This document shows, in pieces, positions 1-64,000 of a stretch of 64,000 nucleotides of DNA. Position 1 is the first letter of the stretch, and each line of letters begins with the position of its first letter. A model generated the notes under the pieces. It worked only from the letters and a program-made list of their open reading frames with translations. It was not told the origin of the DNA and made no database searches. The DNA comes from Planctomycetaceae bacterium (lineage in GTDB: Bacteria > Planctomycetota > Planctomycetia > Pirellulales > Thermoguttaceae). A program made the position numbers and the translations under genes. Location of the stretch: contig JAISLW010000268.1 in the NCBI GenBank assembly GCA_031277105.1, positions 98,698-162,697 on the forward strand, written 5' to 3'.

Positions 1-116
1 AAATATTCCAACCACTGAATATATTGCGTACTAGAAGTTTCACGCATCACACGCTCAACCGACATCCCAAGACGATCAGCCAATCGATACCAACCGCGCA
101 AACGATCTAGTTTTTT
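1..116 (-). CDS. tail assembly chaperone -1 frameshift extension (lambda gpT-like); continues past the window edge
   Basis: The -1 frame relative to ORF 107..544 stays open from the slippery site to base 1 and reads LDRLRGWYRLADRLGMSVERVMRETSSTQYIQWLEY. It lies directly downstream of a tail-tube-like gene, the canonical G/GT position. Confidence 0.5.
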
Positions 117-544
117 ATTGCAGCCTCCATCGATACAACTGTAAAACCATTCAACTCATTCGCCAACTCCGTCAACTCCGTCAATACACGACTAGGAAAA
201 GCATTCAACTCCTTGTCCGTAACACGAACCAACTCATCGCCAACACGCCAAAACATACAACTAGTCAATAACAACGACGTTAAACCAGTTATACTCTTAA
301 CGCCAGAAGCAGAACCATCACGACTAAAATTAACATGACTCTGCAACGAATTCAAATAATCCTCACGCTCGCGACCGCTCATCTCACGCAAAACAGCCTC
401 CAAACGCTCGCCACCACGACTCAATAAAACAGACTCCTCGCGAAAACTTAAATCAAACTCCCTAGACATACGCTTTACTCCAATATACACGCCTTCAAAT
501 AATAAAAAATAATCGGCAGGCGAAAGCGCATAAACTCCTGCCAA
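107..544 (-). CDS. tail assembly chaperone (gpG-like) candidate
   Basis: 145-aa ORF between the tail-tube-like gene and the -1 frame extension. It ends ...AIKN* on a slippery heptamer. Function is assigned by position only. Confidence 0.5.
   Translation of the reverse strand: MAGVYALSPADYFLLFEGVYIGVKRMSREFDLSFREESVLLSRGGERLEAVLREMSGREREDYLNSLQSHVNFSRDGSASGVKSITGLTSLLLTSCMFWRVGDELVRVTDKELNAFPSRVLTELTELANELNGFTVVSMEAAIKN
110..116 (-). promoter_or_regulatory. -1 programmed ribosomal frameshift slippery heptamer A_AAA_AAC
   Basis: Minus strand reads GCA ATA AAA AAC TAG. The heptamer fits X_XXY_YYZ in the zero frame and abuts the stop codon. Confidence 0.55.
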
Positions 545-641
545 TTACCAAACCCACTATTAAGCAGGCTCGTTTGACCACCCATCACCTACTATACAAA
601 ACCAAAAAACAAAATCCAACCCAAAATATACCCGCGTTTGA

Positions 642-1427
642 CTACACGCCAAAATAATCACGTATCTTCTGACGAACATCATTTATATCAAACGAATCAT
701 ATAAACCCATCGTGTCAACACCATTACGCAAACGCCTAAACAACTTCGGATCTTCACGATTCTCCCGAATACGCTGCCACAACTCACACTGCTTCGCACA
801 AATATAACCATAACTACGTAATAACGGATTAAACGTAGGCGGATCAGGAGGCGGCTCTAAACCCGTATAACCAGGATTATTTGCTGTCTCGCCCACAGCG
901 CCCTCTTGACCTTTGTTCATTTGCCAAACAGTACCCGTTTCAGAGTTATACGCTAAATATGCACCTTCCTCGAAATAGTTTGGCTTCATTTCTTTACCTG
1001 TATTATCTTGATTGGATGCAGTTATTGAACAGGAAGCAGTAGGTTGCGTTCCCTCCGAAACTTCGCCAGGCGCAAACGAATTCAACCAGCCCCAAAAAGC
1101 CATTTTTGTACCATCGCCAAATGTAAGTACAGTAATTTGATTTTTGTTGATCTGATTTCGTAATTCTTTCATACCAACAACAGCATAAGCGGCAGTAAAT
1201 GACGTGTCTGTCATTGTACGCAAATGTTTCGGGATATTAGTTCGCCATTGGATGTTATGCATTGTCGTAGTTTCGTTAGCCCCTCCTCCATCTATTCCAG
1301 GTGGGGTCAATGCCTTTTCCCATAGGCACGCTCCTTCGGCTAATGAGATTACAGTTGGATGACCATCATCCAGTCTATGTTTGCCTGACCTTGAATCTGC
1401 AACGGGTATTTCAGGTTCTTGTGCCAT
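642..1427 (-). CDS. major tail (tube) protein candidate
   Basis: 261-aa ORF with a strong SD (AAAGGAGAACTAATT-ATG), immediately upstream of the G/GT-like pair. Call is by synteny and beta-rich composition; no diagnostic motif. Confidence 0.45.
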   Translation of the reverse strand: MAQEPEIPVADSRSGKHRLDDGHPTVISLAEGACLWEKALTPPGIDGGGANETTTMHNIQWRTNIPKHLRTMTDTSFTAAYAVVGMKELRNQINKNQITVLTFGDGTKMAFWGWLNSFAPGEVSEGTQPTASCSITASNQDNTGKEMKPNYFEEGAYLAYNSETGTVWQMNKGQEGAVGETANNPGYTGLEPPPDPPTFNPLLRSYGYICAKQCELWQRIRENREDPKLFRRLRNGVDTMGLYDSFDINDVRQKIRDYFGV

Positions 1428-1441
1428 AATTAGTTCTCCTT

Positions 1442-1831
1442 TTAGTTAAAATTGTTTTGCGCTTCCCTTTTTAACGTTTCTGGTTTAATTTGTTCTTGTT
1501 GTGTTGTGTCGTTTTTTATTTTTTTTTGCCACTTGGGATTGGTTGTTGTTGGTTCACTATTTGACTGTTTTTGTGTTGTATGTTCAATTGGGTTTTCTGA
1601 TTCTTTTTTTATTTCAGCATGTTGTGTAATGTTTTTATTTTTTTCTTCTTGTAATGTTTTTTCTATTTCATTTGGGGTTGTGTATCTTGATTGTTTTGAG
1701 GTTGGCGTTATTTCTGGTTTTGGTTTTGTTATGACGTACCATCCTCCTCCTCTGATTTCAATTTCTTGTCCTTTTTGGTTGTAGACTCGTCCGTTTTTTT
1801 TTGTACATCCTGCGGGAATATTATTGTTCAT
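1442..1831 (-). CDS. hypothetical Lys/Thr/Glu-rich protein
   Basis: 129-aa ORF in the same direction as its neighbours. Low-complexity, basic. Confidence 0.45.
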   Translation of the reverse strand: MNNNIPAGCTKKNGRVYNQKGQEIEIRGGGWYVITKPKPEITPTSKQSRYTTPNEIEKTLQEEKNKNITQHAEIKKESENPIEHTTQKQSNSEPTTTNPKWQKKIKNDTTQQEQIKPETLKREAQNNFN

Positions 1832-1940
1832 ATTATTTTCCTTATTAAAATTTATTTTTTAGTAGGATTTGTTATTTATGCATGGCGTATCGTAGCACAA
1901 AAGTAGAATATTGTGTTAAATGGAGTTTGCGTAATAGATA

Positions 1941-1979
1941 CAAAAAAAGCGTGTATCCTGTTGTTTTTGGATACACGCT
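1941..1979 (-). terminator. rho-independent (bidirectional) terminator after the lipoprotein gene
   Basis: 11-bp perfect stem AGCGTGTATCC / GGATACACGCT (1948-1958 / 1969-1979) with a 10-nt loop. It is flanked by an A-run on one side and a T-run on the other. Confidence 0.65.
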
Positions 1980-2003
1980 TTTTTGTTTTTTTAGAGTTAT
2001 TAA

Positions 2004-2948
2004 TTAGTTGTTTATTACGCCGTCGTTTTCTCTTGGTGTTGTGTTTATGTCAATGGAGTTGTTTGTTGCGTTTGTTGTTGTGTTTGGGGGATTTCCGTAT
2101 ATGATGGGCAATAAAATAAAATTATTTCCTTCTTTGCTTTTGAACAGTGTTAATTCTTGTTCACCGAATATTTCGTATAAAGTTTCTTCTGTTGGGGTTG
2201 TGGTTTGTGTTACGTATATTAAGTCGTTTTGGTCGTTTGCGTCTGGCGGCAGGTATATTATTGTGTACGAGCCTTGTTCAAATGCGTAATTTTCGGGCGA
2301 GACGTGGTATTCGTCTGGCATTATATTACAGAATTTGAAATTTCTATAAGATGTGAGGTCGCCTTCGCCTACATAATCGTTTGGTGCAAATCCTGTAGTA
2401 CAAGTTCCGTACATCCAGTCGTGTTCAGCGTTATACTTATAATTTACGTATAGGAATGGTTTGACTGTATATGTTATTGTACCGTCGTTCCATGTTGTTT
2501 TGTACGGTGCGTTGTTGTATGGTTTTAGTAATGTGTATAGAATAGCGGTGTATTCTATAAATGCGATATTTTCGTATTTATCGTAGAAGTCGGTTTCTTT
2601 TGCTTCAGGAAGTGTGCTTGAGTCGGAAACGATATATTTTACCCCGTTTGAGTAGATCATATCTTGCATATTTGTGGGGTTTTCTAGGAATGGTTTTGTT
2701 GTTTGTTTTGTGGTGTATCGTTCTGTGTTGTTGTTTTGTGTTGTTATGAAGTGGGTGTAATAGTTTCCTGTACCTTCTCCGTTATCTTTCCAATCGTTGT
2801 CGGTTGGGTTATCTGGGTTATCAGGGTTATCAGGTTCGTTTACGTTTGGTTCGTTTGTGTTGTTTGCGGTGTTGGAGTCGCAACAACACCCTGCGAACAG
2901 GATGGTGATGGTCAATAGTAACGCGAGTAATGTGTAATTTGTTTTCAT
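2004..2948 (-). CDS. phage-encoded lipoprotein (candidate superinfection-exclusion/moron)
   Basis: N-terminus MKTNYTLLALLLTITILFAGCCCDS is a signal peptide plus a lipobox-like FAGC. It is followed by an Asn/Pro/Asp-rich linker (PDNPDNPDNP). Confidence 0.65.
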   Translation of the reverse strand: MKTNYTLLALLLTITILFAGCCCDSNTANNTNEPNVNEPDNPDNPDNPTDNDWKDNGEGTGNYYTHFITTQNNNTERYTTKQTTKPFLENPTNMQDMIYSNGVKYIVSDSSTLPEAKETDFYDKYENIAFIEYTAILYTLLKPYNNAPYKTTWNDGTITYTVKPFLYVNYKYNAEHDWMYGTCTTGFAPNDYVGEGDLTSYRNFKFCNIMPDEYHVSPENYAFEQGSYTIIYLPPDANDQNDLIYVTQTTTPTEETLYEIFGEQELTLFKSKEGNNFILLPIIYGNPPNTTTNATNNSIDINTTPRENDGVINN

Positions 2949-3033
2949 GTTTTTTTTGGGGGTTGTTAAAAATTCAACAAAATTTTAATTTTTTACTTTG
3001 ACTGTTTCGGATACTTATTATAATTATCCTTTA

Positions 3034-3071
3034 CTTCTACTATTGTAGAAGTATTATTTAATTTCTACTAT
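3034..3071. repeat. 38-nt conserved intergenic element, copy 1 (hairpin CTTCTAC-TATT-GTAGAAG plus AT-rich tail)
   Basis: 34/38 identical to 10012..10049. The stem changes are pairing-compatible on the minus strand. Confidence 0.6.
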
Positions 3072-3206
3072 CGTAGATTTATGTTTTAATTTAGTTTATG
3101 TTTTTTTGGTATGTGTGTTTAAAATTTTAATTTTGTGTTTAAAGTTGTTTAATGATTTCGGGTTGTACTGGTTGTGTCGATTTTATTATTTGACTTGTTT
3201 TGTTTT

Positions 3207-4100
3207 TTATTCTTTTATATTTTCTACTGGCGTTTGTGAGTTTGTCATATATGTTTTTCCGGTGATTTCACCTGTATAGAAGTCTTCGTTTAGAAATCGT
3301 AATAATTGTTTAATGTCTTTTTTGTTTTCTGGGAATACGATAGTGTTGTTGACATTTTTTATATTTATGCTGTATTTTTTTGCTTTTTTTTGTATTGTTT
3401 CGATGTTTTTTATTTTTTCGATGTTATTTTGAGTAATGATAGACGTGATTTGTTTCCTTGCCCAATCGTCAACGTTATCTATTATGTTTTGGGTATTTTT
3501 ACACGTGAATATTTTATTTTTTAGTAATGATGTGATTTGTGCATCAGTTGCGTTCTTGAAATAATCGGTTAGGTTGAGAAATCTTTTTACAATTTCGTAT
3601 GATCTGAAATAGAGTTTTTGTTCTTTGTACGTTGCTACTAATTTGGAGTCGATAATGAATCCAGGGTTGTTTAATTGAGTGAAAGTGCTATTAGAAAAAA
3701 TGAAAATAAATTTATTTTTTTCTATTGTTTTGGCGGCTGTAGAATATTGGAATAGAATGTTGCTATTTCTTTGTTGGTCTGTATCTACCGCGAAAATGGA
3801 ATGTATTCTATACGTTTCTGTTTTTTTCATTTCAAATGGTTCGATAGAATCTGGTTGGTCAATTGCGTTTTGGTATATTTGGGGTAATTTGTAAGGTTTT
3901 ATGAACAGGATTTCAGCAGGGCTGCATTTGAAATTAGTTTCTGAAAATCGTATTTTTGTGGTATCATTTTTTATGAAATCGTTTAACTGATCGTCAAATA
4001 TATTTGCTAGTGCGTTAGTTACATCATCAGCCATGTTGATGCGTTTAATCGTCAATCCTTGTTTTGTCGTTCCAGTTATCGTAACGTAAAACTTCTTCAT
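3207..4100 (-). CDS. KwaB-like (DUF4868-like) protein candidate
   Basis: 297 aa, with an ATG at 4100 preceded by AGGAGATAACGAAT. Size and sequence pattern (..LYFRSYEIVKRFLNLTDYF.., C-terminal LLRFLNEDFYTGEITGKTY) match my recollection of DUF4868. It follows a 4-TM protein as in Kiwa. Confidence 0.45.
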   Translation of the reverse strand: MKKFYVTITGTTKQGLTIKRINMADDVTNALANIFDDQLNDFIKNDTTKIRFSETNFKCSPAEILFIKPYKLPQIYQNAIDQPDSIEPFEMKKTETYRIHSIFAVDTDQQRNSNILFQYSTAAKTIEKNKFIFIFSNSTFTQLNNPGFIIDSKLVATYKEQKLYFRSYEIVKRFLNLTDYFKNATDAQITSLLKNKIFTCKNTQNIIDNVDDWARKQITSIITQNNIEKIKNIETIQKKAKKYSINIKNVNNTIVFPENKKDIKQLLRFLNEDFYTGEITGKTYMTNSQTPVENIKE

Positions 4101-4632
4101 ATTCGTTATCTCCTGCGTCTATGTAAACGAAGTTCCACAATTCGCGTACATTTAATGTTTGCTTTTGTATTCGGTGCGTTTTGTTTGAGAGTAACATTCC
4201 GGTGTTTCCTGCTGTTGTTTTAATTTCGTAGAAGTGATAACCGAATAAACCTATCAACGGGTTGAAATGGAACGTGTTTGTGTGGAAAACGCACAAAATT
4301 AAAATGACCATCACGATTATTGAAACAAATGAATTGTTTCGTAAATCTATTGTACCGTTAGAAACAACGGGTAACAAGTATGCGATCATGTACGCTAACG
4401 TTTCTTTGTCGGTTGACGTAATGGCGATGATGTGTATTGGTTCTTTTGCCGCTTGGGGCGCTATATTGTAAATGACGATGTAACAAGCGATTACTAGCGC
4501 TAGGGCGATAACGGTGAGTATTATAGGCAATACGCAACTATTATATTTATCGAAATCGCAGGCTGCGAAAACAAATAATATCGGCGATAAAGAAGTAAGA
4601 ACGAATAACAATTTGACTATTTGACTTAACAT
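4045..4632 (-). CDS. four-pass membrane protein, KwaA-like candidate (alternative: cyclic-nucleotide-gated effector)
   Basis: 195 aa with about 4 hydrophobic helices, then a short beta-rich tail (NPLIGLFGYHFYEIKTTAGNTGMLL). Its 3' end overlaps the next gene by 56 nt. Confidence 0.45.
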   Translation of the reverse strand: MLSQIVKLLFVLTSLSPILFVFAACDFDKYNSCVLPIILTVIALALVIACYIVIYNIAPQAAKEPIHIIAITSTDKETLAYMIAYLLPVVSNGTIDLRNNSFVSIIVMVILILCVFHTNTFHFNPLIGLFGYHFYEIKTTAGNTGMLLSNKTHRIQKQTLNVRELWNFVYIDAGDNEYEEVLRYDNWNDKTRIDD

Positions 4633-4688
4633 ATAAATAATTTTTTCAACAAAAGTTTTATTTTGATTGTTTTTAACCCCTGCGTGAT

Positions 4689-4697
4689 ATTATAACA
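4689..4697 (-). promoter_or_regulatory. extended -10 promoter candidate (TGTTATAAT) upstream of the TM gene
   Basis: Minus strand reads TGTTATAAT about 57 nt upstream of the ATG at 4632, inside the 121-nt gap after the cyclase gene. Confidence 0.3.
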
Positions 4698-4753
4698 ATA
4701 ATGTTGAAATGGAACTGAATTATTTATTACGTTATTGACTGCGTCATGTTTTA

Positions 4754-5713
4754 TTATATTTCATTTTTATCGTATGATTTTATGATGTTTCGTTGTTGTT
4801 CAAAGTTTTTTGGTATGCTTTTGAAGTTATTTGTTTTATTGTTTTCAATGAAAGGTTTAATGAAGTCTGACGGTTTTGTACGTTTTGCGATTGTGTTGCA
4901 GAATTTAACGATTGATTTGCAATCGCATGGCGCTGCGTTATTTTCCCACTGATTTTCAATGGTTTTGTCGTTGAACATGGAAAGCCAGAATACGGGATAC
5001 GGTTTTCCTGAAAAGACTCCTTTTAGATCGTGGTATCCTGCGAATTTTATTTTTGATTCGATGAATTTGAGTAAAGTGTTTTGTTCTTTTAATAAGGAAT
5101 CGGCAATCATCCATAACAAGTCTAGCGATATGACTAATTTATGTGAAGTAGCGAATTTTGTTAATCTGAATCCGCAATCTATCGAGATGCCTACGAAATC
5201 GATGGAGTCGTTATTTTTTTGGTTTGTACTTGTTGCTGATTTTGGCATTAGTACGATTCTGTTATTTACAGGAAAACCTGCGATCCATGCAGTACCTTTG
5301 CAACGTGGTTTTATTTTTTGTTTTTCGAGAAAATCGTTGTAATTTGTGATTGTTTGATAGAACGCTCTTATATGCTCTAATGTTTGTCTTGGGTCGGTCA
5401 ACGGTGCGTAGAATAATATTTCATCGCCTACGTATTTCCATAACACAGGGTATAATGGTTTATAAATAGTTGTACTATCGTCAATTGCGCTATATTGTTG
5501 TAGAAATTGTATTGGGAAGTTTTTATAAAACGTTTTGAACGTATCGCACCAATCGATGTCGTTATGTTTTTTTCTAGTTTCAGATTTATACGCTGTTGAA
5601 CCTTCAATATCAACCGAAAAGAAAATACACATACACCAGTTATTGTCCTTTTCCGCTTTCCTAACAATTGCTTCGGATTCCTTTGCGTATTTGTTTGTTT
5701 TTATTTTAACCAT
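4754..5713 (-). CDS. class III nucleotidyl cyclase-fold protein (cyclase homology / palm domain)
   Basis: Four motifs in cyclase order. FFSVDIEGST matches F-x-D-I-x-G-[FS]-T (first metal Asp). WKYVGDEILFY matches K-x-x-GD (second metal Asp). DFVGISIDCGFRLTKFA matches G-x-x-V-N-x-A-x-R-L. GYHDLKGVFSGKPYPVFWL matches the L-K-G...V-Y-x-L end of the CHD. Confidence 0.65.
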   Translation of the reverse strand: MVKIKTNKYAKESEAIVRKAEKDNNWCMCIFFSVDIEGSTAYKSETRKKHNDIDWCDTFKTFYKNFPIQFLQQYSAIDDSTTIYKPLYPVLWKYVGDEILFYAPLTDPRQTLEHIRAFYQTITNYNDFLEKQKIKPRCKGTAWIAGFPVNNRIVLMPKSATSTNQKNNDSIDFVGISIDCGFRLTKFATSHKLVISLDLLWMIADSLLKEQNTLLKFIESKIKFAGYHDLKGVFSGKPYPVFWLSMFNDKTIENQWENNAAPCDCKSIVKFCNTIAKRTKPSDFIKPFIENNKTNNFKSIPKNFEQQRNIIKSYDKNEI

Positions 5714-6266
5714 TTTTATTTTTTTGCCATTCTATTCTGCTTTCTATTATTTTTTGTGGTAATAGGAAAAAAGGTATCCACCAATTTATGTCTTGTTTGT
5801 ACATTTTTTCGGCTTTTTCTACTAGATCGGTAGGCATCAGAAAACCTAATGCAAATGCGTGGGCTTCCTGTTCAATTCTGGTATTTCCTTTATGACATGC
5901 ATAACATCTACCTTTGCTTGAGTGCAAAATATAATGGGCATACTCATGTATCATTTTGTATCGTTTGGTAATATCCAATACGTGCATAGGAATAATTATG
6001 TCAAATAATTTATCTTTATGTACGTAAATAGTTGTATCGAAAATGTCCTGATGTTTTTTGAATTGTAACATGTCAATGTAATGGATTTCACCTTTTTCTG
6101 ATTCGATAAATTCGTGTATTTCGCTGGGAGTCAAGACGCGTTTGTTTGATTTATTAATTTTTTTACCTAATGTTTCGCCTTCTTGAAATATTTCACGTAG
6201 GTTACGGTTGCACTTGACCATCGGTTTGTAATTTGATTTTATTTTTAATAAGTTTTTTAATGTCAT
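5706..6266 (-). CDS. ImmA/IrrE-family (M78, COG2856-like) zinc metallopeptidase
   Basis: HEYAHYILH (HExxH) followed by EQEAHAFALGFLMP, the family's E-x-x-A-N-x-F-A-x-x-L-L-M-P block. Strong SD (AAAGGAGTATTAAA-ATG). Its stop overlaps the cyclase start by 8 nt. Confidence 0.8.
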   Translation of the reverse strand: MTLKNLLKIKSNYKPMVKCNRNLREIFQEGETLGKKINKSNKRVLTPSEIHEFIESEKGEIHYIDMLQFKKHQDIFDTTIYVHKDKLFDIIIPMHVLDITKRYKMIHEYAHYILHSSKGRCYACHKGNTRIEQEAHAFALGFLMPTDLVEKAEKMYKQDINWWIPFFLLPQKIIESRIEWQKNKNG

Positions 6267-6446
6267 TTTAATACTCCTTTGACGTATTTTTACACTTTGG
6301 TAGCGTTTAAATACATCGTAAATGTTTTTTTTGTTGGGGGAAAACGCATAATTTGCGAAACGAATTATTACATTTAAGAAAAACAGGTCAACTTATAGGT
6401 ATTGTATTTGGCGCAATATGTTTATTTGATTGTGTCATGTTTTTAT

Positions 6447-6725
6447 TTAATGTGAAGTGTTTACGTTATGGAGTATCATTCTTGTAATAATGGGCGATTC
6501 GAGTGGCTGTTTTCCTTTGTTTTTTTGTTTTACGTTGGGTATATACTTTTTTGCTAGGACGAGTCCTAGTAGTAATGAGTTCGCAATAATTACGTACTGT
6601 AAGTACAATCTTATATTTGATTCAATGTTGAACAGGGTTTTATAGGTTTGGTTTTGGTCTTTTTTTATTATGATTTTTTGGACGGTTTGTTGCATTTTTT
6701 TTGATTTATTTTTCGTCTGATTCAT
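6447..6725 (-). CDS. small basic single-pass membrane protein, hypothetical
   Basis: 92 aa, Lys-rich with one hydrophobic helix (YVIIANSLLLGLVLA). Overlaps the upstream ORF by 20 nt. Confidence 0.4.
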   Translation of the reverse strand: MNQTKNKSKKMQQTVQKIIIKKDQNQTYKTLFNIESNIRLYLQYVIIANSLLLGLVLAKKYIPNVKQKNKGKQPLESPIITRMILHNVNTSH

Positions 6726-6987
6726 CGCGGTTTTGTATTTTGTTTACGAGTAATTTTCGGATTGACCATGCAGGTACAAGTCCGATACAACCGTTGAGCC
6801 TTATTTCCATATATTGGTAATCAGCATAATTGATGGTTGGGTCGGTTATTCCAAGCCATCTTAATTCATCTCTTGCAGCAAACAATTTGTACTTTATTGC
6901 AGACAATATTACAGGGCAAATTAGACCGTAATACGTGCAAAAAACCGTAAAAGCGATCATTAAAACCCAAAAACAAATTTCTAACAT
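6706..6987 (-). CDS. small membrane protein, hypothetical
   Basis: 93 aa with two N-terminal hydrophobic helices. Confidence 0.45.
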   Translation of the reverse strand: MLEICFWVLMIAFTVFCTYYGLICPVILSAIKYKLFAARDELRWLGITDPTINYADYQYMEIRLNGCIGLVPAWSIRKLLVNKIQNRDESDEK

Positions 6988-7190
6988 ATACTTATTATTC
7001 CTTCGATGGTTGTTTGGTTGCTGTTTTCGGTATAATCGACATTTTTATTATACGGTGTGAGAAAAAATGGTCAATTGTGTTGTTTTACGTTTGTTGTCGT
7101 TGCGTTGTGTTTGTTGGCGTTATTATACCGTGTGCTTAAAAACGGTCAATTGCGGGTTGTTATGTTTGTTAGATTGTAATTGTGTATTAT

Positions 7191-7484
7191 TTAATAACCG
7201 TATCGGTCATAATTTTGATGTTTGGCGAAATATTGGTCGACTAATGTTCGTAATGCTTCAACGTCGTCGCCTTTACAACGATGCTTGTCGACAAATTCAG
7301 CGGCGTGTCCTAATAACAACGGCATGTTTTGTTGTAATTTTAACGTTTTTCGTATTTTTTTTGCTAATTTTTTTGTTGGTTCATATCCGCTGTTACGTGT
7401 AGAACCCAAATGCCATATCGAACTATAACGCCACGAAATACAAGTCGACCAATTGTTACGAAAATAATCTTCTCTTGTTACCAT
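7191..7484 (-). CDS. hypothetical protein
   Basis: 97-aa ORF 8 nt downstream of the DUF3037-like gene. Confidence 0.4.
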   Translation of the reverse strand: MVTREDYFRNNWSTCISWRYSSIWHLGSTRNSGYEPTKKLAKKIRKTLKLQQNMPLLLGHAAEFVDKHRCKGDDVEALRTLVDQYFAKHQNYDRYGY

Positions 7485-7492
7485 TGTTTTTG

Positions 7493-7855
7493 TTAAGTTT
7501 GTCTGAAAATGTAATCGAATAATTCATCTATATCTTTTTGCGGATTTGTTATTAACATTGATTTCGGTTCTGTCAATTGGATGGCGTTTGCTCTTGTTGT
7601 TTGGAATTGTTTTAATGCGTTTAGCGTAATAATGTTTTTGTCTTTGACTAGTTTTGAAAAATGTTGTTTTGTCGATTCGATTTGGTCTAGCGGTTGGTTT
7701 TTTCCGAAAATAGATTTAATTCTTTTGCGACATGATTTGACCATTTTAATTTCACTGAAATTTAATTCTGGACAAATTACTATTACGCCGAGATTGCAAA
7801 CTTCCATCCTAGTCGCATCTGGACAATACTGAATTACGCTGTAGTAACCTTGCAT
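7493..7855 (-). CDS. DUF3037-like protein
   Basis: N-terminus YYSVIQYCPDATRMEVCNLGVIVICPE resembles the Y-S-V-x-R-Y-x-P-D...E-x-x-N-x-G-V-V signature I recall for DUF3037. Confidence 0.45.
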   Translation of the reverse strand: MQGYYSVIQYCPDATRMEVCNLGVIVICPELNFSEIKMVKSCRKRIKSIFGKNQPLDQIESTKQHFSKLVKDKNIITLNALKQFQTTRANAIQLTEPKSMLITNPQKDIDELFDYIFRQT

Positions 7856-8121
7856 ATTTCTTTTTTTATTTGTTCGTTGTAGTTTGATATTGCTTCATCG
7901 AAAACATCGGCGCAAAAAACTGTTTCACAATATTCCCCTATAAGCGTATAGAATTGGACGGCTGTATTTCCGTCAAGTCGCCGATATAATATACTCATAA
8001 CATCATCATAATCGATGTCTAATAAAAATATCCTTAATCTGTTTTCATAATCAGATATATTTTTGCGGACGAACTCTTTGATTTTTTCTGTACTGTGGTA
8101 TTGCTTCTTTTTCTTTTTCAT
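7834..8121 (-). CDS. hypothetical protein
   Basis: 95-aa ORF directly downstream of thyX. Confidence 0.45.
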   Translation of the reverse strand: MKKKKKQYHSTEKIKEFVRKNISDYENRLRIFLLDIDYDDVMSILYRRLDGNTAVQFYTLIGEYCETVFCADVFDEAISNYNEQIKKEICKVTTA

Positions 8122-8134
8122 GTTTTTTATTGGT

Positions 8135-9022
8135 TTAGATTTTTGTCACATTGACTATACCTAATGATTGCAATTTTTGTAAGCATTCGTCACGTTCTCT
8201 GCATCGTTCCAGAGATTTCCATGACGGGTCTTGGGCTTCAATGAATTGGTTTTCGGTTGCTGGAATTTGTCCTGTTTTTGCAAGTTTGGTAATTATGGCT
8301 TGGTCTAATTTACTCAATTGCATTGATTGCAATTGAAAATCTAAAAATGCTTCCCAGCAATACGGGAATAACGGTTTGACTATTTTTTCGCCGATAATTG
8401 TCGCATATTGTCTGATTTCATATTGGGCGCTCGCTTCCATCCGCAAACCTAAAAACCTGAATAAATTATGCAAATTGATTTTCCAATACGCTTCCGTATA
8501 AGTTGAGAGCGGCAAATCTTTTCTTGCCTGTTCTCTCGCTACGCCGCTTGCAATCCGATTTTCATACAAATTTCTTGCGATGTTGTGAAATTCGCTTTCC
8601 TTGTCAGTCAACTCTTTACCAATAACTTCATCAAAATTACCGCAACTTCCTTGTCGATTAGTTTCCGATTGTTTACGCCATTGGTCTGGTTCTAGCGAAT
8701 AAGCTGAATCAATCGCTATTGAATATCGCGTACTGTATTCGTTGACAGTCGCCGTGCGGTGCCGAATCCATTGCCGCCAACAATCCATCGGCACACGTAC
8801 CAATAATTTTAATTCCGCCATTTCAAACGGAGTCGTATGACGATGCCTGAATAAATATCGCAACAACGTCCGGTCATCCGATGATTTTTTCGTACCTTCA
8901 CCGTAACACACTCTAGCCGATTGAACGATAGCCGAATCATCACCCATCACATCAACTAGACAAACAAAACCATCGTTCAAAACCGGAAATTTTAACCATT
9001 TCAATTCATTTACTTTTTCCAT
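8135..9022 (-). CDS. thyX: flavin-dependent thymidylate synthase ThyX
   Basis: ThyX signature RHRTATVNEYSTRY (RHR-x7/8-S-x-RY) plus a second RHRHTTPFE block. 295 aa. Confidence 0.9.
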   Translation of the reverse strand: MEKVNELKWLKFPVLNDGFVCLVDVMGDDSAIVQSARVCYGEGTKKSSDDRTLLRYLFRHRHTTPFEMAELKLLVRVPMDCWRQWIRHRTATVNEYSTRYSIAIDSAYSLEPDQWRKQSETNRQGSCGNFDEVIGKELTDKESEFHNIARNLYENRIASGVAREQARKDLPLSTYTEAYWKINLHNLFRFLGLRMEASAQYEIRQYATIIGEKIVKPLFPYCWEAFLDFQLQSMQLSKLDQAIITKLAKTGQIPATENQFIEAQDPSWKSLERCRERDECLQKLQSLGIVNVTKI

Positions 9023-9051
9023 GACAATTTTCTTACTATTTGTTTTGCAGT

Positions 9052-9363
9052 TTATTCGTTTAAAACGCTTTGTATTTTTGTTTTGGATTGTACGCCTGTT
9101 AATATGTTTTTGACGTTGCCGTTGTCAAAAAGTATAACCGTAGGCAACATGTTGATCTTATACTTGTCCGCAATCGCAGGCGCTATATTTACATCAATTT
9201 GACAAACCAAAATTTCATCTGCATATTCCGCAGCGATTTGTTCCATTACGGGAATCATTACGCGACACGGCGTACACGTTTGACTAGTAAATTCAACCAA
9301 TACAGGCAACGCAGACCGCAAAACTATCGTTTGAAAATCTATTTCCGTTACGTTTATCATCAT
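9052..9363 (-). CDS. thioredoxin-like protein
   Basis: CxxC active site in thioredoxin context (VLVEFTSQTCTPCRVMIPVMEQIAAEY), then LPTVILFDNG. The start is moved to ATG 9363 (MMINVTE), which removes the overlap with ORF 9380..9769 and gives a typical ~104 aa. Confidence 0.75.
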   Translation of the reverse strand: MMINVTEIDFQTIVLRSALPVLVEFTSQTCTPCRVMIPVMEQIAAEYADEILVCQIDVNIAPAIADKYKINMLPTVILFDNGNVKNILTGVQSKTKIQSVLNE

Positions 9364-9379
9364 TTTTACCCACGTCTTT

Positions 9380-9769
9380 TTAGTGTAATAAAGCAAGATC
9401 AAACTCGTCCAAGTAAGCGTCATACGAAAAATTTCGCCAATAATGACTCTGCCAAATATGATCAAAACGGGCGCCAATTCTTATTAAATGAAAAATGAAC
9501 ATAGGGAACGCTTTCGCCAAATCAATCATGTCGTGCGAAGCCGCTGTCCATCTTGCCCGATGAACTTCGTAATACTTTTGACATGAGTCAAAATTCTTTA
9601 TCCTAAATATTGACATTAACGTTTGACCATCCGTTAATTTGAAATTAAATACATCAGCCATCAAAAAACCTTCGTCCATCTTATCCACTTCGCTATCGCT
9701 ACAATCATCAATGTAATACTCTAATTGCAATCTGTAAGTGAATTTGTTTTCCGCATCTGAAACAAACAT
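9380..9769 (-). CDS. hypothetical protein
   Basis: 129-aa ORF. Its ATG overlaps the stop of the small upstream ORF (TAATG). Confidence 0.5.
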   Translation of the reverse strand: MFVSDAENKFTYRLQLEYYIDDCSDSEVDKMDEGFLMADVFNFKLTDGQTLMSIFRIKNFDSCQKYYEVHRARWTAASHDMIDLAKAFPMFIFHLIRIGARFDHIWQSHYWRNFSYDAYLDEFDLALLH

Positions 9770-9921
9770 TATTGATTATTTTCCTTGTTATTGAAAATTA
9801 TGTTATCGGGGATAATTTCACGATTGCTTGAAAATACGAATGAATCCAGCAAACTACAACCGAAACCGATTAAAAAACCTATTGTCGCTAACAACACAAA
9901 CGACCACAATTTACTTTTCAT
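9769..9921 (-). CDS. small (50 aa) signal-peptide/lipobox-like peptide not in the ORF track
   Basis: Reads MKSKLWSFVLLATIGFLIGFGCSLLDSF... An SD-like GAGG lies 6 nt upstream. The stop is coupled (TAATG) to the next gene. Confidence 0.4.
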   Translation of the reverse strand: MKSKLWSFVLLATIGFLIGFGCSLLDSFVFSSNREIIPDNIIFNNKENNQ

Positions 9922-10011
9922 CTTTGACCTCTTTTCCTTTCTTTTCAATTAAATTGTTAATTAACAGTAATCGTTTTTTGGCGTGATTTGTTTGTTCTTC
10001 TTTCAATTGTG

Positions 10012-10049
10012 CTTTTACTATTGCAAAAGTATTATTTAATTTTTACTAT
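10012..10049. repeat. 38-nt conserved intergenic element, copy 2
   Basis: CTTTTACTATTGCAAAAGTATTATTTAATTTTTACTAT is 34/38 identical to 3034..3071. It sits immediately 3' of the stop (10053-10055) of the methyltransferase gene. Confidence 0.6.
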
Positions 10050-10052
10050 ATC

Positions 10053-11612
10053 CTACGCAGCGTCGTAATTTAATTGTAACGCTAATTTGTTCGTACTTAA
10101 AATTAAATCAGGGTTATTACAAACGTTTTGATACGATATTTCACCTTCAAAAGAATCAATTACTTCTTTTTCATTCGGGTCTAATTCTGTATATTGTTTT
10201 TTGCCGTATGAAGGCGGCAACCAATTTTTATGTTGCGAACCGAAAATATTAAACCGCTGCAATATTTTGTCGTCGTTAAATCTAATATGCACCGTCCCCT
10301 TCTTAAATATATCAATTGTTATGTAACCTAGATCAATATTTTTTGTTATTCCTGATTTGACTGCTTTTTCGATAATATCGTTGGCTTCTTGAAACGTACT
10401 TTTACCGCCGTCCAAAAACGCAAGCGCCCGATCAATATTTCGCATCTTTTGACCGAATTCATATCTTAAACTATTCCAATTAGTGTACGGTTGAAGCGGC
10501 AAAATAATTTTTTTGTTTATCTTCCACGCTTTGTTTGTTTTCCATCCGTTGTAATAATGAATGTTTTTACTGAATTCGTTAGTGTAACTGTATTGTCTGG
10601 AAAATTCGTCAAACAACGATATAATTTCCTTTTCTATATTTGCAACTATCTTTTGCGATAATTCATACCGCAACGCCGTAATGTTATAATCGCTGAAATC
10701 ATAATCCTCAAACCGAAATAATTCACTGTGCAACTCCGATAACATCGACGATGTCATTTGTTTATTAAACGCTGGTAATTTAAACAACATTTCCCAATAT
10801 TTTCGGCGTATCATTTTGATATATTCATTCGGCGTAACGTGTATTTGAAATACGTCGCCGCAGTGCAAACTGTATTGATCCGGCGATATTTCCATCAAAT
10901 ATGATTTCAAAATTTTATATTCGTCTAATAATTTCAGCCCCGCTTTTTGTTCCAGACGGCAACGAATAATCGCCGCTCGTATCGGATCAGCGTCAATTAA
11001 CGGATTAGCCGAAATTGAAACAGATTGAACATCGTTCAATTCGTCTTTTTGCAGATTGTCTAAAATCAAACTGAATTGTTCGGTTGTTTTAGGGCGTTGT
11101 ACATATACGAATGCGATTTCAACATTCGTTTTGCGGTCAGCCGCCGCAAAAGCGTTAGGAATAATTTCAATTGAAGCGTCCCAATCTTCAAGCTGGTCTT
11201 TAACAGTTTTGCGTAAATTAGAATAAGGATTGTTCAACGTCGACGAGTTTAATAAACAAACACATCTACCGCCAGGCTTCAATAATGATAACGCTTTGAC
11301 TAGATGCTTGTCGCCGTCCGAAAACGGCGGATTCATTATTATCGCATCATAACGTTTCAACGAATCAAACGTTAAAAAATCATCATGCACAACCCGAATT
11401 TCTTTGCCCTTCAAAATACTACGCAATTCCGGATCAATCTCTATCGCATCAACGTCGATTTTATAATAATCGCTTACTTTCAATAAACATTCAATTAAAA
11501 TACCGTTGCCGGCGCTAGGCTCTAGTACAATCGATTCACGATTGATATTAAGTTTACGAGCCATCTTAAACGCCAAATCAGACGGCGTTGGATAAAATTC
11601 ACGATCAAACAT
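10053..11612 (-). CDS. N6-adenine DNA methyltransferase (orphan, gamma-type motif order)
   Basis: FYPTP near the N-terminus, AdoMet motif I LEPSAGNG, and catalytic motif IV IIMNPPFSDG. No adjacent endonuclease gene. Confidence 0.85.
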   Translation of the reverse strand: MFDREFYPTPSDLAFKMARKLNINRESIVLEPSAGNGILIECLLKVSDYYKIDVDAIEIDPELRSILKGKEIRVVHDDFLTFDSLKRYDAIIMNPPFSDGDKHLVKALSLLKPGGRCVCLLNSSTLNNPYSNLRKTVKDQLEDWDASIEIIPNAFAAADRKTNVEIAFVYVQRPKTTEQFSLILDNLQKDELNDVQSVSISANPLIDADPIRAAIIRCRLEQKAGLKLLDEYKILKSYLMEISPDQYSLHCGDVFQIHVTPNEYIKMIRRKYWEMLFKLPAFNKQMTSSMLSELHSELFRFEDYDFSDYNITALRYELSQKIVANIEKEIISLFDEFSRQYSYTNEFSKNIHYYNGWKTNKAWKINKKIILPLQPYTNWNSLRYEFGQKMRNIDRALAFLDGGKSTFQEANDIIEKAVKSGITKNIDLGYITIDIFKKGTVHIRFNDDKILQRFNIFGSQHKNWLPPSYGKKQYTELDPNEKEVIDSFEGEISYQNVCNNPDLILSTNKLALQLNYDAA

Positions 11613-11751
11613 AAATTATTCCTTGTCTATTTAAAATAAATAATTGCTATTTGTTTTTACGCACATAACCATACTGAAAAAATGGATGGTTGACGTTAAT
11701 AAGAATATGCCTGTTTAACACGCAAAATTATTAGAAAATTACAAGAAAATA

Positions 11752-12201
11752 TTATTGCGACGGCGATGTTTCGACGTATCGAATCGTAGCGATATAATTT
11801 ATACTAAAATGGAATCGTCTGCCGCTGGAGTCTAACCCCATTGGCATAATGCCGCCTTGTTGTGAAATCGTTTGCAAGTACGCCATCGTGTTGTCGATTT
11901 GCGTCATATAATTGTGAACTTTATCCATCGCAATTTGTATCTCTTTGATCTTTTGATACGCTGTCAAATATGTTGTAGCCCGCGTTCTGATTTGACAACC
12001 TGGATGAATTATCGTTTCACCCGAATACATAATACGCCCGTCTTTGTTGCCTTCCGTATCCGTTACTGTAATAATATTGTCTTTCGCTTGCGGACTATCA
12101 GGCAAGTACGCAACCGTTGTAAACCAGTCCTTGACCGACTCCGGTTGCGATATATGCAAGTCCAATAATATCCGACGTACAACTTGGGCTAACGTTATCA
12201 T
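11752..12201 (-). CDS. tail terminator / tail completion candidate (DUF3168-like)
   Basis: 149 aa, positioned downstream of the head-closure and HK97-gp10-like genes. Assigned by synteny and general pattern only. Confidence 0.35.
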   Translation of the reverse strand: MITLAQVVRRILLDLHISQPESVKDWFTTVAYLPDSPQAKDNIITVTDTEGNKDGRIMYSGETIIHPGCQIRTRATTYLTAYQKIKEIQIAMDKVHNYMTQIDNTMAYLQTISQQGGIMPMGLDSSGRRFHFSINYIATIRYVETSPSQ

Positions 12202-12221
12202 TTTTATTCTGACTTTAAGGA

Positions 12222-12596
12222 TTACCTAAAACTACCTACATTCGGATGCTGCGCTAAATTTTTACCTATATCGTACAGTTTGTCATACAATTTATCGGCT
12301 TCCGTCGACTCAATTATTTTTTTAGTTTCTAGCTCTTGTACTCGTAAATTTTCGGCGCCTAAAGCGTCTTGGGCTTCATAATACGCATCGTGATATTCTA
12401 TCCTCATTTTTCGTAATTCTTTTTCAAACCGCTCTTCAGACGATACAAGTTTACGATACAACGCATTCGATTTACTAACAGATTGCTTGACCGAATTTAT
12501 ATCGTTAAAAACAGACAACGAACTCATTCCCACACGTTCATGTTGACCGCTTTGTAACGATTCAAATAAACTAATATTCGCAATATTGTTATTCAT
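12222..12596 (-). CDS. shared-leader family protein (member 1)
   Basis: Start set at ATG 12596 (SD AAGGG). N-terminus MNNNIANISLFESLQSGQHERVGMSSLSVFND. Confidence 0.6.
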   Translation of the reverse strand: MNNNIANISLFESLQSGQHERVGMSSLSVFNDINSVKQSVSKSNALYRKLVSSEERFEKELRKMRIEYHDAYYEAQDALGAENLRVQELETKKIIESTEADKLYDKLYDIGKNLAQHPNVGSFR

Positions 12597-12681
12597 TATT
12601 ATCCCTTTCATCACTTAAAATTTTGTTTATACGTTTACATGATTTTTGATTTGGTTGTTATTTTTTGGCGAAATCATAATT

Positions 12682-12993
12682 TTACTTTCGTGCGATAGCG
12701 GTTCTTATTGCGTTTGCAACGTCTGGCAAAATTTCTTTTACGGCTCTGTCTAAAAATTTCGCTTGACCGCCGTTAGGGTGATTGTTTTCCAAATTTTCAT
12801 GTACGTAAATTGCATACGGCGCTGTATATTTGACCGTCAACGTTATTCGTTTTGACGATTCCGTTATATTTTGCCGCACGCTGTCCCGCAAAAAACCTGT
12901 ACGTACAGGAACGTAAGCGGTTGACCGCTCGACTATATTTTCGCCTATATCTGCTAACGCCGACCGTATTGACGTTTTTACTCCGTTTATCAT
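12682..12993 (-). CDS. HK97 gp10-family head-tail joining / tail completion protein
   Basis: YVPVRTGFLRDSV and ..YAIYVHE..GGQAKFLDRAV match the gp10-family pattern (aP-x-x-TG-x-LR-x-S ... YA-x-x-VE ... PFL). Confidence 0.6.
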   Translation of the reverse strand: MINGVKTSIRSALADIGENIVERSTAYVPVRTGFLRDSVRQNITESSKRITLTVKYTAPYAIYVHENLENNHPNGGQAKFLDRAVKEILPDVANAIRTAIARK

Positions 12994-13373
12994 AACGTTA
13001 CCTCAATCATAACATGCCGCGATTGCGCATCCGGCGTTGCAGGTAATTTATCGTGTTTCCATCTAGGCACGATTTTTTGCGATTTAATCGGGTACGCCGC
13101 CGGAATATTAGGCGGTTTATCCGTTAATTCAGCAAGAACCGATTCGCCGCCAAACATCAAATAAGAACCTACTTCCAATACGCGATCCGGAAAAACAGTC
13201 ATTGAATTAGACGTGTCATCTTGCGTATCGTTCATATCAATTTGCGGCGAATGCGAATCCCATCTGCAATCTATAATTATCGGCGTTTCAAACGTAGGTT
13301 GACCGAATTCGTCAATACCCGTTTTTTTCCAATAAATCGCTTTGTGAACCCTCATCGTGCGAATAATACGCAT
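12990..13373 (-). CDS. head closure / head-tail adaptor candidate
   Basis: 127 aa, 4-nt overlap with the gp10-like gene. Assigned by synteny only. Confidence 0.35.
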   Translation of the reverse strand: MRIIRTMRVHKAIYWKKTGIDEFGQPTFETPIIIDCRWDSHSPQIDMNDTQDDTSNSMTVFPDRVLEVGSYLMFGGESVLAELTDKPPNIPAAYPIKSQKIVPRWKHDKLPATPDAQSRHVMIEVTL

Positions 13374-13388
13374 AACAACCTCGCAATC

Positions 13389-13901
13389 TTATTTGGTTTT
13401 TATTACCAATATCCACGTATCGCCGTTTCGCATTAAACCTGCCGAAACAGGTTGCCGTAACAATAACAATTGACGAGTCCGCCGTGAATTTAACCACGAT
13501 CTAACAGGCGATTTCGACGTTGTCTTAATTACGCTGCATTGACTAGTTTTGTTAAAATTCGATTTATAACTAGCAGCCGCTTCAACTAATTCAGACGATA
13601 ATTCAAAAGGTTGCAATTTCAATTTAATACGCTCGCCGTTCAATTCGTCCCAAACCGTTTGAATTTCATTATCCAATACAAAATTAGATTCATTTATCGG
13701 TTCGGATTCTGTTTGCGGTACGGGAATTATAGGTTCAGGTTCAATTTCTTTTGCCGTCAACGTTTCATACGCCGCAACTGTAGCTATCGTCGCTATCGTC
13801 GCATTATACTGTTCCGTAACAGGCACAACTTGACGATTAGACGAATTACACATCAACAACAAAATTACAATAATTATCCCAATAATTAACAATCTAGACA
13901 T
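13389..13901 (-). CDS. signal-anchored secreted protein, weak CAP/YkwD-like C-terminus
   Basis: Start set at ATG 13901 (MSRLLIIGIIIVILLLMCNSS). The C-terminal WLNSRRTRQLLL...AGLMRNGDTWILV vaguely resembles CAP-domain ends. Confidence 0.35.
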   Translation of the reverse strand: MSRLLIIGIIIVILLLMCNSSNRQVVPVTEQYNATIATIATVAAYETLTAKEIEPEPIIPVPQTESEPINESNFVLDNEIQTVWDELNGERIKLKLQPFELSSELVEAAASYKSNFNKTSQCSVIKTTSKSPVRSWLNSRRTRQLLLLRQPVSAGLMRNGDTWILVIKTK

Positions 13902-14112
13902 GTTTTTTAACCTTCTTTTTATCTTTGGTTTCTTGGTATTTTTGGATCGCAATTTTCAACGCCGTACTGGGAACAAAACCAATTTGCCGCGTAAATAATT
14001 TAACAAACGATTGCAACGAAACGTCGTTAAAAATCGCAACTGAATCGTTACGCTCGCATTGATAACTTTGCAACGATTCAAATTCGCTAATATCTGCAAC
14101 GTTATTGTTCAT
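13894..14112 (-). CDS. shared-leader family protein (member 2, short)
   Basis: Start set at ATG 14112 (SD GAGGA, 9-nt spacing). N-terminus MNNNVADISEFESLQSYQCERNDSVAIFND. Confidence 0.55.
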   Translation of the reverse strand: MNNNVADISEFESLQSYQCERNDSVAIFNDVSLQSFVKLFTRQIGFVPSTALKIAIQKYQETKDKKKVKKHV

Positions 14113-14437
14113 TTTGTTGTTCCTCGTTTTCTGAATCTTTGAGTAATTCAAATATCCGATGGAAAATTGTATTTGACCATTTCGTAACTACGCCGCTACT
14201 TTCAGTCTCAATTACAACTATCCAATCCGTAAATTCAATACGCGCAATACTGCCGTCCAGCATTGTTAAATTTACATAACTCGTATTATTGTCCACAACG
14301 CCGTAAGTAGCCGCTACTCTTGTACCGTCCAATAATTTATGTATTGACGGCATAATAGAATCGCCTACCGCAACATCATCGCTATCAACAACAAATTGAA
14401 CAGCTTTTACTTCTATACTTTTACTTTTAAATCTCAT
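14102..14437 (-). CDS. hypothetical small phage protein
   Basis: 111-aa ORF whose start overlaps the stop of the upstream 502-aa gene. Confidence 0.5.
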   Translation of the reverse strand: MRFKSKSIEVKAVQFVVDSDDVAVGDSIMPSIHKLLDGTRVAATYGVVDNNTSYVNLTMLDGSIARIEFTDWIVVIETESSGVVTKWSNTIFHRIFELLKDSENEEQQNEQ

Positions 14438-15945
14438 TAGGTACTTTCCTCCACATCCATCAATCTATATTTATAGATTACGTGCAAAATTTTATCAGAC
14501 GGTTTAGTTACAGGTTCAGGTAAATTGATCGCTGAAAAAACTTGCGATAATCGTACATACGGGAAACCGATATTTTGACCGCTAGAATTCGCCCAAATTT
14601 GACGTATCTTGCCATCAACTAATATAAACGGACACGATTGACTCGTACTAATTCGCATAATTATACGCCGTAACGGAGCAGTAAATTCAGCATCGTAAAT
14701 AATACCCGGCGTAAAAGTCGAATCAATTACAGAAACAACCGATGTTGCATGATTTTTAACATACGCATACGGCAAATAATAACGCTCGTTTTCAACATCA
14801 TAATAACCTTGTAAACTGTAATTTTCGCCTGACGAACTATGATTGCCGATACCGTAATCCAATATGCCTAAATCCTCAATCTCATACGTCATGTTTGCAG
14901 GATCGTCTATACCGCTGATTGTAGCAACTTGTACGTTACAACCGTAACCGTCGTCGCCATGATTACCGTAACTTAACGTTTGGAAAACTTGTATCTGATT
15001 CGTTTCAGGCAAATAAACAATTACAGGTTGCGAACTTGATCCTACATTCGTAGCGCCCGCCGAAACTGAATCCCTCAAAGTAAATACAATCGGTTTAGTC
15101 GCAACTGAAGTCGCAGTATAAAACGCTGTCGTATATTGCAAGTTTACCGTATGCGTTGTAGATGTAGCAGACGAATAAATCGCTCTGTAACCGATTGTCT
15201 TTTCTTCGCCTGCGGGGCCCGTAGTTACAGCAATACCGCTTGAAACGCCAGGTATGCCGCAAGCAGTACCACTTATTGACCGCGCTACAGGAGTCGCCAT
15301 ATTCGATAAATCAACTTGGAACATATAACCGCTATAATATTTCCACAAAAACGATCCCGTCGTCCGATGTTCCAAAAGATAAGGCGCCGTCAAATTCCAA
15401 CCTACCCACGTCGGATTACGCATCTGTTCGTGCATCCACAAACCAAAATTTGAATTCTTTTCACCGTGAATCCTGCCAACGCTGATAGATTTAATTGTCG
15501 CAACGCCATAATTTTTAACGAAATCTATCGCATAATCACCCGTATCAGGATCAAGATAACTAGCGCTAGGTATCAGCAATTTATCAGTTTCACCTACAGC
15601 GCTCGTACCGTAAAAAGGCACGTTAGACGTCAAAGAAGTTAAATTAGGTTGCACATACGGCGGTATAACCATATCGACATCTTCGTCTATCTCATCACTC
15701 ATCAAATACAAACCCATTGTAGATGGATTCGTCGTAGAATAAACATTGGTCGTGTACGGCGTAGTCGCAGTATGCGACCCTTGAAACAAAGCGCTTAACG
15801 GACTAATACCGCGAACTATCCGCTCTATCGCAACTTGTTTGCCGACATTAGTAATAAAATTTGAACCTATTACTCGCTTTTCAATATTGCCTTTACGATC
15901 CACAATACGAACTTCAACTTCACCCTTAAATCTACATTCACTCAT
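14437..15945 (-). CDS. virion structural protein candidate (fibre/receptor-binding region)
   Basis: 502 aa, Ser/Thr/Gly-rich and beta-rich, located in the fibre-like gene cluster. No diagnostic motif. Confidence 0.4.
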   Translation of the reverse strand: MSECRFKGEVEVRIVDRKGNIEKRVIGSNFITNVGKQVAIERIVRGISPLSALFQGSHTATTPYTTNVYSTTNPSTMGLYLMSDEIDEDVDMVIPPYVQPNLTSLTSNVPFYGTSAVGETDKLLIPSASYLDPDTGDYAIDFVKNYGVATIKSISVGRIHGEKNSNFGLWMHEQMRNPTWVGWNLTAPYLLEHRTTGSFLWKYYSGYMFQVDLSNMATPVARSISGTACGIPGVSSGIAVTTGPAGEEKTIGYRAIYSSATSTTHTVNLQYTTAFYTATSVATKPIVFTLRDSVSAGATNVGSSSQPVIVYLPETNQIQVFQTLSYGNHGDDGYGCNVQVATISGIDDPANMTYEIEDLGILDYGIGNHSSSGENYSLQGYYDVENERYYLPYAYVKNHATSVVSVIDSTFTPGIIYDAEFTAPLRRIIMRISTSQSCPFILVDGKIRQIWANSSGQNIGFPYVRLSQVFSAINLPEPVTKPSDKILHVIYKYRLMDVEEST

Positions 15946-16008
15946 CTCATATTCTCCAATATCTACTATATAGTAGAAGGTATAACATTATCCAAACTAT
16001 TCAAAACA

Positions 16009-16779
16009 TTATTCAGGCGGCATATCCAGTAATTTTAACGTTACCGTATCCTGAAAACTTACATTATTTGTTGTAAACTTATCCGATATGACTGCACTTG
16101 GAACATCTACAATTTGAGTCGCATCACTTGTTGTCGTTTGTAACAAATTAGCCGTAATATCAATTAACGCCGTTTGCAACGCGTCAATAAAACTTACATT
16201 ACTTGTTGTAAACTTATCCGATATGACTGCACTTGGAACATCTACAATTTGAGTCGCATCGCTTGTTGTCGTTTGTAACAAATTAGCCGTAATATCAATT
16301 AACGCCGTTTGCAACACGTCAATAAAATTAGACGTTTCAATTTGATTATTAGGGAAATCTATAACCGCCTGATCGATTAACGTACAATCGGCGCTAAAAA
16401 ATAAATTAACAAAACTGTACAAAATCAATGCGGCGTTATCCGCAAAAACATTCGCATCAAATTGCTCGTCATCAACAACAAATTCATATTCGTCTTGTAA
16501 CGCAGTCAATTCTGTCAAATACTCGTTCAATACGTTATCGGGAATAACGTTTGTTAGCGTCAATTGCAAAATGTCTTGTAATACAGCTTGCGTAAGTTGG
16601 CGTATTATAGGTTCGTCCGAAACGCCGCCTTGACTTATAGCGCTTAATTTATTCAACAAATTGTGCCACGTATCAGTTTCAACAGCGGCAACAGAACGTG
16701 AAACTAAAAAAGTTGCCAGCCGTTTACGCAACCCGCGATCATTCAATATTGCCGTCGCTAATAATTCTAATAAATTCAT
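16009..16779 (-). CDS. fibre-associated protein with internal 45-aa tandem duplication
   Basis: 256 aa containing FID[VA]LQTALIDITANLLQTTTSDATQIVDVPSAVISDKFTT[SN]NVS twice in tandem. 4-nt overlap with the upstream fibre-like gene. Confidence 0.55.
   Translation of the reverse strand: MNLLELLATAILNDRGLRKRLATFLVSRSVAAVETDTWHNLLNKLSAISQGGVSDEPIIRQLTQAVLQDILQLTLTNVIPDNVLNEYLTELTALQDEYEFVVDDEQFDANVFADNAALILYSFVNLFFSADCTLIDQAVIDFPNNQIETSNFIDVLQTALIDITANLLQTTTSDATQIVDVPSAVISDKFTTSNVSFIDALQTALIDITANLLQTTTSDATQIVDVPSAVISDKFTTNNVSFQDTVTLKLLDMPPE
16056..16325 (-). repeat. 2 x 135-nt in-frame tandem repeat
   Basis: Units 16056-16190 and 16191-16325 differ at only a few positions. Confidence 0.9.
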
Positions 16780-17159
16780 GGCACACCTTGCGAATCTAAT
16801 AACGTTTCAACTAAATCTTCCGCTTGACCTATTGCGTTTTCGATTTCTTGTAATTTTGTATCAATTACTGTTTTGGTATAGAATTTTGCATCTGTTGCCG
16901 TTTTGGTGTAATAATTGGACAAGTCAACGTTACCTGTATCGCCGCCGTCAATAGGAGGTTCAGGCGGATTAAATAATTCATCTATATTCAACGCCGCCGG
17001 ATCAAACGCAACAATAATAAATTTTTCCCGAAACATTAAATCTAAACGCATAACCGTATTGACAAGACTGCCAGTCGTGATCAATACATCGTCAGGAAAA
17101 CCAGCCGCATCCCAATGCGATACGTAATGATTAGCGCCGATTAATTTAAACGTATTCAT
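16776..17159 (-). CDS. tail-fibre-like protein fragment
   Basis: VDLSNYYTKTATDAKFYTKTVIDTKLQEIENAI resembles the Y-x-K-x-E-x-D repeat and coiled-coil common in phage fibre proteins. Confidence 0.4.
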   Translation of the reverse strand: MNTFKLIGANHYVSHWDAAGFPDDVLITTGSLVNTVMRLDLMFREKFIIVAFDPAALNIDELFNPPEPPIDGGDTGNVDLSNYYTKTATDAKFYTKTVIDTKLQEIENAIGQAEDLVETLLDSQGVP

Positions 17160-17162
17160 AAA

Positions 17163-17378
17163 TCATTCATTATTTGACGGTTCGCAAACTACGCTTTGAG
17201 CGGGCAAAAAACCGCGTTGCGATACGTCTGTATGTACTTCAACGCTGTCGTCTTGCACAATAACAGCGGATGTTTCAGGTTTATACGTTTCTGCTTCAGG
17301 CATTTGAACGTTTTGCATCGTTAAACCAACTAAACCCGCTACTCCCGTCAACATTAGACCTGGTATTATCCGTTCCAT
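17163..17378 (-). CDS. small single-pass membrane protein
   Basis: 71 aa with N-terminal helix IIPGLMLTGVAGLVGL. Confidence 0.4.
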   Translation of the reverse strand: MERIIPGLMLTGVAGLVGLTMQNVQMPEAETYKPETSAVIVQDDSVEVHTDVSQRGFLPAQSVVCEPSNNE

Positions 17379-17476
17379 ATCTTTTCCGTTCCGTTCTAAT
17401 TTTAATAGTTACAATTTTTGTTAAAAACTACAACCTTTTGCGTATCAATATTTATCAAATATTGACTATTTGCTTT

Positions 17477-18544
17477 TTATGGGTTATTGTGAAAACCCAA
17501 ATAATCTTTCGTACCGAAATCGATTTTAATTGCACGATTCGGGAATCCGTTCAAATCAGAGTAAGCAAAGGAATCGCCGCGTTTGACCATCTTGTCCAAT
17601 ACGGCATAATCGACCCAAAAACTACCCATCGGCATATCGTCAACATAATTACCAGTACACCAATTGTCGCCCCAACTATTCCATATCAAAAATAATTTAC
17701 GATTACCGTTAATAGTTTTTCTAGCAATTACAGCCATCGAATGACTCCAATTGCCAGACGGTTTACATACGCCGTCTTTATCTCGCACTTTAGCAAAACC
17801 CTGATTACTGCATACGTTGACCGGATAACCGTTGCCTATTAACGACCACGCTTCTTGTGCGTCGTTTACTCTAGTTGTTGAATATACGTTACGCGGTTTA
17901 GCGGCAATTTTAAGCTGTTCGCCTACGCCTGTACGTCCGAATTGTCTGGCTCGATTAGGTTGATTTATTGTTAAATCTATCGCTTCGTATTTCATACAGT
18001 ACAAAGTACCCAGCGATTGTATCGCTTTCGCTGCACCCGAACCTGTACCGCCGTCGCCGCGTCCCAATAAACCCGCAGCTTCCCGCATCAAACCGTACAT
18101 GCCATCCGCCGAATGCATCGCAATAAACTCTTGCGGCTCCCGCTTGTTGAACTCTTCAACCGCATTCAAAACCGATAAACACGCAGCCGTCGCATTACCT
18201 ACGCACGAACCAACTTCGCCCTGATTGTAAGCCTTGACTACTGTCAACGTTTCAGTACCGCCATGACCGTCCGATTGCTTCCGCTCCACAGTCCAACCTT
18301 TGACGTTGTACTTTTCAATACACGGAATTAACGCCCGATATAACAACGCATCCGCATTCGTATCCAACTTGATCAATTCCGCTACTTGCACACCGTACAA
18401 CGGCGGTATCGTCTTGACAAATTCTTCTGTAGCCTTTTTGTCTTCTATCCAGCCTTGACCAAACTCAAAACCACGTTGCCCGTAAACAACGCCGCCAGAA
18501 AACAAACAAACTAAAACCAATATTACTCGTAACAATAAATTCAT
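17477..18544 (-). CDS. secreted papain-like (C1-type) cysteine peptidase
   Basis: Q-x-x-x-G-S-C block QGEVGSCVGNATAAC, His block NWSHSMAVIA, and the N-S-W-G-x-x-W block LIWNSWGDNWCTGNY. Start set at ATG 18544; the track start is TTG. This gives the signal peptide MNLLLRVILVLVCLFSGGVVYG. Confidence 0.65.
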   Translation of the reverse strand: MNLLLRVILVLVCLFSGGVVYGQRGFEFGQGWIEDKKATEEFVKTIPPLYGVQVAELIKLDTNADALLYRALIPCIEKYNVKGWTVERKQSDGHGGTETLTVVKAYNQGEVGSCVGNATAACLSVLNAVEEFNKREPQEFIAMHSADGMYGLMREAAGLLGRGDGGTGSGAAKAIQSLGTLYCMKYEAIDLTINQPNRARQFGRTGVGEQLKIAAKPRNVYSTTRVNDAQEAWSLIGNGYPVNVCSNQGFAKVRDKDGVCKPSGNWSHSMAVIARKTINGNRKLFLIWNSWGDNWCTGNYVDDMPMGSFWVDYAVLDKMVKRGDSFAYSDLNGFPNRAIKIDFGTKDYLGFHNNP

Positions 18545-18645
18545 GATCAAGATATAAAGTAAAAGTAAAACAAAGTACAAAACGGACTATAACATAGATG
18601 TAAAAAACCGTGTCGATAAAAATAAAAGAAACAAGTCAATCACCT

Positions 18646-18691
18646 ACAAAATAAAAGGGATTACAGCGTACCCTTACGCTTATAATCCCTT
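18646..18691 (-). terminator. rho-independent terminator
   Basis: Outer stem AAGGGATTA / TAATCCCTT (18655-18663 / 18683-18691) encloses an inner stem AGCGT / ACGCT. A U-run follows on the minus strand (TTTATTTTG). Confidence 0.6.
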
Positions 18692-18726
18692 TCGTCAACC
18701 ATCATTTAAGATATGCGTTTTAACAA

Positions 18727-19008
18727 TCAAGTTTTTATTTTATATTCGTCTTTTTCTAATCTCTCTTTAACCGCTTTAAGCACGCCTTCCGTCCACGCAA
18801 CTTCACGCTCATAATTTTTCAAATCAGCAGGATCGTCCGGTTTCGATTTCTTTTGCAAATATTTGAGTCTGGCTTCTATCGATTGTATTAACGCTTCATC
18901 CGATTTTTTCGTAAATTCATTAAAAACAAACAACGAACTCATTCCCATCTTGTCATGTTGACTAGATTGCAACGATTCAAATACTGAAATATCTGCTATA
19001 TTACTCAT
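18727..19008 (-). CDS. shared-leader family protein (member 3)
   Basis: N-terminus MSNIADISVFESLQSSQHDKMGMSSLFVFNE. Confidence 0.6.
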   Translation of the reverse strand: MSNIADISVFESLQSSQHDKMGMSSLFVFNEFTKKSDEALIQSIEARLKYLQKKSKPDDPADLKNYEREVAWTEGVLKAVKERLEKDEYKIKT

Positions 19009-19041
19009 GTTTTTGTAATAGATTGTAAGGTAATCGTATGA

Positions 19042-19530
19042 TTATTTATATTTTATATCGAACCACAAATCGAATTTTGCCGCTTGATCGCGTAACGATT
19101 TTTGAATTTCATCAATATCATCGACAACAGCGTCAAACACATTTTTGCGAGCGGTTGCTTTATCCGTTTTATCTTTGAGTATATCGTTTCGTTCTTTGTT
19201 AGATTCAGTTTTTAATTGTTTCGTAATACTCATAATCTTGTTTTTTAATTTTAAATCAGTTTCAAACGTATCCTTTACTTTTTGCCAAACAGGATTATCG
19301 GCTTGTAATACGCCTTGCGTTTTAATCGCTTCTTGATATTCAGCATAAACCGCTTTTGCTTGCGGTATATGACTTTTATTGTAAGTTTCTACCAGCGATT
19401 TATATTGTGCAACTAAATCTTTGACTTTATTTAAATCATTAAATACAGCCATCGGATTTATTCCCATTCGTTCATGTTGACCGCTTTGTAGCGATTCAAA
19501 CAAACTTATATCCGCAACATTATTATTCAT
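19042..19530 (-). CDS. shared-leader family protein (member 4)
   Basis: N-terminus MNNNVADISLFESLQSGQHERMGINPMAVFND, with a coiled-coil-like remainder. Confidence 0.6.
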   Translation of the reverse strand: MNNNVADISLFESLQSGQHERMGINPMAVFNDLNKVKDLVAQYKSLVETYNKSHIPQAKAVYAEYQEAIKTQGVLQADNPVWQKVKDTFETDLKLKNKIMSITKQLKTESNKERNDILKDKTDKATARKNVFDAVVDDIDEIQKSLRDQAAKFDLWFDIKYK

Positions 19531-19554
19531 CTTTTGACTCCGCTTTTTATATTT

Positions 19555-19944
19555 TTAAACCGTAAATAGTTTTTTTATTTCTCGTTCCGCTTCTGGATAT
19601 AATTTATCTGTTATTTTATCCCATTGTTTTTTATCTTTTAACGCAACTTCGTTAGTAGGATCGTTTCGTAATATGTCGTCAATCCGAAACCATTCTCTAT
19701 TAGTCCCTCGTTGAAATACAGTTTCAAGGTCAAATAATTCGTTTTCACTTGCTTCCGATATTTCTTTTTTTATTTTCGCTTTAAGCGTTTCGGCTCTTTT
19801 ACGTGCAGATGATACGTAAGTTCTAATTTCTTTTTGCACAGCGTCTAATGCAGGCGAATTGAATACGCTCATTTGGCTTATCGATCCTGATTGACCGCTT
19901 TGTAATGATTCAAATAAACTTATATTCGCAACATTATTATTCAT
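19555..19944 (-). CDS. shared-leader family protein (member 5)
   Basis: N-terminus MNNNVANISLFESLQSGQSGSISQMSVFNS. Confidence 0.6.
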   Translation of the reverse strand: MNNNVANISLFESLQSGQSGSISQMSVFNSPALDAVQKEIRTYVSSARKRAETLKAKIKKEISEASENELFDLETVFQRGTNREWFRIDDILRNDPTNEVALKDKKQWDKITDKLYPEAEREIKKLFTV

Positions 19945-19959
19945 GTTCTTATTGTTTGG

Positions 19960-20271
19960 TTAAAGGTTGTCCGCTGAACCTTCGGAAGCCCAGCGTGCTG
20001 TATCCATCGCTTTGCGAAATCGACCGTCTAGTAATTTATGCTCTTCTGCTGTTAACTCTTTACTTTGCCACATAGACCATGCTTTTTCATACGCTATTTT
20101 TGCTTCCCTACGGGCTGCATACGCCTTTTTTGTAGTAGACTCTAACTCTTGCAATAACTTGGCTACTTCACTTGCCGTAATAGCGTTAAACACCGACATC
20201 TGACTTGTCGATCCTGTTTGACCGTTTTGTAACGATTCAAATAAACTTATATCCGCAACATTATTATTCAT
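19960..20271 (-). CDS. shared-leader family protein (member 6)
   Basis: N-terminus MNNNVADISLFESLQNGQTGSTSQMSVFNA. Confidence 0.6.
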   Translation of the reverse strand: MNNNVADISLFESLQNGQTGSTSQMSVFNAITASEVAKLLQELESTTKKAYAARREAKIAYEKAWSMWQSKELTAEEHKLLDGRFRKAMDTARWASEGSADNL

Positions 20272-20283
20272 GTTTTTACTCCT

Positions 20284-20748
20284 TTATCTAATTGATAAAC
20301 CTTTCGGTAAACTTGGTAAACTATCGCCGTATTCGCTCGTCCCTACCGAACCTGTTGAACCTGGTCTAGGCTTGGGATTCGGGTAAGGATTAGTCGAATG
20401 TAACATACGACCTAACGCAAGCGTTATTTCAATTTGCCAATTCATATATTTGATTTTGACCGAAATACTCGTTTCAATTCCAATACTCTCTTGTAATATA
20501 ATCGGCTTGGTAATAAAAACGTTTATGCCTTTGGCTTTGCACGCCTTGACCTGTTCGTCAATTAATAATTCCAATTGCGAACTTGTCAATTCTATATCCC
20601 GCAAAATATTTTGTGCCGACGCTTTGTAATCATTACTTGACGCTTGATTCCGATTGTATAAATTCGATAAATTCCAACCTACTAAAACGCCTACCAAAAT
20701 TACTATTACAATAGTAACTACTTGACTTGCTTTATTACTTTCATCCAT
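20284..20748 (-). CDS. N-terminally membrane-anchored protein, hypothetical
   Basis: 154 aa with helix VVTIVIVILVGVLVGW near the N-terminus. Confidence 0.5.
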   Translation of the reverse strand: MDESNKASQVVTIVIVILVGVLVGWNLSNLYNRNQASSNDYKASAQNILRDIELTSSQLELLIDEQVKACKAKGINVFITKPIILQESIGIETSISVKIKYMNWQIEITLALGRMLHSTNPYPNPKPRPGSTGSVGTSEYGDSLPSLPKGLSIR

Positions 20749-20756
20749 AATTCACC

Positions 20757-21242
20757 TCAATTTTTGAAAAGATTTGACAATTCGTTTAACGCTTTGATTA
20801 CATTTTGTTTGTCTGATTTATTCATTGTTTTATGCGTTTTATCTACACCTGTACTTGACCGCAAATAATTATCAATTTCGTCCGCTAATCGAGGATACTT
20901 GCCCATCAGATCGTCGCCGAAACATAAAACGCCAGCCCGCGAATTTATATCCTTGATAAAACTTGAATTCGATATTAAATTACGGTCGTCATGCTGCACA
21001 ACGTTGGCAAACGCTTTATAAAATTTTGATAACCTGTCCCTGTCCTCTTTAACCGCTTTTGACGCAATACTTCTTATATTAGCCAAATGTGTCTCTTCAC
21101 CGTATAACGTATCGGAAACAAGAACAGATTCAGCTTTCGGTTGTACGTATTGCAATCGCCATCCGTTGTAACACCAAATCACGACTACAACGAGCGCCAA
21201 AAAAACAATTACCCTGACGTTTTCATTATTACTTTTTTGCAT
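20757..21242 (-). CDS. N-terminally membrane-anchored protein, hypothetical
   Basis: 161 aa with helix VIVFLALVVVVIW near the N-terminus. Confidence 0.5.
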   Translation of the reverse strand: MQKSNNENVRVIVFLALVVVVIWCYNGWRLQYVQPKAESVLVSDTLYGEETHLANIRSIASKAVKEDRDRLSKFYKAFANVVQHDDRNLISNSSFIKDINSRAGVLCFGDDLMGKYPRLADEIDNYLRSSTGVDKTHKTMNKSDKQNVIKALNELSNLFKN

Positions 21243-21528
21243 TTTTAGTTACAGACGTTTCATTGGTTACTATCGTACCGTTCTGACTTAATTTCTCATT
21301 CAATCTGCGAATCCTAAACGCATACAAATCTGCATCAAAACCGTCTTCCCGTATTAATCCCGATTCACGTTCTATATCCTCAAAATCTTTTTTTACCTTG
21401 ATGCCAAGTAAACCTAAAAAACGTGAAAATACATCAGTTTTTCCGCCGTTTGATTTCGGCATTACCAATACCAGTAATAACACCGCTACAAGTAACCAGG
21501 GGATATATTCATTTGATATTGTAATCAT
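21229..21528 (-). CDS. N-terminally membrane-anchored protein, hypothetical
   Basis: 99 aa with helix IPWLLVAVLLLVLVM. Overlaps the next gene by 14 nt. Confidence 0.5.
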   Translation of the reverse strand: MITISNEYIPWLLVAVLLLVLVMPKSNGGKTDVFSRFLGLLGIKVKKDFEDIERESGLIREDGFDADLYAFRIRRLNEKLSQNGTIVTNETSVTKNAKK

Positions 21529-21538
21529 ATTACACTCC

Positions 21539-21877
21539 TCACTTTCGTTTTGCGTTAATACGTTTATCTAATTGACTCATGGATTTTAGCGCCCGTTCTG
21601 CTTCGTCTTTTGAGCCTTTGCCCGAATAATACGCTCTCGCTTTATCGTGATAATCAGATTCAGCCGCATTCGCTTTACGCGTTAAATGAGCAATACCGTT
21701 TGAACCGTTTTCAACATCGTCGTCTTCTTCATTACGCGTTTTCAAATTATTACGTCGTTGTTGACCGCGACTCAACGCATCAGCTAAAATACCATTTTCT
21801 ACATCGATACCAAACGCGGCATTTTGTGCCACTTGTATCTGGTCAAATAATTCTATATTCGCAATAAAATCTTTCAT
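21539..21877 (-). CDS. divergent shared-leader family protein (member 7)
   Basis: N-terminus MKDFIANIELFDQIQVAQNAAFG aligns with the ADISLFESLQ leader. Its start overlaps the stop of the 551-aa gene. Confidence 0.5.
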   Translation of the reverse strand: MKDFIANIELFDQIQVAQNAAFGIDVENGILADALSRGQQRRNNLKTRNEEDDDVENGSNGIAHLTRKANAAESDYHDKARAYYSGKGSKDEAERALKSMSQLDKRINAKRK

Positions 21878-23532
21878 TAGTTTATCTCCGTTTTTGATTT
21901 TGACGGAACAGTATCGTTGCGACGCTTTGATTTTAAGGAGTCATATAATTGTTTTGTATCGCTTACGTTACTTGACGTACTTGGTTGTTTAAGACCTTCA
22001 ACGCCTAACGTTATCGCTTCTCGCGTAAATTCCGTAATAAGTTTTTGCAATTGTATCATTTCGTCTCTTATCGTTTTTAATTCTTTCAATTGTGCAGGCG
22101 TTATATCATTTTCTTTATCTGTGCCTTTAATCGCATAAAATTGTTTCGCTAAATTTACAATTGCTTCTCTGTACAAATCAATTAAGGTTTTAATTTTCTT
22201 TTGCACGTCTGCCGGTACTTTGCCGCGTTGGTATTTTTTCAACGATATTAACGATTGTATATTTTCTATATCTTCGTCTTCTCCGTTTTCTATTTCGTCG
22301 ATTTTTTCTTTGTTTTCATTTAATATTTTTTTGATTTCATTGGCTACCGCCGCTTGTATTGTCGTCAAAAGATTCGCATCAACAGAATCATTGTTAAGAA
22401 TAATTCCATTAGTTGTAATATAAGTCGGACGGCAAATTACTTCCGTAGGCGTATCTTTATATTTAATTGTACGATCCTGTAATATCTCATAGTCTATCTT
22501 GTATAATTTTTGATGACTACTATTGATTGTATAGACTACAAAAGTGTCAAAAATATCCTCAATATAAAGATACGTATTTTTGTCTATTTTCAAAAAAGAT
22601 TCTAAAGTTGTTTGTAACAGATTTCGCAATTCTTTTTGACCGATAGTCAGCGGCGATTTTTGTTTCATTTCCTCTTTGGTTACTATCGGCGGCGTAAATT
22701 GTACGGAATCTGGCGCAACTTTTTCAGTAGCGTCTTTTGTTACCATTGCAGTACTTTTAGCAGTTTCGGGTTCCGTTGCAGGCAATATAGGCGGCGCAAC
22801 CGACGTTAAATCACTGACTTTCATTATCTCATTCGTTACAACATTATTTCCATTTGGTATTGTTACTGGCATTTTATTTTCCTTTAATATATCTACAATT
22901 TGACCTAACAATTCTTGTGTTTTGTTTTCTTGATGCAAATTTGCATCCGCCCCGTTTTCTTTATTTTGTTCCTGCGCTTGATTGACTAGTAATCCTGCGC
23001 CGTCTTGAATTGAACATGCGCCTGATTTATTCGGCAAAATAGCCAAATGATCCGCCCTGATGTTTTTGGCAACCGTATCATACCGCTCGCCTTGCCAACT
23101 GCCTGGATCAACAACACAATCCGCAAACAAACCCGTTGAAACTTCCATCGGAGTCCACGTCTCAATATGTTCCAGAACTAACGGCTCCTTATCTTCTATC
23201 TTTTCTTTATCTAGCCACGCTTCCGCTTTTAATTTTTCATCTTTCCATTGAGCGTGCATTATCATCCCGATTGCTTGCTTCTTATAAACGTCAAGATCAG
23301 TCGCCGTATCGCCCTTGAACGGATGCTGTACAGTAACAGGTTTCATATTCCACATAGCAGGCGTTTTAGATAATTCTTCTTTGGAATAATAAATTGAACC
23401 TTGCGACCCTGCATGAACGCCTTCCAAAATCATCGACATCGGTACGACAATATAAGACCTGCCGTCTAATTCTTCTTGCCGAATTAACGGTTTTTGCTCA
23501 ATATTCCATACAATCGATAAGGCTTCAGGCAT
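21877..23532 (-). CDS. DUF2213-like prohead protease/scaffold candidate with long coiled-coil C-terminus
   Basis: The N-terminal block GRSYIVVPMSMILEGVHAGSQGSIYYSKEELSKTPAMWNMKPVTVQHP resembles the DUF2213 pattern I recall (..EGV..G....Y.P.EEL.K.......P....HP). Confidence 0.4.
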   Translation of the reverse strand: MPEALSIVWNIEQKPLIRQEELDGRSYIVVPMSMILEGVHAGSQGSIYYSKEELSKTPAMWNMKPVTVQHPFKGDTATDLDVYKKQAIGMIMHAQWKDEKLKAEAWLDKEKIEDKEPLVLEHIETWTPMEVSTGLFADCVVDPGSWQGERYDTVAKNIRADHLAILPNKSGACSIQDGAGLLVNQAQEQNKENGADANLHQENKTQELLGQIVDILKENKMPVTIPNGNNVVTNEIMKVSDLTSVAPPILPATEPETAKSTAMVTKDATEKVAPDSVQFTPPIVTKEEMKQKSPLTIGQKELRNLLQTTLESFLKIDKNTYLYIEDIFDTFVVYTINSSHQKLYKIDYEILQDRTIKYKDTPTEVICRPTYITTNGIILNNDSVDANLLTTIQAAVANEIKKILNENKEKIDEIENGEDEDIENIQSLISLKKYQRGKVPADVQKKIKTLIDLYREAIVNLAKQFYAIKGTDKENDITPAQLKELKTIRDEMIQLQKLITEFTREAITLGVEGLKQPSTSSNVSDTKQLYDSLKSKRRNDTVPSKSKTEIN

Positions 23533-23572
23533 GATAATTATTTCTTGTTACGTACCTACTACAATAGAAATT

Positions 23573-23596
23573 TATATTGCTCGTACTTGAAATTCA
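23573..23596 (-). promoter_or_regulatory. conserved 24-nt intergenic box (minus strand TGAATTTCAAGTACGAGCAATATA)
   Basis: 22/24 identical to 60387..60410. In both places a GC-rich hairpin precedes it and a gene start follows it. Confidence 0.35.
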
Positions 23597-23652
23597 TTGA
23601 TATTAAAGTACAGACGCAAAGCATTGCGTCTGTATAAAAGTTAGGCAAGCGA
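23581..23652. repeat. 72-nt element, left arm of an inverted repeat bracketing the capsid gene block
   Basis: Its reverse complement matches 25898..25968 at roughly 85% by eye. Confidence 0.7.
23609..23634 (-). terminator. terminator-like hairpin after the capsid block
   Basis: TACAGACGCAA-AGCA-TTGCGTCTGTA is an 11-bp perfect stem with a 4-nt loop, about 45 nt past the stop at 23677. The trailing U-run is weak (CUUUAAU). Confidence 0.45.
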
Positions 23653-23676
23653 ATGTTAAATTAAATCGCTAACAAT

Positions 23677-24117
23677 TTAATAAATGTCTTGACCGTATCT
23701 TGGCGTTTTGTCGCCTAGCCAATGGAATCCGACACGTTTTCGCGTCTTCCCTGACTTGGCGTTTTCAATATCGCCTAATAAAGCGGCTAAACAATTGTTA
23801 TAATCTAGCAACATCGCTTGTTGCCCAAACATCGTGTTCAACAAAAACGTGTCTTGACTTATCGACGTGCTTTGACTTGCCGACCCTGCGCTCTCACTCG
23901 TAATAATTCCAGTTTGCACTTGGTGAAAATGCGCTGCCAACCACGCTTCAATTAACGCTAATAACTCATCCGTATAACCTACGCCACACTTGCATTGAAC
24001 TATCGAATTGTAAACTAACGCATGAGCCGTATCTATGTACGGCGTTAAATCCTCTTCCGGTAAAATCGAAGGATCAATTTTACGCACTTGTTCCGACGTA
24101 GTATAAAAAGGAGGCAT
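23677..24117 (-). CDS. head-tail connector/adaptor candidate (gp6/DUF4054-like)
   Basis: 146 aa. ..PYIDTAHALVYNSI...LIEAWLAAHF.. resembles head-tail connector families. It lies two genes downstream of the major capsid gene. Confidence 0.4.
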   Translation of the reverse strand: MPPFYTTSEQVRKIDPSILPEEDLTPYIDTAHALVYNSIVQCKCGVGYTDELLALIEAWLAAHFHQVQTGIITSESAGSASQSTSISQDTFLLNTMFGQQAMLLDYNNCLAALLGDIENAKSGKTRKRVGFHWLGDKTPRYGQDIY

Positions 24118-24132
24118 GATTTTTACCGTTTA

Positions 24133-24537
24133 TTATTGTTCACTTTTCAATGACTCAATGTACGTATTTAACCACTTCGTAACGCTTGTTTTTGAACCGA
24201 GTATCGAAGGCGCTAAATTTAACGGCTCTATACCTTTGACAATCTCCGACGTAACCGCATAACCGCCCGTAGCATCTTTATAAACTTTCAAATGATGCTC
24301 AATCGCCGACGGAAATGAATTTGTTACATCTTGCGCGTCCGCAAATACAAAAGTCAACCTGTTACCAACAGATTTGCCTTTAGGCACATCAACCGGAACT
24401 TCTTCGGACTTCGATACCCTTGTAAATTTACCTACAAACATTGTATCTAGCGGATACTCCGATTGAAAAATATCACCCTTCTTGAATTTGCGTTGTGCGC
24501 CTTGATGTTCGCCCTCTATTATCATAAATGTATTCAT
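24133..24537 (-). CDS. hypothetical head-module protein
   Basis: 134-aa ORF between the capsid and connector-like genes. Confidence 0.5.
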   Translation of the reverse strand: MNTFMIIEGEHQGAQRKFKKGDIFQSEYPLDTMFVGKFTRVSKSEEVPVDVPKGKSVGNRLTFVFADAQDVTNSFPSAIEHHLKVYKDATGGYAVTSEIVKGIEPLNLAPSILGSKTSVTKWLNTYIESLKSEQ

Positions 24538-24702
24538 TTCATTTGACCTCTAATATGTTATCGCTTTCATTTACACACAATCAATTAAAACCAATTGTGC
24601 TTAAAACATTACACTTTGCATTTATGCCAATTCACTTTTCTATTAACGACAGAAAAATTGACATATTTAATTACTATTTATTAACGTCAAATTTAACGTT
24701 AA

Positions 24703-25839
24703 TTACGCTGGCGGCGTTGCAGCAGGCGCTAAAGCGCCGTGTAAAATACCGCAATTACCGTAATAATCCGATTTCAAACGCGGTAACAAAATACATAACA
24801 CTTTGAAATGTATCTCAAAACCGCCTTCTGTATGCCATTGAACCGTTGTTATATCCATGCCCGTTACAGCTTGGATTGTACTTTGACTCATTTCCAACAT
24901 TACCAAAACGCCGCGCGGTAAAAATTCACACGTTCTGATACTATGCACCATTTCAATCTTTAACAACCGTTCCCGCAACGTAATACTTGAATATACGCCG
25001 GCAGTGCCAATGTTATAATCATCGTCTAAAACTTCATCAAAATCAGGACTGACGTAAATATTGAATGGCCCGTAATGATACCTGTCCATCAACGCTCGTC
25101 TGGCGTCCAAAATCTCTTTTTGCAATATACCAGGCGTCCACGAAGTATTACGCGTGCCGTCGTTGTACCAGGGATTCGTAAATACTTTTGTCAATCGATT
25201 CGGGTAATTCATTACGCCGTACACTCTGCCGCTACCATACGTATAAGAATCACTTACGCCTAACGATAATTTTTCAACTTCTTCAGCGACCATTTGTGCA
25301 GCGCCTGCCGCTGTTGAAGTATCAATCGGCATGTTTGAATTGCGTGAAACCGCTATCTGCCTAGCCGAAAATGAAAAATCCTTGTGAATAAGCGGTAACG
25401 GCATTTGATCCATGTCGTACATAGGTCGATCCGCATCGCCTTTACGCAACCCGTCCATACTGACAGTAGCGCCCGTTAGATTCGATTGCCGCTCGTATTG
25501 CCATACAGTTTTACCTAACGCATTCGGTAAATTAACGTTCAAACCTGCAGCCCGCAACTCGTTAAAAAATCGCAAACGAGGTCTAGCAGCCGTTACTACC
25601 GCTTGGTCTATCATAATCCAGTCGTCTTTACGCAACGTTGCCGCGTTTTGAGTCGGTACATTACGATAAACAGGTTTATTGTCTTTGTATTGTCCCGTGT
25701 GCTTGCTTATGTAACTCTTGCCTTTATACACAAACGGTCGAATACATCTCGGATCGAAACCGTTTTGCAAAAGTCGCGTAGCAACATCGCCGCTGCCGCT
25801 CATCGAGTCCTGACTTGCTACCATATATTCAATAGCCAT
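24703..25839 (-). CDS. major capsid protein candidate (DUF2184-like)
   Basis: 378 aa from ATG 25839 with a strong SD (GAGGAGAATAAATAAT-ATG); the track start at 25857 is a TTG inside that SD. It is the largest ORF of the head module, downstream of two scaffold-like acidic proteins. Confidence 0.6.
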   Translation of the reverse strand: MAIEYMVASQDSMSGSGDVATRLLQNGFDPRCIRPFVYKGKSYISKHTGQYKDNKPVYRNVPTQNAATLRKDDWIMIDQAVVTAARPRLRFFNELRAAGLNVNLPNALGKTVWQYERQSNLTGATVSMDGLRKGDADRPMYDMDQMPLPLIHKDFSFSARQIAVSRNSNMPIDTSTAAGAAQMVAEEVEKLSLGVSDSYTYGSGRVYGVMNYPNRLTKVFTNPWYNDGTRNTSWTPGILQKEILDARRALMDRYHYGPFNIYVSPDFDEVLDDDYNIGTAGVYSSITLRERLLKIEMVHSIRTCEFLPRGVLVMLEMSQSTIQAVTGMDITTVQWHTEGGFEIHFKVLCILLPRLKSDYYGNCGILHGALAPAATPPA

Positions 25840-25897
25840 ATTATTTATTCTCCTCAAAAATTAAAATTTTAAACAGTTCACACTTGAACTTGCTTTG

Positions 25898-25968
25898 TCG
25901 CTTGCCTAACTTTTGTACAGACGTAATACATTGCGTCTCTACTTTATAACAATGAAATTCAAGTACGA
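25898..25968. repeat. 71-nt element, right arm of the inverted repeat bracketing the capsid gene block
   Basis: TCGCTTGCCTAACTTTTGTACAGACG...CAATGAAATTCAAGTACGA matches the reverse complement of 23581..23652. Confidence 0.7.
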
Positions 25969-25978
25969 TCCGCATACT

Positions 25979-26551
25979 TTACGCTATCCGTACTTTTAAC
26001 AAATTAACCAGACCGCCATTCGGCACTTCGTTGGTACCTACGCCGTCTGTAGTTGAACGGTCTACTTTATCTACTATCTCTGCCGTAACGCTGAACGCTT
26101 CAAGTGCAATTGCACGCACCGTTGGAGCGCCGCCCAAAACTTTAGTGAAATAGATACCGTTAGTAGTCTGCGTCAAATACAACGGATCGCCAGGCTCGTA
26201 AACGCCTGCAACAACCCTGACTAGGTATCGATCTCCTGTAACAGCTCTTTGAACTAATATCGTTTCACCCGCTTGCGACGGGCGGTTGATACTTGCGCCT
26301 ATTAACGCATTCTCTTTAATTATCAATAACTCAATTGCGTCCAACGCTGCATTCTTTTGAGCGGTAGTCGCTTCATTTGGCAATCGCTTGGCTGAATCAG
26401 TTGAAACGTATGTACTCTCTTCAGTAGATTTATACAGCAACGTAACAACCGATCCTGGAAGCGCTAGACCCGTATTAACAGGATCAAGAACATACTCCTC
26501 ATGACTCCCATTCTGACTCGATAACAAAATTGTATTATTGTTTATAATCAT
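25979..26551 (-). CDS. head decoration/cement protein candidate (DUF2190-like)
   Basis: 190 aa from ATG 26551; the track start at 26590 is GTG and overlaps the upstream gene. It lies immediately upstream of the capsid gene. Low-confidence family guess. Confidence 0.3.
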   Translation of the reverse strand: MIINNNTILLSSQNGSHEEYVLDPVNTGLALPGSVVTLLYKSTEESTYVSTDSAKRLPNEATTAQKNAALDAIELLIIKENALIGASINRPSQAGETILVQRAVTGDRYLVRVVAGVYEPGDPLYLTQTTNGIYFTKVLGGAPTVRAIALEAFSVTAEIVDKVDRSTTDGVGTNEVPNGGLVNLLKVRIA

Positions 26552-26580
26552 TTTTCTATTTTGTAAAAAGGTTAAAATTT

Positions 26581-27276
26581 CTATTCCCACGTACTCGGTA
26601 TAAGTAATGGCTCCGTATCATTCGCATCATTTATAATTGATAAATCACCTACGCCAGCGCCTTGCCAATTCAACGGCGGACTTGACAGATTTTCGTTGAC
26701 TGTTATCTGGTTAGATTGTTTCGTAGCCATTGCCGCCAACTTTTGCAATTTTTCCGTCGATTCATTTTCTAATTCGACAACGTCAAATAACCCGCCGCTA
26801 TTAGTAACAATCGAATCAATTAGCGCTTGTCTGTTATGATTGCGTACTTCCAACGCTTCCCTAATAACTTGCGCTACAGGACTCGTTGAGTTATGCACAA
26901 AAGAATCAAAATCTATCATCGATTCATTAACAACAGATTTACTCGTAACGCCGAAAGCAGACAATTCAGATAATAACTTCTTTTCCGTATTCAAATTATT
27001 CTGGATTGTCGATTGAATTGCTAACAACGATTCTTTCAATTCACGTAACTTGTTATTATTTTGTTGTTGATTCGTTACTGTAGCAGATTGCTTATTAGCG
27101 TTATTTGTTGCATTGACGTTATTGACCGTTTTGGATGCAGGCGATTGTTGAATAGTCGATAAACACAACCGTTTCAATAAATCTTCCGACAATGCGTCCA
27201 ATTCTTTACTGTCTGCTTCCGTAAACGCAGTTTCATCGTTTTGCGTCAGTTTACTAATCAATTCGTTTTTATTCAT
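26581..27276 (-). CDS. scaffold-like protein (paralogue A)
   Basis: 231 aa, acidic and Asn/Gln-rich. Its C-terminal block ALIDSIVTNSGGLFDVVELENESTEKLQKLAAMATKQ...IPSTWE is paralogous to 27292..28086. Confidence 0.45.
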   Translation of the reverse strand: MNKNELISKLTQNDETAFTEADSKELDALSEDLLKRLCLSTIQQSPASKTVNNVNATNNANKQSATVTNQQQNNNKLRELKESLLAIQSTIQNNLNTEKKLLSELSAFGVTSKSVVNESMIDFDSFVHNSTSPVAQVIREALEVRNHNRQALIDSIVTNSGGLFDVVELENESTEKLQKLAAMATKQSNQITVNENLSSPPLNWQGAGVGDLSIINDANDTEPLLIPSTWE

Positions 27277-27291
27277 AGTTTTTGTAACGGT

Positions 27292-28086
27292 TTATTTATC
27301 GCCAGGAAAAGTTGAAGGTATATCAAGCACAAAATTATCAGCATTCTCTATTGCAACAGTTTCGTTATAATTCGGAGTAGACGTATTAGATTGATCAATA
27401 TGCGATTGTTTCGTTTGCGAAACGAATGTCGCTAGTTTTTGTAATTCAGAAACAGATTTATTATCTAACTCGTCTTCCTTATAAATGCCTTGACAGTTAG
27501 CAACTATCGTATCAATCAACTCTTTCTTGTTTTGACGTTTCTGTTCGATCAAATCGTTCAAAACTGCTTGTGCTTCGTGAACATGTTCAAACCCTAACGT
27601 TTTGGCTAATAGTTGGTCAAATGTTTGTTCGTTCTTGACTGCTTTGTTGTCCGTTTTGTCATCATCTGTATTTTTGACAGAGTTTTCGTCTTCGGTGTTT
27701 TTAGTAGGCTCTTTATCTTTGTTGTTTTTGACCTGTTCTTTATTTTTGGTTTCATCGTCGTCGTTTTCAACTGTTTTCTTTTCCGCTAGCGCTTTTTCTA
27801 AATTAGCGATCTTGTCGGCTAAATTGGTAACAAGTTCGGTCAAATCTGCTATTTTTTTGTCCTTTTCTTCGTCAACGTTTTTGACTGGTTTTTTATTTTT
27901 GACAGACGCTTTGTTTTCGTTTTCGTCTTCATCGTCGTTGTTATCGTTGTTTTCTACAGGTTCTTTTTTGTTTGCGTCTTTGGCGTTCTTTGTGCATTCC
28001 TTTTTTTCTACGTTACTTATAAAAGCGCTAATTTGTTCTATCGCTTCTGAAAGTTCATTTCCTATATTCTCATAATCTACTGACAT
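27292..28086 (-). CDS. scaffold-like protein (paralogue B)
   Basis: 264 aa, highly charged (Lys/Glu/Asp/Asn). C-terminal block ELIDTIVANCQGIYKEDELDNKSVSELQKLATFVSQ...IPSTFPGDK. Confidence 0.45.
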   Translation of the reverse strand: MSVDYENIGNELSEAIEQISAFISNVEKKECTKNAKDANKKEPVENNDNNDDEDENENKASVKNKKPVKNVDEEKDKKIADLTELVTNLADKIANLEKALAEKKTVENDDDETKNKEQVKNNKDKEPTKNTEDENSVKNTDDDKTDNKAVKNEQTFDQLLAKTLGFEHVHEAQAVLNDLIEQKRQNKKELIDTIVANCQGIYKEDELDNKSVSELQKLATFVSQTKQSHIDQSNTSTPNYNETVAIENADNFVLDIPSTFPGDK

Positions 28087-28347
28087 AATTTAATAACTCC
28101 AAAAAAATGTTTGAATTGTTCTCGATAAACTGCGAAAGGCGTGCGTTACCGAGTGTTGTTTCTTATCTTGCTACTCGTATGAATGAATTTCAAATACGGC
28201 ACGTATAGTTCAATGTTGAATCGGAATGTAGCACAAAACAAAAACCTTGTGTCAATAGATAAGAGATTTTTAAGAGTTTTTTTAGATTTTTTTGACTAAT
28301 TAGAAAAATAGTCAAACCAGTCGCAAAAATAACTGATTTGACTTCGA

Positions 28348-28869
28348 TTATATTAGTTCTTCACGATGCAAATTTGCACATTCATTTTTCATCACAACAA
28401 AACCATCGTCAATTTGACTGCGTACAAAATAACTGCGCATATCCCGAATCAGTATCGAATCGCATTTATCAAACAATTCAATAATATCGTCAAACCTTAA
28501 ACACAATCGATATGTTACAGGAATCATTAAATTACGATTCGGATCACGCCATAAACACCACGAATGATAACGGGCGTAACGTTCATTGAACATCGTGTAA
28601 TATTCTCTTGCATGTTCATTGTCAAACGCTATCGGGCATCGCAACTCGTAAGCGTTCACAAGATCAAAAATAAACAATTGGTCAACAGCGTAATAAAAAT
28701 TTAACGCTATATCTAATTGTTTGGTCAAATTTATTACAATACGGAAGCGCTCTATTATATTGTCGTCAAACGCCGCGCCGGTTTCATTTAACATTTGACC
28801 GTCGTGTATTTTGCCTTTAGGTAAATTTATATCAGGCGCTGCGTATAACGGGAATTTCAATTTAATCAT
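28348..28869 (-). CDS. hypothetical protein
   Basis: 173-aa ORF 3 nt downstream of the preceding gene. Confidence 0.5.
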   Translation of the reverse strand: MIKLKFPLYAAPDINLPKGKIHDGQMLNETGAAFDDNIIERFRIVINLTKQLDIALNFYYAVDQLFIFDLVNAYELRCPIAFDNEHAREYYTMFNERYARYHSWCLWRDPNRNLMIPVTYRLCLRFDDIIELFDKCDSILIRDMRSYFVRSQIDDGFVVMKNECANLHREELI

Positions 28870-28872
28870 AAA

Positions 28873-30360
28873 TTATCCAATGTTTGCAAACAGACCTGTT
28901 GTTTCTCTGGCTTTCGGTTTGCTTGCTTTTTCGGGTATTAAATTTAACGCTAGATCAACTGTAGTCGTAACAGGGAACGCATTATTGTAATCTGTACGTT
29001 CTGCTATTTTTGTCGAGTTGTCTTTGGTATTTCTGATTTTCGTTTCCATGTTTTTTGTCGTGATAGTTAAAGCGATCATAGCGCCTATTGAATTATCAGC
29101 GCTAAAATCCAAATACGTATCGTACAATTCAACCGCAGATACAACTTCCGCAGAGTCGGTATCGTTTTGTTTTTTATCTGTTTCAAATTCGGCTGATATT
29201 TTAACATCCTCGTTTGACAACAAACTTTTGAAATGCGTTACGGAAACGATAACAAGCAATTCGTGGTCAATTACTTCTTGTTCACAAGTTGACTGCGACG
29301 AACATATCAAACGCGTATTGCCTAACGTATCATCTTTCGGCTGGGCATAATCGTAATTATACGGTTTAGGAATATACGACTCGACGCATAACTTGCCTTC
29401 GTAACTTGACAACGCTACATAAAACCGATCATTGACGGATTTCATGTTCTTTAACGGGAATTTATTAAAATTGTTTCTGATTGCGATTGCGTCCCGTTTT
29501 GATATTGTGAACAACAATCGCAAATTTTCATGACCTTCTACAATCAGCCGCCATTTCGGGTAACGTTGCGAGACGCTATTAGCAAAAATTTGTACCGGAA
29601 TTTTGTTGTACGTAAAATTGATATACAAATTATCAGATTTCGTTTCAGACTTCTCATTTTCAGGTTTCTCATTTTCAGGTTTATCATTTTCGATTTCGTG
29701 CCATATTCCAAGTTGACACGTTCCTGTTTTTGGAAACATTACAAAAAATTGACGAGCCAAAACAAAAGGACGTTCTAATTCTGGTATTGTAATGTTTTGC
29801 TGGATGTTTATTCCGACAGCGTCCGTTGCTACTACGTTTTGTTTATCAACTGCGACATGTCGTAACGTGCCGCTGCTATCGTGATCAAGATCGGCTGTAG
29901 ATTCAGCGGCTAATTGAACGGCGCTAAAAAAGTTAGCGCTGTCAATTGCCGTTGTCCCTTCGACAGGCGTATCGGTTTTATGGAACGAAGGCGCGTATTG
30001 CGTTAATACTTCTTTACCGTCAACCGTACACGTAACGTTCAATATCGTTTCGCCTGAAATTTCGCCCGTTAAATCGGCGATTGGTTCGATCAAGTCAAAT
30101 TGAATGTTTGTACATTTGTCTGGTAAAGCGTTTTTCAACATATCGTATGACAATTTAAACGGACGATTTACGCCTAATTCGCAAGGTACTTTTAGCCAAC
30201 CGATTTCTACGGGGGATTTAAGATTACACGTAAAAAACGTTTTGAAATAAAGACCGTCAGGTTTAAATACAATTGTTTCGCAACCCATTCGGTCAATTAT
30301 TGTTTTACGTTTGAACAGATTTAATATTACGTTCAAATCGAAATTCAAATTTAGTTTCAT
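28873..30360 (-). CDS. DNA sliding-clamp (beta-clamp)-like protein, divergent
   Basis: LRHVAVDKQNVVATDAVGINIQ resembles the clamp motif L-x-G-V...L-x-x-V-A-T-D-G-x-R-L. 495 aa; weak. Confidence 0.3.
   Translation of the reverse strand: MKLNLNFDLNVILNLFKRKTIIDRMGCETIVFKPDGLYFKTFFTCNLKSPVEIGWLKVPCELGVNRPFKLSYDMLKNALPDKCTNIQFDLIEPIADLTGEISGETILNVTCTVDGKEVLTQYAPSFHKTDTPVEGTTAIDSANFFSAVQLAAESTADLDHDSSGTLRHVAVDKQNVVATDAVGINIQQNITIPELERPFVLARQFFVMFPKTGTCQLGIWHEIENDKPENEKPENEKSETKSDNLYINFTYNKIPVQIFANSVSQRYPKWRLIVEGHENLRLLFTISKRDAIAIRNNFNKFPLKNMKSVNDRFYVALSSYEGKLCVESYIPKPYNYDYAQPKDDTLGNTRLICSSQSTCEQEVIDHELLVIVSVTHFKSLLSNEDVKISAEFETDKKQNDTDSAEVVSAVELYDTYLDFSADNSIGAMIALTITTKNMETKIRNTKDNSTKIAERTDYNNAFPVTTTVDLALNLIPEKASKPKARETTGLFANIG
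29652..29692 (-). repeat. 15-nt in-frame microsatellite (about 2.7 units) encoding (KPENE)n
   Basis: TCTCATTTTCAGGTT at 29652-29666 and 29667-29681 are identical, followed by a partial third unit. Confidence 0.8.
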
Positions 30361-30447
30361 TTTGTTTGTTTGTTTAAGGTTTGGATTTATTTAAACAACG
30401 ACGTTGTTGTTTTGTCTATTATCTATATGCCATTTAGCGTCGAAAAT

Positions 30448-31365
30448 TTAATTTGAATTTGTATTATTTTCTTGACTTTTTTTGATGATAAATCCGTAAG
30501 CGGTTGCTTTATATTTATCAAATTCTTTTTTTAACGTTTCGTAAGTTTGCCAGCACATTCCACTAGGGTCAGTTTCGTGTTTGCATTGGTATTCGCCTTT
30601 TTCGCCGTTATCGCCCCAGATTTGCCATCGTGCTACGGCTATATTTTTAACGCTATGTCTGAATTTGTTGTCAATGTCTGTAATATACGTAGTATGACGT
30701 TCCCATTGCCGTTTCGTACAAGTCAATAATTTACGTCTATCGGGTAACTCAATTGGATCAAACGGCATATCAGACTCAATTACAACAGTACCGCCGATAT
30801 TCAGGATCGATATTACGCCGTCGCTTGACGGTATTTTGGTAATAATTAAACCTGCTAATTTTTGTACTATTGGTAAAAAACGTTCAAAATAATGCGAGTA
30901 CAATAACGGCGATACTCCTGCGTTTTTGTAATGTATCGAATCAGTCCAAGCGTTTAACACGTCTAAATTGTACGGCGGTATCCCGTCAATCAACCACAAA
31001 AAACCATACTGTTCTATTACTTGAATTACGTCGTCAATTGGACAACCTGGACGTACAGATAATTTTCCTTTGCCTATTTGATTTCTGGCGACAGCGTACA
31101 ACCATGCAGGATGCGGCGCTAATATCGGGTATTGCATCCCGAAATAATTTACAGATTTGACTAACAACTTTTGTATTGCAGCCGCTACAGAAACTGCCGA
31201 ACAATCAGTACTGACTTGTTGCCACGCAGGTAAAGAACAATATCCGTCAGGCAATTTCAATTTACCCTGACGACGCATTACCATTTCAACATTCCACGTA
31301 AACGGATAATCAGTCTTGTATCGATCCGCATTTTGAGATATTACCGATTCAAATAATTCAATCAT
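30448..31365 (-). CDS. divergent papain-like cysteine peptidase candidate (cytoplasmic)
   Basis: WQQVSTDCSAVSVAAAIQ (Q...C block), ERHTTYITDID (His), and ARWQIWGDNGEKGEY (like N-S-W-G-x-x-W-G-x-x-G-Y). No signal peptide. Confidence 0.4.
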   Translation of the reverse strand: MIELFESVISQNADRYKTDYPFTWNVEMVMRRQGKLKLPDGYCSLPAWQQVSTDCSAVSVAAAIQKLLVKSVNYFGMQYPILAPHPAWLYAVARNQIGKGKLSVRPGCPIDDVIQVIEQYGFLWLIDGIPPYNLDVLNAWTDSIHYKNAGVSPLLYSHYFERFLPIVQKLAGLIITKIPSSDGVISILNIGGTVVIESDMPFDPIELPDRRKLLTCTKRQWERHTTYITDIDNKFRHSVKNIAVARWQIWGDNGEKGEYQCKHETDPSGMCWQTYETLKKEFDKYKATAYGFIIKKSQENNTNSN

Positions 31366-31685
31366 TTTATAGAAACAGATACGATGTTGTTGTTTGTTGC
31401 GTCGTCTGAAAAATCACGAATATCAAATAACGAAGAATCTAAATCGCTTACTTGAAAACTATAATTAGGCACGCCTGCCGTATCAAATACGCCTTGACTG
31501 TACGCCAAAAACCACAACAAATCGAATAGCCTCGTCGCTTTCGGCGCAAACAAATCCAAATTCTGAACCGCACGCTGAACAGCAGGGTTATGTTCAAAAA
31601 AGAACTCTTTCGCTTCGCCCGCAGCGTCGTACAAATCTTGCAACGACAACGTAATATACTTTTCGTTTTCTAACTCTTTAACCAT
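31362..31685 (-). CDS. hypothetical protein
   Basis: 107-aa ORF with a 4-nt overlap with the downstream gene. Confidence 0.5.
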   Translation of the reverse strand: MVKELENEKYITLSLQDLYDAAGEAKEFFFEHNPAVQRAVQNLDLFAPKATRLFDLLWFLAYSQGVFDTAGVPNYSFQVSDLDSSLFDIRDFSDDATNNNIVSVSIK

Positions 31686-31881
31686 GACAAAAACAGCCTA
31701 TTATTTATACTTGGCAATTACCGCGCATTCATTACGCAATAAATTCAAAACAAGTTTACTACTTTTCCATAATGTACTGTTTGAAGGTTACATCAGATAT
31801 TATAAGATCAAAAAGAATTAAATAGAAAAAATTAAATCAGAAATTATTGACTAGACGACTAATTATTAATTGGACGGTTTA

Positions 31882-32322
31882 TTATTTTTTGTTTTTCCAT
31901 TCTTCTGGTATAGTAGTAACAAAATGAATTCCAATAGTTTCGTCCGCATCCACAATACCTTGTTCTTCTCCCCAACAATGACGATTATTAGGTTTAATTA
32001 CAATAATTACATTTTCCAATACTTCAACAAACGAATTATGATTTATATTCTGCTGATGCAATTCTGATTCAGGAAAATCCTCTTTTAATTTTTCAAAAGA
32101 ATCGTTTATTATCCGCATTCGGTCAGGAAACGTTTGACGCTTAACAACATAAAACGCAACTCCAATCATTCCGTCAACAGGTCGAGCATAAATTTCGGCA
32201 AAAAGTTTATTTTCTCTTTCCAGATAAGCATTCCAACGCTGCCCAAACACCCGAACATACGGCTCAAAATTATGCATAATAAACTCATCATTCATTTGCA
32301 TTAGTTTTCCAGATTGAGTCAT
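31882..32322 (-). CDS. hypothetical protein
   Basis: 146-aa ORF. Confidence 0.5.
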   Translation of the reverse strand: MTQSGKLMQMNDEFIMHNFEPYVRVFGQRWNAYLERENKLFAEIYARPVDGMIGVAFYVVKRQTFPDRMRIINDSFEKLKEDFPESELHQQNINHNSFVEVLENVIIVIKPNNRHCWGEEQGIVDADETIGIHFVTTIPEEWKNKK

Positions 32323-32341
32323 TTAAGTACATCCTTTTATT

Positions 32342-32899
32342 TTACTTTGGTACTTTGCCGTTTTTGACCATTTTTTCTAATAGATTGATTGCCCATTGTT
32401 CGCTTGCTCGTGGTAGATTTAAGGCGGCTATTATATTAAATACGTTGTCAATCATTACGCTTTGCGATCCGTCTGGTTCTAATACGAAGCCTCTGTTTGC
32501 GTCAAGTAAAACCAACGCCCGTTCCTTGTCGCTAAACGCTACTGCTGGATAATTCGGTTTACTTTGTCTTATTGATTCAGGATCAACATAATTCGCCCAC
32601 CGTTGTCGTAATGTTCCTTCGGCTACTATTTTTGCCAAAATCACATCAACCCACGAATAATCACCGTCAATAATCTCATTGTCCAAAAGCAACCTTTTCA
32701 AATTATCCGGATCAGTACGAGCGCCATCCGAATGCAATATAAAACCTAACCGCGAATTGATCGCAATAATCGCACGTTCCGAATCGCCTTTGACTACATA
32801 CGGATTATCTTTACGTTTGCCTATACGCAGAGTACGTTTGCCTTTGGCTTTGGTAAAAAGTTTAGTCCGTTTCGGTTTGTATTTTGTTGCTTTTTTCAT
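32342..32899 (-). CDS. two-domain member of a local paralogue family (candidate immunity protein)
   Basis: Lys-rich N-terminus, then two copies of the ~75-aa module: ERAIIAINSRLGFILHSDGARTDPDNLKRLL and ERALVLLDANRGFVLEPDGSQS. Confidence 0.5.
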   Translation of the reverse strand: MKKATKYKPKRTKLFTKAKGKRTLRIGKRKDNPYVVKGDSERAIIAINSRLGFILHSDGARTDPDNLKRLLLDNEIIDGDYSWVDVILAKIVAEGTLRQRWANYVDPESIRQSKPNYPAVAFSDKERALVLLDANRGFVLEPDGSQSVMIDNVFNIIAALNLPRASEQWAINLLEKMVKNGKVPK

Positions 32900-32904
32900 T
32901 TACT

Positions 32905-33231
32905 TTAATCTTTTAACGTATCGTCTTTAATCATTTTTGCTAATAATTCTTTAGCCCATCGATAAGGACCTAATGGTATATCAGGTGTACTATTACATAA
33001 TTCTTGTAAATTTTCGGTTGAGCCTCTAGCGCCGTCTTTATGTATTATAAATCCACGTTTGGGACTTAACGCTATTATTGCCCTTTCTTCGTTACTGGCT
33101 ATTACAAACGGGTATTTATTTAAATCTGTTGGGTACAGTGGACGGAAAGACATCGGCAAATTAAACCGATTATATTGACTGTAATCTAAATCCTCTTCTT
33201 GAGGCTCAAACTCATCTCTTTTAGTTGTCAT
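32905..33231 (-). CDS. single-domain member of the same paralogue family
   Basis: ERAIIALSPKRGFIIHKDGARGSTENLQELC...AKELLAKMIKDDTLKD. Confidence 0.5.
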   Translation of the reverse strand: MTTKRDEFEPQEEDLDYSQYNRFNLPMSFRPLYPTDLNKYPFVIASNEERAIIALSPKRGFIIHKDGARGSTENLQELCNSTPDIPLGPYRWAKELLAKMIKDDTLKD

Positions 33232-33242
33232 ATTTTTATTTT

Positions 33243-33545
33243 TTAATCCTTTAACGTGTCTTCTTTAATCATTTTCAACATCATATCTCTAGCCCAAAGT
33301 CGACCTCCTACTGACATTTTGTTGTCGCTATCAACTAATTTTTGTAAATTTTCCGTTGGACTTTTAGAGCCGTCTTTATGTAGTATAAAACCGCGTTTAG
33401 GACTTAATGCTATTATTGCTTTTTCATCGTTACATTGAACAACAAGCGGGTATTGACTCAAATCATCTGGATATAACGGATAGCCTATAATCGGGCAGTC
33501 AAATTGCGTGTATTGACTATAATCTATCAAATCATTCATACTCAT
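33243..33545 (-). CDS. single-domain member of the same paralogue family
   Basis: EKAIIALSPKRGFILHKDGSKSPTENLQKLV...ARDMMLKMIKEDTLKD. It starts 3 nt after the MuF-ART gene stop. Confidence 0.5.
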   Translation of the reverse strand: MSMNDLIDYSQYTQFDCPIIGYPLYPDDLSQYPLVVQCNDEKAIIALSPKRGFILHKDGSKSPTENLQKLVDSDNKMSVGGRLWARDMMLKMIKEDTLKD

Positions 33546-33547
33546 TT

Positions 33548-36500
33548 TTAATCTCTAAATTTAACAGGTTCTTTAGGAATTACTTCAACAATCATTTTTG
33601 GCGGTGAAGAACTTCGACTGTATCGAAGCACTTTTATTTGTGTTCTAGCGGGTAGTGCTATTTCGTCAAGTGAATGCCACGTTGTCCCTTTATTACCTAT
33701 TGGAATAATATACGAACCAACAGGCACATGAATTTCAATTATACATTCGCCAAATGCTTCTTTATGTTTCGGTTCATTAAAAGCCGTTTCGGTCGCAAAT
33801 GTTGAAACTATACCCAACCATACAAATTTTTCGCCAACTTTGTGATTGTCAAAATGATTAAAATCATGTACTCTTCGATATAAAATTAACGGTACTTTTG
33901 TCGGTTCTGCAATTTCTTGTAACGTTGCGAGGTCTTCTAACATTTGTTTGCCTGAAACTGTTACATTTTTTCCTGTTTTTGGGTTTTTATAAGTTTTAGA
34001 ATATTTTTTTAAATCGTTTTTTTGCTGTTCTGTTAGTTTACCTTCTGTTGATGCTTTATGCAACTCTTGTAAAGCGTATTCATCTTTTGCATCTCTGTCT
34101 AGACTAACGATGCCACTGTACGTTTTGATATTTGAATAAGTTTGAACTGGGCGTACTCCTTTTTCGACAGTTTCTTTTTTTGCCCAATATTTATCCACTA
34201 ATCGACTATTCAATGTTTTATGTGAATATTTGACGTGATCAAAATCAATTCGTATGTTACTGTCATACGCCACATCAATATTTACCAGATCGTTAAACAA
34301 ATGCGATAAATGATCTACTTTGTTTGCCGCTTTTCTTACAGTATTAATATAATCTTGAACGTCGGGAAGTTTATTAATAGTATGCCTGTTGAAGTCGCCA
34401 GATTCAAGTATTTTTTGATATTTTTTTCGTTTAGGAACAATTTCGGCTAAATATTTGTCTAGATCTATGCCCGCCTCTTCTATCTGTGAAATATACGATC
34501 TCGCTTCTTTATACATATCGACAACGTATTTTTCATACAGGATATGTTTTCTTTGTGCAATATCGGCATATTTATGCTTGTACTCTGTAATTTCTGTATC
34601 AATTCTTTTTAGCATTCGTGATGCTTGACCAGTAATAATTGAATCCTTGTAATCCGCCGCTAAAGCGGCCGCTCGTAATTCGCTAGCCTCTTCTATTCTT
34701 ACTTTGTTACGTAATTTTTTATAGTCAGAATCAGCGTCAAGTATCATTTCAACATCGATTCCGATTGCTTCGGCTTCTGTTTTGTCCTGTTCAAAACGTT
34801 CCTTTAATTCGGCTTTGGCTTGTTTCAAATTGTTAGCGTGTATCCTAACGTTATCGTCTAATCTTTTTGCGGTATCTATTATTGATTCTTTGGTGCGTTT
34901 TATTTGTTCTGTTTTTGTCAATCGTTTTGCGATTTCGGGCGTTACCCAAGTACAACGGCAGTTTCCAGTCCAAGTGCAAAAACCATTTTCCATCACGTAA
35001 ATCGTATGCCATTTTTCTAACTCGACACAATACACTTTGCCCGTATGTTGCGTGATTGCTCTAGTCAATGACTGCGAATTGACAGCTACGTGATGCAATC
35101 GTGAAATTCGATAACAAATAGAATTTATTTGAATTGATCGGTCAATAAATTGTCGACTAACGCTAGGGCTACCGCCGCAACGCAAAATCAAAAAACATAA
35201 ATCAGACATTAAACGACGCGACGTTGCAAGATAATAAATTTCCGTTTTGCTTTCATTCGTCAACTCAAGATTACGTAAAAATTCATAAACAATTGAAACA
35301 TCCGCATACTTTATTACGTCGGGTACAAACGTATTATTGCCGTTGTCAATTTGTCGTAAATGAGCCGCAAAATACGTATCGCTAAAAGGAATACTTGTAT
35401 TGTTAGTATTGTTAGTTTTGATACGGTTTAGAGTATTGTCAAGCAGCCAAACGGCGACGCATTGAGCGTACAATTTAATATCAATTTCATACGAACCTAC
35501 AAAAACAGTTTTAGTTGACTGCGACTTAAACCGATGCATTCGCGTAGGCAAATAATAACCTTGAACCAAATTTTCATCGGCAATTTTAGCGGCGTCGATA
35601 AAATGAAACGACATATCAAAACGTCTCACGCAGTACATTTGGTGATTTGCCGTTACTGTCAATTGGAAGCGTCGCCCTTTGAATTCTATTGCGTTTCCGT
35701 TGTAATCGTATTCGATTTTTTTTGTTGCTTTTATGAAATCGGTTTCGCCAGTTTCGGGATTTTCGGACAAGAATAAATCATTTTCAACATCAATTTCAGA
35801 AATTGATTTCCATCCTTTGTCGGTAAAAATTTGCGTGTTTGGTTTTGTGAAGCAGTTCGGGTGGACGGGTATCATACCTCTTGCTTTTGCGATTGGTAAT
35901 CTTATGCCTTCGTTTTTTGCGCAGGCGGGGCAAACTTTGTTGTCGCCTGCGGTGTGCCATTCGGCTACGGCTGCGACTTCTTTTATGCCCATTGTATCGT
36001 AAGCGTCTAATTGTGCTTCGGCATGAAATTCAACTAACAAATCGCGTGAACCTGTTATGACGTTTTTTGCTTGTTTATCGATTTCGGCGAGTACGGCGTT
36101 ACCTATAATTGACGGCGCTTCTTTGCGGTTTACGCCGGTCAATATGATATTTTCGATGGCGGCGCCTAATTGCGATCCTTTGTTTGCGTAATACGACGTA
36201 TATTTTGTCAACAACGTTTTATGCGTATTGGCGCTTGCCGTGCTTGTTTGTACGGCGGCGAAAAAAGCGTCTTTGTTTCCCGCTTGGTAATCGGCGGGAT
36301 TTTTTATTTTTTGAGAATAAGCGGATGTTGATTTATGACCGTCGGCGTATGCTCGGTTCACGCCGTGTTTGTACGCCATATCTGAATATTTTGCAATAAA
36401 CGCCGTATCGATTAACGTTGTTATGCCCGCTTTGATTGCTTGCGTCATTTGCGTTACGAACATTTCGTCGTATTCATACGTAGTAGTTCCGTTTTGCGTA

Positions 36501-36640
36501 ACGGGCGTAACTTGTAATTGTTTCAAAAACGTATTTTTGATCTGTTTGGCAAACGCAGTATAACGTCTCCGTATTTCCGCCAACATCGGTCGTCTGATAC
36601 TTTGCATTCGCGTAGGGTCTTGCTGCATTGCTGTAGCCAC
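33548..36640 (-). CDS. MuF / SPP1-gp7-like minor head protein fused to a C-terminal ADP-ribosyltransferase domain; interrupted by an intein
   Basis: The MuF-family signature P-x-H-P-N-C-R-C is split as ..IPVHPN|C...N|CRCTW. The C-terminus has an R-S-E-like ART triad: LILYRRV (Arg), IVSTFATE (S-T-x), LDEIALPAR (catalytic Glu in an E-[IV]-x-L-P context). Confidence 0.65.
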   Translation of the reverse strand: MATAMQQDPTRMQSIRRPMLAEIRRRYTAFAKQIKNTFLKQLQVTPVTQNGTTTYEYDEMFVTQMTQAIKAGITTLIDTAFIAKYSDMAYKHGVNRAYADGHKSTSAYSQKIKNPADYQAGNKDAFFAAVQTSTASANTHKTLLTKYTSYYANKGSQLGAAIENIILTGVNRKEAPSIIGNAVLAEIDKQAKNVITGSRDLLVEFHAEAQLDAYDTMGIKEVAAVAEWHTAGDNKVCPACAKNEGIRLPIAKARGMIPVHPNCFTKPNTQIFTDKGWKSISEIDVENDLFLSENPETGETDFIKATKKIEYDYNGNAIEFKGRRFQLTVTANHQMYCVRRFDMSFHFIDAAKIADENLVQGYYLPTRMHRFKSQSTKTVFVGSYEIDIKLYAQCVAVWLLDNTLNRIKTNNTNNTSIPFSDTYFAAHLRQIDNGNNTFVPDVIKYADVSIVYEFLRNLELTNESKTEIYYLATSRRLMSDLCFLILRCGGSPSVSRQFIDRSIQINSICYRISRLHHVAVNSQSLTRAITQHTGKVYCVELEKWHTIYVMENGFCTWTGNCRCTWVTPEIAKRLTKTEQIKRTKESIIDTAKRLDDNVRIHANNLKQAKAELKERFEQDKTEAEAIGIDVEMILDADSDYKKLRNKVRIEEASELRAAALAADYKDSIITGQASRMLKRIDTEITEYKHKYADIAQRKHILYEKYVVDMYKEARSYISQIEEAGIDLDKYLAEIVPKRKKYQKILESGDFNRHTINKLPDVQDYINTVRKAANKVDHLSHLFNDLVNIDVAYDSNIRIDFDHVKYSHKTLNSRLVDKYWAKKETVEKGVRPVQTYSNIKTYSGIVSLDRDAKDEYALQELHKASTEGKLTEQQKNDLKKYSKTYKNPKTGKNVTVSGKQMLEDLATLQEIAEPTKVPLILYRRVHDFNHFDNHKVGEKFVWLGIVSTFATETAFNEPKHKEAFGECIIEIHVPVGSYIIPIGNKGTTWHSLDEIALPARTQIKVLRYSRSSSPPKMIVEVIPKEPVKFRD
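34961..35854 (-). mobile_element. intein (298 aa) in the HPN|CRC motif of the MuF-like protein
   Basis: Insert begins CFTKPNTQIF and ends TWTGN, followed by +1 Cys. Removing aa 263-560 restores PVHPN-CRCTW. The middle region has degenerate LAGLIDADG-like blocks. Confidence 0.6.
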
Positions 36641-36770
36641 ATTTCATCTCCATTATATTTATCGTATTTGAATTTTCGCAATTATACGGATCGTAATAGA
36701 GTCACAACGCATCGTGTCTCTATGAATAGTTAGACGGACAACGGTAAACCCCAATGCAAGTGTGAACGGG

Positions 36771-37112
36771 TTAAAAAGTTTTACCGTGTTTGTGTTGACG
36801 TGTTTTGTTAAATTCCATTTTTGCTTGCATTGCTTTTGCTATATCCCAATTTCGACCGTATGCCAAATCCATTAAGCGTATAATCAAATCGGCTAATTCT
36901 TCTTCAACTGCCGAAAACGCAGGAATATGTTCGCTTGCAGGATTGCCGTGTCGCAAACCTTCCAGCGCTTCCGATAATTCAGAATGCATCAACGCAATAC
37001 ATTCGCCGTTGTTTCGTTCCTCGTCCCAAAAGCCGGACGTTGCGGATTGGTCAAAACACAACTTCGCAACTTTATTAAATTCAGCGATAAACGCATCGTA
37101 ATTAAAATTCAT
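36771..37112 (-). CDS. MazG-like nucleoside triphosphate pyrophosphohydrolase
   Basis: HSELSEALEGLRHGN....EEELADLIIRLMDLA is the E-x-x-E...E-x-x-D MazG helix pair. Start set at ATG 37112 (MNFNYDAF); the track start is a TTG inside an upstream hairpin. Confidence 0.7.
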   Translation of the reverse strand: MNFNYDAFIAEFNKVAKLCFDQSATSGFWDEERNNGECIALMHSELSEALEGLRHGNPASEHIPAFSAVEEELADLIIRLMDLAYGRNWDIAKAMQAKMEFNKTRQHKHGKTF

Positions 37113-37122
37113 TGATTTAAAG

Positions 37123-37148
37123 TAGAGCCGCAACGCATTGCGGCTCTA
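37123..37148 (-). terminator. terminator-like hairpin (same family as 23609..23634)
   Basis: TAGAGCCGCAA-CGCA-TTGCGGCTCTA. Both arms differ from the 23609 copy but pairing is preserved (covariation). It lies about 63 nt past the ParB-like stop. Confidence 0.45.
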
Positions 37149-37210
37149 TAAAAGTTAGCAGGTTAAGTTAAACAAAAATTCAAGGGCGAATAATTTAAAA
37201 CAGTTTAAAA

Positions 37211-37870
37211 TTATTCGTCGAAAACTATACTTCTTACTTTGGCGTGAATTTCTTTGTAAGACGGCGACCAGCCTGTTCGTTCAAATAAAGCGTCTAAATC
37301 AGCCCGTAACCGTTTAGCGCTGCGGGAAACAGATTTTGTCAAAAACAATAATTGTTCTTCTTCGTCTGTAATTGGCGGCGGTTCGTCGGCGTTCAATTCA
37401 GATTGTTTCATTTCTTTAACGGCGGCGTGAACAGTTTTTTCGCCGCGTTCTATCGCTTCCAACGTTCCCGTATCCGCTTCACGTTGCAATTTCGTAGCGT
37501 CGCTGACTATTCGTTTGGAAACGTTCATAACTTCAGCCGCTTGTTCTTGCGTATAATTTTTGTCTTGCATCGTCGATAATTTTGCGGCTATCGTTGCCCG
37601 TTGCGATTCGTTCAAATGCCGCCTGTGCAAGTTACGGGATAAAACGAAACCTAACGGATCGTCGCCAAGATACGTCTCGTAATCAGGTTTAATATTTAAC
37701 ATCGTGCAAACAACAGCCCTGTTCCTGCCATCAAGTATTTTGCCCTCGTACAACGTAATCGGCGATTGCAAACCGTTCTGCTCAACATCCAAACGCAACG
37801 CTTCCAATTCATCATCCGAACACATCGGAAACAATACGCACAATTCGTGAAATACAAATTTTTCCTTCAT
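37211..37870 (-). CDS. ParB/Srx-like nuclease-domain DNA-binding protein
   Basis: The N-terminal block LQSPITLYEGKILDGRNRAVVC matches the ParB-N motif (..P-I-x-V...-I-x-D-G-x-H-R). Confidence 0.7.
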   Translation of the reverse strand: MKEKFVFHELCVLFPMCSDDELEALRLDVEQNGLQSPITLYEGKILDGRNRAVVCTMLNIKPDYETYLGDDPLGFVLSRNLHRRHLNESQRATIAAKLSTMQDKNYTQEQAAEVMNVSKRIVSDATKLQREADTGTLEAIERGEKTVHAAVKEMKQSELNADEPPPITDEEEQLLFLTKSVSRSAKRLRADLDALFERTGWSPSYKEIHAKVRSIVFDE

Positions 37871-38264
37871 ATCTTTTTTACTCCTGTTCTGAATTTAAGA
37901 TCAACATTTGACCGTGCAGTCAAACGTCAAATAAAATCTAATAAAATTTAACTCTGTAACATTTATCATATTTAATGCCCGTTATAACCAAAAAATTAAA
38001 AACAAAGTCAATCATGTTACAATTAAATAAGATTTATCACGCCGATAGGTTCAATTTTTTTAGATAAATTAAAAGACCGAATCATTGACCGTAATTGATC
38101 CGTCATGCAATATACAAAATATGAAATTGCAGAATTAGAACGCTTGAGATAAAAGAAACAACCAAAACACAGAAAAATAAACTAGATATAAACGCAGCCT
38201 AGAAGCGATTTTGTTTTTTGCGTTAAATTTTTAGAATGGAATTTTTGTCTTTTTATTGTGCCTG

Positions 38265-38519
38265 CTAGTCAAACAGGCAATCAGCGTAAACGAGTAATTC
38301 GTCTAGATCATGTTCGTTGACAATCCACACGCAACGATATTCTTGCTGTTGGTCAAGTTTGTCAAAATCATAAGAGTAAAAACGCTCGCAATCCGTAAAC
38401 TCTTCGCTTTGACGCAACAAATCTAATTCGTCGTCATAACTTGACCATTTACAATCATACTTTTGAAATAACATACTCATTTCAAATATTGCGTTGTTTT
38501 TGATGCAATTGACTAGCAT
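38265..38519 (-). CDS. small acidic hypothetical protein
   Basis: 84 aa. Starts 3 nt after the ABC ATPase stop, and its first 11 nt lie inside repeat B. Confidence 0.45.
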   Translation of the reverse strand: MLVNCIKNNAIFEMSMLFQKYDCKWSSYDDELDLLRQSEEFTDCERFYSYDFDKLDQQQEYRCVWIVNEHDLDELLVYADCLFD

Positions 38520-38592
38520 TATTCAAAAACTTTGCATAAACAATTTGCCGTCGTCATTTAAGTCGTTCAATTCAAGACAAATTTCATCGGGA
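38509..38592 (-). repeat. 84-nt direct repeat B, copy 1 (3' end of ABC ATPase gene plus start of next gene)
   Basis: 82/84 identical to 41587..41670. Confidence 0.95.
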
Positions 38593-40283
38593 TTAAAAGA
38601 ATAAAGCGAACCGTCGTTTTGCGTAGGAATATCTGAGTCAATTAGAGATATAATGTATTGAATATTGTATTGCTTACAAATTGATTTCATTCTATTCAAC
38701 AATCTAATTTTTATTCTGTTGTCTAAACCTTCTATAATTCCATCGTGATAAACGAAACGGAAAAATGATTTTTGCGAATAATAAATTAACAACGCAATAT
38801 CAAACGCCATACAAAGTAATTTTTTATACGAAGTCCCTTCTGATTCCGAAGTTGAGTTTTTATCAATAAAATCAATATATTCGGCGGTAAAATCTATATT
38901 TCCCTTTGTATTTTGTTTTATTGAAATAATAGCGTCCGTACCTACAATATCTTTTAACAATTCATTAAATATTTTATTTATGTCTGCGTGATTTCTTTTA
39001 CCTATTGTTTCTTGAATAGTCTGTATTGTTTTCTGCATTTGATCGCCAATTACTTTTAACTCCTTATTGTACAACGCCGTCTTATCAAGTAATTCTAATT
39101 TTTCATTTAACCTGTCAATATCAGACTCTAATATAGATAATTGTTTTTGATACGTTTTGAATTTTGTATATGTATCTTTTTCAGTCAAAAAAGACAATTT
39201 TTCACTCTTGGCGTTTTCCAGTTCTACAAGTTCCGTATCAATCGAATAAAGTTCCTTTTCTAGTTTTTTCAAATTTTCTTTCAAGAATTTATTTCGTTCT
39301 TCTGAAATAGATCTGTTAAATTTTTCTAACTCGTCGTATTGTTTTTTTAATTTATCTGGAAAGTATAAATTTACTTCGTCAAAAAGCGTTTTTAATTTTT
39401 GAACGTTTATAGTATTTTTTGCGTTTCTTATTGATTCTTCAATTTTAGATATTTCATAATTTACGCGGTATCGGTCTGTATGCAACGTTTGAATTTTGAA
39501 ATCTAATTGTTCAATAATCTCTTTTGAAATATTCTTGTCTTGTAAGAAAAAATTAAATTTATCTATTGTTTTTTCTGCTATTATTTTTTCTCTTTGTTTT
39601 ATATCGAGTAAACTTAACAATTTATCTTTTTCTGTAATATCAATATTTGCGTCTTGTTTTAATATGTCAATAGTGTCTTTTATCTTTTTTGCTTTTTGTT
39701 CCAAGTCTGCTTTATGCTTGATTATGTCGGCGTTAAAACCTAACGCATCAAACACAAACGGTTTCCAATCGCTATGTTTTCCCTTAAATTTATTTAACTT
39801 AAAAACGTATGAATAATCTTGTTGAGTCCTTAAAAAATAAGTGATAGACTGCCTGTAAGACCAATTAGTTAAAACATCAAAATTTAAGTAATCTTTAAGT
39901 TTTTCTTTTGCTTTGTCAAACGTCAATTCAGTTTCGTCCCAGACAACAGGCGCAATAAAATCGTTTAATTCAAAATCGTTTTGCTTAAAAGATATTTTTG
40001 AAGCCGTATTTACGCCGCGTTTGATTACAAGATATTTTCCGCTGTTGAGTTTTATTTCTAAATAAAAAGTTTGATCCGAAAATATTGAATTGAACAAGAA
40101 ATGGTCGGCGGTAAATCTACCTAGCAACAAAAAATCAATTACGTGAATGAGCGACGTTTTACCCAAGTTGTGCGTATCAGTCTTGTTGGTTTTATCTTGT
40201 ATCGTCGCCAAGACTACGTTAAAATGTTCGTTAAATTTTACGTTCTTAAAATTCTTATCAGAAAATATTTTTACCAGTTTCAT
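38523..40283 (-). CDS. ABC-3C system ATPase (SMC/Rad50-like ABC ATPase with coiled-coil insert, DUF2326-like)
   Basis: N-terminal Walker A in NVVLATIQDKTNKTDTHNLGKTSLIHVIDFLL, a ~300-aa coiled-coil middle, and a C-terminal Walker B/D-loop FFRFVYHDGIIEGLD. Confidence 0.65.
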   Translation of the reverse strand: MKLVKIFSDKNFKNVKFNEHFNVVLATIQDKTNKTDTHNLGKTSLIHVIDFLLLGRFTADHFLFNSIFSDQTFYLEIKLNSGKYLVIKRGVNTASKISFKQNDFELNDFIAPVVWDETELTFDKAKEKLKDYLNFDVLTNWSYRQSITYFLRTQQDYSYVFKLNKFKGKHSDWKPFVFDALGFNADIIKHKADLEQKAKKIKDTIDILKQDANIDITEKDKLLSLLDIKQREKIIAEKTIDKFNFFLQDKNISKEIIEQLDFKIQTLHTDRYRVNYEISKIEESIRNAKNTINVQKLKTLFDEVNLYFPDKLKKQYDELEKFNRSISEERNKFLKENLKKLEKELYSIDTELVELENAKSEKLSFLTEKDTYTKFKTYQKQLSILESDIDRLNEKLELLDKTALYNKELKVIGDQMQKTIQTIQETIGKRNHADINKIFNELLKDIVGTDAIISIKQNTKGNIDFTAEYIDFIDKNSTSESEGTSYKKLLCMAFDIALLIYYSQKSFFRFVYHDGIIEGLDNRIKIRLLNRMKSICKQYNIQYIISLIDSDIPTQNDGSLYSFNPDEICLELNDLNDDGKLFMQSF

Positions 40284-40510
40284 ATCGTTACCATATCCGA
40301 TTGTTGGTTGTAGTTAATTTTGCCTAGTAGATATAAAAACGAAAGCGAATATTCAAACAGATCGCCTATTTCTTTGCCTACTTTTTTAATAATAGCGTTT
40401 TTTAAATCATCATATTTTATTATTCCGCTTCTTGCAATTTCGTACATTATCAAACCTGAAATATACAAAACTGAATATTTTATATCCGTGTGTTTGTCGG
40501 GCGAAAGCAT
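40280..40510 (-). CDS. ABC-3C middle component candidate (small all-alpha protein)
   Basis: 76 aa from ATG 40510 with a strong SD (AAGGAGAATTAATATT-ATG); the track start is GTG. ATGA overlap with the ATPase gene. Confidence 0.5.
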   Translation of the reverse strand: MLSPDKHTDIKYSVLYISGLIMYEIARSGIIKYDDLKNAIIKKVGKEIGDLFEYSLSFLYLLGKINYNQQSDMVTI

Positions 40511-40514
40511 AATA

Positions 40515-41435
40515 TTAATTCTCCTTTTTTCCAATATCACAATTACAGTACATATAGTGTAACAAAATTCGCACTAGTCTTTTTTTGCCCTTCAAGTCGG
40601 CGTTATTATTGACCGTATAATCATAAAACGTTTCTAACAGATTTTCAAATTCCACAAATTCATTTCTTCGTAATGTAATCTTGGCGTTTAACTCGCTTAT
40701 TGTATCGTCGTATAAATCTTTTAATCCAGCGTTAATTGGAGAAACTAAAAAGGTTTTTATTTGATTAAAATATTCAAAATTACGTTTCATAACGTCGTCA
40801 AAATAAGATTTACTTAATTGGTTCAACTCGTTTTTCTTTTCTATCTCAATTTTTGTAAAATCAATAAGATTAGGCAAGACTGTTGTTTTCTTAAAAGTTT
40901 CGTTTATTGCTATAATAATTTCTTTTAGGTCAGATTCGTCAAATTCTAGTGGATTCAGTAGATTCTTGAGATTTGCAGTACGTACAATATCAGGATATGT
41001 TTGTAAAAGTTGTTGTATTTTCTCATTGGCGATAATCTCATAAACAACGTTTTGTTCATTAAATAACTCGGCTATTTTGCCGTCTTGAACTCCTGTTAGT
41101 TTTCTGTTAGTAAACAATAAATAATAATCTAATTCGCCGTTCTGTTTTAACGTTTGAATAGAGATTATTTCGTTTTTCAAGATAGTATAAAAATCGCTGT
41201 CCGAGCAACTCGCATTTTCTTTAGTTGTATGTTTTGCTTGAATAATTATTTTTCCATCCCAAGGTTTAGACTCGCTTGGAAAACAATTCGCCTGTCCAAT
41301 AAAGCGCCCGTCTTTTCCGCCGTCTTTGCCTTTAGTAAACGGGATAATTGCTTCGCCTAATATTTTATTACAAATGAGTATTACAAGTTTTTCAAACTCG
41401 TCATCATTTAATTCTTGCAATGGAAATTGACTCAT
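40515..41435 (-). CDS. ABC-3C effector candidate: N-terminal Mrr-like PD-(D/E)xK restriction-endonuclease fold plus helical C-terminal domain
   Basis: DDEFEKLVILICNKILGE...GKDGGKDGRFIG...GKIIIQAKH fits the F-E-x-L-V...G-x-D-x-G-x-D...[VI]-Q-x-K nuclease core. Confidence 0.6.
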   Translation of the reverse strand: MSQFPLQELNDDEFEKLVILICNKILGEAIIPFTKGKDGGKDGRFIGQANCFPSESKPWDGKIIIQAKHTTKENASCSDSDFYTILKNEIISIQTLKQNGELDYYLLFTNRKLTGVQDGKIAELFNEQNVVYEIIANEKIQQLLQTYPDIVRTANLKNLLNPLEFDESDLKEIIIAINETFKKTTVLPNLIDFTKIEIEKKNELNQLSKSYFDDVMKRNFEYFNQIKTFLVSPINAGLKDLYDDTISELNAKITLRRNEFVEFENLLETFYDYTVNNNADLKGKKRLVRILLHYMYCNCDIGKKEN

Positions 41436-41503
41436 TTTTAAACAATCCTTTCAATAATCTACTGTACCTTAATCGTCATTTTTGACATATAGTCAATTGC
41501 AAA

Positions 41504-41573
41504 AATTATACAGATTATCGAACAACAAGCAAATACCAAAAAAAATTCGTCCTATTGATTCTGTATTTTGTCG
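41504..41573 (-). repeat. 70-nt direct repeat A, copy 1 (upstream of the ABC-3C cassette)
   Basis: 70/70 identical to 43372..43441. Confidence 0.95.
41505..41532 (-). promoter_or_regulatory. sigma70-type promoter inside repeat A (TTGCTT-16 nt-TATAAT)
   Basis: Minus strand reads TTGCTTgttgttcgataatctgTATAAT, about 70 nt upstream of the ATG at 41435. Confidence 0.5.
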
Positions 41574-41586
41574 AGTGTTTGCACTA

Positions 41587-41670
41587 TTGACTAACATTAT
41601 TCAAAAACTTTGCATAAACAATTTGCCGTCGTCATTTAGGTCGTTCAATTCAAGACAAATTTCATCGGGA
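41587..41670 (-). repeat. 84-nt direct repeat B, copy 2 (orphan relic of the ABC ATPase 3' end)
   Basis: Begins 2 nt after the stop of the HIRAN gene. Its two differences from copy 1 are both synonymous in the frames used by copy 1. Confidence 0.95.
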
Positions 41671-41671
41671 A

Positions 41672-42322
41672 TTATTTATAAATTCTAATAAAAACTCTGT
41701 TTAATCTACCGTTTTTATCGATGTCTTTGATTTTAATTTGCAAATCTTGACCGCCTTTTTTATAGAATGCTCTTGAATGGACGATTTTTACATAACCTAA
41801 AAATACGTCATTTTTGAATACTTTGACTGCTTTGTTGTCATGTTCATTTTTGGGGTCGTATTCCCATCGTAACATATCGCCTTCTGTCAATAGTTCAGGC
41901 GATACGTTATAACGAGAAATGTCGCAAATTTCACTGATAAATGACACTCCATTTAGAGGCGTGTAATCAGCCAAAAGTTCAAAATTATCAATAGCGAGTA
42001 ATCCTTGCGTGTGTGCTAGCATATAATATTTATCCGACGTGTAACGTTTATCAATTTCCCAATAATCATAATATTTCTGTATGTCTTCCCTAATAGGATT
42101 TATAAGACGATGCCCAAACGTATCTAATACATTCTTGGTATAAGTTTTCGTTAAATCAGAAAAAGCAACATAAGAGGTAAAACCAATTTCATCAGCCTTC
42201 TTTTGGTCAATCAAATAACGAAAACAAAATTCGCCGTTACTTTTTTTTATCTCGCCTACAACATGTCGATCCATGTCATTACTCTGCCGCCAAACTAAAT
42301 ATAAAGAACCCAAATATTTCAT
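41672..42322 (-). CDS. HipA-N-terminal-subdomain-like (HipS-like) + HIRAN domain fusion protein
   Basis: The C-terminal GDMLRWEYDPKNEHDNKAVKVFKNDVFLGYV matches the HIRAN core (G-D-x-L-x-L...N-x-x-D-x-N-A-[IV]-x-V...-L-G-Y-[VI]). The N-terminal LYLVWRQ..HVVGEIKKSNGEFCFRYL resembles the HipA N-terminal domain. Confidence 0.6.
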   Translation of the reverse strand: MKYLGSLYLVWRQSNDMDRHVVGEIKKSNGEFCFRYLIDQKKADEIGFTSYVAFSDLTKTYTKNVLDTFGHRLINPIREDIQKYYDYWEIDKRYTSDKYYMLAHTQGLLAIDNFELLADYTPLNGVSFISEICDISRYNVSPELLTEGDMLRWEYDPKNEHDNKAVKVFKNDVFLGYVKIVHSRAFYKKGGQDLQIKIKDIDKNGRLNRVFIRIYK

Positions 42323-43287
42323 AATAAAACCTCTTTTAATTTATCAAAACGCAATAATATTAATTGTACTATCAACTTTTTTCTGTTGTCAGGTAATTTA
42401 TTTTCATTCAAATTATCAGGTAAATTTTCATCAATTGTATAAATAATTTGACGAATACGATCTTTGTTAAAAACGCTAATAACCCGTTTGATCTCTTGTA
42501 TAACAACATCTTTATATTTTGTATATCCTATAAACATTCGTATTAATTCAAAATGGCTTATCTTTTTATCTTCCCACCTAATTTCACATCGATCATTGTT
42601 TATATACCTATCCAACAATTCCGTTTGTAATAAAAATTTTTCCACATCTTTGTCTAATAATTCACGCCCAAGACAACTACCGCTATCATAGATAGGCGAA
42701 AAAACAACGGTATTGTTATTAGAAGTAGATTTAAGTAAATTTGATAGTTTTCGTATGTTCGATTGTTTTTTATGGTTGTTTATTTCTATAATAAATCCCC
42801 AATTTTCTTGATGTCTGTCGCCATTACCAATTAAACTATCAAAAATAATAGTTTTTATTATCTGGTTTACTTGATTTGCTAACTTGTGCGCTTTTAATGC
42901 ACTCTCAATAAAATGGAATGTGTACTGCGTATATGATTGTTTATTTTCAGGAGCGTATGTATTGTCGTAATTGCGGAGATAGTCAATGATTTCAACAAAT
43001 GTATTATTAGTTTTATCAATCATTGATTTTGAAATACAACCTATTTTATCTTTATTATATGCAATATCATAATGTAAAGTATTAAACCCTAATTCATTAC
43101 CTATTGCCGATGCAATAATTTCCGACCAAAATTCATATCTATATGCATCATTACTTCGTTGTAACGAAGTCTTAAAATAATATAATGATCTATCGTCAGG
43201 GTTTTCAACAATTGCTTTATTACGAGAACCTCTTGCAACTACATATTTTTTTTCAATCCAATCCGAAACGTCATAAAAATTTGCCAT
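42319..43287 (-). CDS. HipA-like Ser/Thr kinase core (HipT-like, lacks the N-terminal subdomain)
   Basis: ARGSRNKAIV, catalytic loop LIGNGDRHQENWGF (D-x-H-x-x-N), and IYDSGSC (DFG-equivalent). ATGA overlap with the HIRAN gene. Confidence 0.65.
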   Translation of the reverse strand: MANFYDVSDWIEKKYVVARGSRNKAIVENPDDRSLYYFKTSLQRSNDAYRYEFWSEIIASAIGNELGFNTLHYDIAYNKDKIGCISKSMIDKTNNTFVEIIDYLRNYDNTYAPENKQSYTQYTFHFIESALKAHKLANQVNQIIKTIIFDSLIGNGDRHQENWGFIIEINNHKKQSNIRKLSNLLKSTSNNNTVVFSPIYDSGSCLGRELLDKDVEKFLLQTELLDRYINNDRCEIRWEDKKISHFELIRMFIGYTKYKDVVIQEIKRVISVFNKDRIRQIIYTIDENLPDNLNENKLPDNRKKLIVQLILLRFDKLKEVLL

Positions 43288-43371
43288 TTAATTATCAGTA
43301 ATTATCTGTTTATTACTTTTGAGTACGGCGACATTGATTCTGGTGTACAATACATGTATTCTGTGCGATTG

Positions 43372-43441
43372 AATTATACAGATTATCGAACAACAAGCAA
43401 ATACCAAAAAAAATTCGTCCTATTGATTCTGTATTTTGTCG
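43372..43441 (-). repeat. 70-nt direct repeat A, copy 2 (upstream of the kinase/HIRAN cassette)
   Basis: Identical to 41504..41573. Confidence 0.95.
43373..43400 (-). promoter_or_regulatory. sigma70-type promoter inside repeat A, copy 2
   Basis: Same TTGCTT-16-TATAAT, about 86 nt upstream of the ATG at 43287. Confidence 0.5.
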
Positions 43442-43575
43442 GGCGTCTGTTACGTTTGGATTTTTTTGTTTTTTGTAGGCGTGTTCTAATTGTATTCTTA
43501 CGTAACAGACGATTTTGCGGTTTTATTTGAATTTTTGTAACGATAAAACTCTAGAGTAAACCATTGTCAATGTTT

Positions 43576-45120
43576 TTATGTTGCTTGTGCTGATTGCGAT
43601 TGTTGCTCTAACTTGGCGACTAATTGTTTATAGTCTTCGTTTTCGCGGTATAGGATGTTGTCTTGTTTAGCGTCTAGTTGTTGTTTTAATTCGGCGATTT
43701 GTTTTCGCAAGATTTCATTTTCATTGCAAACAGCGTCTAATTGCTGTTGTAATTCGGTTGTTTTAGTAACTCGTTTTGTTACAGGCGTTAAATGGTCAAC
43801 GTCGGTTGTTGTCAATTCGTATTTAACCGGCAATGGAATTTTTTCGTGCAAATCGCGGTCTACTGGCATTAGCAACGACGTAAAACTTTTAACACTGTGA
43901 TCGCTGTCAAATTGTATAACGCCGCCGTTAGTGTATATTGATTTTATGCCAAGAGACAATATACCCAGTAGATATTTCTTATTGACTACTAATGAATATT
44001 CGGGTTTTAATCCGCACGTAGTTTCGGGACTAAACGTAATGCGATAATTATTCATTGTTGACCATACGGTTGTCATTGCGAATTGTCCGTTTTCTAAACG
44101 TTCTAATTTTATCAATGTTTCGCCGTCGCATGAGCCGTTGTCGGTTTTGTTAGGGTTGACGGGTAACGCTTTCAATAATTTTATAGCGTTGGTCAAATCA
44201 GTTGCGTTAAAATCACAATACGACGTTTCGGGTGTAATTTCAGGAAAGGCGTTTTTCCACGTTACCGGTCTAATCTTATCGGACTTCAAATATAGACTGT
44301 AACCGCCTAGATCAATTACCAAGTATTGGTCAATTGTTCCTAGCGTTACAGATTGCGTAACGTCCAACAACGGCGACAACCACAGCGGCAACAAGAACGG
44401 TGAAACTGTAAAACCTTCTTCCGTTGTAGGATTTTTCGGATCGTATTTGCCTGTACATTCTTGTCGCCATTGTTGCCAAGCGTCTAATAATCTTTCGTAC
44501 TCGTCGACAATCCGCAATTCAGAATAATCAGGCAACGCCCATAAGTACGGCGGAACGTCTATGTTGTTATACGCTATCATTCGGCGCCCGTTTGTAGCAT
44601 ACATTTTATTATCCATAATATGTACGTATTCATACATCATGTGAGTATCAGAATACTCTGCAAAATCTTTACATGCCAAAAACGCTTCCGCAAAACGAGC
44701 GGACGCGATTGGGTTTAATATCTTATACGGTTCAAAATGGATTGGATGTGAATTACGGTAACCGCTACAATCAAATTCGCTAACGCACAATTGAATTGAT
44801 TGTTCAATCTGATTGTCTGTAAAATGCAACGTAACAGGTTCGGTTAAATCGTCTGAAAACGTCATTACGACTTCGCCGCTTTTACCCGCAGCCCGAATAA
44901 AATCTTCATAAGAAACCGCAAACGGATTGACAATAACATTGTCTGCATCGTTATGTAAATCGATACGAATATATTGATGGTCAAATGTTGTTATCCAAGC
45001 GTGATAACCGCTAAATTGAACTTTTCCGCAATGGTTCAAATTGCACATATCGCGAAATTTCTTTTTTAGCGCTTGGGCAATACGGTAAATCGTGGTACGA
45101 GGAATAAGGATTTCTTTCAT
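43576..45120 (-). CDS. DNA sliding-clamp (beta-clamp)-like protein with C-terminal coiled coil, divergent
   Basis: KVQFSGYHAWITTFDHQYIRIDL and YVHIMDNKMYATNGRRMIAY resemble the two clamp A-T-D-x-x-R-x blocks. Weak. Confidence 0.35.
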   Translation of the reverse strand: MKEILIPRTTIYRIAQALKKKFRDMCNLNHCGKVQFSGYHAWITTFDHQYIRIDLHNDADNVIVNPFAVSYEDFIRAAGKSGEVVMTFSDDLTEPVTLHFTDNQIEQSIQLCVSEFDCSGYRNSHPIHFEPYKILNPIASARFAEAFLACKDFAEYSDTHMMYEYVHIMDNKMYATNGRRMIAYNNIDVPPYLWALPDYSELRIVDEYERLLDAWQQWRQECTGKYDPKNPTTEEGFTVSPFLLPLWLSPLLDVTQSVTLGTIDQYLVIDLGGYSLYLKSDKIRPVTWKNAFPEITPETSYCDFNATDLTNAIKLLKALPVNPNKTDNGSCDGETLIKLERLENGQFAMTTVWSTMNNYRITFSPETTCGLKPEYSLVVNKKYLLGILSLGIKSIYTNGGVIQFDSDHSVKSFTSLLMPVDRDLHEKIPLPVKYELTTTDVDHLTPVTKRVTKTTELQQQLDAVCNENEILRKQIAELKQQLDAKQDNILYRENEDYKQLVAKLEQQSQSAQAT

Positions 45121-45235
45121 TTCAATTTTCCTTTATAGATTGTTAATTTAACGCAAACGATACCGTTATCGTTTGACTATTATAATATGCCGTTTAGAGA
45201 GCAAAAATTAGAATAAAAATTATCGTGATTGAAAA

Positions 45236-46717
45236 TTATTTTAGACCGAAATTTAGCACGGATAAATTGTCGATTTGTTCGGAGTTGTCTTCGGAGATTG
45301 CTTTTGCTCTTGCGGCTTGTGAGTTTTGCAATATTGAGTCCGCTTCCTTGTCGGACATATTCAGGAACATCATTAAAAAATCTTTTGGGCAGATTATTGT
45401 TTCGATGTTGTTAGACAGATATGAGCCGATAAGGTTTAATTTGTTGTTTGCGTTTTCGATTTTTTGTTGGTCGGTTCCGGCGTTCAAGTCGTCCCATTTG
45501 ACAAAGAAAATACCGTCTTTGGGCGCTGGCAATTCGCCGATTTGAATCAGCCGCGTTATAAACGGTTTCAATACGAAAGGCGTTAAATAACGTTTCATAC
45601 GCGTCATTAACGTTTTATTCCATTCGGCTACATCTTGCGAACTTGCCAGATCGCCGCGTTCGGAACCGCAAAATATACGCTTCGGACACGATAGCGCTAT
45701 TGCTATCAATTCAATGTTTATATCAATGTGTTCTCTTGGCGATTGGACTTGCGGGCTTAACGAATTAACGTGAGCGTTGGTCAAACCGAACCAGCGTTGT
45801 AATCCGTTTTCATACGCCGCTATTTGTTTTTTCATACTGTCTAAATCTAATTGCACGCCGGACGTAACATCGTCGACCGCTTCAACGCTGAAACCTGGAT
45901 AAGCGCCTTTATAAAACATTTCGCCGGACGAACCTGCTATTTTGCGTATATCTAAAACGTTGTTATAGACTAATTGTAAACGGGGCATACCGAATACAGT
46001 CGAAGTTTGACGATTATCAGCAAGGTGCAAAACCCGCGTCCAATGCACGTCAAGCGTCCGCATATCAACCATGCCCGTATCGTCTTGACAATTATCAGGA
46101 TCGTTAAATTGAATCCGATATAAAACAGGTTGACCGTAACGCGGGTTAGAAGTATTAGTCTCAATTTGAGAAACCTCAATTTGACTATGCGCAAAAGCAC
46201 GCAAATAAATCAATTGATATTTACCCTGCTTCAACGTTTCGGGCAAATATTCAACGCAATCTATCGGCTCGCTCAAATCTTTACCGTCTGAAACGCCAAA
46301 TAAAATTAAGCCATAAGAACCGATGCCTGATAAAATATCAGCAAGCGTCAACACGCCGTAACATTCAAACAATTCAAACGTCCGTTCTAACTTCTTTTCA
46401 AAATCGCTAGTTGACAATTGGTCTTGATCATAAATTTCAGGTTCGGACAACCAGCATTCATTCGGATAAATTGAAACAACTCGATTCGCAATTGCGTTGC
46501 GGTCGAATAATTTCTTGTACATCAATTTGTTGACTATATCAGGGTATCCGAATTGCGTATCGTAATCGCGGTTTAACGTATTCGTATCAACTTCGCCGTT
46601 TAATCCGGCAAGCAACGACCGTCTGTACAACGCTTGAATTATTTCGTTACGTACTACAACATCGTTTTGCAATTTCTCGTTTTCGATTATTACGTCTTTT
46701 TTCAGATTTTTTGCCAT
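45236..46717 (-). CDS. portal protein candidate (DUF1073-like)
   Basis: 493 aa. The size and N-terminal region (..FGYPDIVNKLMYKKLFDRNAIANRVVSIYPNECW..) match my recollection of DUF1073 portals. A MuF-like gene lies downstream on the same strand. Confidence 0.6.
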   Translation of the reverse strand: MAKNLKKDVIIENEKLQNDVVVRNEIIQALYRRSLLAGLNGEVDTNTLNRDYDTQFGYPDIVNKLMYKKLFDRNAIANRVVSIYPNECWLSEPEIYDQDQLSTSDFEKKLERTFELFECYGVLTLADILSGIGSYGLILFGVSDGKDLSEPIDCVEYLPETLKQGKYQLIYLRAFAHSQIEVSQIETNTSNPRYGQPVLYRIQFNDPDNCQDDTGMVDMRTLDVHWTRVLHLADNRQTSTVFGMPRLQLVYNNVLDIRKIAGSSGEMFYKGAYPGFSVEAVDDVTSGVQLDLDSMKKQIAAYENGLQRWFGLTNAHVNSLSPQVQSPREHIDINIELIAIALSCPKRIFCGSERGDLASSQDVAEWNKTLMTRMKRYLTPFVLKPFITRLIQIGELPAPKDGIFFVKWDDLNAGTDQQKIENANNKLNLIGSYLSNNIETIICPKDFLMMFLNMSDKEADSILQNSQAARAKAISEDNSEQIDNLSVLNFGLK

Positions 46718-46989
46718 TAGATTCTTTTCGGATTTCGTTTGTCTTTATTCGGTTTAATTTCGGGTTTAATTTTTCGTTGTTTGTTTGGTTTAGTTTCGTC
46801 AGATTTCTTTTCAGATATTTTTTGTTCTTGCGTTGCGTCGGATTCGTTTTGTTCGTTTTCGGGTTGTACAGTTTCAGACGCAGGTTCAACCGTAGGTTCA
46901 GACGGCTTGGCAGTAAAAAACGATTTAATAAACATTACTAAAAAATCGACAATTACGGCTATGATTAGTCTCCAAAATCTAATTTTCAT
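46717..46989 (-). CDS. small membrane-anchored Lys/Glu-rich protein
   Basis: 90 aa with N-terminal helix RLIIAVIVDFLVMFI. Its stop overlaps the portal ATG (TAATG). Confidence 0.45.
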   Translation of the reverse strand: MKIRFWRLIIAVIVDFLVMFIKSFFTAKPSEPTVEPASETVQPENEQNESDATQEQKISEKKSDETKPNKQRKIKPEIKPNKDKRNPKRI

Positions 46990-47088
46990 TTTATTTTCTC
47001 CCTTATTTTCAAATTGAAAACGCTAACGTTAAAAACCAAAACGTAACTATAGCCGAATTAGAATTTTTTGTGTAATTCTACGATACAA

Positions 47089-47709
47089 TTATTTAGGATT
47101 ATCGTGGAAAAAAGATACGGGCATATTTTTGCAGAATAATTCAAACGGCATCGTGTGTACAAAAACGTAATCGCCTAATTTGTCTTTATACGTTGTTTCT
47201 TGACTTGGCGTTACTGCCCATACGGGCAAACTTGACGTGCTTTTTCTAACGTCAAGAATAAAATGTAACGGAACGTGTATCAATACTTTTTTCTGGTTGC
47301 GTTTTTGGATAACAGCCCAGTACGGCGTATTGGCTTGTTTGCTAGAATTGATTGCTTGTTCGATGAATTGTGCTAATTGCGGCGATTTCTGATGTGCCAA
47401 AGAATCAACAAGCGACGTTGTTTCCGCTTTACTGTAACCCGCTTTCAATTCAAACGTAATTTTATCTGTCAACGGTTTACCGGCAACATCCAAATAACCA
47501 ATATCTCCGGCGCTATTTGCAATTGAAATACCTTTTTTCGATTTGACCGTACTCCTAGCGCCGGAGCCTAAATTACGCCAAAATAAATCAGTACGTTTGC
47601 CCTCCGAAAACCATTCGCTCAACTCGATACAAATTTGGCGTTCAAACGCTGAACCTTTACGGCTGCCGCCGCCTTTTTTCATTTTACGTTTAGGTTTAAC
47701 TTTTTTCAT
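47089..47709 (-). CDS. PD-(D/E)xK nuclease, Hjc-like Holliday-junction resolvase candidate
   Basis: KGSAFERQICIEL, GSGARST, AGDIGYLD and FELKAG give E...D...E-x-K geometry. Confidence 0.5.
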   Translation of the reverse strand: MKKVKPKRKMKKGGGSRKGSAFERQICIELSEWFSEGKRTDLFWRNLGSGARSTVKSKKGISIANSAGDIGYLDVAGKPLTDKITFELKAGYSKAETTSLVDSLAHQKSPQLAQFIEQAINSSKQANTPYWAVIQKRNQKKVLIHVPLHFILDVRKSTSSLPVWAVTPSQETTYKDKLGDYVFVHTMPFELFCKNMPVSFFHDNPK

Positions 47710-48187
47710 TTTCCTTGTATGTTTTTAGTTGTTCGAGTATTTCAGGCTGCGTTTCCCGCAACCGTTTAATCAACGTCGTCGAAGTCAACAATATATCTTT
47801 ACCTTGCATTTCTTTGATAGTATCTTTCAACACGTTTCGCACGTCGTCGACAGTTAATCCGAACACGTCGCTTAACGTTGTATAAACGTAATTGCGTACT
47901 AAACTCAATCGTTTTTCATCGGGCATATTGTCAAGGTTAGCGGGTAAAATTGGTTTAGGTTGTTTCGGCGTTGGCAGCGGCGCTTGTTTCGGTTTAACGC
48001 TGACTTTTTTCAATATGTCTTTTACATCTTTCAAACCGCTTTTTACGTCTTTCAAAACGCTTTTTACATCGCTCTTAATCGCATCAATATCGCCGAATAA
48101 CGATTTCAAAACGCTTAACGCATCCATACCGTTAGACGGCGACGTTTTATACTCATTGCGATTTACAGGTCGGATAGTTCGTCTCAT
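47696..48187 (-). CDS. hypothetical protein
   Basis: 163 aa with SD TAAGGAAACGAA-ATG. Contains the internal repeat VKSVLKDVKSGLKDVKDILKKV. Confidence 0.5.
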   Translation of the reverse strand: MRRTIRPVNRNEYKTSPSNGMDALSVLKSLFGDIDAIKSDVKSVLKDVKSGLKDVKDILKKVSVKPKQAPLPTPKQPKPILPANLDNMPDEKRLSLVRNYVYTTLSDVFGLTVDDVRNVLKDTIKEMQGKDILLTSTTLIKRLRETQPEILEQLKTYKENEKS

Positions 48188-48223
48188 TTCGTTTCCTTAT
48201 CTAGTTTTTATAGCAAACTACGT

Positions 48224-48904
48224 TTACGTCAATTCGCTTGTTATATCAAAAACAGGTTTACTTGTTTGTATTTTAATTTTACGCAACTCTTGATAACGTT
48301 TCATTGCGTCGGGTTCTAATTCTAAATTATCGACATGTTCAACATTGTTAGGCGTTTTCGATTTCCATTTAATCTTTTCTTCTTGCGTAACATTTGGATC
48401 GTATTGTAACGGGTATTTGAACGTATCGGTTTCGGTTGCTAAACGGTCAATTACTTCCCGCAAAAAATAACGTCTGCCGTTACGGTCGGTCAAAATAGAT
48501 TGCGGCGGAATCGTACAAGAGTCTATTCGTCTGTCTAATCGCCGAAGACTGATTTTATATTTACGCATAATTTCCGCTTTAGTATAAAACGAATTGCCCA
48601 CGCCGTAAGGTAAATAACCGGACGTATTCGTCGCCCATATATCTATCAATTTTCGTACAAAATATTTTCTACCCGTTGAATCAGTCAAAACAACATTCGA
48701 CGGCAACTTGCTGACTTTAACCAAATAATCTATCCGTTGACAATTGACTTTATATTTTCGTTGCAATTCCGCAGACGTATAAAACAATTTACGAAAATTA
48801 TACGGATCGTCCGGTTGTATTTTCTTTTTAGTTTTTTGAGTTACTTTCAATTTCGATTTTGGTTGTTGCGTTAAATTTTTATTGTTTTTATGACTCATAG
48901 ACAT
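48224..48904 (-). CDS. protein with two tandem HTH-like modules (possible small terminase or DNA-binding protein)
   Basis: Internal duplication: FYTSAELQRKYKVNCQRIDYLVK..LTDSTGRKYFVRKLIDIW versus FYTKAEIMRKYKISLRRLDRRID..LTDRNGRRYFLREVIDRL. The start may be the second ATG, at 48898. Confidence 0.4.
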   Translation of the reverse strand: MSMSHKNNKNLTQQPKSKLKVTQKTKKKIQPDDPYNFRKLFYTSAELQRKYKVNCQRIDYLVKVSKLPSNVVLTDSTGRKYFVRKLIDIWATNTSGYLPYGVGNSFYTKAEIMRKYKISLRRLDRRIDSCTIPPQSILTDRNGRRYFLREVIDRLATETDTFKYPLQYDPNVTQEEKIKWKSKTPNNVEHVDNLELEPDAMKRYQELRKIKIQTSKPVFDITSELT

Positions 48905-48911
48905 CCTTTCA

Positions 48912-49175
48912 TTATCGTAATTTAACTACTAAACAATTTTCGTAACTTGCGACTTCCCTCCAATAGACGTTAGGTAAATCTTCCCTGATTACGTCGCTGA
49001 AGTACGGCATTAAACCTGTAGGAATAAGCGTTTCGCCGTATCGTAATAATTTACGGATACAATCAACGACTTCGTCGTGTATCGCTTTGTAATATCCAAT
49101 CGATTCCGTATCGTTGGACGAACCCAAAAAATCCGACAATTTCGCCGCCCGTATTGGTTCGACTTTATAATACAT
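48912..49175 (-). CDS. hypothetical protein
   Basis: Start set at ATG 49175 (SD GGGAGA); the track start is TTG. Confidence 0.45.
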   Translation of the reverse strand: MYYKVEPIRAAKLSDFLGSSNDTESIGYYKAIHDEVVDCIRKLLRYGETLIPTGLMPYFSDVIREDLPNVYWREVASYENCLVVKLR

Positions 49176-49289
49176 CTTATTTATCTCCCGTAATTCTTTG
49201 TTTAATTTTCGTAACAATTATTACGCCGTGTAACGTAATAATAATGTATGCCAATTAAACAATAAAAATTAGAGTTTTTTGTTGTACTT

Positions 49290-50687
49290 TTATTCGTATC
49301 GTTTTTTGCGTTGTAACGTCGTTTTGACTAATACGTCGTTCCACACGTCCGCTACAAGTTGTCGAAATTCGTCTTCACGGTTTGAACGTTCTATTAACGT
49401 TATCAATTTTTCTTTCGTTCCCGATAAATTCATTTGCGGTATAGTCAAAGTCCCGCCGGATGCGTTTTTACCGGAAGTTTCTATTGCTTTTTCCGAAAGT
49501 AAATAATCAATACACGAACCGAGATCGTCAATTCCGTAAGTATTGTGGATGTTAAAATTCACTTTGGCGTATTGACCTGTGATTCTGTTTTTCTTGATAC
49601 TCGCTTCGCAGATTGAACCTACAGTCCGTTTAATATTGTTTACGTTTTTTGTCAATTCGCCGACAGATTTCGTCCACAATTCGACGTGCGAATAGAATTT
49701 TAGCGCTTTGCCGCCGCCTGCAATTTTCGGTGCGCCGTAACCGGTTATATTATCCCGCGTCTGCGTAACAATAATTAAAATACTGCCAGTCTTGCGTAAC
49801 CTTGAAACAAAACGGCGTATGTTTTGTGAATTAAATTTCGCTTTACCGTCGCCGTAACTCGCTTTGATCTTGTCCGACTTTTCACCGTTGTCAATTTTAT
49901 CCGCCTTACCCGACAACATCGATTGTATCGCCGATTTGTTACTGTCAAATAATTTCTCATTCGCAAGACTATCCAACGAATCCATCGAATCAAGCACGTA
50001 AATAAACGGTTTTTTTTGTTTTATCTTGTCGTCAAGATACGAATAAAACTCTTCAACTAGCGAACTGTATATCGGCGTACCGTCTTTGTCTTTCGCAGGC
50101 GGCTCGCATCTGCGGGCTAATTTACTGCCAAAATAACGCTCAACGTCAAACAAAGCGCCGTTTTCTACATCATCGTAAATTAAACGATAATTGTCATAAA
50201 CAGGATTATTCGCAGCCTCCGCAAGTATCGAATACGTCAACCACGTTTTACCTGAAGCAGAATCGCCGCATAACCAATAATAAGCGCCAGGCAATATCGA
50301 AGCCTGCCAATTATTCGCTATCGCAAGATTCAATAACGTACTGCCCGTACTCAATAATTTCGTCTTATCGATCCCGTTAGACAATTGCACGCCAAGCATC
50401 GCCTCACGCAACTGTCCCGTTTCAGAATCAGCAGCGCCGTCAACTTTTTTATCGCTAGCCGCATTCGTAACAGATTCAATTACAGGCGTTTCATATTGCT
50501 TGCGCTTTGGTTTGTCAAGTTTGACCGATTCAGTCTTGTCAAGTTTGTCAGAATTATCAGGCGTATTATCGATGCTGTTGTTTTCTGTTTTATTTACGTC
50601 TGACATTTTCACTATTGTTACGTTTGACGGCGTTTCTTTTTTATCTTTTATCTTTTCAGATTTTTCAATTTCTTTTACTTCTACCAT
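49290..50687 (-). CDS. RecA-family recombinase (UvsX/RecA-like) with low-complexity N-terminal extension
   Basis: Walker A LCGDSASGKTW, Walker B FIYVLDSMDSL, and the RecA L2-region block TQTRDNITGYGAPKIAGGGKALKFYSHVEL (compare N-Q-x-R...G-G-x-A-L-K-F-Y-A-S-V-R-L). Confidence 0.75.
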   Translation of the reverse strand: MVEVKEIEKSEKIKDKKETPSNVTIVKMSDVNKTENNSIDNTPDNSDKLDKTESVKLDKPKRKQYETPVIESVTNAASDKKVDGAADSETGQLREAMLGVQLSNGIDKTKLLSTGSTLLNLAIANNWQASILPGAYYWLCGDSASGKTWLTYSILAEAANNPVYDNYRLIYDDVENGALFDVERYFGSKLARRCEPPAKDKDGTPIYSSLVEEFYSYLDDKIKQKKPFIYVLDSMDSLDSLANEKLFDSNKSAIQSMLSGKADKIDNGEKSDKIKASYGDGKAKFNSQNIRRFVSRLRKTGSILIIVTQTRDNITGYGAPKIAGGGKALKFYSHVELWTKSVGELTKNVNNIKRTVGSICEASIKKNRITGQYAKVNFNIHNTYGIDDLGSCIDYLLSEKAIETSGKNASGGTLTIPQMNLSGTKEKLITLIERSNREDEFRQLVADVWNDVLVKTTLQRKKRYE

Positions 50688-50753
50688 TTTTTGTTACGTT
50701 TATTGTTAAATTTAATTCAACGTTAAAGGACAAACAATTATCATTATCCATTC

Positions 50754-51059
50754 TTATACAATAAAAATATCTCTATCATAATCGCTGATTGTGATAGTCA
50801 ACGTCGGATATTTTTTGTGAATAATGTAAACAACATCTTGAAATGTTAGCGCCGGTTGAACAATTTTGCTTCCAGCGTAAGTAACGAGCCATGACGGATC
50901 GCTATCGCTAAAATACTCCAATTCAAGCGCTTTCGTTTGTTGACCAAGTATATCGGCAACTACTACGTCGTACTTATTTTTCTCCGTTATCCGAATTATA
51001 ATATGCTTTTGTGCAGGGGCAAAATCAGTAACATACGCTAATATCAACAACTTTTTCAC
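50754..51059 (-). CDS. hypothetical protein
   Basis: 101 aa with a GTG start preceded by GAGG at 7 nt. Confidence 0.4.
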   Translation of the reverse strand: MKKLLILAYVTDFAPAQKHIIIRITEKNKYDVVVADILGQQTKALELEYFSDSDPSWLVTYAGSKIVQPALTFQDVVYIIHKKYPTLTITISDYDRDIFIV

Positions 51060-51131
51060 ATTTAACCTCGTTTTTATGCTTGATTGGTTTTTGGGAACGT
51101 TAGCGTAAAAAACAATTCATTACGTTACATT

Positions 51132-51204
51132 TGTGCAGGCAGGATTCGAACCTGCGATCTTAAGGTTATGAGCCTTATGCGTTGACCAACTACGCTACCG
51201 CACA
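51132..51204 (-). tRNA. tRNA with CAU anticodon (elongator Met or Ile2-type)
   Basis: Hand-folded 73-nt cloverleaf. Acceptor TGTGCGG/CTGCACA, D-arm GCGT-AGTTGGTCA-ACGC, anticodon arm TAAGG-CTCATAA-CCTTA, variable AGATC, T-arm GCAGG-TTCGAAT-CCTGC. No encoded CCA. Confidence 0.85.
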
Positions 51205-51294
51205 ATCTGGATACGACACAGAGAGATGTACATGCCGTATCCTTGACCGATACGCGAATAGGCGCGTATCAACCACAATGTGTTTTCTTATTGA

Positions 51295-52428
51295 CTAAAA
51301 CGGCACGTCTTTCAAATAAGCGCCGCCATCGTCGTCTACATCATCGTCTGACCATCGGTCAACGATACTGCTAGACTTCTTTTTTGGCGCCGCCGTTTTA
51401 GCGGACGCTTCATCGCCGCTTTCATCAAAACCGCCTTTAACAATTTTCGATTTCTTTGCAGACGTTTTGTCTTCGTCTTCATCGTCGTCTTCTACAGGTT
51501 TGGTAACAACCGTTTTCTTTGGTTGCGGTTTAATGGGCGCTTCGTCTTCGTCGTTGTCGTTGTCATCGTCATCGTTGCGTACAGGTTTATTGCTTAATTT
51601 TGGTCTCGCAGATTCGCTTTTTGCCGTTTTATTGTTAGCCGATGATTCGTGTTTCCCATCGTCCGAATCGCCTGACCAATCCGAAGTATTGTCGCTGTCG
51701 TCTAGGTGATGGTTATTAAACAATGATTCAATTTCTTTGTACGAAAGTCTAACTAAACAACTGTCAAGATCGACCATTTGATCAAGTATTGATTCGTCGT
51801 ATTTGTTTTTACGTTGTTTGAATTCTATTTGTGTTGCGGCGTAATATTTTTGCTTGTTGGCTAATGCGAATTGACCAATATTTATTTTTAGCGTCGAACC
51901 TACTTCAAGGTCGGCGAAATATTGATAATGTTCATCGTCTTCGTCGGCGTTTTTTATTAAATCGTTCAACTTGTCGCCAAACAAAAAAGTCGGTTGATCT
52001 AAAACGTATTGTTTACCGTCGTCCAAATTAATGACGTTATACAATTCGCGATGTTGCGGTCGATACGCCTTTATTTGCGCTTGTTCTACTGGATCGTTAT
52101 AGTTCAACGTTAAAATATGTTCGCAAATTGGACACGGTTTACCCCAAGTATGTTTTGGGCAAATTATTGACGTAATGTTGCCGCCGACGTTTTTATGGAC
52201 GGCATAATTGCACACGTACCAAAGACCGTCGACGGCGTATTTGTGTTTATCGGGATGTTTCACACGATATGGCAAAACATCCAATTTGACTACGCCTGCT
52301 TCGGTAAATTTCAGGAACATTAAGCCATCCGGCAATTGGACGCAGCCTGTGCCTTTTTTCGGTTGCGTTAAATCTTGAGCGTACTGTTTAGCGCTCAAAC
52401 GATTCGCTTTATGATTCATTCCTACCAT
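51295..52428 (-). CDS. T4 gp32-like single-stranded DNA-binding protein
   Basis: Zn-finger block CPKHTWGKPCPICEHI (compare T4 C-x-x-x-H...C-P-V-C-Q-Y-I), a DQMVDLDS block (T4 EQMVDLS), and a long acidic C-terminal tail. Strong SD. Confidence 0.7.
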   Translation of the reverse strand: MVGMNHKANRLSAKQYAQDLTQPKKGTGCVQLPDGLMFLKFTEAGVVKLDVLPYRVKHPDKHKYAVDGLWYVCNYAVHKNVGGNITSIICPKHTWGKPCPICEHILTLNYNDPVEQAQIKAYRPQHRELYNVINLDDGKQYVLDQPTFLFGDKLNDLIKNADEDDEHYQYFADLEVGSTLKINIGQFALANKQKYYAATQIEFKQRKNKYDESILDQMVDLDSCLVRLSYKEIESLFNNHHLDDSDNTSDWSGDSDDGKHESSANNKTAKSESARPKLSNKPVRNDDDDNDNDEDEAPIKPQPKKTVVTKPVEDDDEDEDKTSAKKSKIVKGGFDESGDEASAKTAAPKKKSSSIVDRWSDDDVDDDGGAYLKDVPF

Positions 52429-52534
52429 TACTAATTTCTCCTATACTTTTCAATCCTTGTTAAAACATGTTATTGCGTACAATTTACTATTTGCGATGGG
52501 ACGCAACAACGTTAAAAATTACGATTTATTCTAG

Positions 52535-53068
52535 TCAACTTGTATGCGATAAAATTTCATCGCCGTTAGTTATTACTTTCGGTTTTATGCCCGGTATCGG
52601 CATACGGTCTTCACGACTATGTTCGTAATTACAATTACGTTCTTTGTACGCCGATTTATCATTCGGAGCAGCGTAATAAGCGGTAACGTGTAATTGAACC
52701 AAACATTCCAATCCTTTTTTCTTGCTTTCCAAAGCGTTAATTGCAGCCGTTACTATATCTAGATCGTATTTACATCTGATTACATGTTGCGCCGCCGCTT
52801 TGACCGCATCGTCTGCAAGTAAAGCCGCTTCTATCAACCCTTCCGTTACTTTCGTTAAACCGTAGGATTCCGGATTCTTGCGTATTTCCAAACTCGTATC
52901 TGCTCGCAATACTTCTTCTTGCCGTTTCGCTTCTTCGTACCGCATCCTAGCATTCGCAGCCTTTGCAGTATAATTGTAAACCCGTTGCGGATGATTTACC
53001 CATTCTTCCGCTAAATTATCTGAATCTATCTCAAAATGAGCCGCATCAATTTCAATTTCCATTTTCAA
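52535..53068 (-). CDS. UvsY-like recombination mediator candidate
   Basis: 177-aa helical protein next to the SSB. Its pattern is loosely similar to T4 UvsY; weak. Confidence 0.3.
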   Translation of the reverse strand: MKMEIEIDAAHFEIDSDNLAEEWVNHPQRVYNYTAKAANARMRYEEAKRQEEVLRADTSLEIRKNPESYGLTKVTEGLIEAALLADDAVKAAAQHVIRCKYDLDIVTAAINALESKKKGLECLVQLHVTAYYAAPNDKSAYKERNCNYEHSREDRMPIPGIKPKVITNGDEILSHTS

Positions 53069-53198
53069 CCTCCTTAATTAAATTATCAATTTGTTAGGTT
53101 ACTCCTCGCAAAAACGTAATAGCGCCGATTACGCTTTTTAAGTCTTGCAATAAAGTATGCCTTGAAACAAATCAGAATTAGTCCGTATTTGTAAGTTT

Positions 53199-54161
53199 TT
53201 ATGCGTTTTTCCACGCCATATAACATGCCCACGCTATACCTGCTTTTTTGGAATCGTAAGTATTGTCTAAAAAATAGTGCATACATTTTGCGGATTTATC
53301 GCAATTACTCCAAGCGTTCAACAACGCCGTATTCAACCAGCCTAAAATAGCGTAACGAATAGACTCCGGTTCGTTGTTGTCCAATACGACTTTCAATACT
53401 TTCGCAACTTCTTTCCACGTAGGTTTACGATTCAACGTCGTCAACAATTTACATAAATCCGCTATTGACGCTGTAAACGAAACGTCGCAAGATATAGATT
53501 TCAACCGCGTCTCATCATCAGGCAATTCAAGTAATTGGGCAAGTTTAACCAAACAACGTCTAGCCGAACCTTCCGAATATTTCGCTAATTCCGCTAAAAC
53601 AGTTTCACTCATTTCGCCGCTTTCCTCCAAAAGCACGTGATTACATAACTCTATCAGATCGCTTTCGGGAATAGGCTTGAAAGTCAATTGCGAACATCTG
53701 TTTTTAACAGTCGGCAATAATTTTTGCGGATCGGTCGTACACAAAATAATGTAAGCGTGATTAGGCGTTTCTTCCAATATTTTAAGTAAAGCCGATTGCG
53801 CTTGCGTTGACAACAACGCCGCCTCGTCCATAATCCAACATCGATTACTAGAATCGCCAGATAACGGTTGATAATGAATAGATTCACGGATCGACCGTAC
53901 CATATCTACGCCAGTTGCGTCGGCGGCGTTAATCTCTATTAAATCACGCGGCGGTTTACAACGTAATTTTTTAGCAATCAACCTAGCAAGAGAAGTTTTC
54001 CCGCTGCCGGTCAAACCCGTCAATAATAAAGCATGCGGAACCGCATCCTTATCAAACCAACCTTTGACTATATCCACAATATCATCTTGACCTACAACTT
54101 GCCGGAAATTTTTCGGACGATACTTGCGATACAATTCAACAACCCCATCGCCATCACTCAT
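53199..54161 (-). CDS. AAA+ clamp-loader subunit (RFC / DNA pol III gamma-tau-like)
   Basis: Walker A LLLTGLTGSGKTSLARL, Walker B CWIMDEAALLS, and sensor-1/SRC-like VKNRCSQLTFKP. Confidence 0.8.
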   Translation of the reverse strand: MSDGDGVVELYRKYRPKNFRQVVGQDDIVDIVKGWFDKDAVPHALLLTGLTGSGKTSLARLIAKKLRCKPPRDLIEINAADATGVDMVRSIRESIHYQPLSGDSSNRCWIMDEAALLSTQAQSALLKILEETPNHAYIILCTTDPQKLLPTVKNRCSQLTFKPIPESDLIELCNHVLLEESGEMSETVLAELAKYSEGSARRCLVKLAQLLELPDDETRLKSISCDVSFTASIADLCKLLTTLNRKPTWKEVAKVLKVVLDNNEPESIRYAILGWLNTALLNAWSNCDKSAKCMHYFLDNTYDSKKAGIAWACYMAWKNA

Positions 54162-54340
54162 TCAAAATCCCTTTCGCATTTTTAAGCATACTTGAATTTC
54201 ATTAACGCAAAAACGTCAAATTCAAGCAAGAACAATTTAAAATAAATTATTTGCAAACGATAACGTAACCGTTCATAAATTAGATATTAGATTTCGTCAA
54301 TTTAATCAATAAAAAATAATCGCAACATATTGACCATTTA

Positions 54341-54634
54341 TTATTCGTTCAAATCGCTTTCGTCTAAACCGTAACATTGTTCGTCCGCTATCCAACAATA
54401 ATCTTGCGGCGGATCATCGCAATTATCATCAGACGGTTCATCAACGTCGTCAAAATAACGCTTGTCGTCAAAATACCCATCGTCGTAATTTTCGTATAAC
54501 GGCCAATAGTAATCGTTACTTGAAAATTCATCGTCTAAATATGAATCGTCGTCGTCAAGATATTCGTAATCATCTTCTACGAATTGCCCATACTCGTCGT
54601 CAAAACCAAAATACACAATACAAACTCCTTTCAA
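54341..54634 (-). CDS. extremely acidic Asp/Tyr-rich small protein (DNA-mimic candidate)
   Basis: 97 aa. By hand count about 26 Asp + 9 Glu against 3 basic residues, plus 13 Tyr. Confidence 0.5.
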   Translation of the reverse strand: MKGVCIVYFGFDDEYGQFVEDDYEYLDDDDSYLDDEFSSNDYYWPLYENYDDGYFDDKRYFDDVDEPSDDNCDDPPQDYCWIADEQCYGLDESDLNE

Positions 54635-54716
54635 TTGTTTTAAACTGTTCGTACTTAAATTTTAATTTATCGCCGTTTGCGGTTAATTAAAATTTCTATA
54701 CGCTTATAGCACAAAT

Positions 54717-55082
54717 TTATTTAAGCGTTTCATAGTGTCTGCCGCCGGTACCGCCTATAATTGACCGTAAACGTCTGACTTCAAGATACCGCCTGTACTC
54801 GTCTTCCGATAACCGTAAAGCGCCAACTTGTATTACGCGTTTCGGCTCAAGCGCCCGCAACGGCTTTTGAAAAACGCCGGAACGCAATAATTGATCAAAT
54901 TGATCTTTTAGGACAACTTTGATATAACGCCGTTGACTATCGTCGCGTACTCGTTGTATTATTTCGGGCGGCACGATACTTTCGCGCACCCATCTCTTAA
55001 ACGTCATCACATCTACAGGAATTAAATACGACGCACGGTCAAACGTATAATACAAATTCGAATCATACTTTCGTAATGTCAT
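54717..55082 (-). CDS. hypothetical protein (possible MerR/excisionase-like HTH)
   Basis: Start set at ATG 55082, 5 nt after the polymerase stop; the track start is TTG. Confidence 0.4.
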   Translation of the reverse strand: MTLRKYDSNLYYTFDRASYLIPVDVMTFKRWVRESIVPPEIIQRVRDDSQRRYIKVVLKDQFDQLLRSGVFQKPLRALEPKRVIQVGALRLSEDEYRRYLEVRRLRSIIGGTGGRHYETLK

Positions 55083-55086
55083 TTGC

Positions 55087-56982
55087 TTAATCAATTTTAC
55101 GGTCAATTTTATAAGGTTTTTTATCAAACCACGAACAACCTTTCGGCGACACGTCCGCTTCTACTTCCATCCGCGCTACCAAAAAATCCCAATGTTCATG
55201 CAATTTGTCTATCATTATTTCACTTGCCAACTCTAAATAAGATTGCAATTCATTTTCGGGAACATCCGCAACTATAGAATCATGTATTTGACCGATTAGT
55301 AACGTTTTCATTTTACGCCGCTGCAACTCCTTATGCAGCAAATTCAAACTCCACAACAAACAATGAAAACTTAAACCTTGAATAGGTAAATTTAAAACTT
55401 CGTTGCGAGTAAATACGCCCGAACAACGAAAACCAGACAAAAAATCAACATAACCGTCTTTCAAATATTGACTCCATGTTTTCTTTTTCCATTGGTTATA
55501 TTCAGAAAATCGATTGCCCCAAAAATCAGACTCAATTTTTTTGATATGTTCAAAAAACGAACCTGGCGTAGGTTTGCCGTATTTAATTTCGCCTAATTCC
55601 GTTATGCCGCATTTCGCCAAATGATCTAATACAAATTCGCCGTCGACGGTTTTAAGATCGTTTATTTTAGATTGCGACCATAACCTAGCCGCTATTCCTA
55701 CCCAATACGAACCGTAAAAAGCAGCAAAAACAAAACCGCCTTTAGTAATATTGCGTATCGGTTTACTCACACGCTCCGGAGGCAACATAAAACATTGACA
55801 AGCCATATCACGATGCATATCAGACGTTTTATCAGATAAATAACGCAACATACGACGATCATGATGATAAGCTGCCGCACACTTGACCTCCGACCCAGAA
55901 TAATCTATCTCGACAAAACAATTACCAGAAACACGAGGCACAAAACAAGAACGAACAAGTTTAGCCAACTCCACATCACGAACAGGCATGTTTTGGAAAT
56001 TCGGGTTTTCACTGTTATGAACGCATATTTCATTCGCTATAAAATTATGAAACTCCTCAACATGAATATCGTAAACATCAACTTGATCCTGCAATTGCTC
56101 TACTTTCACAACAACATGATTGTGTTTTGTAATCGATAGAACAATACAACCGTAATCTTCATCAACGTAGTTCATTATGTTTTTTGCTTCGACATACGTA
56201 CCGTCAGCCATACGAATTAGGTGTTCAGGCGTAACGTCGATATAACCTGCAAATCCACGATGGCGTTTAAAATGTACGCGTACAACTTCACGACGACCCG
56301 TTTTACCTGCCCATAATACTTTGCGTAATTGCGGTTTCAATTCATCGTCAAAACAAAAAACGTAATCGCCCGCTTTAACTTCTTCAATTGGAACGCCGAC
56401 AGAATTTTTAGCATAATCTCTATTGACCATAATAAGCGTACCTTTCGCTACGCAACTTGAGCGATATGACGAAACGCCGCCGAGATTGAAAGACGGGTGT
56501 AAAAAACCTTTCGTATCTAATTCATCGCGTATCCCGTATAGATACGTAGCCAATACTTTTTGCAAACTTAAATAGCGTAAATAATCATGTACGAATTCCG
56601 ATTTAGCCGCTAACAAAGACTCTTCCGAAACTTCAGCCCTGCCTGTATCCGTAAACAATTCGCATTTGTAACCCATGTTTCCTTTACGCGATATATTTTT
56701 GCCGTTTTCATCGACTATATTGTCGAATAAAACGTAACTGCATTGTAACCGCGACGACAATTTCATTGTCGAACCGAACATTTTCCGCCATATTTTATAT
56801 TCAGCATACGTTGTTAATTTGTGCTGCAATTGCGTTATTTCGTTTTCCGTTTGCGTAATATTATTATTCAATAAATCTGTATCTATTTTGATGCCGTTAG
56901 TTTCAATTGCCGACAAACAAATCGTACCGTCAAGCAACAATTGAACAGCTTCGCGCGTAACAGGTTCAACGCGATTATTCAT
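55087..56982 (-). CDS. family A DNA polymerase, polymerase domain only, interrupted by a mini-intein
   Basis: Motif A EIDYSGSEVK, motif B RNITKGGFVFAAFYGS, motif C LIGQIHDSIVAD. The conserved ..R-x-S-S-x-x-P-N-x-Q-N-x-P block is split as YRSS|C...HN|SENPNFQNMP. No 3'-5' or 5'-3' exonuclease region in this ORF. Confidence 0.85.
   Translation of the reverse strand: MNNRVEPVTREAVQLLLDGTICLSAIETNGIKIDTDLLNNNITQTENEITQLQHKLTTYAEYKIWRKMFGSTMKLSSRLQCSYVLFDNIVDENGKNISRKGNMGYKCELFTDTGRAEVSEESLLAAKSEFVHDYLRYLSLQKVLATYLYGIRDELDTKGFLHPSFNLGGVSSYRSSCVAKGTLIMVNRDYAKNSVGVPIEEVKAGDYVFCFDDELKPQLRKVLWAGKTGRREVVRVHFKRHRGFAGYIDVTPEHLIRMADGTYVEAKNIMNYVDEDYGCIVLSITKHNHVVVKVEQLQDQVDVYDIHVEEFHNFIANEICVHNSENPNFQNMPVRDVELAKLVRSCFVPRVSGNCFVEIDYSGSEVKCAAAYHHDRRMLRYLSDKTSDMHRDMACQCFMLPPERVSKPIRNITKGGFVFAAFYGSYWVGIAARLWSQSKINDLKTVDGEFVLDHLAKCGITELGEIKYGKPTPGSFFEHIKKIESDFWGNRFSEYNQWKKKTWSQYLKDGYVDFLSGFRCSGVFTRNEVLNLPIQGLSFHCLLWSLNLLHKELQRRKMKTLLIGQIHDSIVADVPENELQSYLELASEIMIDKLHEHWDFLVARMEVEADVSPKGCSWFDKKPYKIDRKID
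56014..56454 (-). mobile_element. mini-intein (147 aa, no endonuclease domain) in DNA polymerase
   Basis: Begins CVAKGTLIMV and ends EICVHN, followed by +1 Ser. It is inserted in the conserved block just upstream of PNFQNMP. Confidence 0.75.
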
Positions 56983-59444
56983 ATTAACCTCGCAATTGGT
57001 TTTTTATTGTTCGTCTCATCTTTCAAACGTTCTAATAATTCATGCAACATATTCATATTGTCAACTTTTTTGCCGCCGTCCATTACAGACTGAAACGTAC
57101 TCTGTTTCCGTTGCAAAATATCGCAAACGTGATACTCAATAGTTCGATCCGCAACCAAGTACGTACACAATACGTGATTTTTTTGACCTAACCTTCTTGC
57201 TCTGTCTTCCGCTTGTAAATGAACGGCGGGAACGAAATCGCATTCGGCAAAAAGAATTTGATTAGAAGCGGTCAAAGTTATTCCTACTCCGGCGGCGCGC
57301 ATTTGACCGACAAATAATTTCGTTTCAATCCGATCTTGAAATAAATCAACCGCCCGCTGACGATCCGGAATACTCACCGACCCGTCAATCTTCACTACAA
57401 AAGGATGAAGCTTTGTTCCCCTAGAAACATAACGGTCAATAATCCCGTCCAATATCTTATGATGCAAACCGAACACGATTAGTTTGCCGTCCGACTCCTC
57501 AAAAAACGTATCTATCCAATCGTAAATATGCGGCAATTTCCATTCCGCTACTTGACGCTTCAAATAGCCCAATTTCATTAACATTAACGAAGCGTCGTTG
57601 TCCATTTGAGTTTTGTTTGGAAATTTTTCACGATACCATTCGCCAAACGCCATGCACATTTCACGATATTCGTTCATGTTGCTTTTCGATAATTCTACAG
57701 GTAATATTTGCCTAGTTTTTTCAGGTAAATCGGGCAATACATCCGTAATCAATCTGCGTATCATGCAAGATTTGACCAACCGTTTATGCAATTCAGGCAA
57801 CCGCCGCGACCCTTCGTACCTAAAACCAAAACGAGTCAATACAAGTTTAGAATAACGAGTACAAAACTCCCGACGCGACTCTATTCCATCCTTGCCCAAA
57901 ATCATTCGCAATATCGGATACAACTCAATCGGATGATTCGTCATCGGCGTACCCGATATGCCAATAAAATGCGGAACATTAGAAGCAAGTTTAGCCAACG
58001 CTTTAGTACGATCCGCAAAAGGCGATTTAACATAATGGCACTCGTCTGCTACGATAATTGCAGGATTCAGATTTAACAATTGCGGCAACCATTTCTTTAA
58101 TATATCGTAATTGATAATATAAACCGCTTCGTTGTCAGGCTTCAATTCAAACGTTTTACCGCTAGATAAAATAATTGAACGTTTGTCAAAATGCATCATA
58201 AATTCACGCTGCCAATTCAATTTTAACGTCGCAGGACAAACAACTATCGCAGGATACGTTTGAGCGTCAATTATGTACTTGATCGCTTGTATCGTATTGT
58301 GCGTCAAAATAAAATCGTTAGTGATATAAAGATGATCCGGCGAATCAACGGCAATACAGACCATTTGTTCACTTGTACCTAATTTTTCAATTTTAGATAT
58401 TGCACGAGTCGGCGAATATTTACCTGTAATATTAGGATAAATTCTTGATTTGCGAGACGTATAAAACGGACAAATACCATGCGGTAATGTAAACGCTATT
58501 TTGTATAACGTTCTCCATCCGTTCCCGTTTTGAAACGGTTGCGTTACTTTAATATTTACATTGCCGCCTAACGATTGAAGTAAAAACAATATATCAGATG
58601 CTAACTGACATGAACGATCACCCTCTAAACAAAGTTCTGCTTGACCGCCTGATTCGTTTACGACTCCAATCGTATCCATTAAACCCCGTAACAATTCAAT
58701 ACGGTCTTCTACTGAAGCAAATAAATATAAATCAGGAATAAATCTATATGCGTGCAGATACAGATCATAACAACGACGGATAAGACTATTATTTGTAAAA
58801 TTTTCAAAACAATTATTATCTATGTTATATGTAGAAACAAACGACCAAAGAGGTTCATCAGGATCGTCAGACTCGCTTTTGACCATCTGAATATCGTCAG
58901 GCAAAAACGCCCGAATATAATCTAGTAATTCACTATCATCACTTGACATATATACGTTGTTAGATGAGATTAAACCGCTTCCTAATAAAGCGCCTAACGT
59001 GTACGGGTGAATTGGCAATTCTTTTTGCGGAAATTGTACAGGCTCGGTCAACGGTATAAAATAATCAATATTATCATCGATCAATTCTTGTGTTGTTTTG
59101 ATTAGCGCTGGTTTGTTTTGTTGTTTTCGTTCTGTTGTGTTTACAGCCCATAAATGTTCGGAATTGCAATCGCTGTAAACGCCGTCTTTGAAATATACGC
59201 GATATACGGGCAATTTTCCTTGTGGATATTTGCCGACAACTTTACACGGTTTACCGTTGCCACCGTAAACGGTATCGCCTATACGCAATTTTCCGATGTT
59301 GCGCCAACCGTCGGGCGTAAGCACAGGCGTTGTTACAGGCTGCGCTTTGCCCACGCCCATTGAGTCGGCGAGCAAGACGCGTCCGCCGAAACGTTCTATT
59401 TGGATTACGCCTTGCTCTTGGTACTTGTATAATTTTGTAGTCAT
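56979..59444 (-). CDS. SNF2-family helicase interrupted by an intein in motif I
   Basis: Motif I is split as LADSMGVGK|A...HN|TIQAI. DEAH box IVADECHYVK. C-terminal helicase block QAEDRARRLGQ. Confidence 0.85.
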   Translation of the reverse strand: MTTKLYKYQEQGVIQIERFGGRVLLADSMGVGKAQPVTTPVLTPDGWRNIGKLRIGDTVYGGNGKPCKVVGKYPQGKLPVYRVYFKDGVYSDCNSEHLWAVNTTERKQQNKPALIKTTQELIDDNIDYFIPLTEPVQFPQKELPIHPYTLGALLGSGLISSNNVYMSSDDSELLDYIRAFLPDDIQMVKSESDDPDEPLWSFVSTYNIDNNCFENFTNNSLIRRCYDLYLHAYRFIPDLYLFASVEDRIELLRGLMDTIGVVNESGGQAELCLEGDRSCQLASDILFLLQSLGGNVNIKVTQPFQNGNGWRTLYKIAFTLPHGICPFYTSRKSRIYPNITGKYSPTRAISKIEKLGTSEQMVCIAVDSPDHLYITNDFILTHNTIQAIKYIIDAQTYPAIVVCPATLKLNWQREFMMHFDKRSIILSSGKTFELKPDNEAVYIINYDILKKWLPQLLNLNPAIIVADECHYVKSPFADRTKALAKLASNVPHFIGISGTPMTNHPIELYPILRMILGKDGIESRREFCTRYSKLVLTRFGFRYEGSRRLPELHKRLVKSCMIRRLITDVLPDLPEKTRQILPVELSKSNMNEYREMCMAFGEWYREKFPNKTQMDNDASLMLMKLGYLKRQVAEWKLPHIYDWIDTFFEESDGKLIVFGLHHKILDGIIDRYVSRGTKLHPFVVKIDGSVSIPDRQRAVDLFQDRIETKLFVGQMRAAGVGITLTASNQILFAECDFVPAVHLQAEDRARRLGQKNHVLCTYLVADRTIEYHVCDILQRKQSTFQSVMDGGKKVDNMNMLHELLERLKDETNNKKPIARLI
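58296..59345 (-). mobile_element. class-3-like intein (350 aa) with degenerate LAGLIDADG domain in SNF2 helicase
   Basis: Starts with Ala (AQPVTTPVLTPDGW) and ends FILTHN, followed by +1 Thr. It carries the Trp/Cys/Thr triad expected of class 3 inteins: SEHLW (block B), MVCIAVD (block F), THN (block G). The LAGLIDADG-like blocks LGALLGSGL and LLRGLMDTIG lack the usual acidic residues. Confidence 0.65.
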
Positions 59445-60013
59445 TACTTTAATCCGTAATTTTGAATAGTTTGGGCTGCCGCTCTGAATGCGTCATTGAT
59501 CCGTTGTCCCGACCAACCTGCTTTCAACATTTTACGCGTAAACGATTGAGCGTTACGCCAATGCCAATGAATATGCGGACGGTTCAACATATATTCGTAC
59601 AATATTAAAGCGTCGCCTTTAAATACAGTTTTGAGATCGGACGAATAAATGTACTCGTCAATATTACTTTTTGATTGCGGTATCAAATCGAAATCGGGCA
59701 TTGTTACGCAATGCTGATGCATTCGCATTGCTTCGCCGTTTATTTCGTATAACGCATAACGCGTATGACAAGCAACGTATTTGTCAAATTCTTGCAAATC
59801 AGGATTGTACTTTTGACAAATTACTAAAAATTTGTCTGTACATCTTGACAGCAATTCGTCTTTATCTAACTTGCAATTATTTTTCCACAAAAAGCGTTTA
59901 ATTTGACGCTCGATAATAGGCAACACTTTAACGAACAGGTCGCCGATTTGTACGGATTCTTCTTGTGAAAATCGTACATTATTTTTTTCAAACGGACGTA
60001 ATACATTACGCAT
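59444..60013 (-). CDS. sigma-70 region-2-like protein (phage sigma factor candidate)
   Basis: LDKDELLSRCTDKFLVICQKYNPDLQEFDKYVACHTRYALYE parallels sigma region 2.1-2.3 (D-L-x-Q-E-G...A-x-x-K-F-D-P...F-x-T-Y-A...I-R). Confidence 0.4.
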   Translation of the reverse strand: MRNVLRPFEKNNVRFSQEESVQIGDLFVKVLPIIERQIKRFLWKNNCKLDKDELLSRCTDKFLVICQKYNPDLQEFDKYVACHTRYALYEINGEAMRMHQHCVTMPDFDLIPQSKSNIDEYIYSSDLKTVFKGDALILYEYMLNRPHIHWHWRNAQSFTRKMLKAGWSGQRINDAFRAAAQTIQNYGLK

Positions 60014-60025
60014 AGAATATCTCTC

Positions 60026-60241
60026 TCATTGCGGTTCGTCGTCGATATTGAACGATTCCAATTCGCGTTTCAACACGATACTCAATTCTTGCGGTTTAGG
60101 CGGTATTCCCGAATCAGGTTCGCCTAACGGGATTCCTGCTAATTCTCGTTTTAATTGCGGTTCACGGTCGGCAAAAGCCAGAAGTTCAGACACCGTCATA
60201 TTCGCCGCATCCGCTATTTCATAAAGTGTATTAAACGCCAT
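60026..60241 (-). CDS. small HTH protein
   Basis: LYEIADAANMTVSELLAF is a typical helix-turn-helix. 71 aa. Confidence 0.45.
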   Translation of the reverse strand: MAFNTLYEIADAANMTVSELLAFADREPQLKRELAGIPLGEPDSGIPPKPQELSIVLKRELESFNIDDEPQ

Positions 60242-60386
60242 CCAATATCCCTGACATGATTAAATAACGTTCCTTCGTTACGGTACGTTGGTTACTATTT
60301 CAAACTAATCTTTGATACAGTATGCCTACCTAGAATCAAAAATTAATGACAAAAAATTACGACCCAATTGATCCCCGTTTAACACC

Positions 60387-60410
60387 TATACTGCCCGTAC
60401 TTGAAATTCA
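60387..60410 (-). promoter_or_regulatory. conserved 24-nt intergenic box (minus strand TGAATTTCAAGTACGGGCAGTATA)
   Basis: 22/24 identical to 23573..23596, and likewise preceded by a GC hairpin and CTTTTAAT. Confidence 0.35.
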
Positions 60411-60424
60411 GCGATTAAAAGTAA

Positions 60425-60444
60425 AGACGCAATGCATTGCGTCT
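60425..60444 (-). terminator. terminator-like hairpin (same family)
   Basis: AGACGCAATGCATTGCGTCT is a perfect 20-nt palindrome. Confidence 0.4.
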
Positions 60445-60683
60445 CTGCAAACAAACGAGTGTAAACGCAAATTAAAATACGAACAATTTAAATAACGGGA
60501 AAACAAAAAGATTACGCAATTCCTAATATCTTGATATACAGAATCAATAAAAAATACAAAAAGAAAAAATAACGCAGTCAAACAGTACACTAAAATTTTT
60601 TATGAAAAAAACGTGAAATCTTATTTGCAACAATTTGACCGCGTCAAATCCGACAAAAGTTAGCGGTTTTCTGTAACCTATTA

Positions 60684-61328
60684 CTAAAAAACGGTATTAA
60701 ACAAATCCATACTTGACCAACTGCCCGATAATATTGATTTTTTCATATCGTCTATCGGCGGCAACGATCCGTCGCTAGTTTTGCCTTTCTTTTTCGCCGT
60801 CGTCAATATCGCGTTTATCCGCTTCATCGAAAACGTTGTAAATTTATTTAAATCAGCGCTAGTCAAACCTAACTCTTTAATTTTTTCCCAGCGTTCTTTT
60901 AGCCTGCTCGTAAACAAACGCGGTACATATTGTTCAAATTTATCCGCTTCTTGTATCGTTAATCTTAAACCGCTTTCCGCTTCAGATAGCGCATATTTGA
61001 CGTTATTATTGTTCTTGATTTCAGGCTCCGCAGCAATCCATTTTTTTAACTCTTTCAATTCCGCTTGCCATCCAATTTGATGTTCGTATAAAAAATAAAG
61101 ATGTCTAAAAAAAGATTGTTGCTCGGTCGGCGATATTATTATGTTAAATAAATACGCCTTCTTGTTATCAGGCAACACGTCAAAAGGAACAGATTTACCC
61201 GCTAATTTATTACGCAAAAATACATCGTCAAAAACGGCATGAATTGAATCAAAACCCATCGCTGAATTAGCCGATAATTGCAACGACTCAAATACGCTAA
61301 TATCCGCCAACTTGTCCATAATAAGCAT
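60684..61328 (-). CDS. shared-leader family protein (member 8, distant locus)
   Basis: N-terminus (MLI)MDKLADISVFESLQLSANSAMGFDSIHAVFDD. The start could be 61328 or 61319. Confidence 0.55.
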   Translation of the reverse strand: MLIMDKLADISVFESLQLSANSAMGFDSIHAVFDDVFLRNKLAGKSVPFDVLPDNKKAYLFNIIISPTEQQSFFRHLYFLYEHQIGWQAELKELKKWIAAEPEIKNNNNVKYALSEAESGLRLTIQEADKFEQYVPRLFTSRLKERWEKIKELGLTSADLNKFTTFSMKRINAILTTAKKKGKTSDGSLPPIDDMKKSILSGSWSSMDLFNTVF

Positions 61329-61506
61329 TAAATTAAAAATTAAAAAACAAAACCTTTCACAATTCAGAAGGATTGCAACCGTCTCGGACGCCTAACATTC
61401 AGGACGAATACGATTTTAATTGATATAAAATTGCCTCAATTGTCCTTCCAAATTGCCAAAACACTGCGGGTATAATAACGTCAAACTTAATTGTCGTGCA
61501 TAACGT

Positions 61507-61546
61507 AAAAATCTGCACACGAAAAAAAAAACACGTGCAGATTTTT
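61507..61546. terminator. bidirectional terminator-like hairpin
   Basis: AAAAATCTGCAC / GTGCAGATTTTT arms flank an A-rich 16-nt loop. Confidence 0.4.
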
Positions 61547-61637
61547 AGACTAATTTTAAACTGTTCGCGTTTGCGTTTGCGTTTACATTCGCCTGCCTAG
61601 ATTTCGGACGGCAGACTTTGACGCTTTTACATCGCCG

Positions 61638-61679
61638 AATTTCAAGTACGAGCAGCATATATTGCCCGTACTTTAATTT
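61638..61679. promoter_or_regulatory. two overlapping, divergently oriented copies of the intergenic box
   Basis: GAATTTCAAGTACGAGCAGCATATATTGCCCGTACTTTAATTT contains the half-sites AAGTACGAGCA and TGCCCGTACTT as an inverted repeat around TATATA. Confidence 0.35.
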
Positions 61680-61716
61680 GCGGTCATTGCGTATTTAACG
61701 ATTGTATTTATTGATT

Positions 61717-62796
61717 TTAAATATCGCCATGTTTACGTTTCGCCATCCATTCTCTGATCGCAACTGCGCAAAACGGTTTAAACGTTTTATGGGCGCCATT
61801 GTCAATAAATTGAATTCGCTCGTCTCGTGTTGCCGTTCTGAATACTTGCAACTTTTCGTCAAATACAATTATTCCTGTCCGCAATAATTCGCCTAAATGA
61901 CGTTGTGCCGATCTTTCTGTAAAATTTAACGCTTGCATTATCTGTTCAAGCGTGCCGCTATGACCCTCCGCAAAAAAAATATCCAACGGGTATCGCGACA
62001 ACCAACGCCAAGTCCCATAAGGCGACATCACATCCGACCAATCTTCTTTATGTATTTGTCGTGCAAGCAAAGATTCTTGCGTATTCTTTGTACGGGTACG
62101 TTTGGGTTTGTCAGATGCGTCCGTTTTATTTTCCGCTTGCTTCTTTTTCATTTTTTCAATATGTTTCGCTTCTTCATCATTGACTAATTTTGCGATACGA
62201 GTCAAATCAAGATTATTAAACTGTTCCAAAACCTCATCGACGGGTTCATTATTGTTTCTATTTGCAATGTCAACTTGCGAATCATTTTGTACACTTTCGG
62301 TTGACGGATCGGCTGACAAATTATTTGCCGCCTGTTCGTCTTGTACGCTTTTATTTTTAGTTGACAATTTAGTTGAATCAATTGGTTTACTTGGTTCAAT
62401 TTGTCCAATTGTTTTACTTGTTTCAATTGTTTTTTGTTTTTGCGTAACTTGCGGCGTAATATTTTCTTTTGTTTTTTGTTTCATTTGCGACAATTTCGCT
62501 ATATCAACAGGTTCTATTACGGGCGGTTTCATTCTTATATTTCGGTCAATACTAGGCAGCAATTCTTCAACAGGAGCGTCCGAATCGTCTAGTACTGTTA
62601 TTTCTTGCCCTTTCGTGACCAATTCATAAATATCTTCAAATAGTTCTTGGTATTTATCATTGATCATCATTTGCGGTTCAAATAATTCTGGCAGCGAAGC
62701 TACGCGTTCCGCTAAAACGTCGTTACTCCACTTTGACGCTTTTAAACAGCCCAGTGTTATAAATAGATTTACAACTTTTGATTTTGCTATTTGCAT
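61717..62796 (-). CDS. hypothetical protein with C-terminal winged-helix-like DNA-binding region
   Basis: Strong SD (AAGGAGAAATAAA-ATG). The C-terminal ..FTERSAQRHLGELLRTGIIVFDEK.. looks like a wHTH. Confidence 0.45.
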   Translation of the reverse strand: MQIAKSKVVNLFITLGCLKASKWSNDVLAERVASLPELFEPQMMINDKYQELFEDIYELVTKGQEITVLDDSDAPVEELLPSIDRNIRMKPPVIEPVDIAKLSQMKQKTKENITPQVTQKQKTIETSKTIGQIEPSKPIDSTKLSTKNKSVQDEQAANNLSADPSTESVQNDSQVDIANRNNNEPVDEVLEQFNNLDLTRIAKLVNDEEAKHIEKMKKKQAENKTDASDKPKRTRTKNTQESLLARQIHKEDWSDVMSPYGTWRWLSRYPLDIFFAEGHSGTLEQIMQALNFTERSAQRHLGELLRTGIIVFDEKLQVFRTATRDERIQFIDNGAHKTFKPFCAVAIREWMAKRKHGDI

Positions 62797-64000
62797 TTAT
62801 TTCTCCTTCATTGATAATACGGTTCATTCGCCAGCCTAATTCGTATTGCCGCGTTTGTAACCGTTTGCTTAACTTTAACCGTAATCGTTTTATTACGTTC
62901 AATTGGTTACGTGCGATTACGTTTGCCATCGTAGCCAATTGTTTCCAACCTGCATCCCAAGCGCTGACTCCGACAATATCATTCGATTTATCAAATTCAG
63001 CCCTAAACTTAAACGTTACCTTAACGAATTCTCGCAACGCTTTCAATAAATTTTTGCCCTCGTCCGAACATTGCGATTCAATTTCAATAATCCGTTTCGC
63101 AACATAACGCTCGTTTGGCAAAATTTCCAACGTCCGCAACGTTTCCAAGTTACCGCATGAATACGCCAAATCTGCTATTTCAGACCGCGACATCCAAAAA
63201 AATTCATTCGGTACTTGATATGTTGATTTGTTGATTTGTATATCATATTTGGCTATAAACCACGCACGCGAATGACACAACGCATAAACAAAACTATCGC
63301 TGACATAACTTGACCATTGCGGATGCGATACGTCGGGAATATGCAAGTAATCACGCTGGTCTATCCAATCGAGCGTCGTTGTAAAATAAGTCGCATACGC
63401 CGAAACTATACGATCAATATTAGACGGCGTTATATGAATATCGCTGCCTAACGATGAATACAAAGCCCCAACAACCCGCGAAAAATACGGAATCCGCTCC
63501 CGTATCGCAAATAAATTACGCATACTAAACGATCCCAAAAAATCATACGGTACACGAATACTATTGCATAACTTCAATTTGACCGGATTTTTTACGCTGA
63601 ATTTATCCGTTACGCAAATCATCGTTTTATCCGTATATACAGACTCGCTACGCAACCACGCAGTCGTCAATATACCTATCGATTGATTGTCAAAATTGTA
63701 AATATCTTTAACAACAGGATCGGCAACCGAACCGTCTTCCAAAACTTGCACGCATTTACTGCGGAATTGTGAAACAGATTTGTTCTTGCCCCGTTCCCAA
63801 ACCGAAAACGAAACCAACCAACCAGACTCAACATGCGGAAACGCCGACGATTCAAACGCTACCAATTCCTTCAACGAAAACGCATCACACCACAATTGCC
63901 GAAAACGACTATGACTAACGCCGCTCAAATAAGACACTGGACAAAAAACGCCCAACTTAATATTAGTCAACGAATACTTGCGAACGTACGTCAATATTTG
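62723..64000 (-). CDS. hypothetical protein, N-terminus probably outside the window
   Basis: The frame stays open to base 64000. The track start at 63994 is a TTG. Confidence 0.45.
   Translation of the reverse strand, partial: QILTYVRKYSLTNIKLGVFCPVSYLSGVSHSRFRQLWCDAFSLKELVAFESSAFPHVESGWLVSFSVWERGKNKSVSQFRSKCVQVLEDGSVADPVVKDIYNFDNQSIGILTTAWLRSESVYTDKTMICVTDKFSVKNPVKLKLCNSIRVPYDFLGSFSMRNLFAIRERIPYFSRVVGALYSSLGSDIHITPSNIDRIVSAYATYFTTTLDWIDQRDYLHIPDVSHPQWSSYVSDSFVYALCHSRAWFIAKYDIQINKSTYQVPNEFFWMSRSEIADLAYSCGNLETLRTLEILPNERYVAKRIIEIESQCSDEGKNLLKALREFVKVTFKFRAEFDKSNDIVGVSAWDAGWKQLATMANVIARNQLNVIKRLRLKLSKRLQTRQYELGWRMNRIINEGEINANSKIKSCKSIYNTGLFKSVKVE

What the first reader, a model, noticed from the sequence alone, without database searches (positions are those of the whole stretch)
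41672..43287. Split HipA-like kinase plus a HipS-like/HIRAN fusion: candidate undescribed DNA-end-sensing toxin-antitoxin or defence pair carried by a phage
These are two translationally coupled genes (ATGA overlap at 42319-42322).

- **Kinase gene (322 aa).** It has a HipA-type kinase core: ARGSRNK, LIGNGDRHQENWGF and IYDSGSC. It appears to lack the HipA N-terminal subdomain.
- **Fusion gene (216 aa).** It opens with a segment that looks like that missing subdomain (LYLVWRQ..HVVGEIKKSNGEFCFRYL, FGHRLINPIRED). It ends in a clear HIRAN domain (GDMLRWEYDPKNEHDNKAVKVFKNDVFLGYV).

Two pieces of established knowledge are relevant. In the tripartite HipBST module, the HipA N-subdomain is a separate protein (HipS) that neutralises the kinase HipT. 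HIRAN domains bind 3' ssDNA ends and stalled forks.

My inference is a kinase toxin restrained by a HipS-like partner whose HIRAN domain could release it when foreign or replicating DNA ends appear. I know of no named defence system with this pairing.
Basis: partly seen in the sequence, partly recalled or inferred. Interest (0 to 1): 0.85.

Follow-up and report, generated by a model that had tools for sequence, protein, structure and literature searches.

The report
Phage-borne HipA-like kinase plus HIRAN partner
This is a real two-gene pair (a HipA-family kinase and a partner ending in a DNA-end-binding HIRAN domain), but the pairing was already described in 2021 as "hipIN" and is catalogued as defence candidate PDC-M03, so this is a new phage-borne member of a known but untested kind.

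Summary
Two intact minus-strand genes, 42319-43287 (322 aa) and 41672-42322 (216 aa), overlap by ATGA.

- **Kinase:** a HipA-superfamily enzyme without N-subdomain-1. It passes Pfam HipA_C, and its model is closest to CtkA, then HipA and HipT. The catalytic residues are invariant in its family.
- **Partner:** the C-terminal domain is a clear HIRAN domain (34 of 35 relatives; model matches HLTF HIRAN). The N-terminal "HipS-like" domain has only fold-level support, one HipA match at probability 0.97. Sequence tests were not significant.
- **Linkage:** 79 of 85 related loci keep the kinase directly upstream, 50 with the same 4-nt overlap. Natural single-protein fusions exist.

The claim that the pair is undescribed is wrong. 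Gerdes et al. 2021 defined hipIN (HipI kinase plus HipS-HIRAN HipN) and proposed the same DNA-end-sensing abortive-infection idea. PADLOC lists the pair as PDC-M03. Deposited phages already carry it. I found no experimental test.

New here:
- It belongs to a Bacteroidota-centred branch that is absent from the held supplement text of Gerdes et al.
- It lies in a low-GC island of a large phage.
- It sits next to an ABC-3C system, and both cargoes are bracketed by the same 78-nt and 85-nt repeats.

The parts
42319..43287 (-). HipI-like Ser/Thr kinase (322 aa), the putative toxin. It is a HipA-superfamily core without N-subdomain-1.
   Evidence: Pfam HipA_C E=1.8e-7, above the gathering score. PADLOC PDC-M03A E=1.3e-54. 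AF2 model pLDDT 87.8. Foldseek: CtkA 3AKK TM 0.72/0.78, E=2.6e-11; HipA of Shewanella and E. coli and HipT(Lp) 7WCF all at probability 1.00. At least 934 homologues.
43216..43236 (-). Gly-rich (P-) loop, VARGSRNK, residues 18-24. Ser21 occupies the family's near-invariant Thr position and is a candidate autophosphorylation site.
   Evidence: G20, R22 and K24 are invariant and T21 is at least 90% conserved in 33 homologues. [quoted passage not shown]
42802..42828 (-). Catalytic loop, GNGDRHQEN, residues 154-162. D157 corresponds to HipA D309 and N162 to HipA N314.
   Evidence: G154, N155, D157, R158, H159, E161 and N162 are invariant. hhalign aligns LIGNGDRHQENWGF with HipA LIGATDGHAKNFSV.
42685..42693 (-). 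Mg-binding motif, IYD, residues 199-201.
   Evidence: I199, Y200 and D201 are invariant. The sequence was read directly.
42319..42322 (-). ATGA stop/start overlap, indicating translational coupling.
   Evidence: The same 4-nt overlap occurs in 50 of 85 related loci and in all 14 IMG/VR loci where the kinase gene is complete; in the 15th, L089, it is cut by the contig end.
41672..42322 (-). HipN-like partner (216 aa), the putative antitoxin and sensor.
   Evidence: PADLOC PDC-M03B E=8.3e-29 over residues 6-209. AF2 model pLDDT 94.6, pTM 0.90. Family of 1035 representative clusters at 50% identity.
41948..42322 (-). N-terminal domain of the partner, about residues 1-125, candidate HipS-like / HipA N-subdomain-1-like fold. 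W11 and W88 are invariant.
   Evidence: HipA 2WIU_C is the only non-HIRAN Foldseek hit with high probability (0.97, E=0.12, 119 columns). Sequence tests were negative or weak.
41675..41947 (-). C-terminal HIRAN domain, about residues 126-216. The NEHD motif (residues 159-162, nt 41837-41848) carries D162, which aligns with HLTF D94.
   Evidence: Pfam HIRAN in 34 of 35 family members. Foldseek HLTF HIRAN 4S0N/4XZG E about 2e-4, probability 1.00, TMt 0.54-0.58. The profile aligns with HLTF 'NPYDKNAIKV'. D162 is invariant.
43372..43449 (.). Repeat D2, copy b: 78 nt upstream of the kinase gene.
   Evidence: 96% identical to 41504-41581.
41504..41581 (.). Repeat D2, copy a: 78 nt upstream of the ABC-3C operon.
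41586..41670 (.). Repeat D1, copy b: 85 nt starting 1 nt after the partner's stop codon. It is a stranded copy of the 3' end of the ABC-3C ATPase gene.
   Evidence: 98% identical to 38508-38592.
38508..38592 (.). Repeat D1, copy a: the true 3' end of the ABC ATPase ORF plus 15 nt.
38523..41435 (-). Neighbouring three-gene ABC-3C system, given as context for the same island. It is not part of the Hip pair. The genes are an effector with CTD12 (40515-41435), middle component MC8 (40280-40540) and a DUF2326 ABC ATPase (38523-40283).
   Evidence: Pfam CTD12 1.8e-29, MC8 4.6e-11, DUF2326 9.8e-25. PADLOC PDC-M68B 4.3e-54.

Best explanation
The pair is a hipIN-type (PADLOC PDC-M03) two-gene module carried as accessory cargo by a large phage.

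**Shown**
- Gene 1 encodes a catalytically competent HipA-superfamily Ser/Thr kinase that lacks N-subdomain-1.
- Gene 2 encodes a two-domain protein with a C-terminal HIRAN domain.
- The two genes are translationally coupled and almost always found together. In some genomes they are fused into one protein.
- The pair lies in a low-GC island that a related phage lacks, next to an ABC-3C system.

**Inferred, by analogy with HipBST and HipA**
- The N-terminal domain of the partner docks on the kinase where HipA carries N-subdomain-1 and keeps it inactive. It may do this by inserting one of its invariant Trp residues, as HipS does.
- The HIRAN domain binds free 3' DNA ends that appear during infection by another phage.
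- This binding relieves inhibition of the kinase.
- The kinase then phosphorylates an essential host protein, most likely a translation factor such as an aminoacyl-tRNA synthetase, and stops growth (abortive infection).
- In a phage genome this would serve to exclude competing phages.
For: **Identity of the two proteins**
- Pfam and PADLOC hits support both assignments.
- The kinase model matches CtkA, HipA and HipT.
- K39, D157, N162 and D201 are invariant in the kinase family.
- HIRAN is supported by Pfam in 34 of 35 relatives and by Foldseek against HLTF HIRAN bound to DNA.
- D162 is invariant and aligns with HLTF D94.
- HipA 2WIU_C is the only high-probability non-HIRAN structural match for the partner.

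**Linkage**
- 79 of 85 loci carry the kinase directly upstream.
- All 15 IMG/VR loci carry both genes.
- Fusion proteins exist: P0319 (560 aa) and a 519-aa protein in a P2-like phage.

**Defence context**
- Type I R-M subunits are the commonest neighbours of the pair, and GmrSD and AAA_15 genes also occur nearby.
- In Clostridioides phage phiCDKH02 the pair sits in the lysogeny module.
- In Escherichia phage 899 the fused form lies between the replication genes and the portal gene.
- In this window an ABC-3C system is adjacent.

**Published support**
- Gerdes et al. 2021 published the model (PMC8262856).
- HipS inhibits HipT by inserting a Trp into the active site (PMC10627512).
- In L003 and L005 the kinase gene appears broken while the partner is intact. 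That is expected if the kinase is toxic.
Against: - No member of hipIN, hipL or PDC-M03 has been tested in any paper I could find. Toxicity, neutralisation, the trigger and the target are all inference.
- Homology of the N-domain to HipS or HipA is not detectable by sequence here, and no HipS chain appeared among the Foldseek matches shown.
- HLTF's Arg71/Tyr72 position is not conserved in this family.
- The phage encodes gp32-like and UvsX-like proteins. Its own replication should therefore produce many 3' ends, so a generic 3'-end trigger would fire on the carrier itself.
- The module has no HipB-like or other helix-turn-helix regulator.
Confidence: 0.55

Rival explanations
1. The pair is an addiction (post-segregational killing) module. 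The kinase toxin and its labile HipN-like antitoxin stabilise the accessory island or the phage or prophage genome. HIRAN only tethers the complex to DNA, or it autoregulates the operon in place of the missing HipB.
For: The pair has a classical type II toxin-antitoxin layout and translational coupling. It has no helix-turn-helix partner, although hipBA and hipBST both have HipB. It occurs on mobile elements.
Against: HIRAN domains studied so far bind DNA 3' ends without sequence specificity (cited), which makes a poor operator-binding repressor. The pair is found with R-M and other defence genes. A virulent-type phage gains little from plasmid-style addiction.
Confidence: 0.2
2. The kinase is an offensive phage tool. 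It phosphorylates host proteins during this phage's own infection for host takeover or to disarm host defences, as the T7 kinase does. The HIRAN partner times its activity to the onset of phage DNA replication.
For: The carrier looks like a large phage with recombination-dependent replication, which makes many 3' ends. Broad counter-defence by a phage kinase has been reported (the T7 kinase papers listed). This reading would resolve the self-triggering problem.
Against: The same pair is mostly chromosomal in Bacteroidota and other bacteria, often in defence islands. It is catalogued from defence-island statistics. The island has foreign GC content and is absent from the related phage, so it is not core phage biology. 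Characterised HipA-family kinases block translation, which the phage also needs.
Confidence: 0.12
3. The pair has no toxin or immunity role. It is a DNA-damage or replication-stress signalling module in which HIRAN senses stalled forks and the kinase regulates repair or growth.
For: In eukaryotes, HIRAN domains act in fork remodelling. In Actinobacteria the pair is linked to diDNase genes.
Against: The pair has a patchy, mobile-element-associated distribution and neighbours that are defence genes. Apparent kinase pseudogenisation with an intact partner suggests the kinase carries a cost.
Confidence: 0.08

Closest known systems
hipIN modules: HipI kinase plus HipN (HipS-like + HIRAN) putative antitoxin. 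Gerdes, Baerentsen and Brodersen, mBio 2021 (PMC8262856).
   Same: The kinase is short, lacks N-subdomain-1 and has its Gly-rich loop near the N terminus with a Ser/Thr in it. The downstream gene encodes a two-domain protein ending in HIRAN.
   Different: That study sampled only 14 hipIN modules, from Actinobacteria, Firmicutes, Proteobacteria and Cyanobacteria. This member belongs to a large Bacteroidota-centred branch and lies in a phage. I did not test its placement in their tree.
PADLOC-DB v2 candidate defence system PDC-M03 (a HipA-domain protein plus a HIRAN-domain protein).
   Same: Both proteins hit the PDC-M03A and PDC-M03B models strongly, and the genes are adjacent. That is how the candidate is defined.
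   Different: PDC-M03 is a statistical candidate with no reported experiment. It makes no statement about mechanism.
HipL: a single-protein kinase-HipS-like-HIRAN fusion (Gerdes et al. 2021).
   Same: It has the same three domains in the same order. Close fusions of this family exist: P0319, at 34% and 38% identity to the two proteins here, and the 519-aa protein of the P2-like Escherichia phage 899.
   Different: In this window the domains are split over two overlapping genes.
HipBST tripartite toxin-antitoxin system (E. coli O127, Legionella). PMC10627512, PMC9325769.
   Same: The N-subdomain of HipA is a separate protein that neutralises a truncated kinase. The kinase model matches HipT(Lp) 7WCF at TM 0.55.
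   Different: The gene order is reversed, with the partner downstream. There is no HipB. The partner carries an additional HIRAN domain. The kinase is only remotely related to HipT (profile E=0.05). The target, TrpS for HipT, is unknown here.
CtkA (JHP0940) of Helicobacter pylori, PDB 3AKJ/3AKK/3AKL.
   Same: It is the closest solved structure and the closest sequence in the PDB. The profile search gives E=3.4e-12 across both lobes, and Foldseek gives TM 0.72-0.80.
   Different: CtkA is described as a secreted pro-inflammatory kinase. No HIRAN partner is known to me (from memory, not tested). Identity is about 18-19%.

Membership tests
hipIN (Gerdes et al. 2021) | Short kinase (279-321 aa reported) that lacks HipA N-subdomain-1, with the Gly-rich loop close to the N terminus | tested here: met
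   The protein is 322 aa. The Gly-rich loop is at residues 18-24. The HipA_C match starts at residue 19 and there is no Couple_hipA hit. Its size and fold resemble CtkA and HipT.
hipIN (Gerdes et al. 2021) | Conserved core kinase motifs (Gly-rich loop, catalytic motif, Mg-binding motif, activation loop) | tested here: met
   G20/R22/K24, K39, D157/N162 and Y200/D201 are invariant in 33 homologues. The catalytic loop aligns with HipA D309/N314. I did not map the activation loop separately.
hipIN (Gerdes et al. 2021) | Downstream gene whose product has a C-terminal HIRAN domain | tested here: met
   Pfam HIRAN E=2.2e-5, which is 0.1 bit below the gathering score for this protein, but 34 of 35 relatives match with a best E of 7.5e-8. 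Foldseek matches HLTF HIRAN at probability 1.00.
hipIN (Gerdes et al. 2021) | N-terminal domain of the downstream protein is HipS-like (homologous to HipA N-subdomain-1) | tested here: inconclusive
   Foldseek matches HipA 2WIU_C at probability 0.97, E=0.12, 119 columns, but the aligned residues are not reported and no HipS chain is among the 50 matches shown. Couple_hipA hits 1 of 35 relatives at E=0.15. hhalign gives E=0.028 over 22 columns. The shuffle z-score is 2.8 for this protein but the family median is about 0.
hipIN (Gerdes et al. 2021) | [quoted passage not shown] | not tested
The supplement text contains no Bacteroidetes entries.
PADLOC PDC-M03 | Adjacent genes that match the PDC-M03A and PDC-M03B profile HMMs | tested here: met
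   E=1.3e-54 for the kinase and 8.3e-29 for the partner, and the genes overlap by 4 nt.
Type II toxin-antitoxin system | The toxin inhibits growth and the cognate partner neutralises it by direct binding | not testable with these tools
   There is only indirect evidence: conserved coupling, natural fusions, and an apparently disrupted kinase with an intact partner in L003 and L005.
Anti-phage defence system | Confers measurable protection against phage infection | not testable with these tools
   I found no experimental report for hipIN, hipL or PDC-M03.
HIRAN domain (functional 3'-end binder) | Conserved 3'-OH pocket residues (the HLTF N-x-Y93-D94 motif) | tested here: met
   The family consensus is NxYD, and here it is NEHD. 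D162 is invariant, N159 is at least 90% conserved, and the preceding position is almost always Y, F or H. The position equivalent to HLTF R71/Y72 is variable.

The most novel reading that the evidence does not exclude
A roughly 170-kb phage with its own recombination-dependent replication carries a hipIN module as an inter-phage weapon. Because such a phage makes abundant 3' ends itself, the HIRAN sensor would have to tell foreign DNA ends from the carrier's own, or the carrier would need a self-immunity factor. The [D2-cargo-D1][D2-cargo-D1] array would then be a homologous-recombination cassette-exchange site, between the portal and head-morphogenesis genes, where sibling phages swap and stack defence systems.
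Probability: 0.2. Interest if true: 0.6.

Novelty: new member of a known kind. Interest (0 to 1): 0.35.

Why it matters
The kinase + HipS-like/HIRAN idea is not new. It has been in the literature since 2021 and in PADLOC since 2023, and it is still untested.

This locus adds three things:
- **Family size.** The family is much larger than the 14 modules originally sampled. The partner alone has about 1000 clusters at 50% identity, centred on Bacteroidota.
- **Phage carriage.** Phages of several kinds carry the pair. They include this large phage, a P2-like coliphage carrying the fused form between its replication genes and portal gene, and a C. difficile temperate phage.
- **Stacking with another system.** Here it sits beside an ABC-3C system, and both are bracketed by identical flanks. 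This is a clean example of defence cargo being exchanged and stacked by recombination.

It also poses a sharp question for any future experiment. How does a sensor of 3' DNA ends avoid firing on a carrier phage that replicates through recombination intermediates?

Tried and rejected
**Sequence proof that the partner's N-domain is HipS-like.** None of these was significant, so I rest the claim on the fold match and on the published alignments.
- A profile of the family found no HipA or HipS entry in the PDB at E<=10.
- Pfam Couple_hipA hit only 1 of 35 relatives, at E=0.15.
- hhalign against an alignment of HipA N-domains gave E=0.028 over 22 columns.
- hhalign against full-length HipA gave a spurious alignment.
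- A Smith-Waterman shuffle test gave a family median z of about 0.
- My third homologue search, seeded with the E. coli HipA N-domain, returned almost only near-identical E. coli fragments, so the HipA profile was shallow.

**Searches for sibling phages with other cargo at the same site.**
- Megablast of 36000-48000 against GenBank phages found no match.
- The 514-aa neighbouring protein had no relative in IMG/VR.
- Exact D2 and D1 patterns had no match in the metagenome contigs or in IMG/VR.
- The portal protein found one distant relative, L102, which lacks the island.

**Other dead ends.**
- The exact partner protein is not on record in the contig index.
- The promoter and terminator scan of the island gave counts at the chance level, so I make no claim about a promoter in D2.
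- I rejected a "third conserved gene". Clustering the neighbours of 100 loci showed nothing conserved beyond frequent type I R-M subunits and integrase-like genes.
- Literature searches for experimental work on HipI, HipN, HipL or PDC-M03 returned only the 2021 phylogeny, genome reports and false hits on the surname "Hirano".
- A multimer prediction could not be run with these tools.
Full report
**1. The observation**

One search lists two intact minus-strand ORFs: 42319..43287 (322 aa) and 41672..42322 (216 aa). The plus strand at 42319-42322 reads tcat, which is ATGA on the coding strand. The partner's start codon therefore overlaps the kinase's stop codon.

**2. The kinase**

The kinase passes Pfam HipA_C: E=1.8e-7, 31.5 bits against a cut-off of 30.5, covering residues 19-167. 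There is no hit to the HipA N-terminal model. The Gly-rich loop (VARGSRNK) sits at residues 18-24, so N-subdomain-1 is absent.

A family of at least 934 homologues exists. In an alignment of 33 of them the following are invariant:
- G20, R22 and K24 in the Gly-rich loop.
- K39.
- The catalytic loop G154, N155, D157, R158, H159, E161, N162.
- Y200 and D201.

The catalytic loop aligns with HipA LIGATDGHAKN, so D157 corresponds to D309 and N162 to N314. The protein therefore looks like an active enzyme, not a pseudokinase.

The closest solved relative is H. pylori CtkA. A family profile finds it at E=3.4e-12. The AlphaFold model (pLDDT 87.8) matches it at TM 0.72-0.80. HipA of Shewanella and E. 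coli and Legionella HipT follow, all at probability 1.00.

**3. The partner**

The model is very confident (pLDDT 94.6, pTM 0.90).

*C-terminal half.* It is a HIRAN domain.
- Pfam HIRAN matches 34 of 35 family members.
- Foldseek matches HLTF HIRAN, including the DNA-bound entries, at E about 2e-4 and probability 1.00.
- The family motif NxYD (NEHD here) aligns with HLTF NPYD. The Asp, D162, is invariant. From my own knowledge of the HLTF structures, the equivalent HLTF residue D94 contacts the DNA 3'-OH.

*N-terminal half.* The evidence is weaker.
- HipA (2WIU_C) is the only non-HIRAN structure in the PDB that matches with high probability (0.97, E=0.12, 119 columns). That fits the size of the N-domain.
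- HMMER profile searches, Pfam Couple_hipA, hhalign and a shuffle test give no significant sequence similarity to HipA's N-subdomain.
- I therefore call the "HipS-like" reading plausible and consistent with the published alignments, but not proven here.

**4. Linkage**

- I gathered 85 loci that encode a relative of the partner: 80 from GTDB genomes, mostly Bacteroidota, and 5 from contig look-ups. Of these, 79 have a kinase relative immediately upstream on the same strand, and 50 have exactly the same 4-nt overlap.
- All 15 IMG/VR viral contigs with the partner also carry the kinase.
- Single-protein fusions exist. P0319 (560 aa) aligns with the kinase over residues 3-335 and with the partner over residues 338-550. 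A 519-aa protein of the P2-like Escherichia phage 899 hits PDC-M03A and then PDC-M03B.
- No third gene is conserved. The commonest neighbours are type I R-M subunits and integrase-like genes. GmrSD and AAA_15 genes also occur nearby.

**5. What is already known**

- Gerdes, Baerentsen and Brodersen 2021 (PMC8262856) describe hipIN. [quoted passage not shown] They also describe the fused form, HipL.
- They state the hypothesis that HIRAN recognises DNA ends of invading phage, activates the kinase and causes abortive infection.
- PADLOC-DB v2 contains the pair as candidate PDC-M03. [quoted passage not shown]
- A 2025 NAR paper notes that the pair adjoins diDNase genes in Actinobacteria and cites both sources.
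- I found no experimental test of any member.
- For the analogy: HipS neutralises HipT by inserting a conserved Trp into the active site (PMC10627512). The partner family here has two invariant Trp residues, W11 and W88. Any equivalence between them and the HipS Trp is speculation.

**6. Context in the window**

- The window is phage DNA. It encodes a portal protein, a prohead protease-like protein, a DNA polymerase, a helicase/primase, a UvsX-like recombinase, a gp32-like protein and a clamp-loader-like ATPase, and carries a tRNA-Met gene. Almost all long ORFs are on one strand.
- The exact proteins are deposited as belonging to a "Planctomycetaceae bacterium" MAG, on a 171,649-bp contig. The only related viral contig found is 167,820 bp. 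The bin label is therefore probably a mis-assignment of a large phage.
- In that relative, only one 242-aa gene lies between the portal gene and the homologue of the 1030-aa head protein. Here about 8.6 kb lies between them.
- Within that stretch, 38500-43500 has GC of 0.27-0.32 against about 0.40 outside. It holds two systems: the Hip pair and a three-gene ABC-3C system, made up of a CTD12 effector, an MC8 middle component and a DUF2326 ATPase.

**7. The repeats**

Read in the direction of transcription, the island is D2 - Hip pair - D1 - D2 - ABC-3C, with the ABC-3C operon ending in D1.
- D2 is 78 nt and its two copies are 96% identical.
- D1 is 85 nt and its two copies are 98% identical.
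- The edges of identity are sharp, and neither repeat occurs elsewhere in the window.
- The D1 copy after the Hip pair starts one base after the partner's stop codon. It is a stranded copy of the last ~70 nt of the ATPase gene.

The simplest reading is that sibling genomes carried either cargo between the same flanks, and that one homologous (Campbell-type or unequal) crossover stacked them. I could not find such siblings.

**8. Mechanism and rivals**

My preferred explanation is the published hipIN model placed in a phage: a kinase toxin held by its partner, released when HIRAN meets free 3' ends, giving growth arrest that excludes competing phages.
- I put the identity of the parts at about 0.9.
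- I put the mechanism at about 0.45-0.5. The overall confidence of 0.55 reflects both.

The main difficulty is that this phage probably replicates through recombination intermediates and would trigger a generic 3'-end sensor itself.

The rivals are an addiction module with HIRAN as a DNA tether (0.2), an offensive phage kinase timed by HIRAN (0.12), and a non-immune replication-stress signalling pair (0.08).

**9. Verdict**

- The claim of an undescribed system is wrong.
- This is a new, phage-borne, Bacteroidota-branch member of hipIN / PDC-M03.
- Carriage of such modules by phages is already visible in GenBank: Clostridioides phage phiCDKH02, annotated as HipA-domain and HIRAN-domain proteins next to the integrase, and two P2-like phages.
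- The interest is moderate. It rests on the untested mechanism, the stacked-cassette architecture and the self-triggering question.

Noticed in passing
window 38523-41435 (-): A complete three-gene ABC-3C system lies directly downstream of the Hip pair. Its effector (306 aa) has a weak Mrr-like N-terminus and a CTD12 domain, the middle component is MC8 (86 aa), and the DUF2326 ABC ATPase (586 aa) matches PADLOC PDC-M68B.
   Followed up: partly
window 38508-38592, 41504-41581, 41586-41670, 43372-43449: The two different defence cargoes are each bracketed by the same 78-nt upstream repeat and 85-nt downstream repeat. The downstream repeat after the Hip pair is a stranded 3' fragment of the ABC ATPase gene. 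This suggests that sibling phages swap and stack cassettes by homologous recombination.
   Followed up: partly
window 36641-45235, compared with L102 11429-12157: A related 168-kb IMG/VR phage (portal 44% identical) has only one 242-aa gene between the portal gene and the head-morphogenesis homologue. This window has about 8.6 kb there, so the site is a variable accessory region. The 514-aa ORF 43576-45120 in this region has no family hit.
   Followed up: partly
window 33548-36640 (-): The 1030-aa head-morphogenesis-like ORF is about twice the length of its homologue in L102 (481 aa), and only about 200 residues align. Pfam finds nothing at E<=1e-3. An inserted element, possibly intein-like, is conceivable but was not checked.
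   Followed up: no
window 23603-23644, 37117-37158, 60416-60457: A 42-nt element with a GC-rich perfect palindrome (for example GTACAGACGCAAAGCATTGCGTCTGTA) recurs at three intergenic sites. It looks like a shared terminator or regulatory hairpin.
   Followed up: no
window 16054-16323; 12487-12597, 18902-19012, 19421-19531, 19835-19945, 20162-20272: There is an exact-register tandem duplication of 135 nt (98% identical). There is also a family of small paralogous genes that share conserved 5' ends.
   Followed up: no
L103 3101-4660 (Escherichia phage 899, PV533660.1) and Yersinia phage GMG73: Two P2-like phages (33.8 kb each) encode a fused kinase-HipS-like-HIRAN protein of 519 aa, the HipL type. 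It lies between the replication genes and the portal gene; from memory, this corresponds to the classical P2 accessory hotspot. It is annotated only as a hypothetical protein. This would be a convenient E. coli model for testing the family.
   Followed up: partly
L104 2092-3681 (Clostridioides phage phiCDKH02, PP767789.1): A temperate C. difficile phage carries the split pair, annotated as HipA-domain and HIRAN-domain proteins, between its ImmA/XRE lysogeny genes and its integrase.
   Followed up: partly
L003 and L005, 8811-10004: In two chromosomal loci the kinase gene appears broken into ORFs of 27, 35 and 277 aa, while the partner gene is intact. The same locus in L004 has a 346-aa kinase. 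That is expected if the kinase is costly.
   Followed up: no
whole window / source contig: The exact proteins are deposited as belonging to a 'Planctomycetaceae bacterium' MAG on a 171,649-bp contig, but the gene content is that of a large phage. The homologues of the Hip pair are mostly Bacteroidota, so the bin assignment and the true host are doubtful.
   Followed up: no
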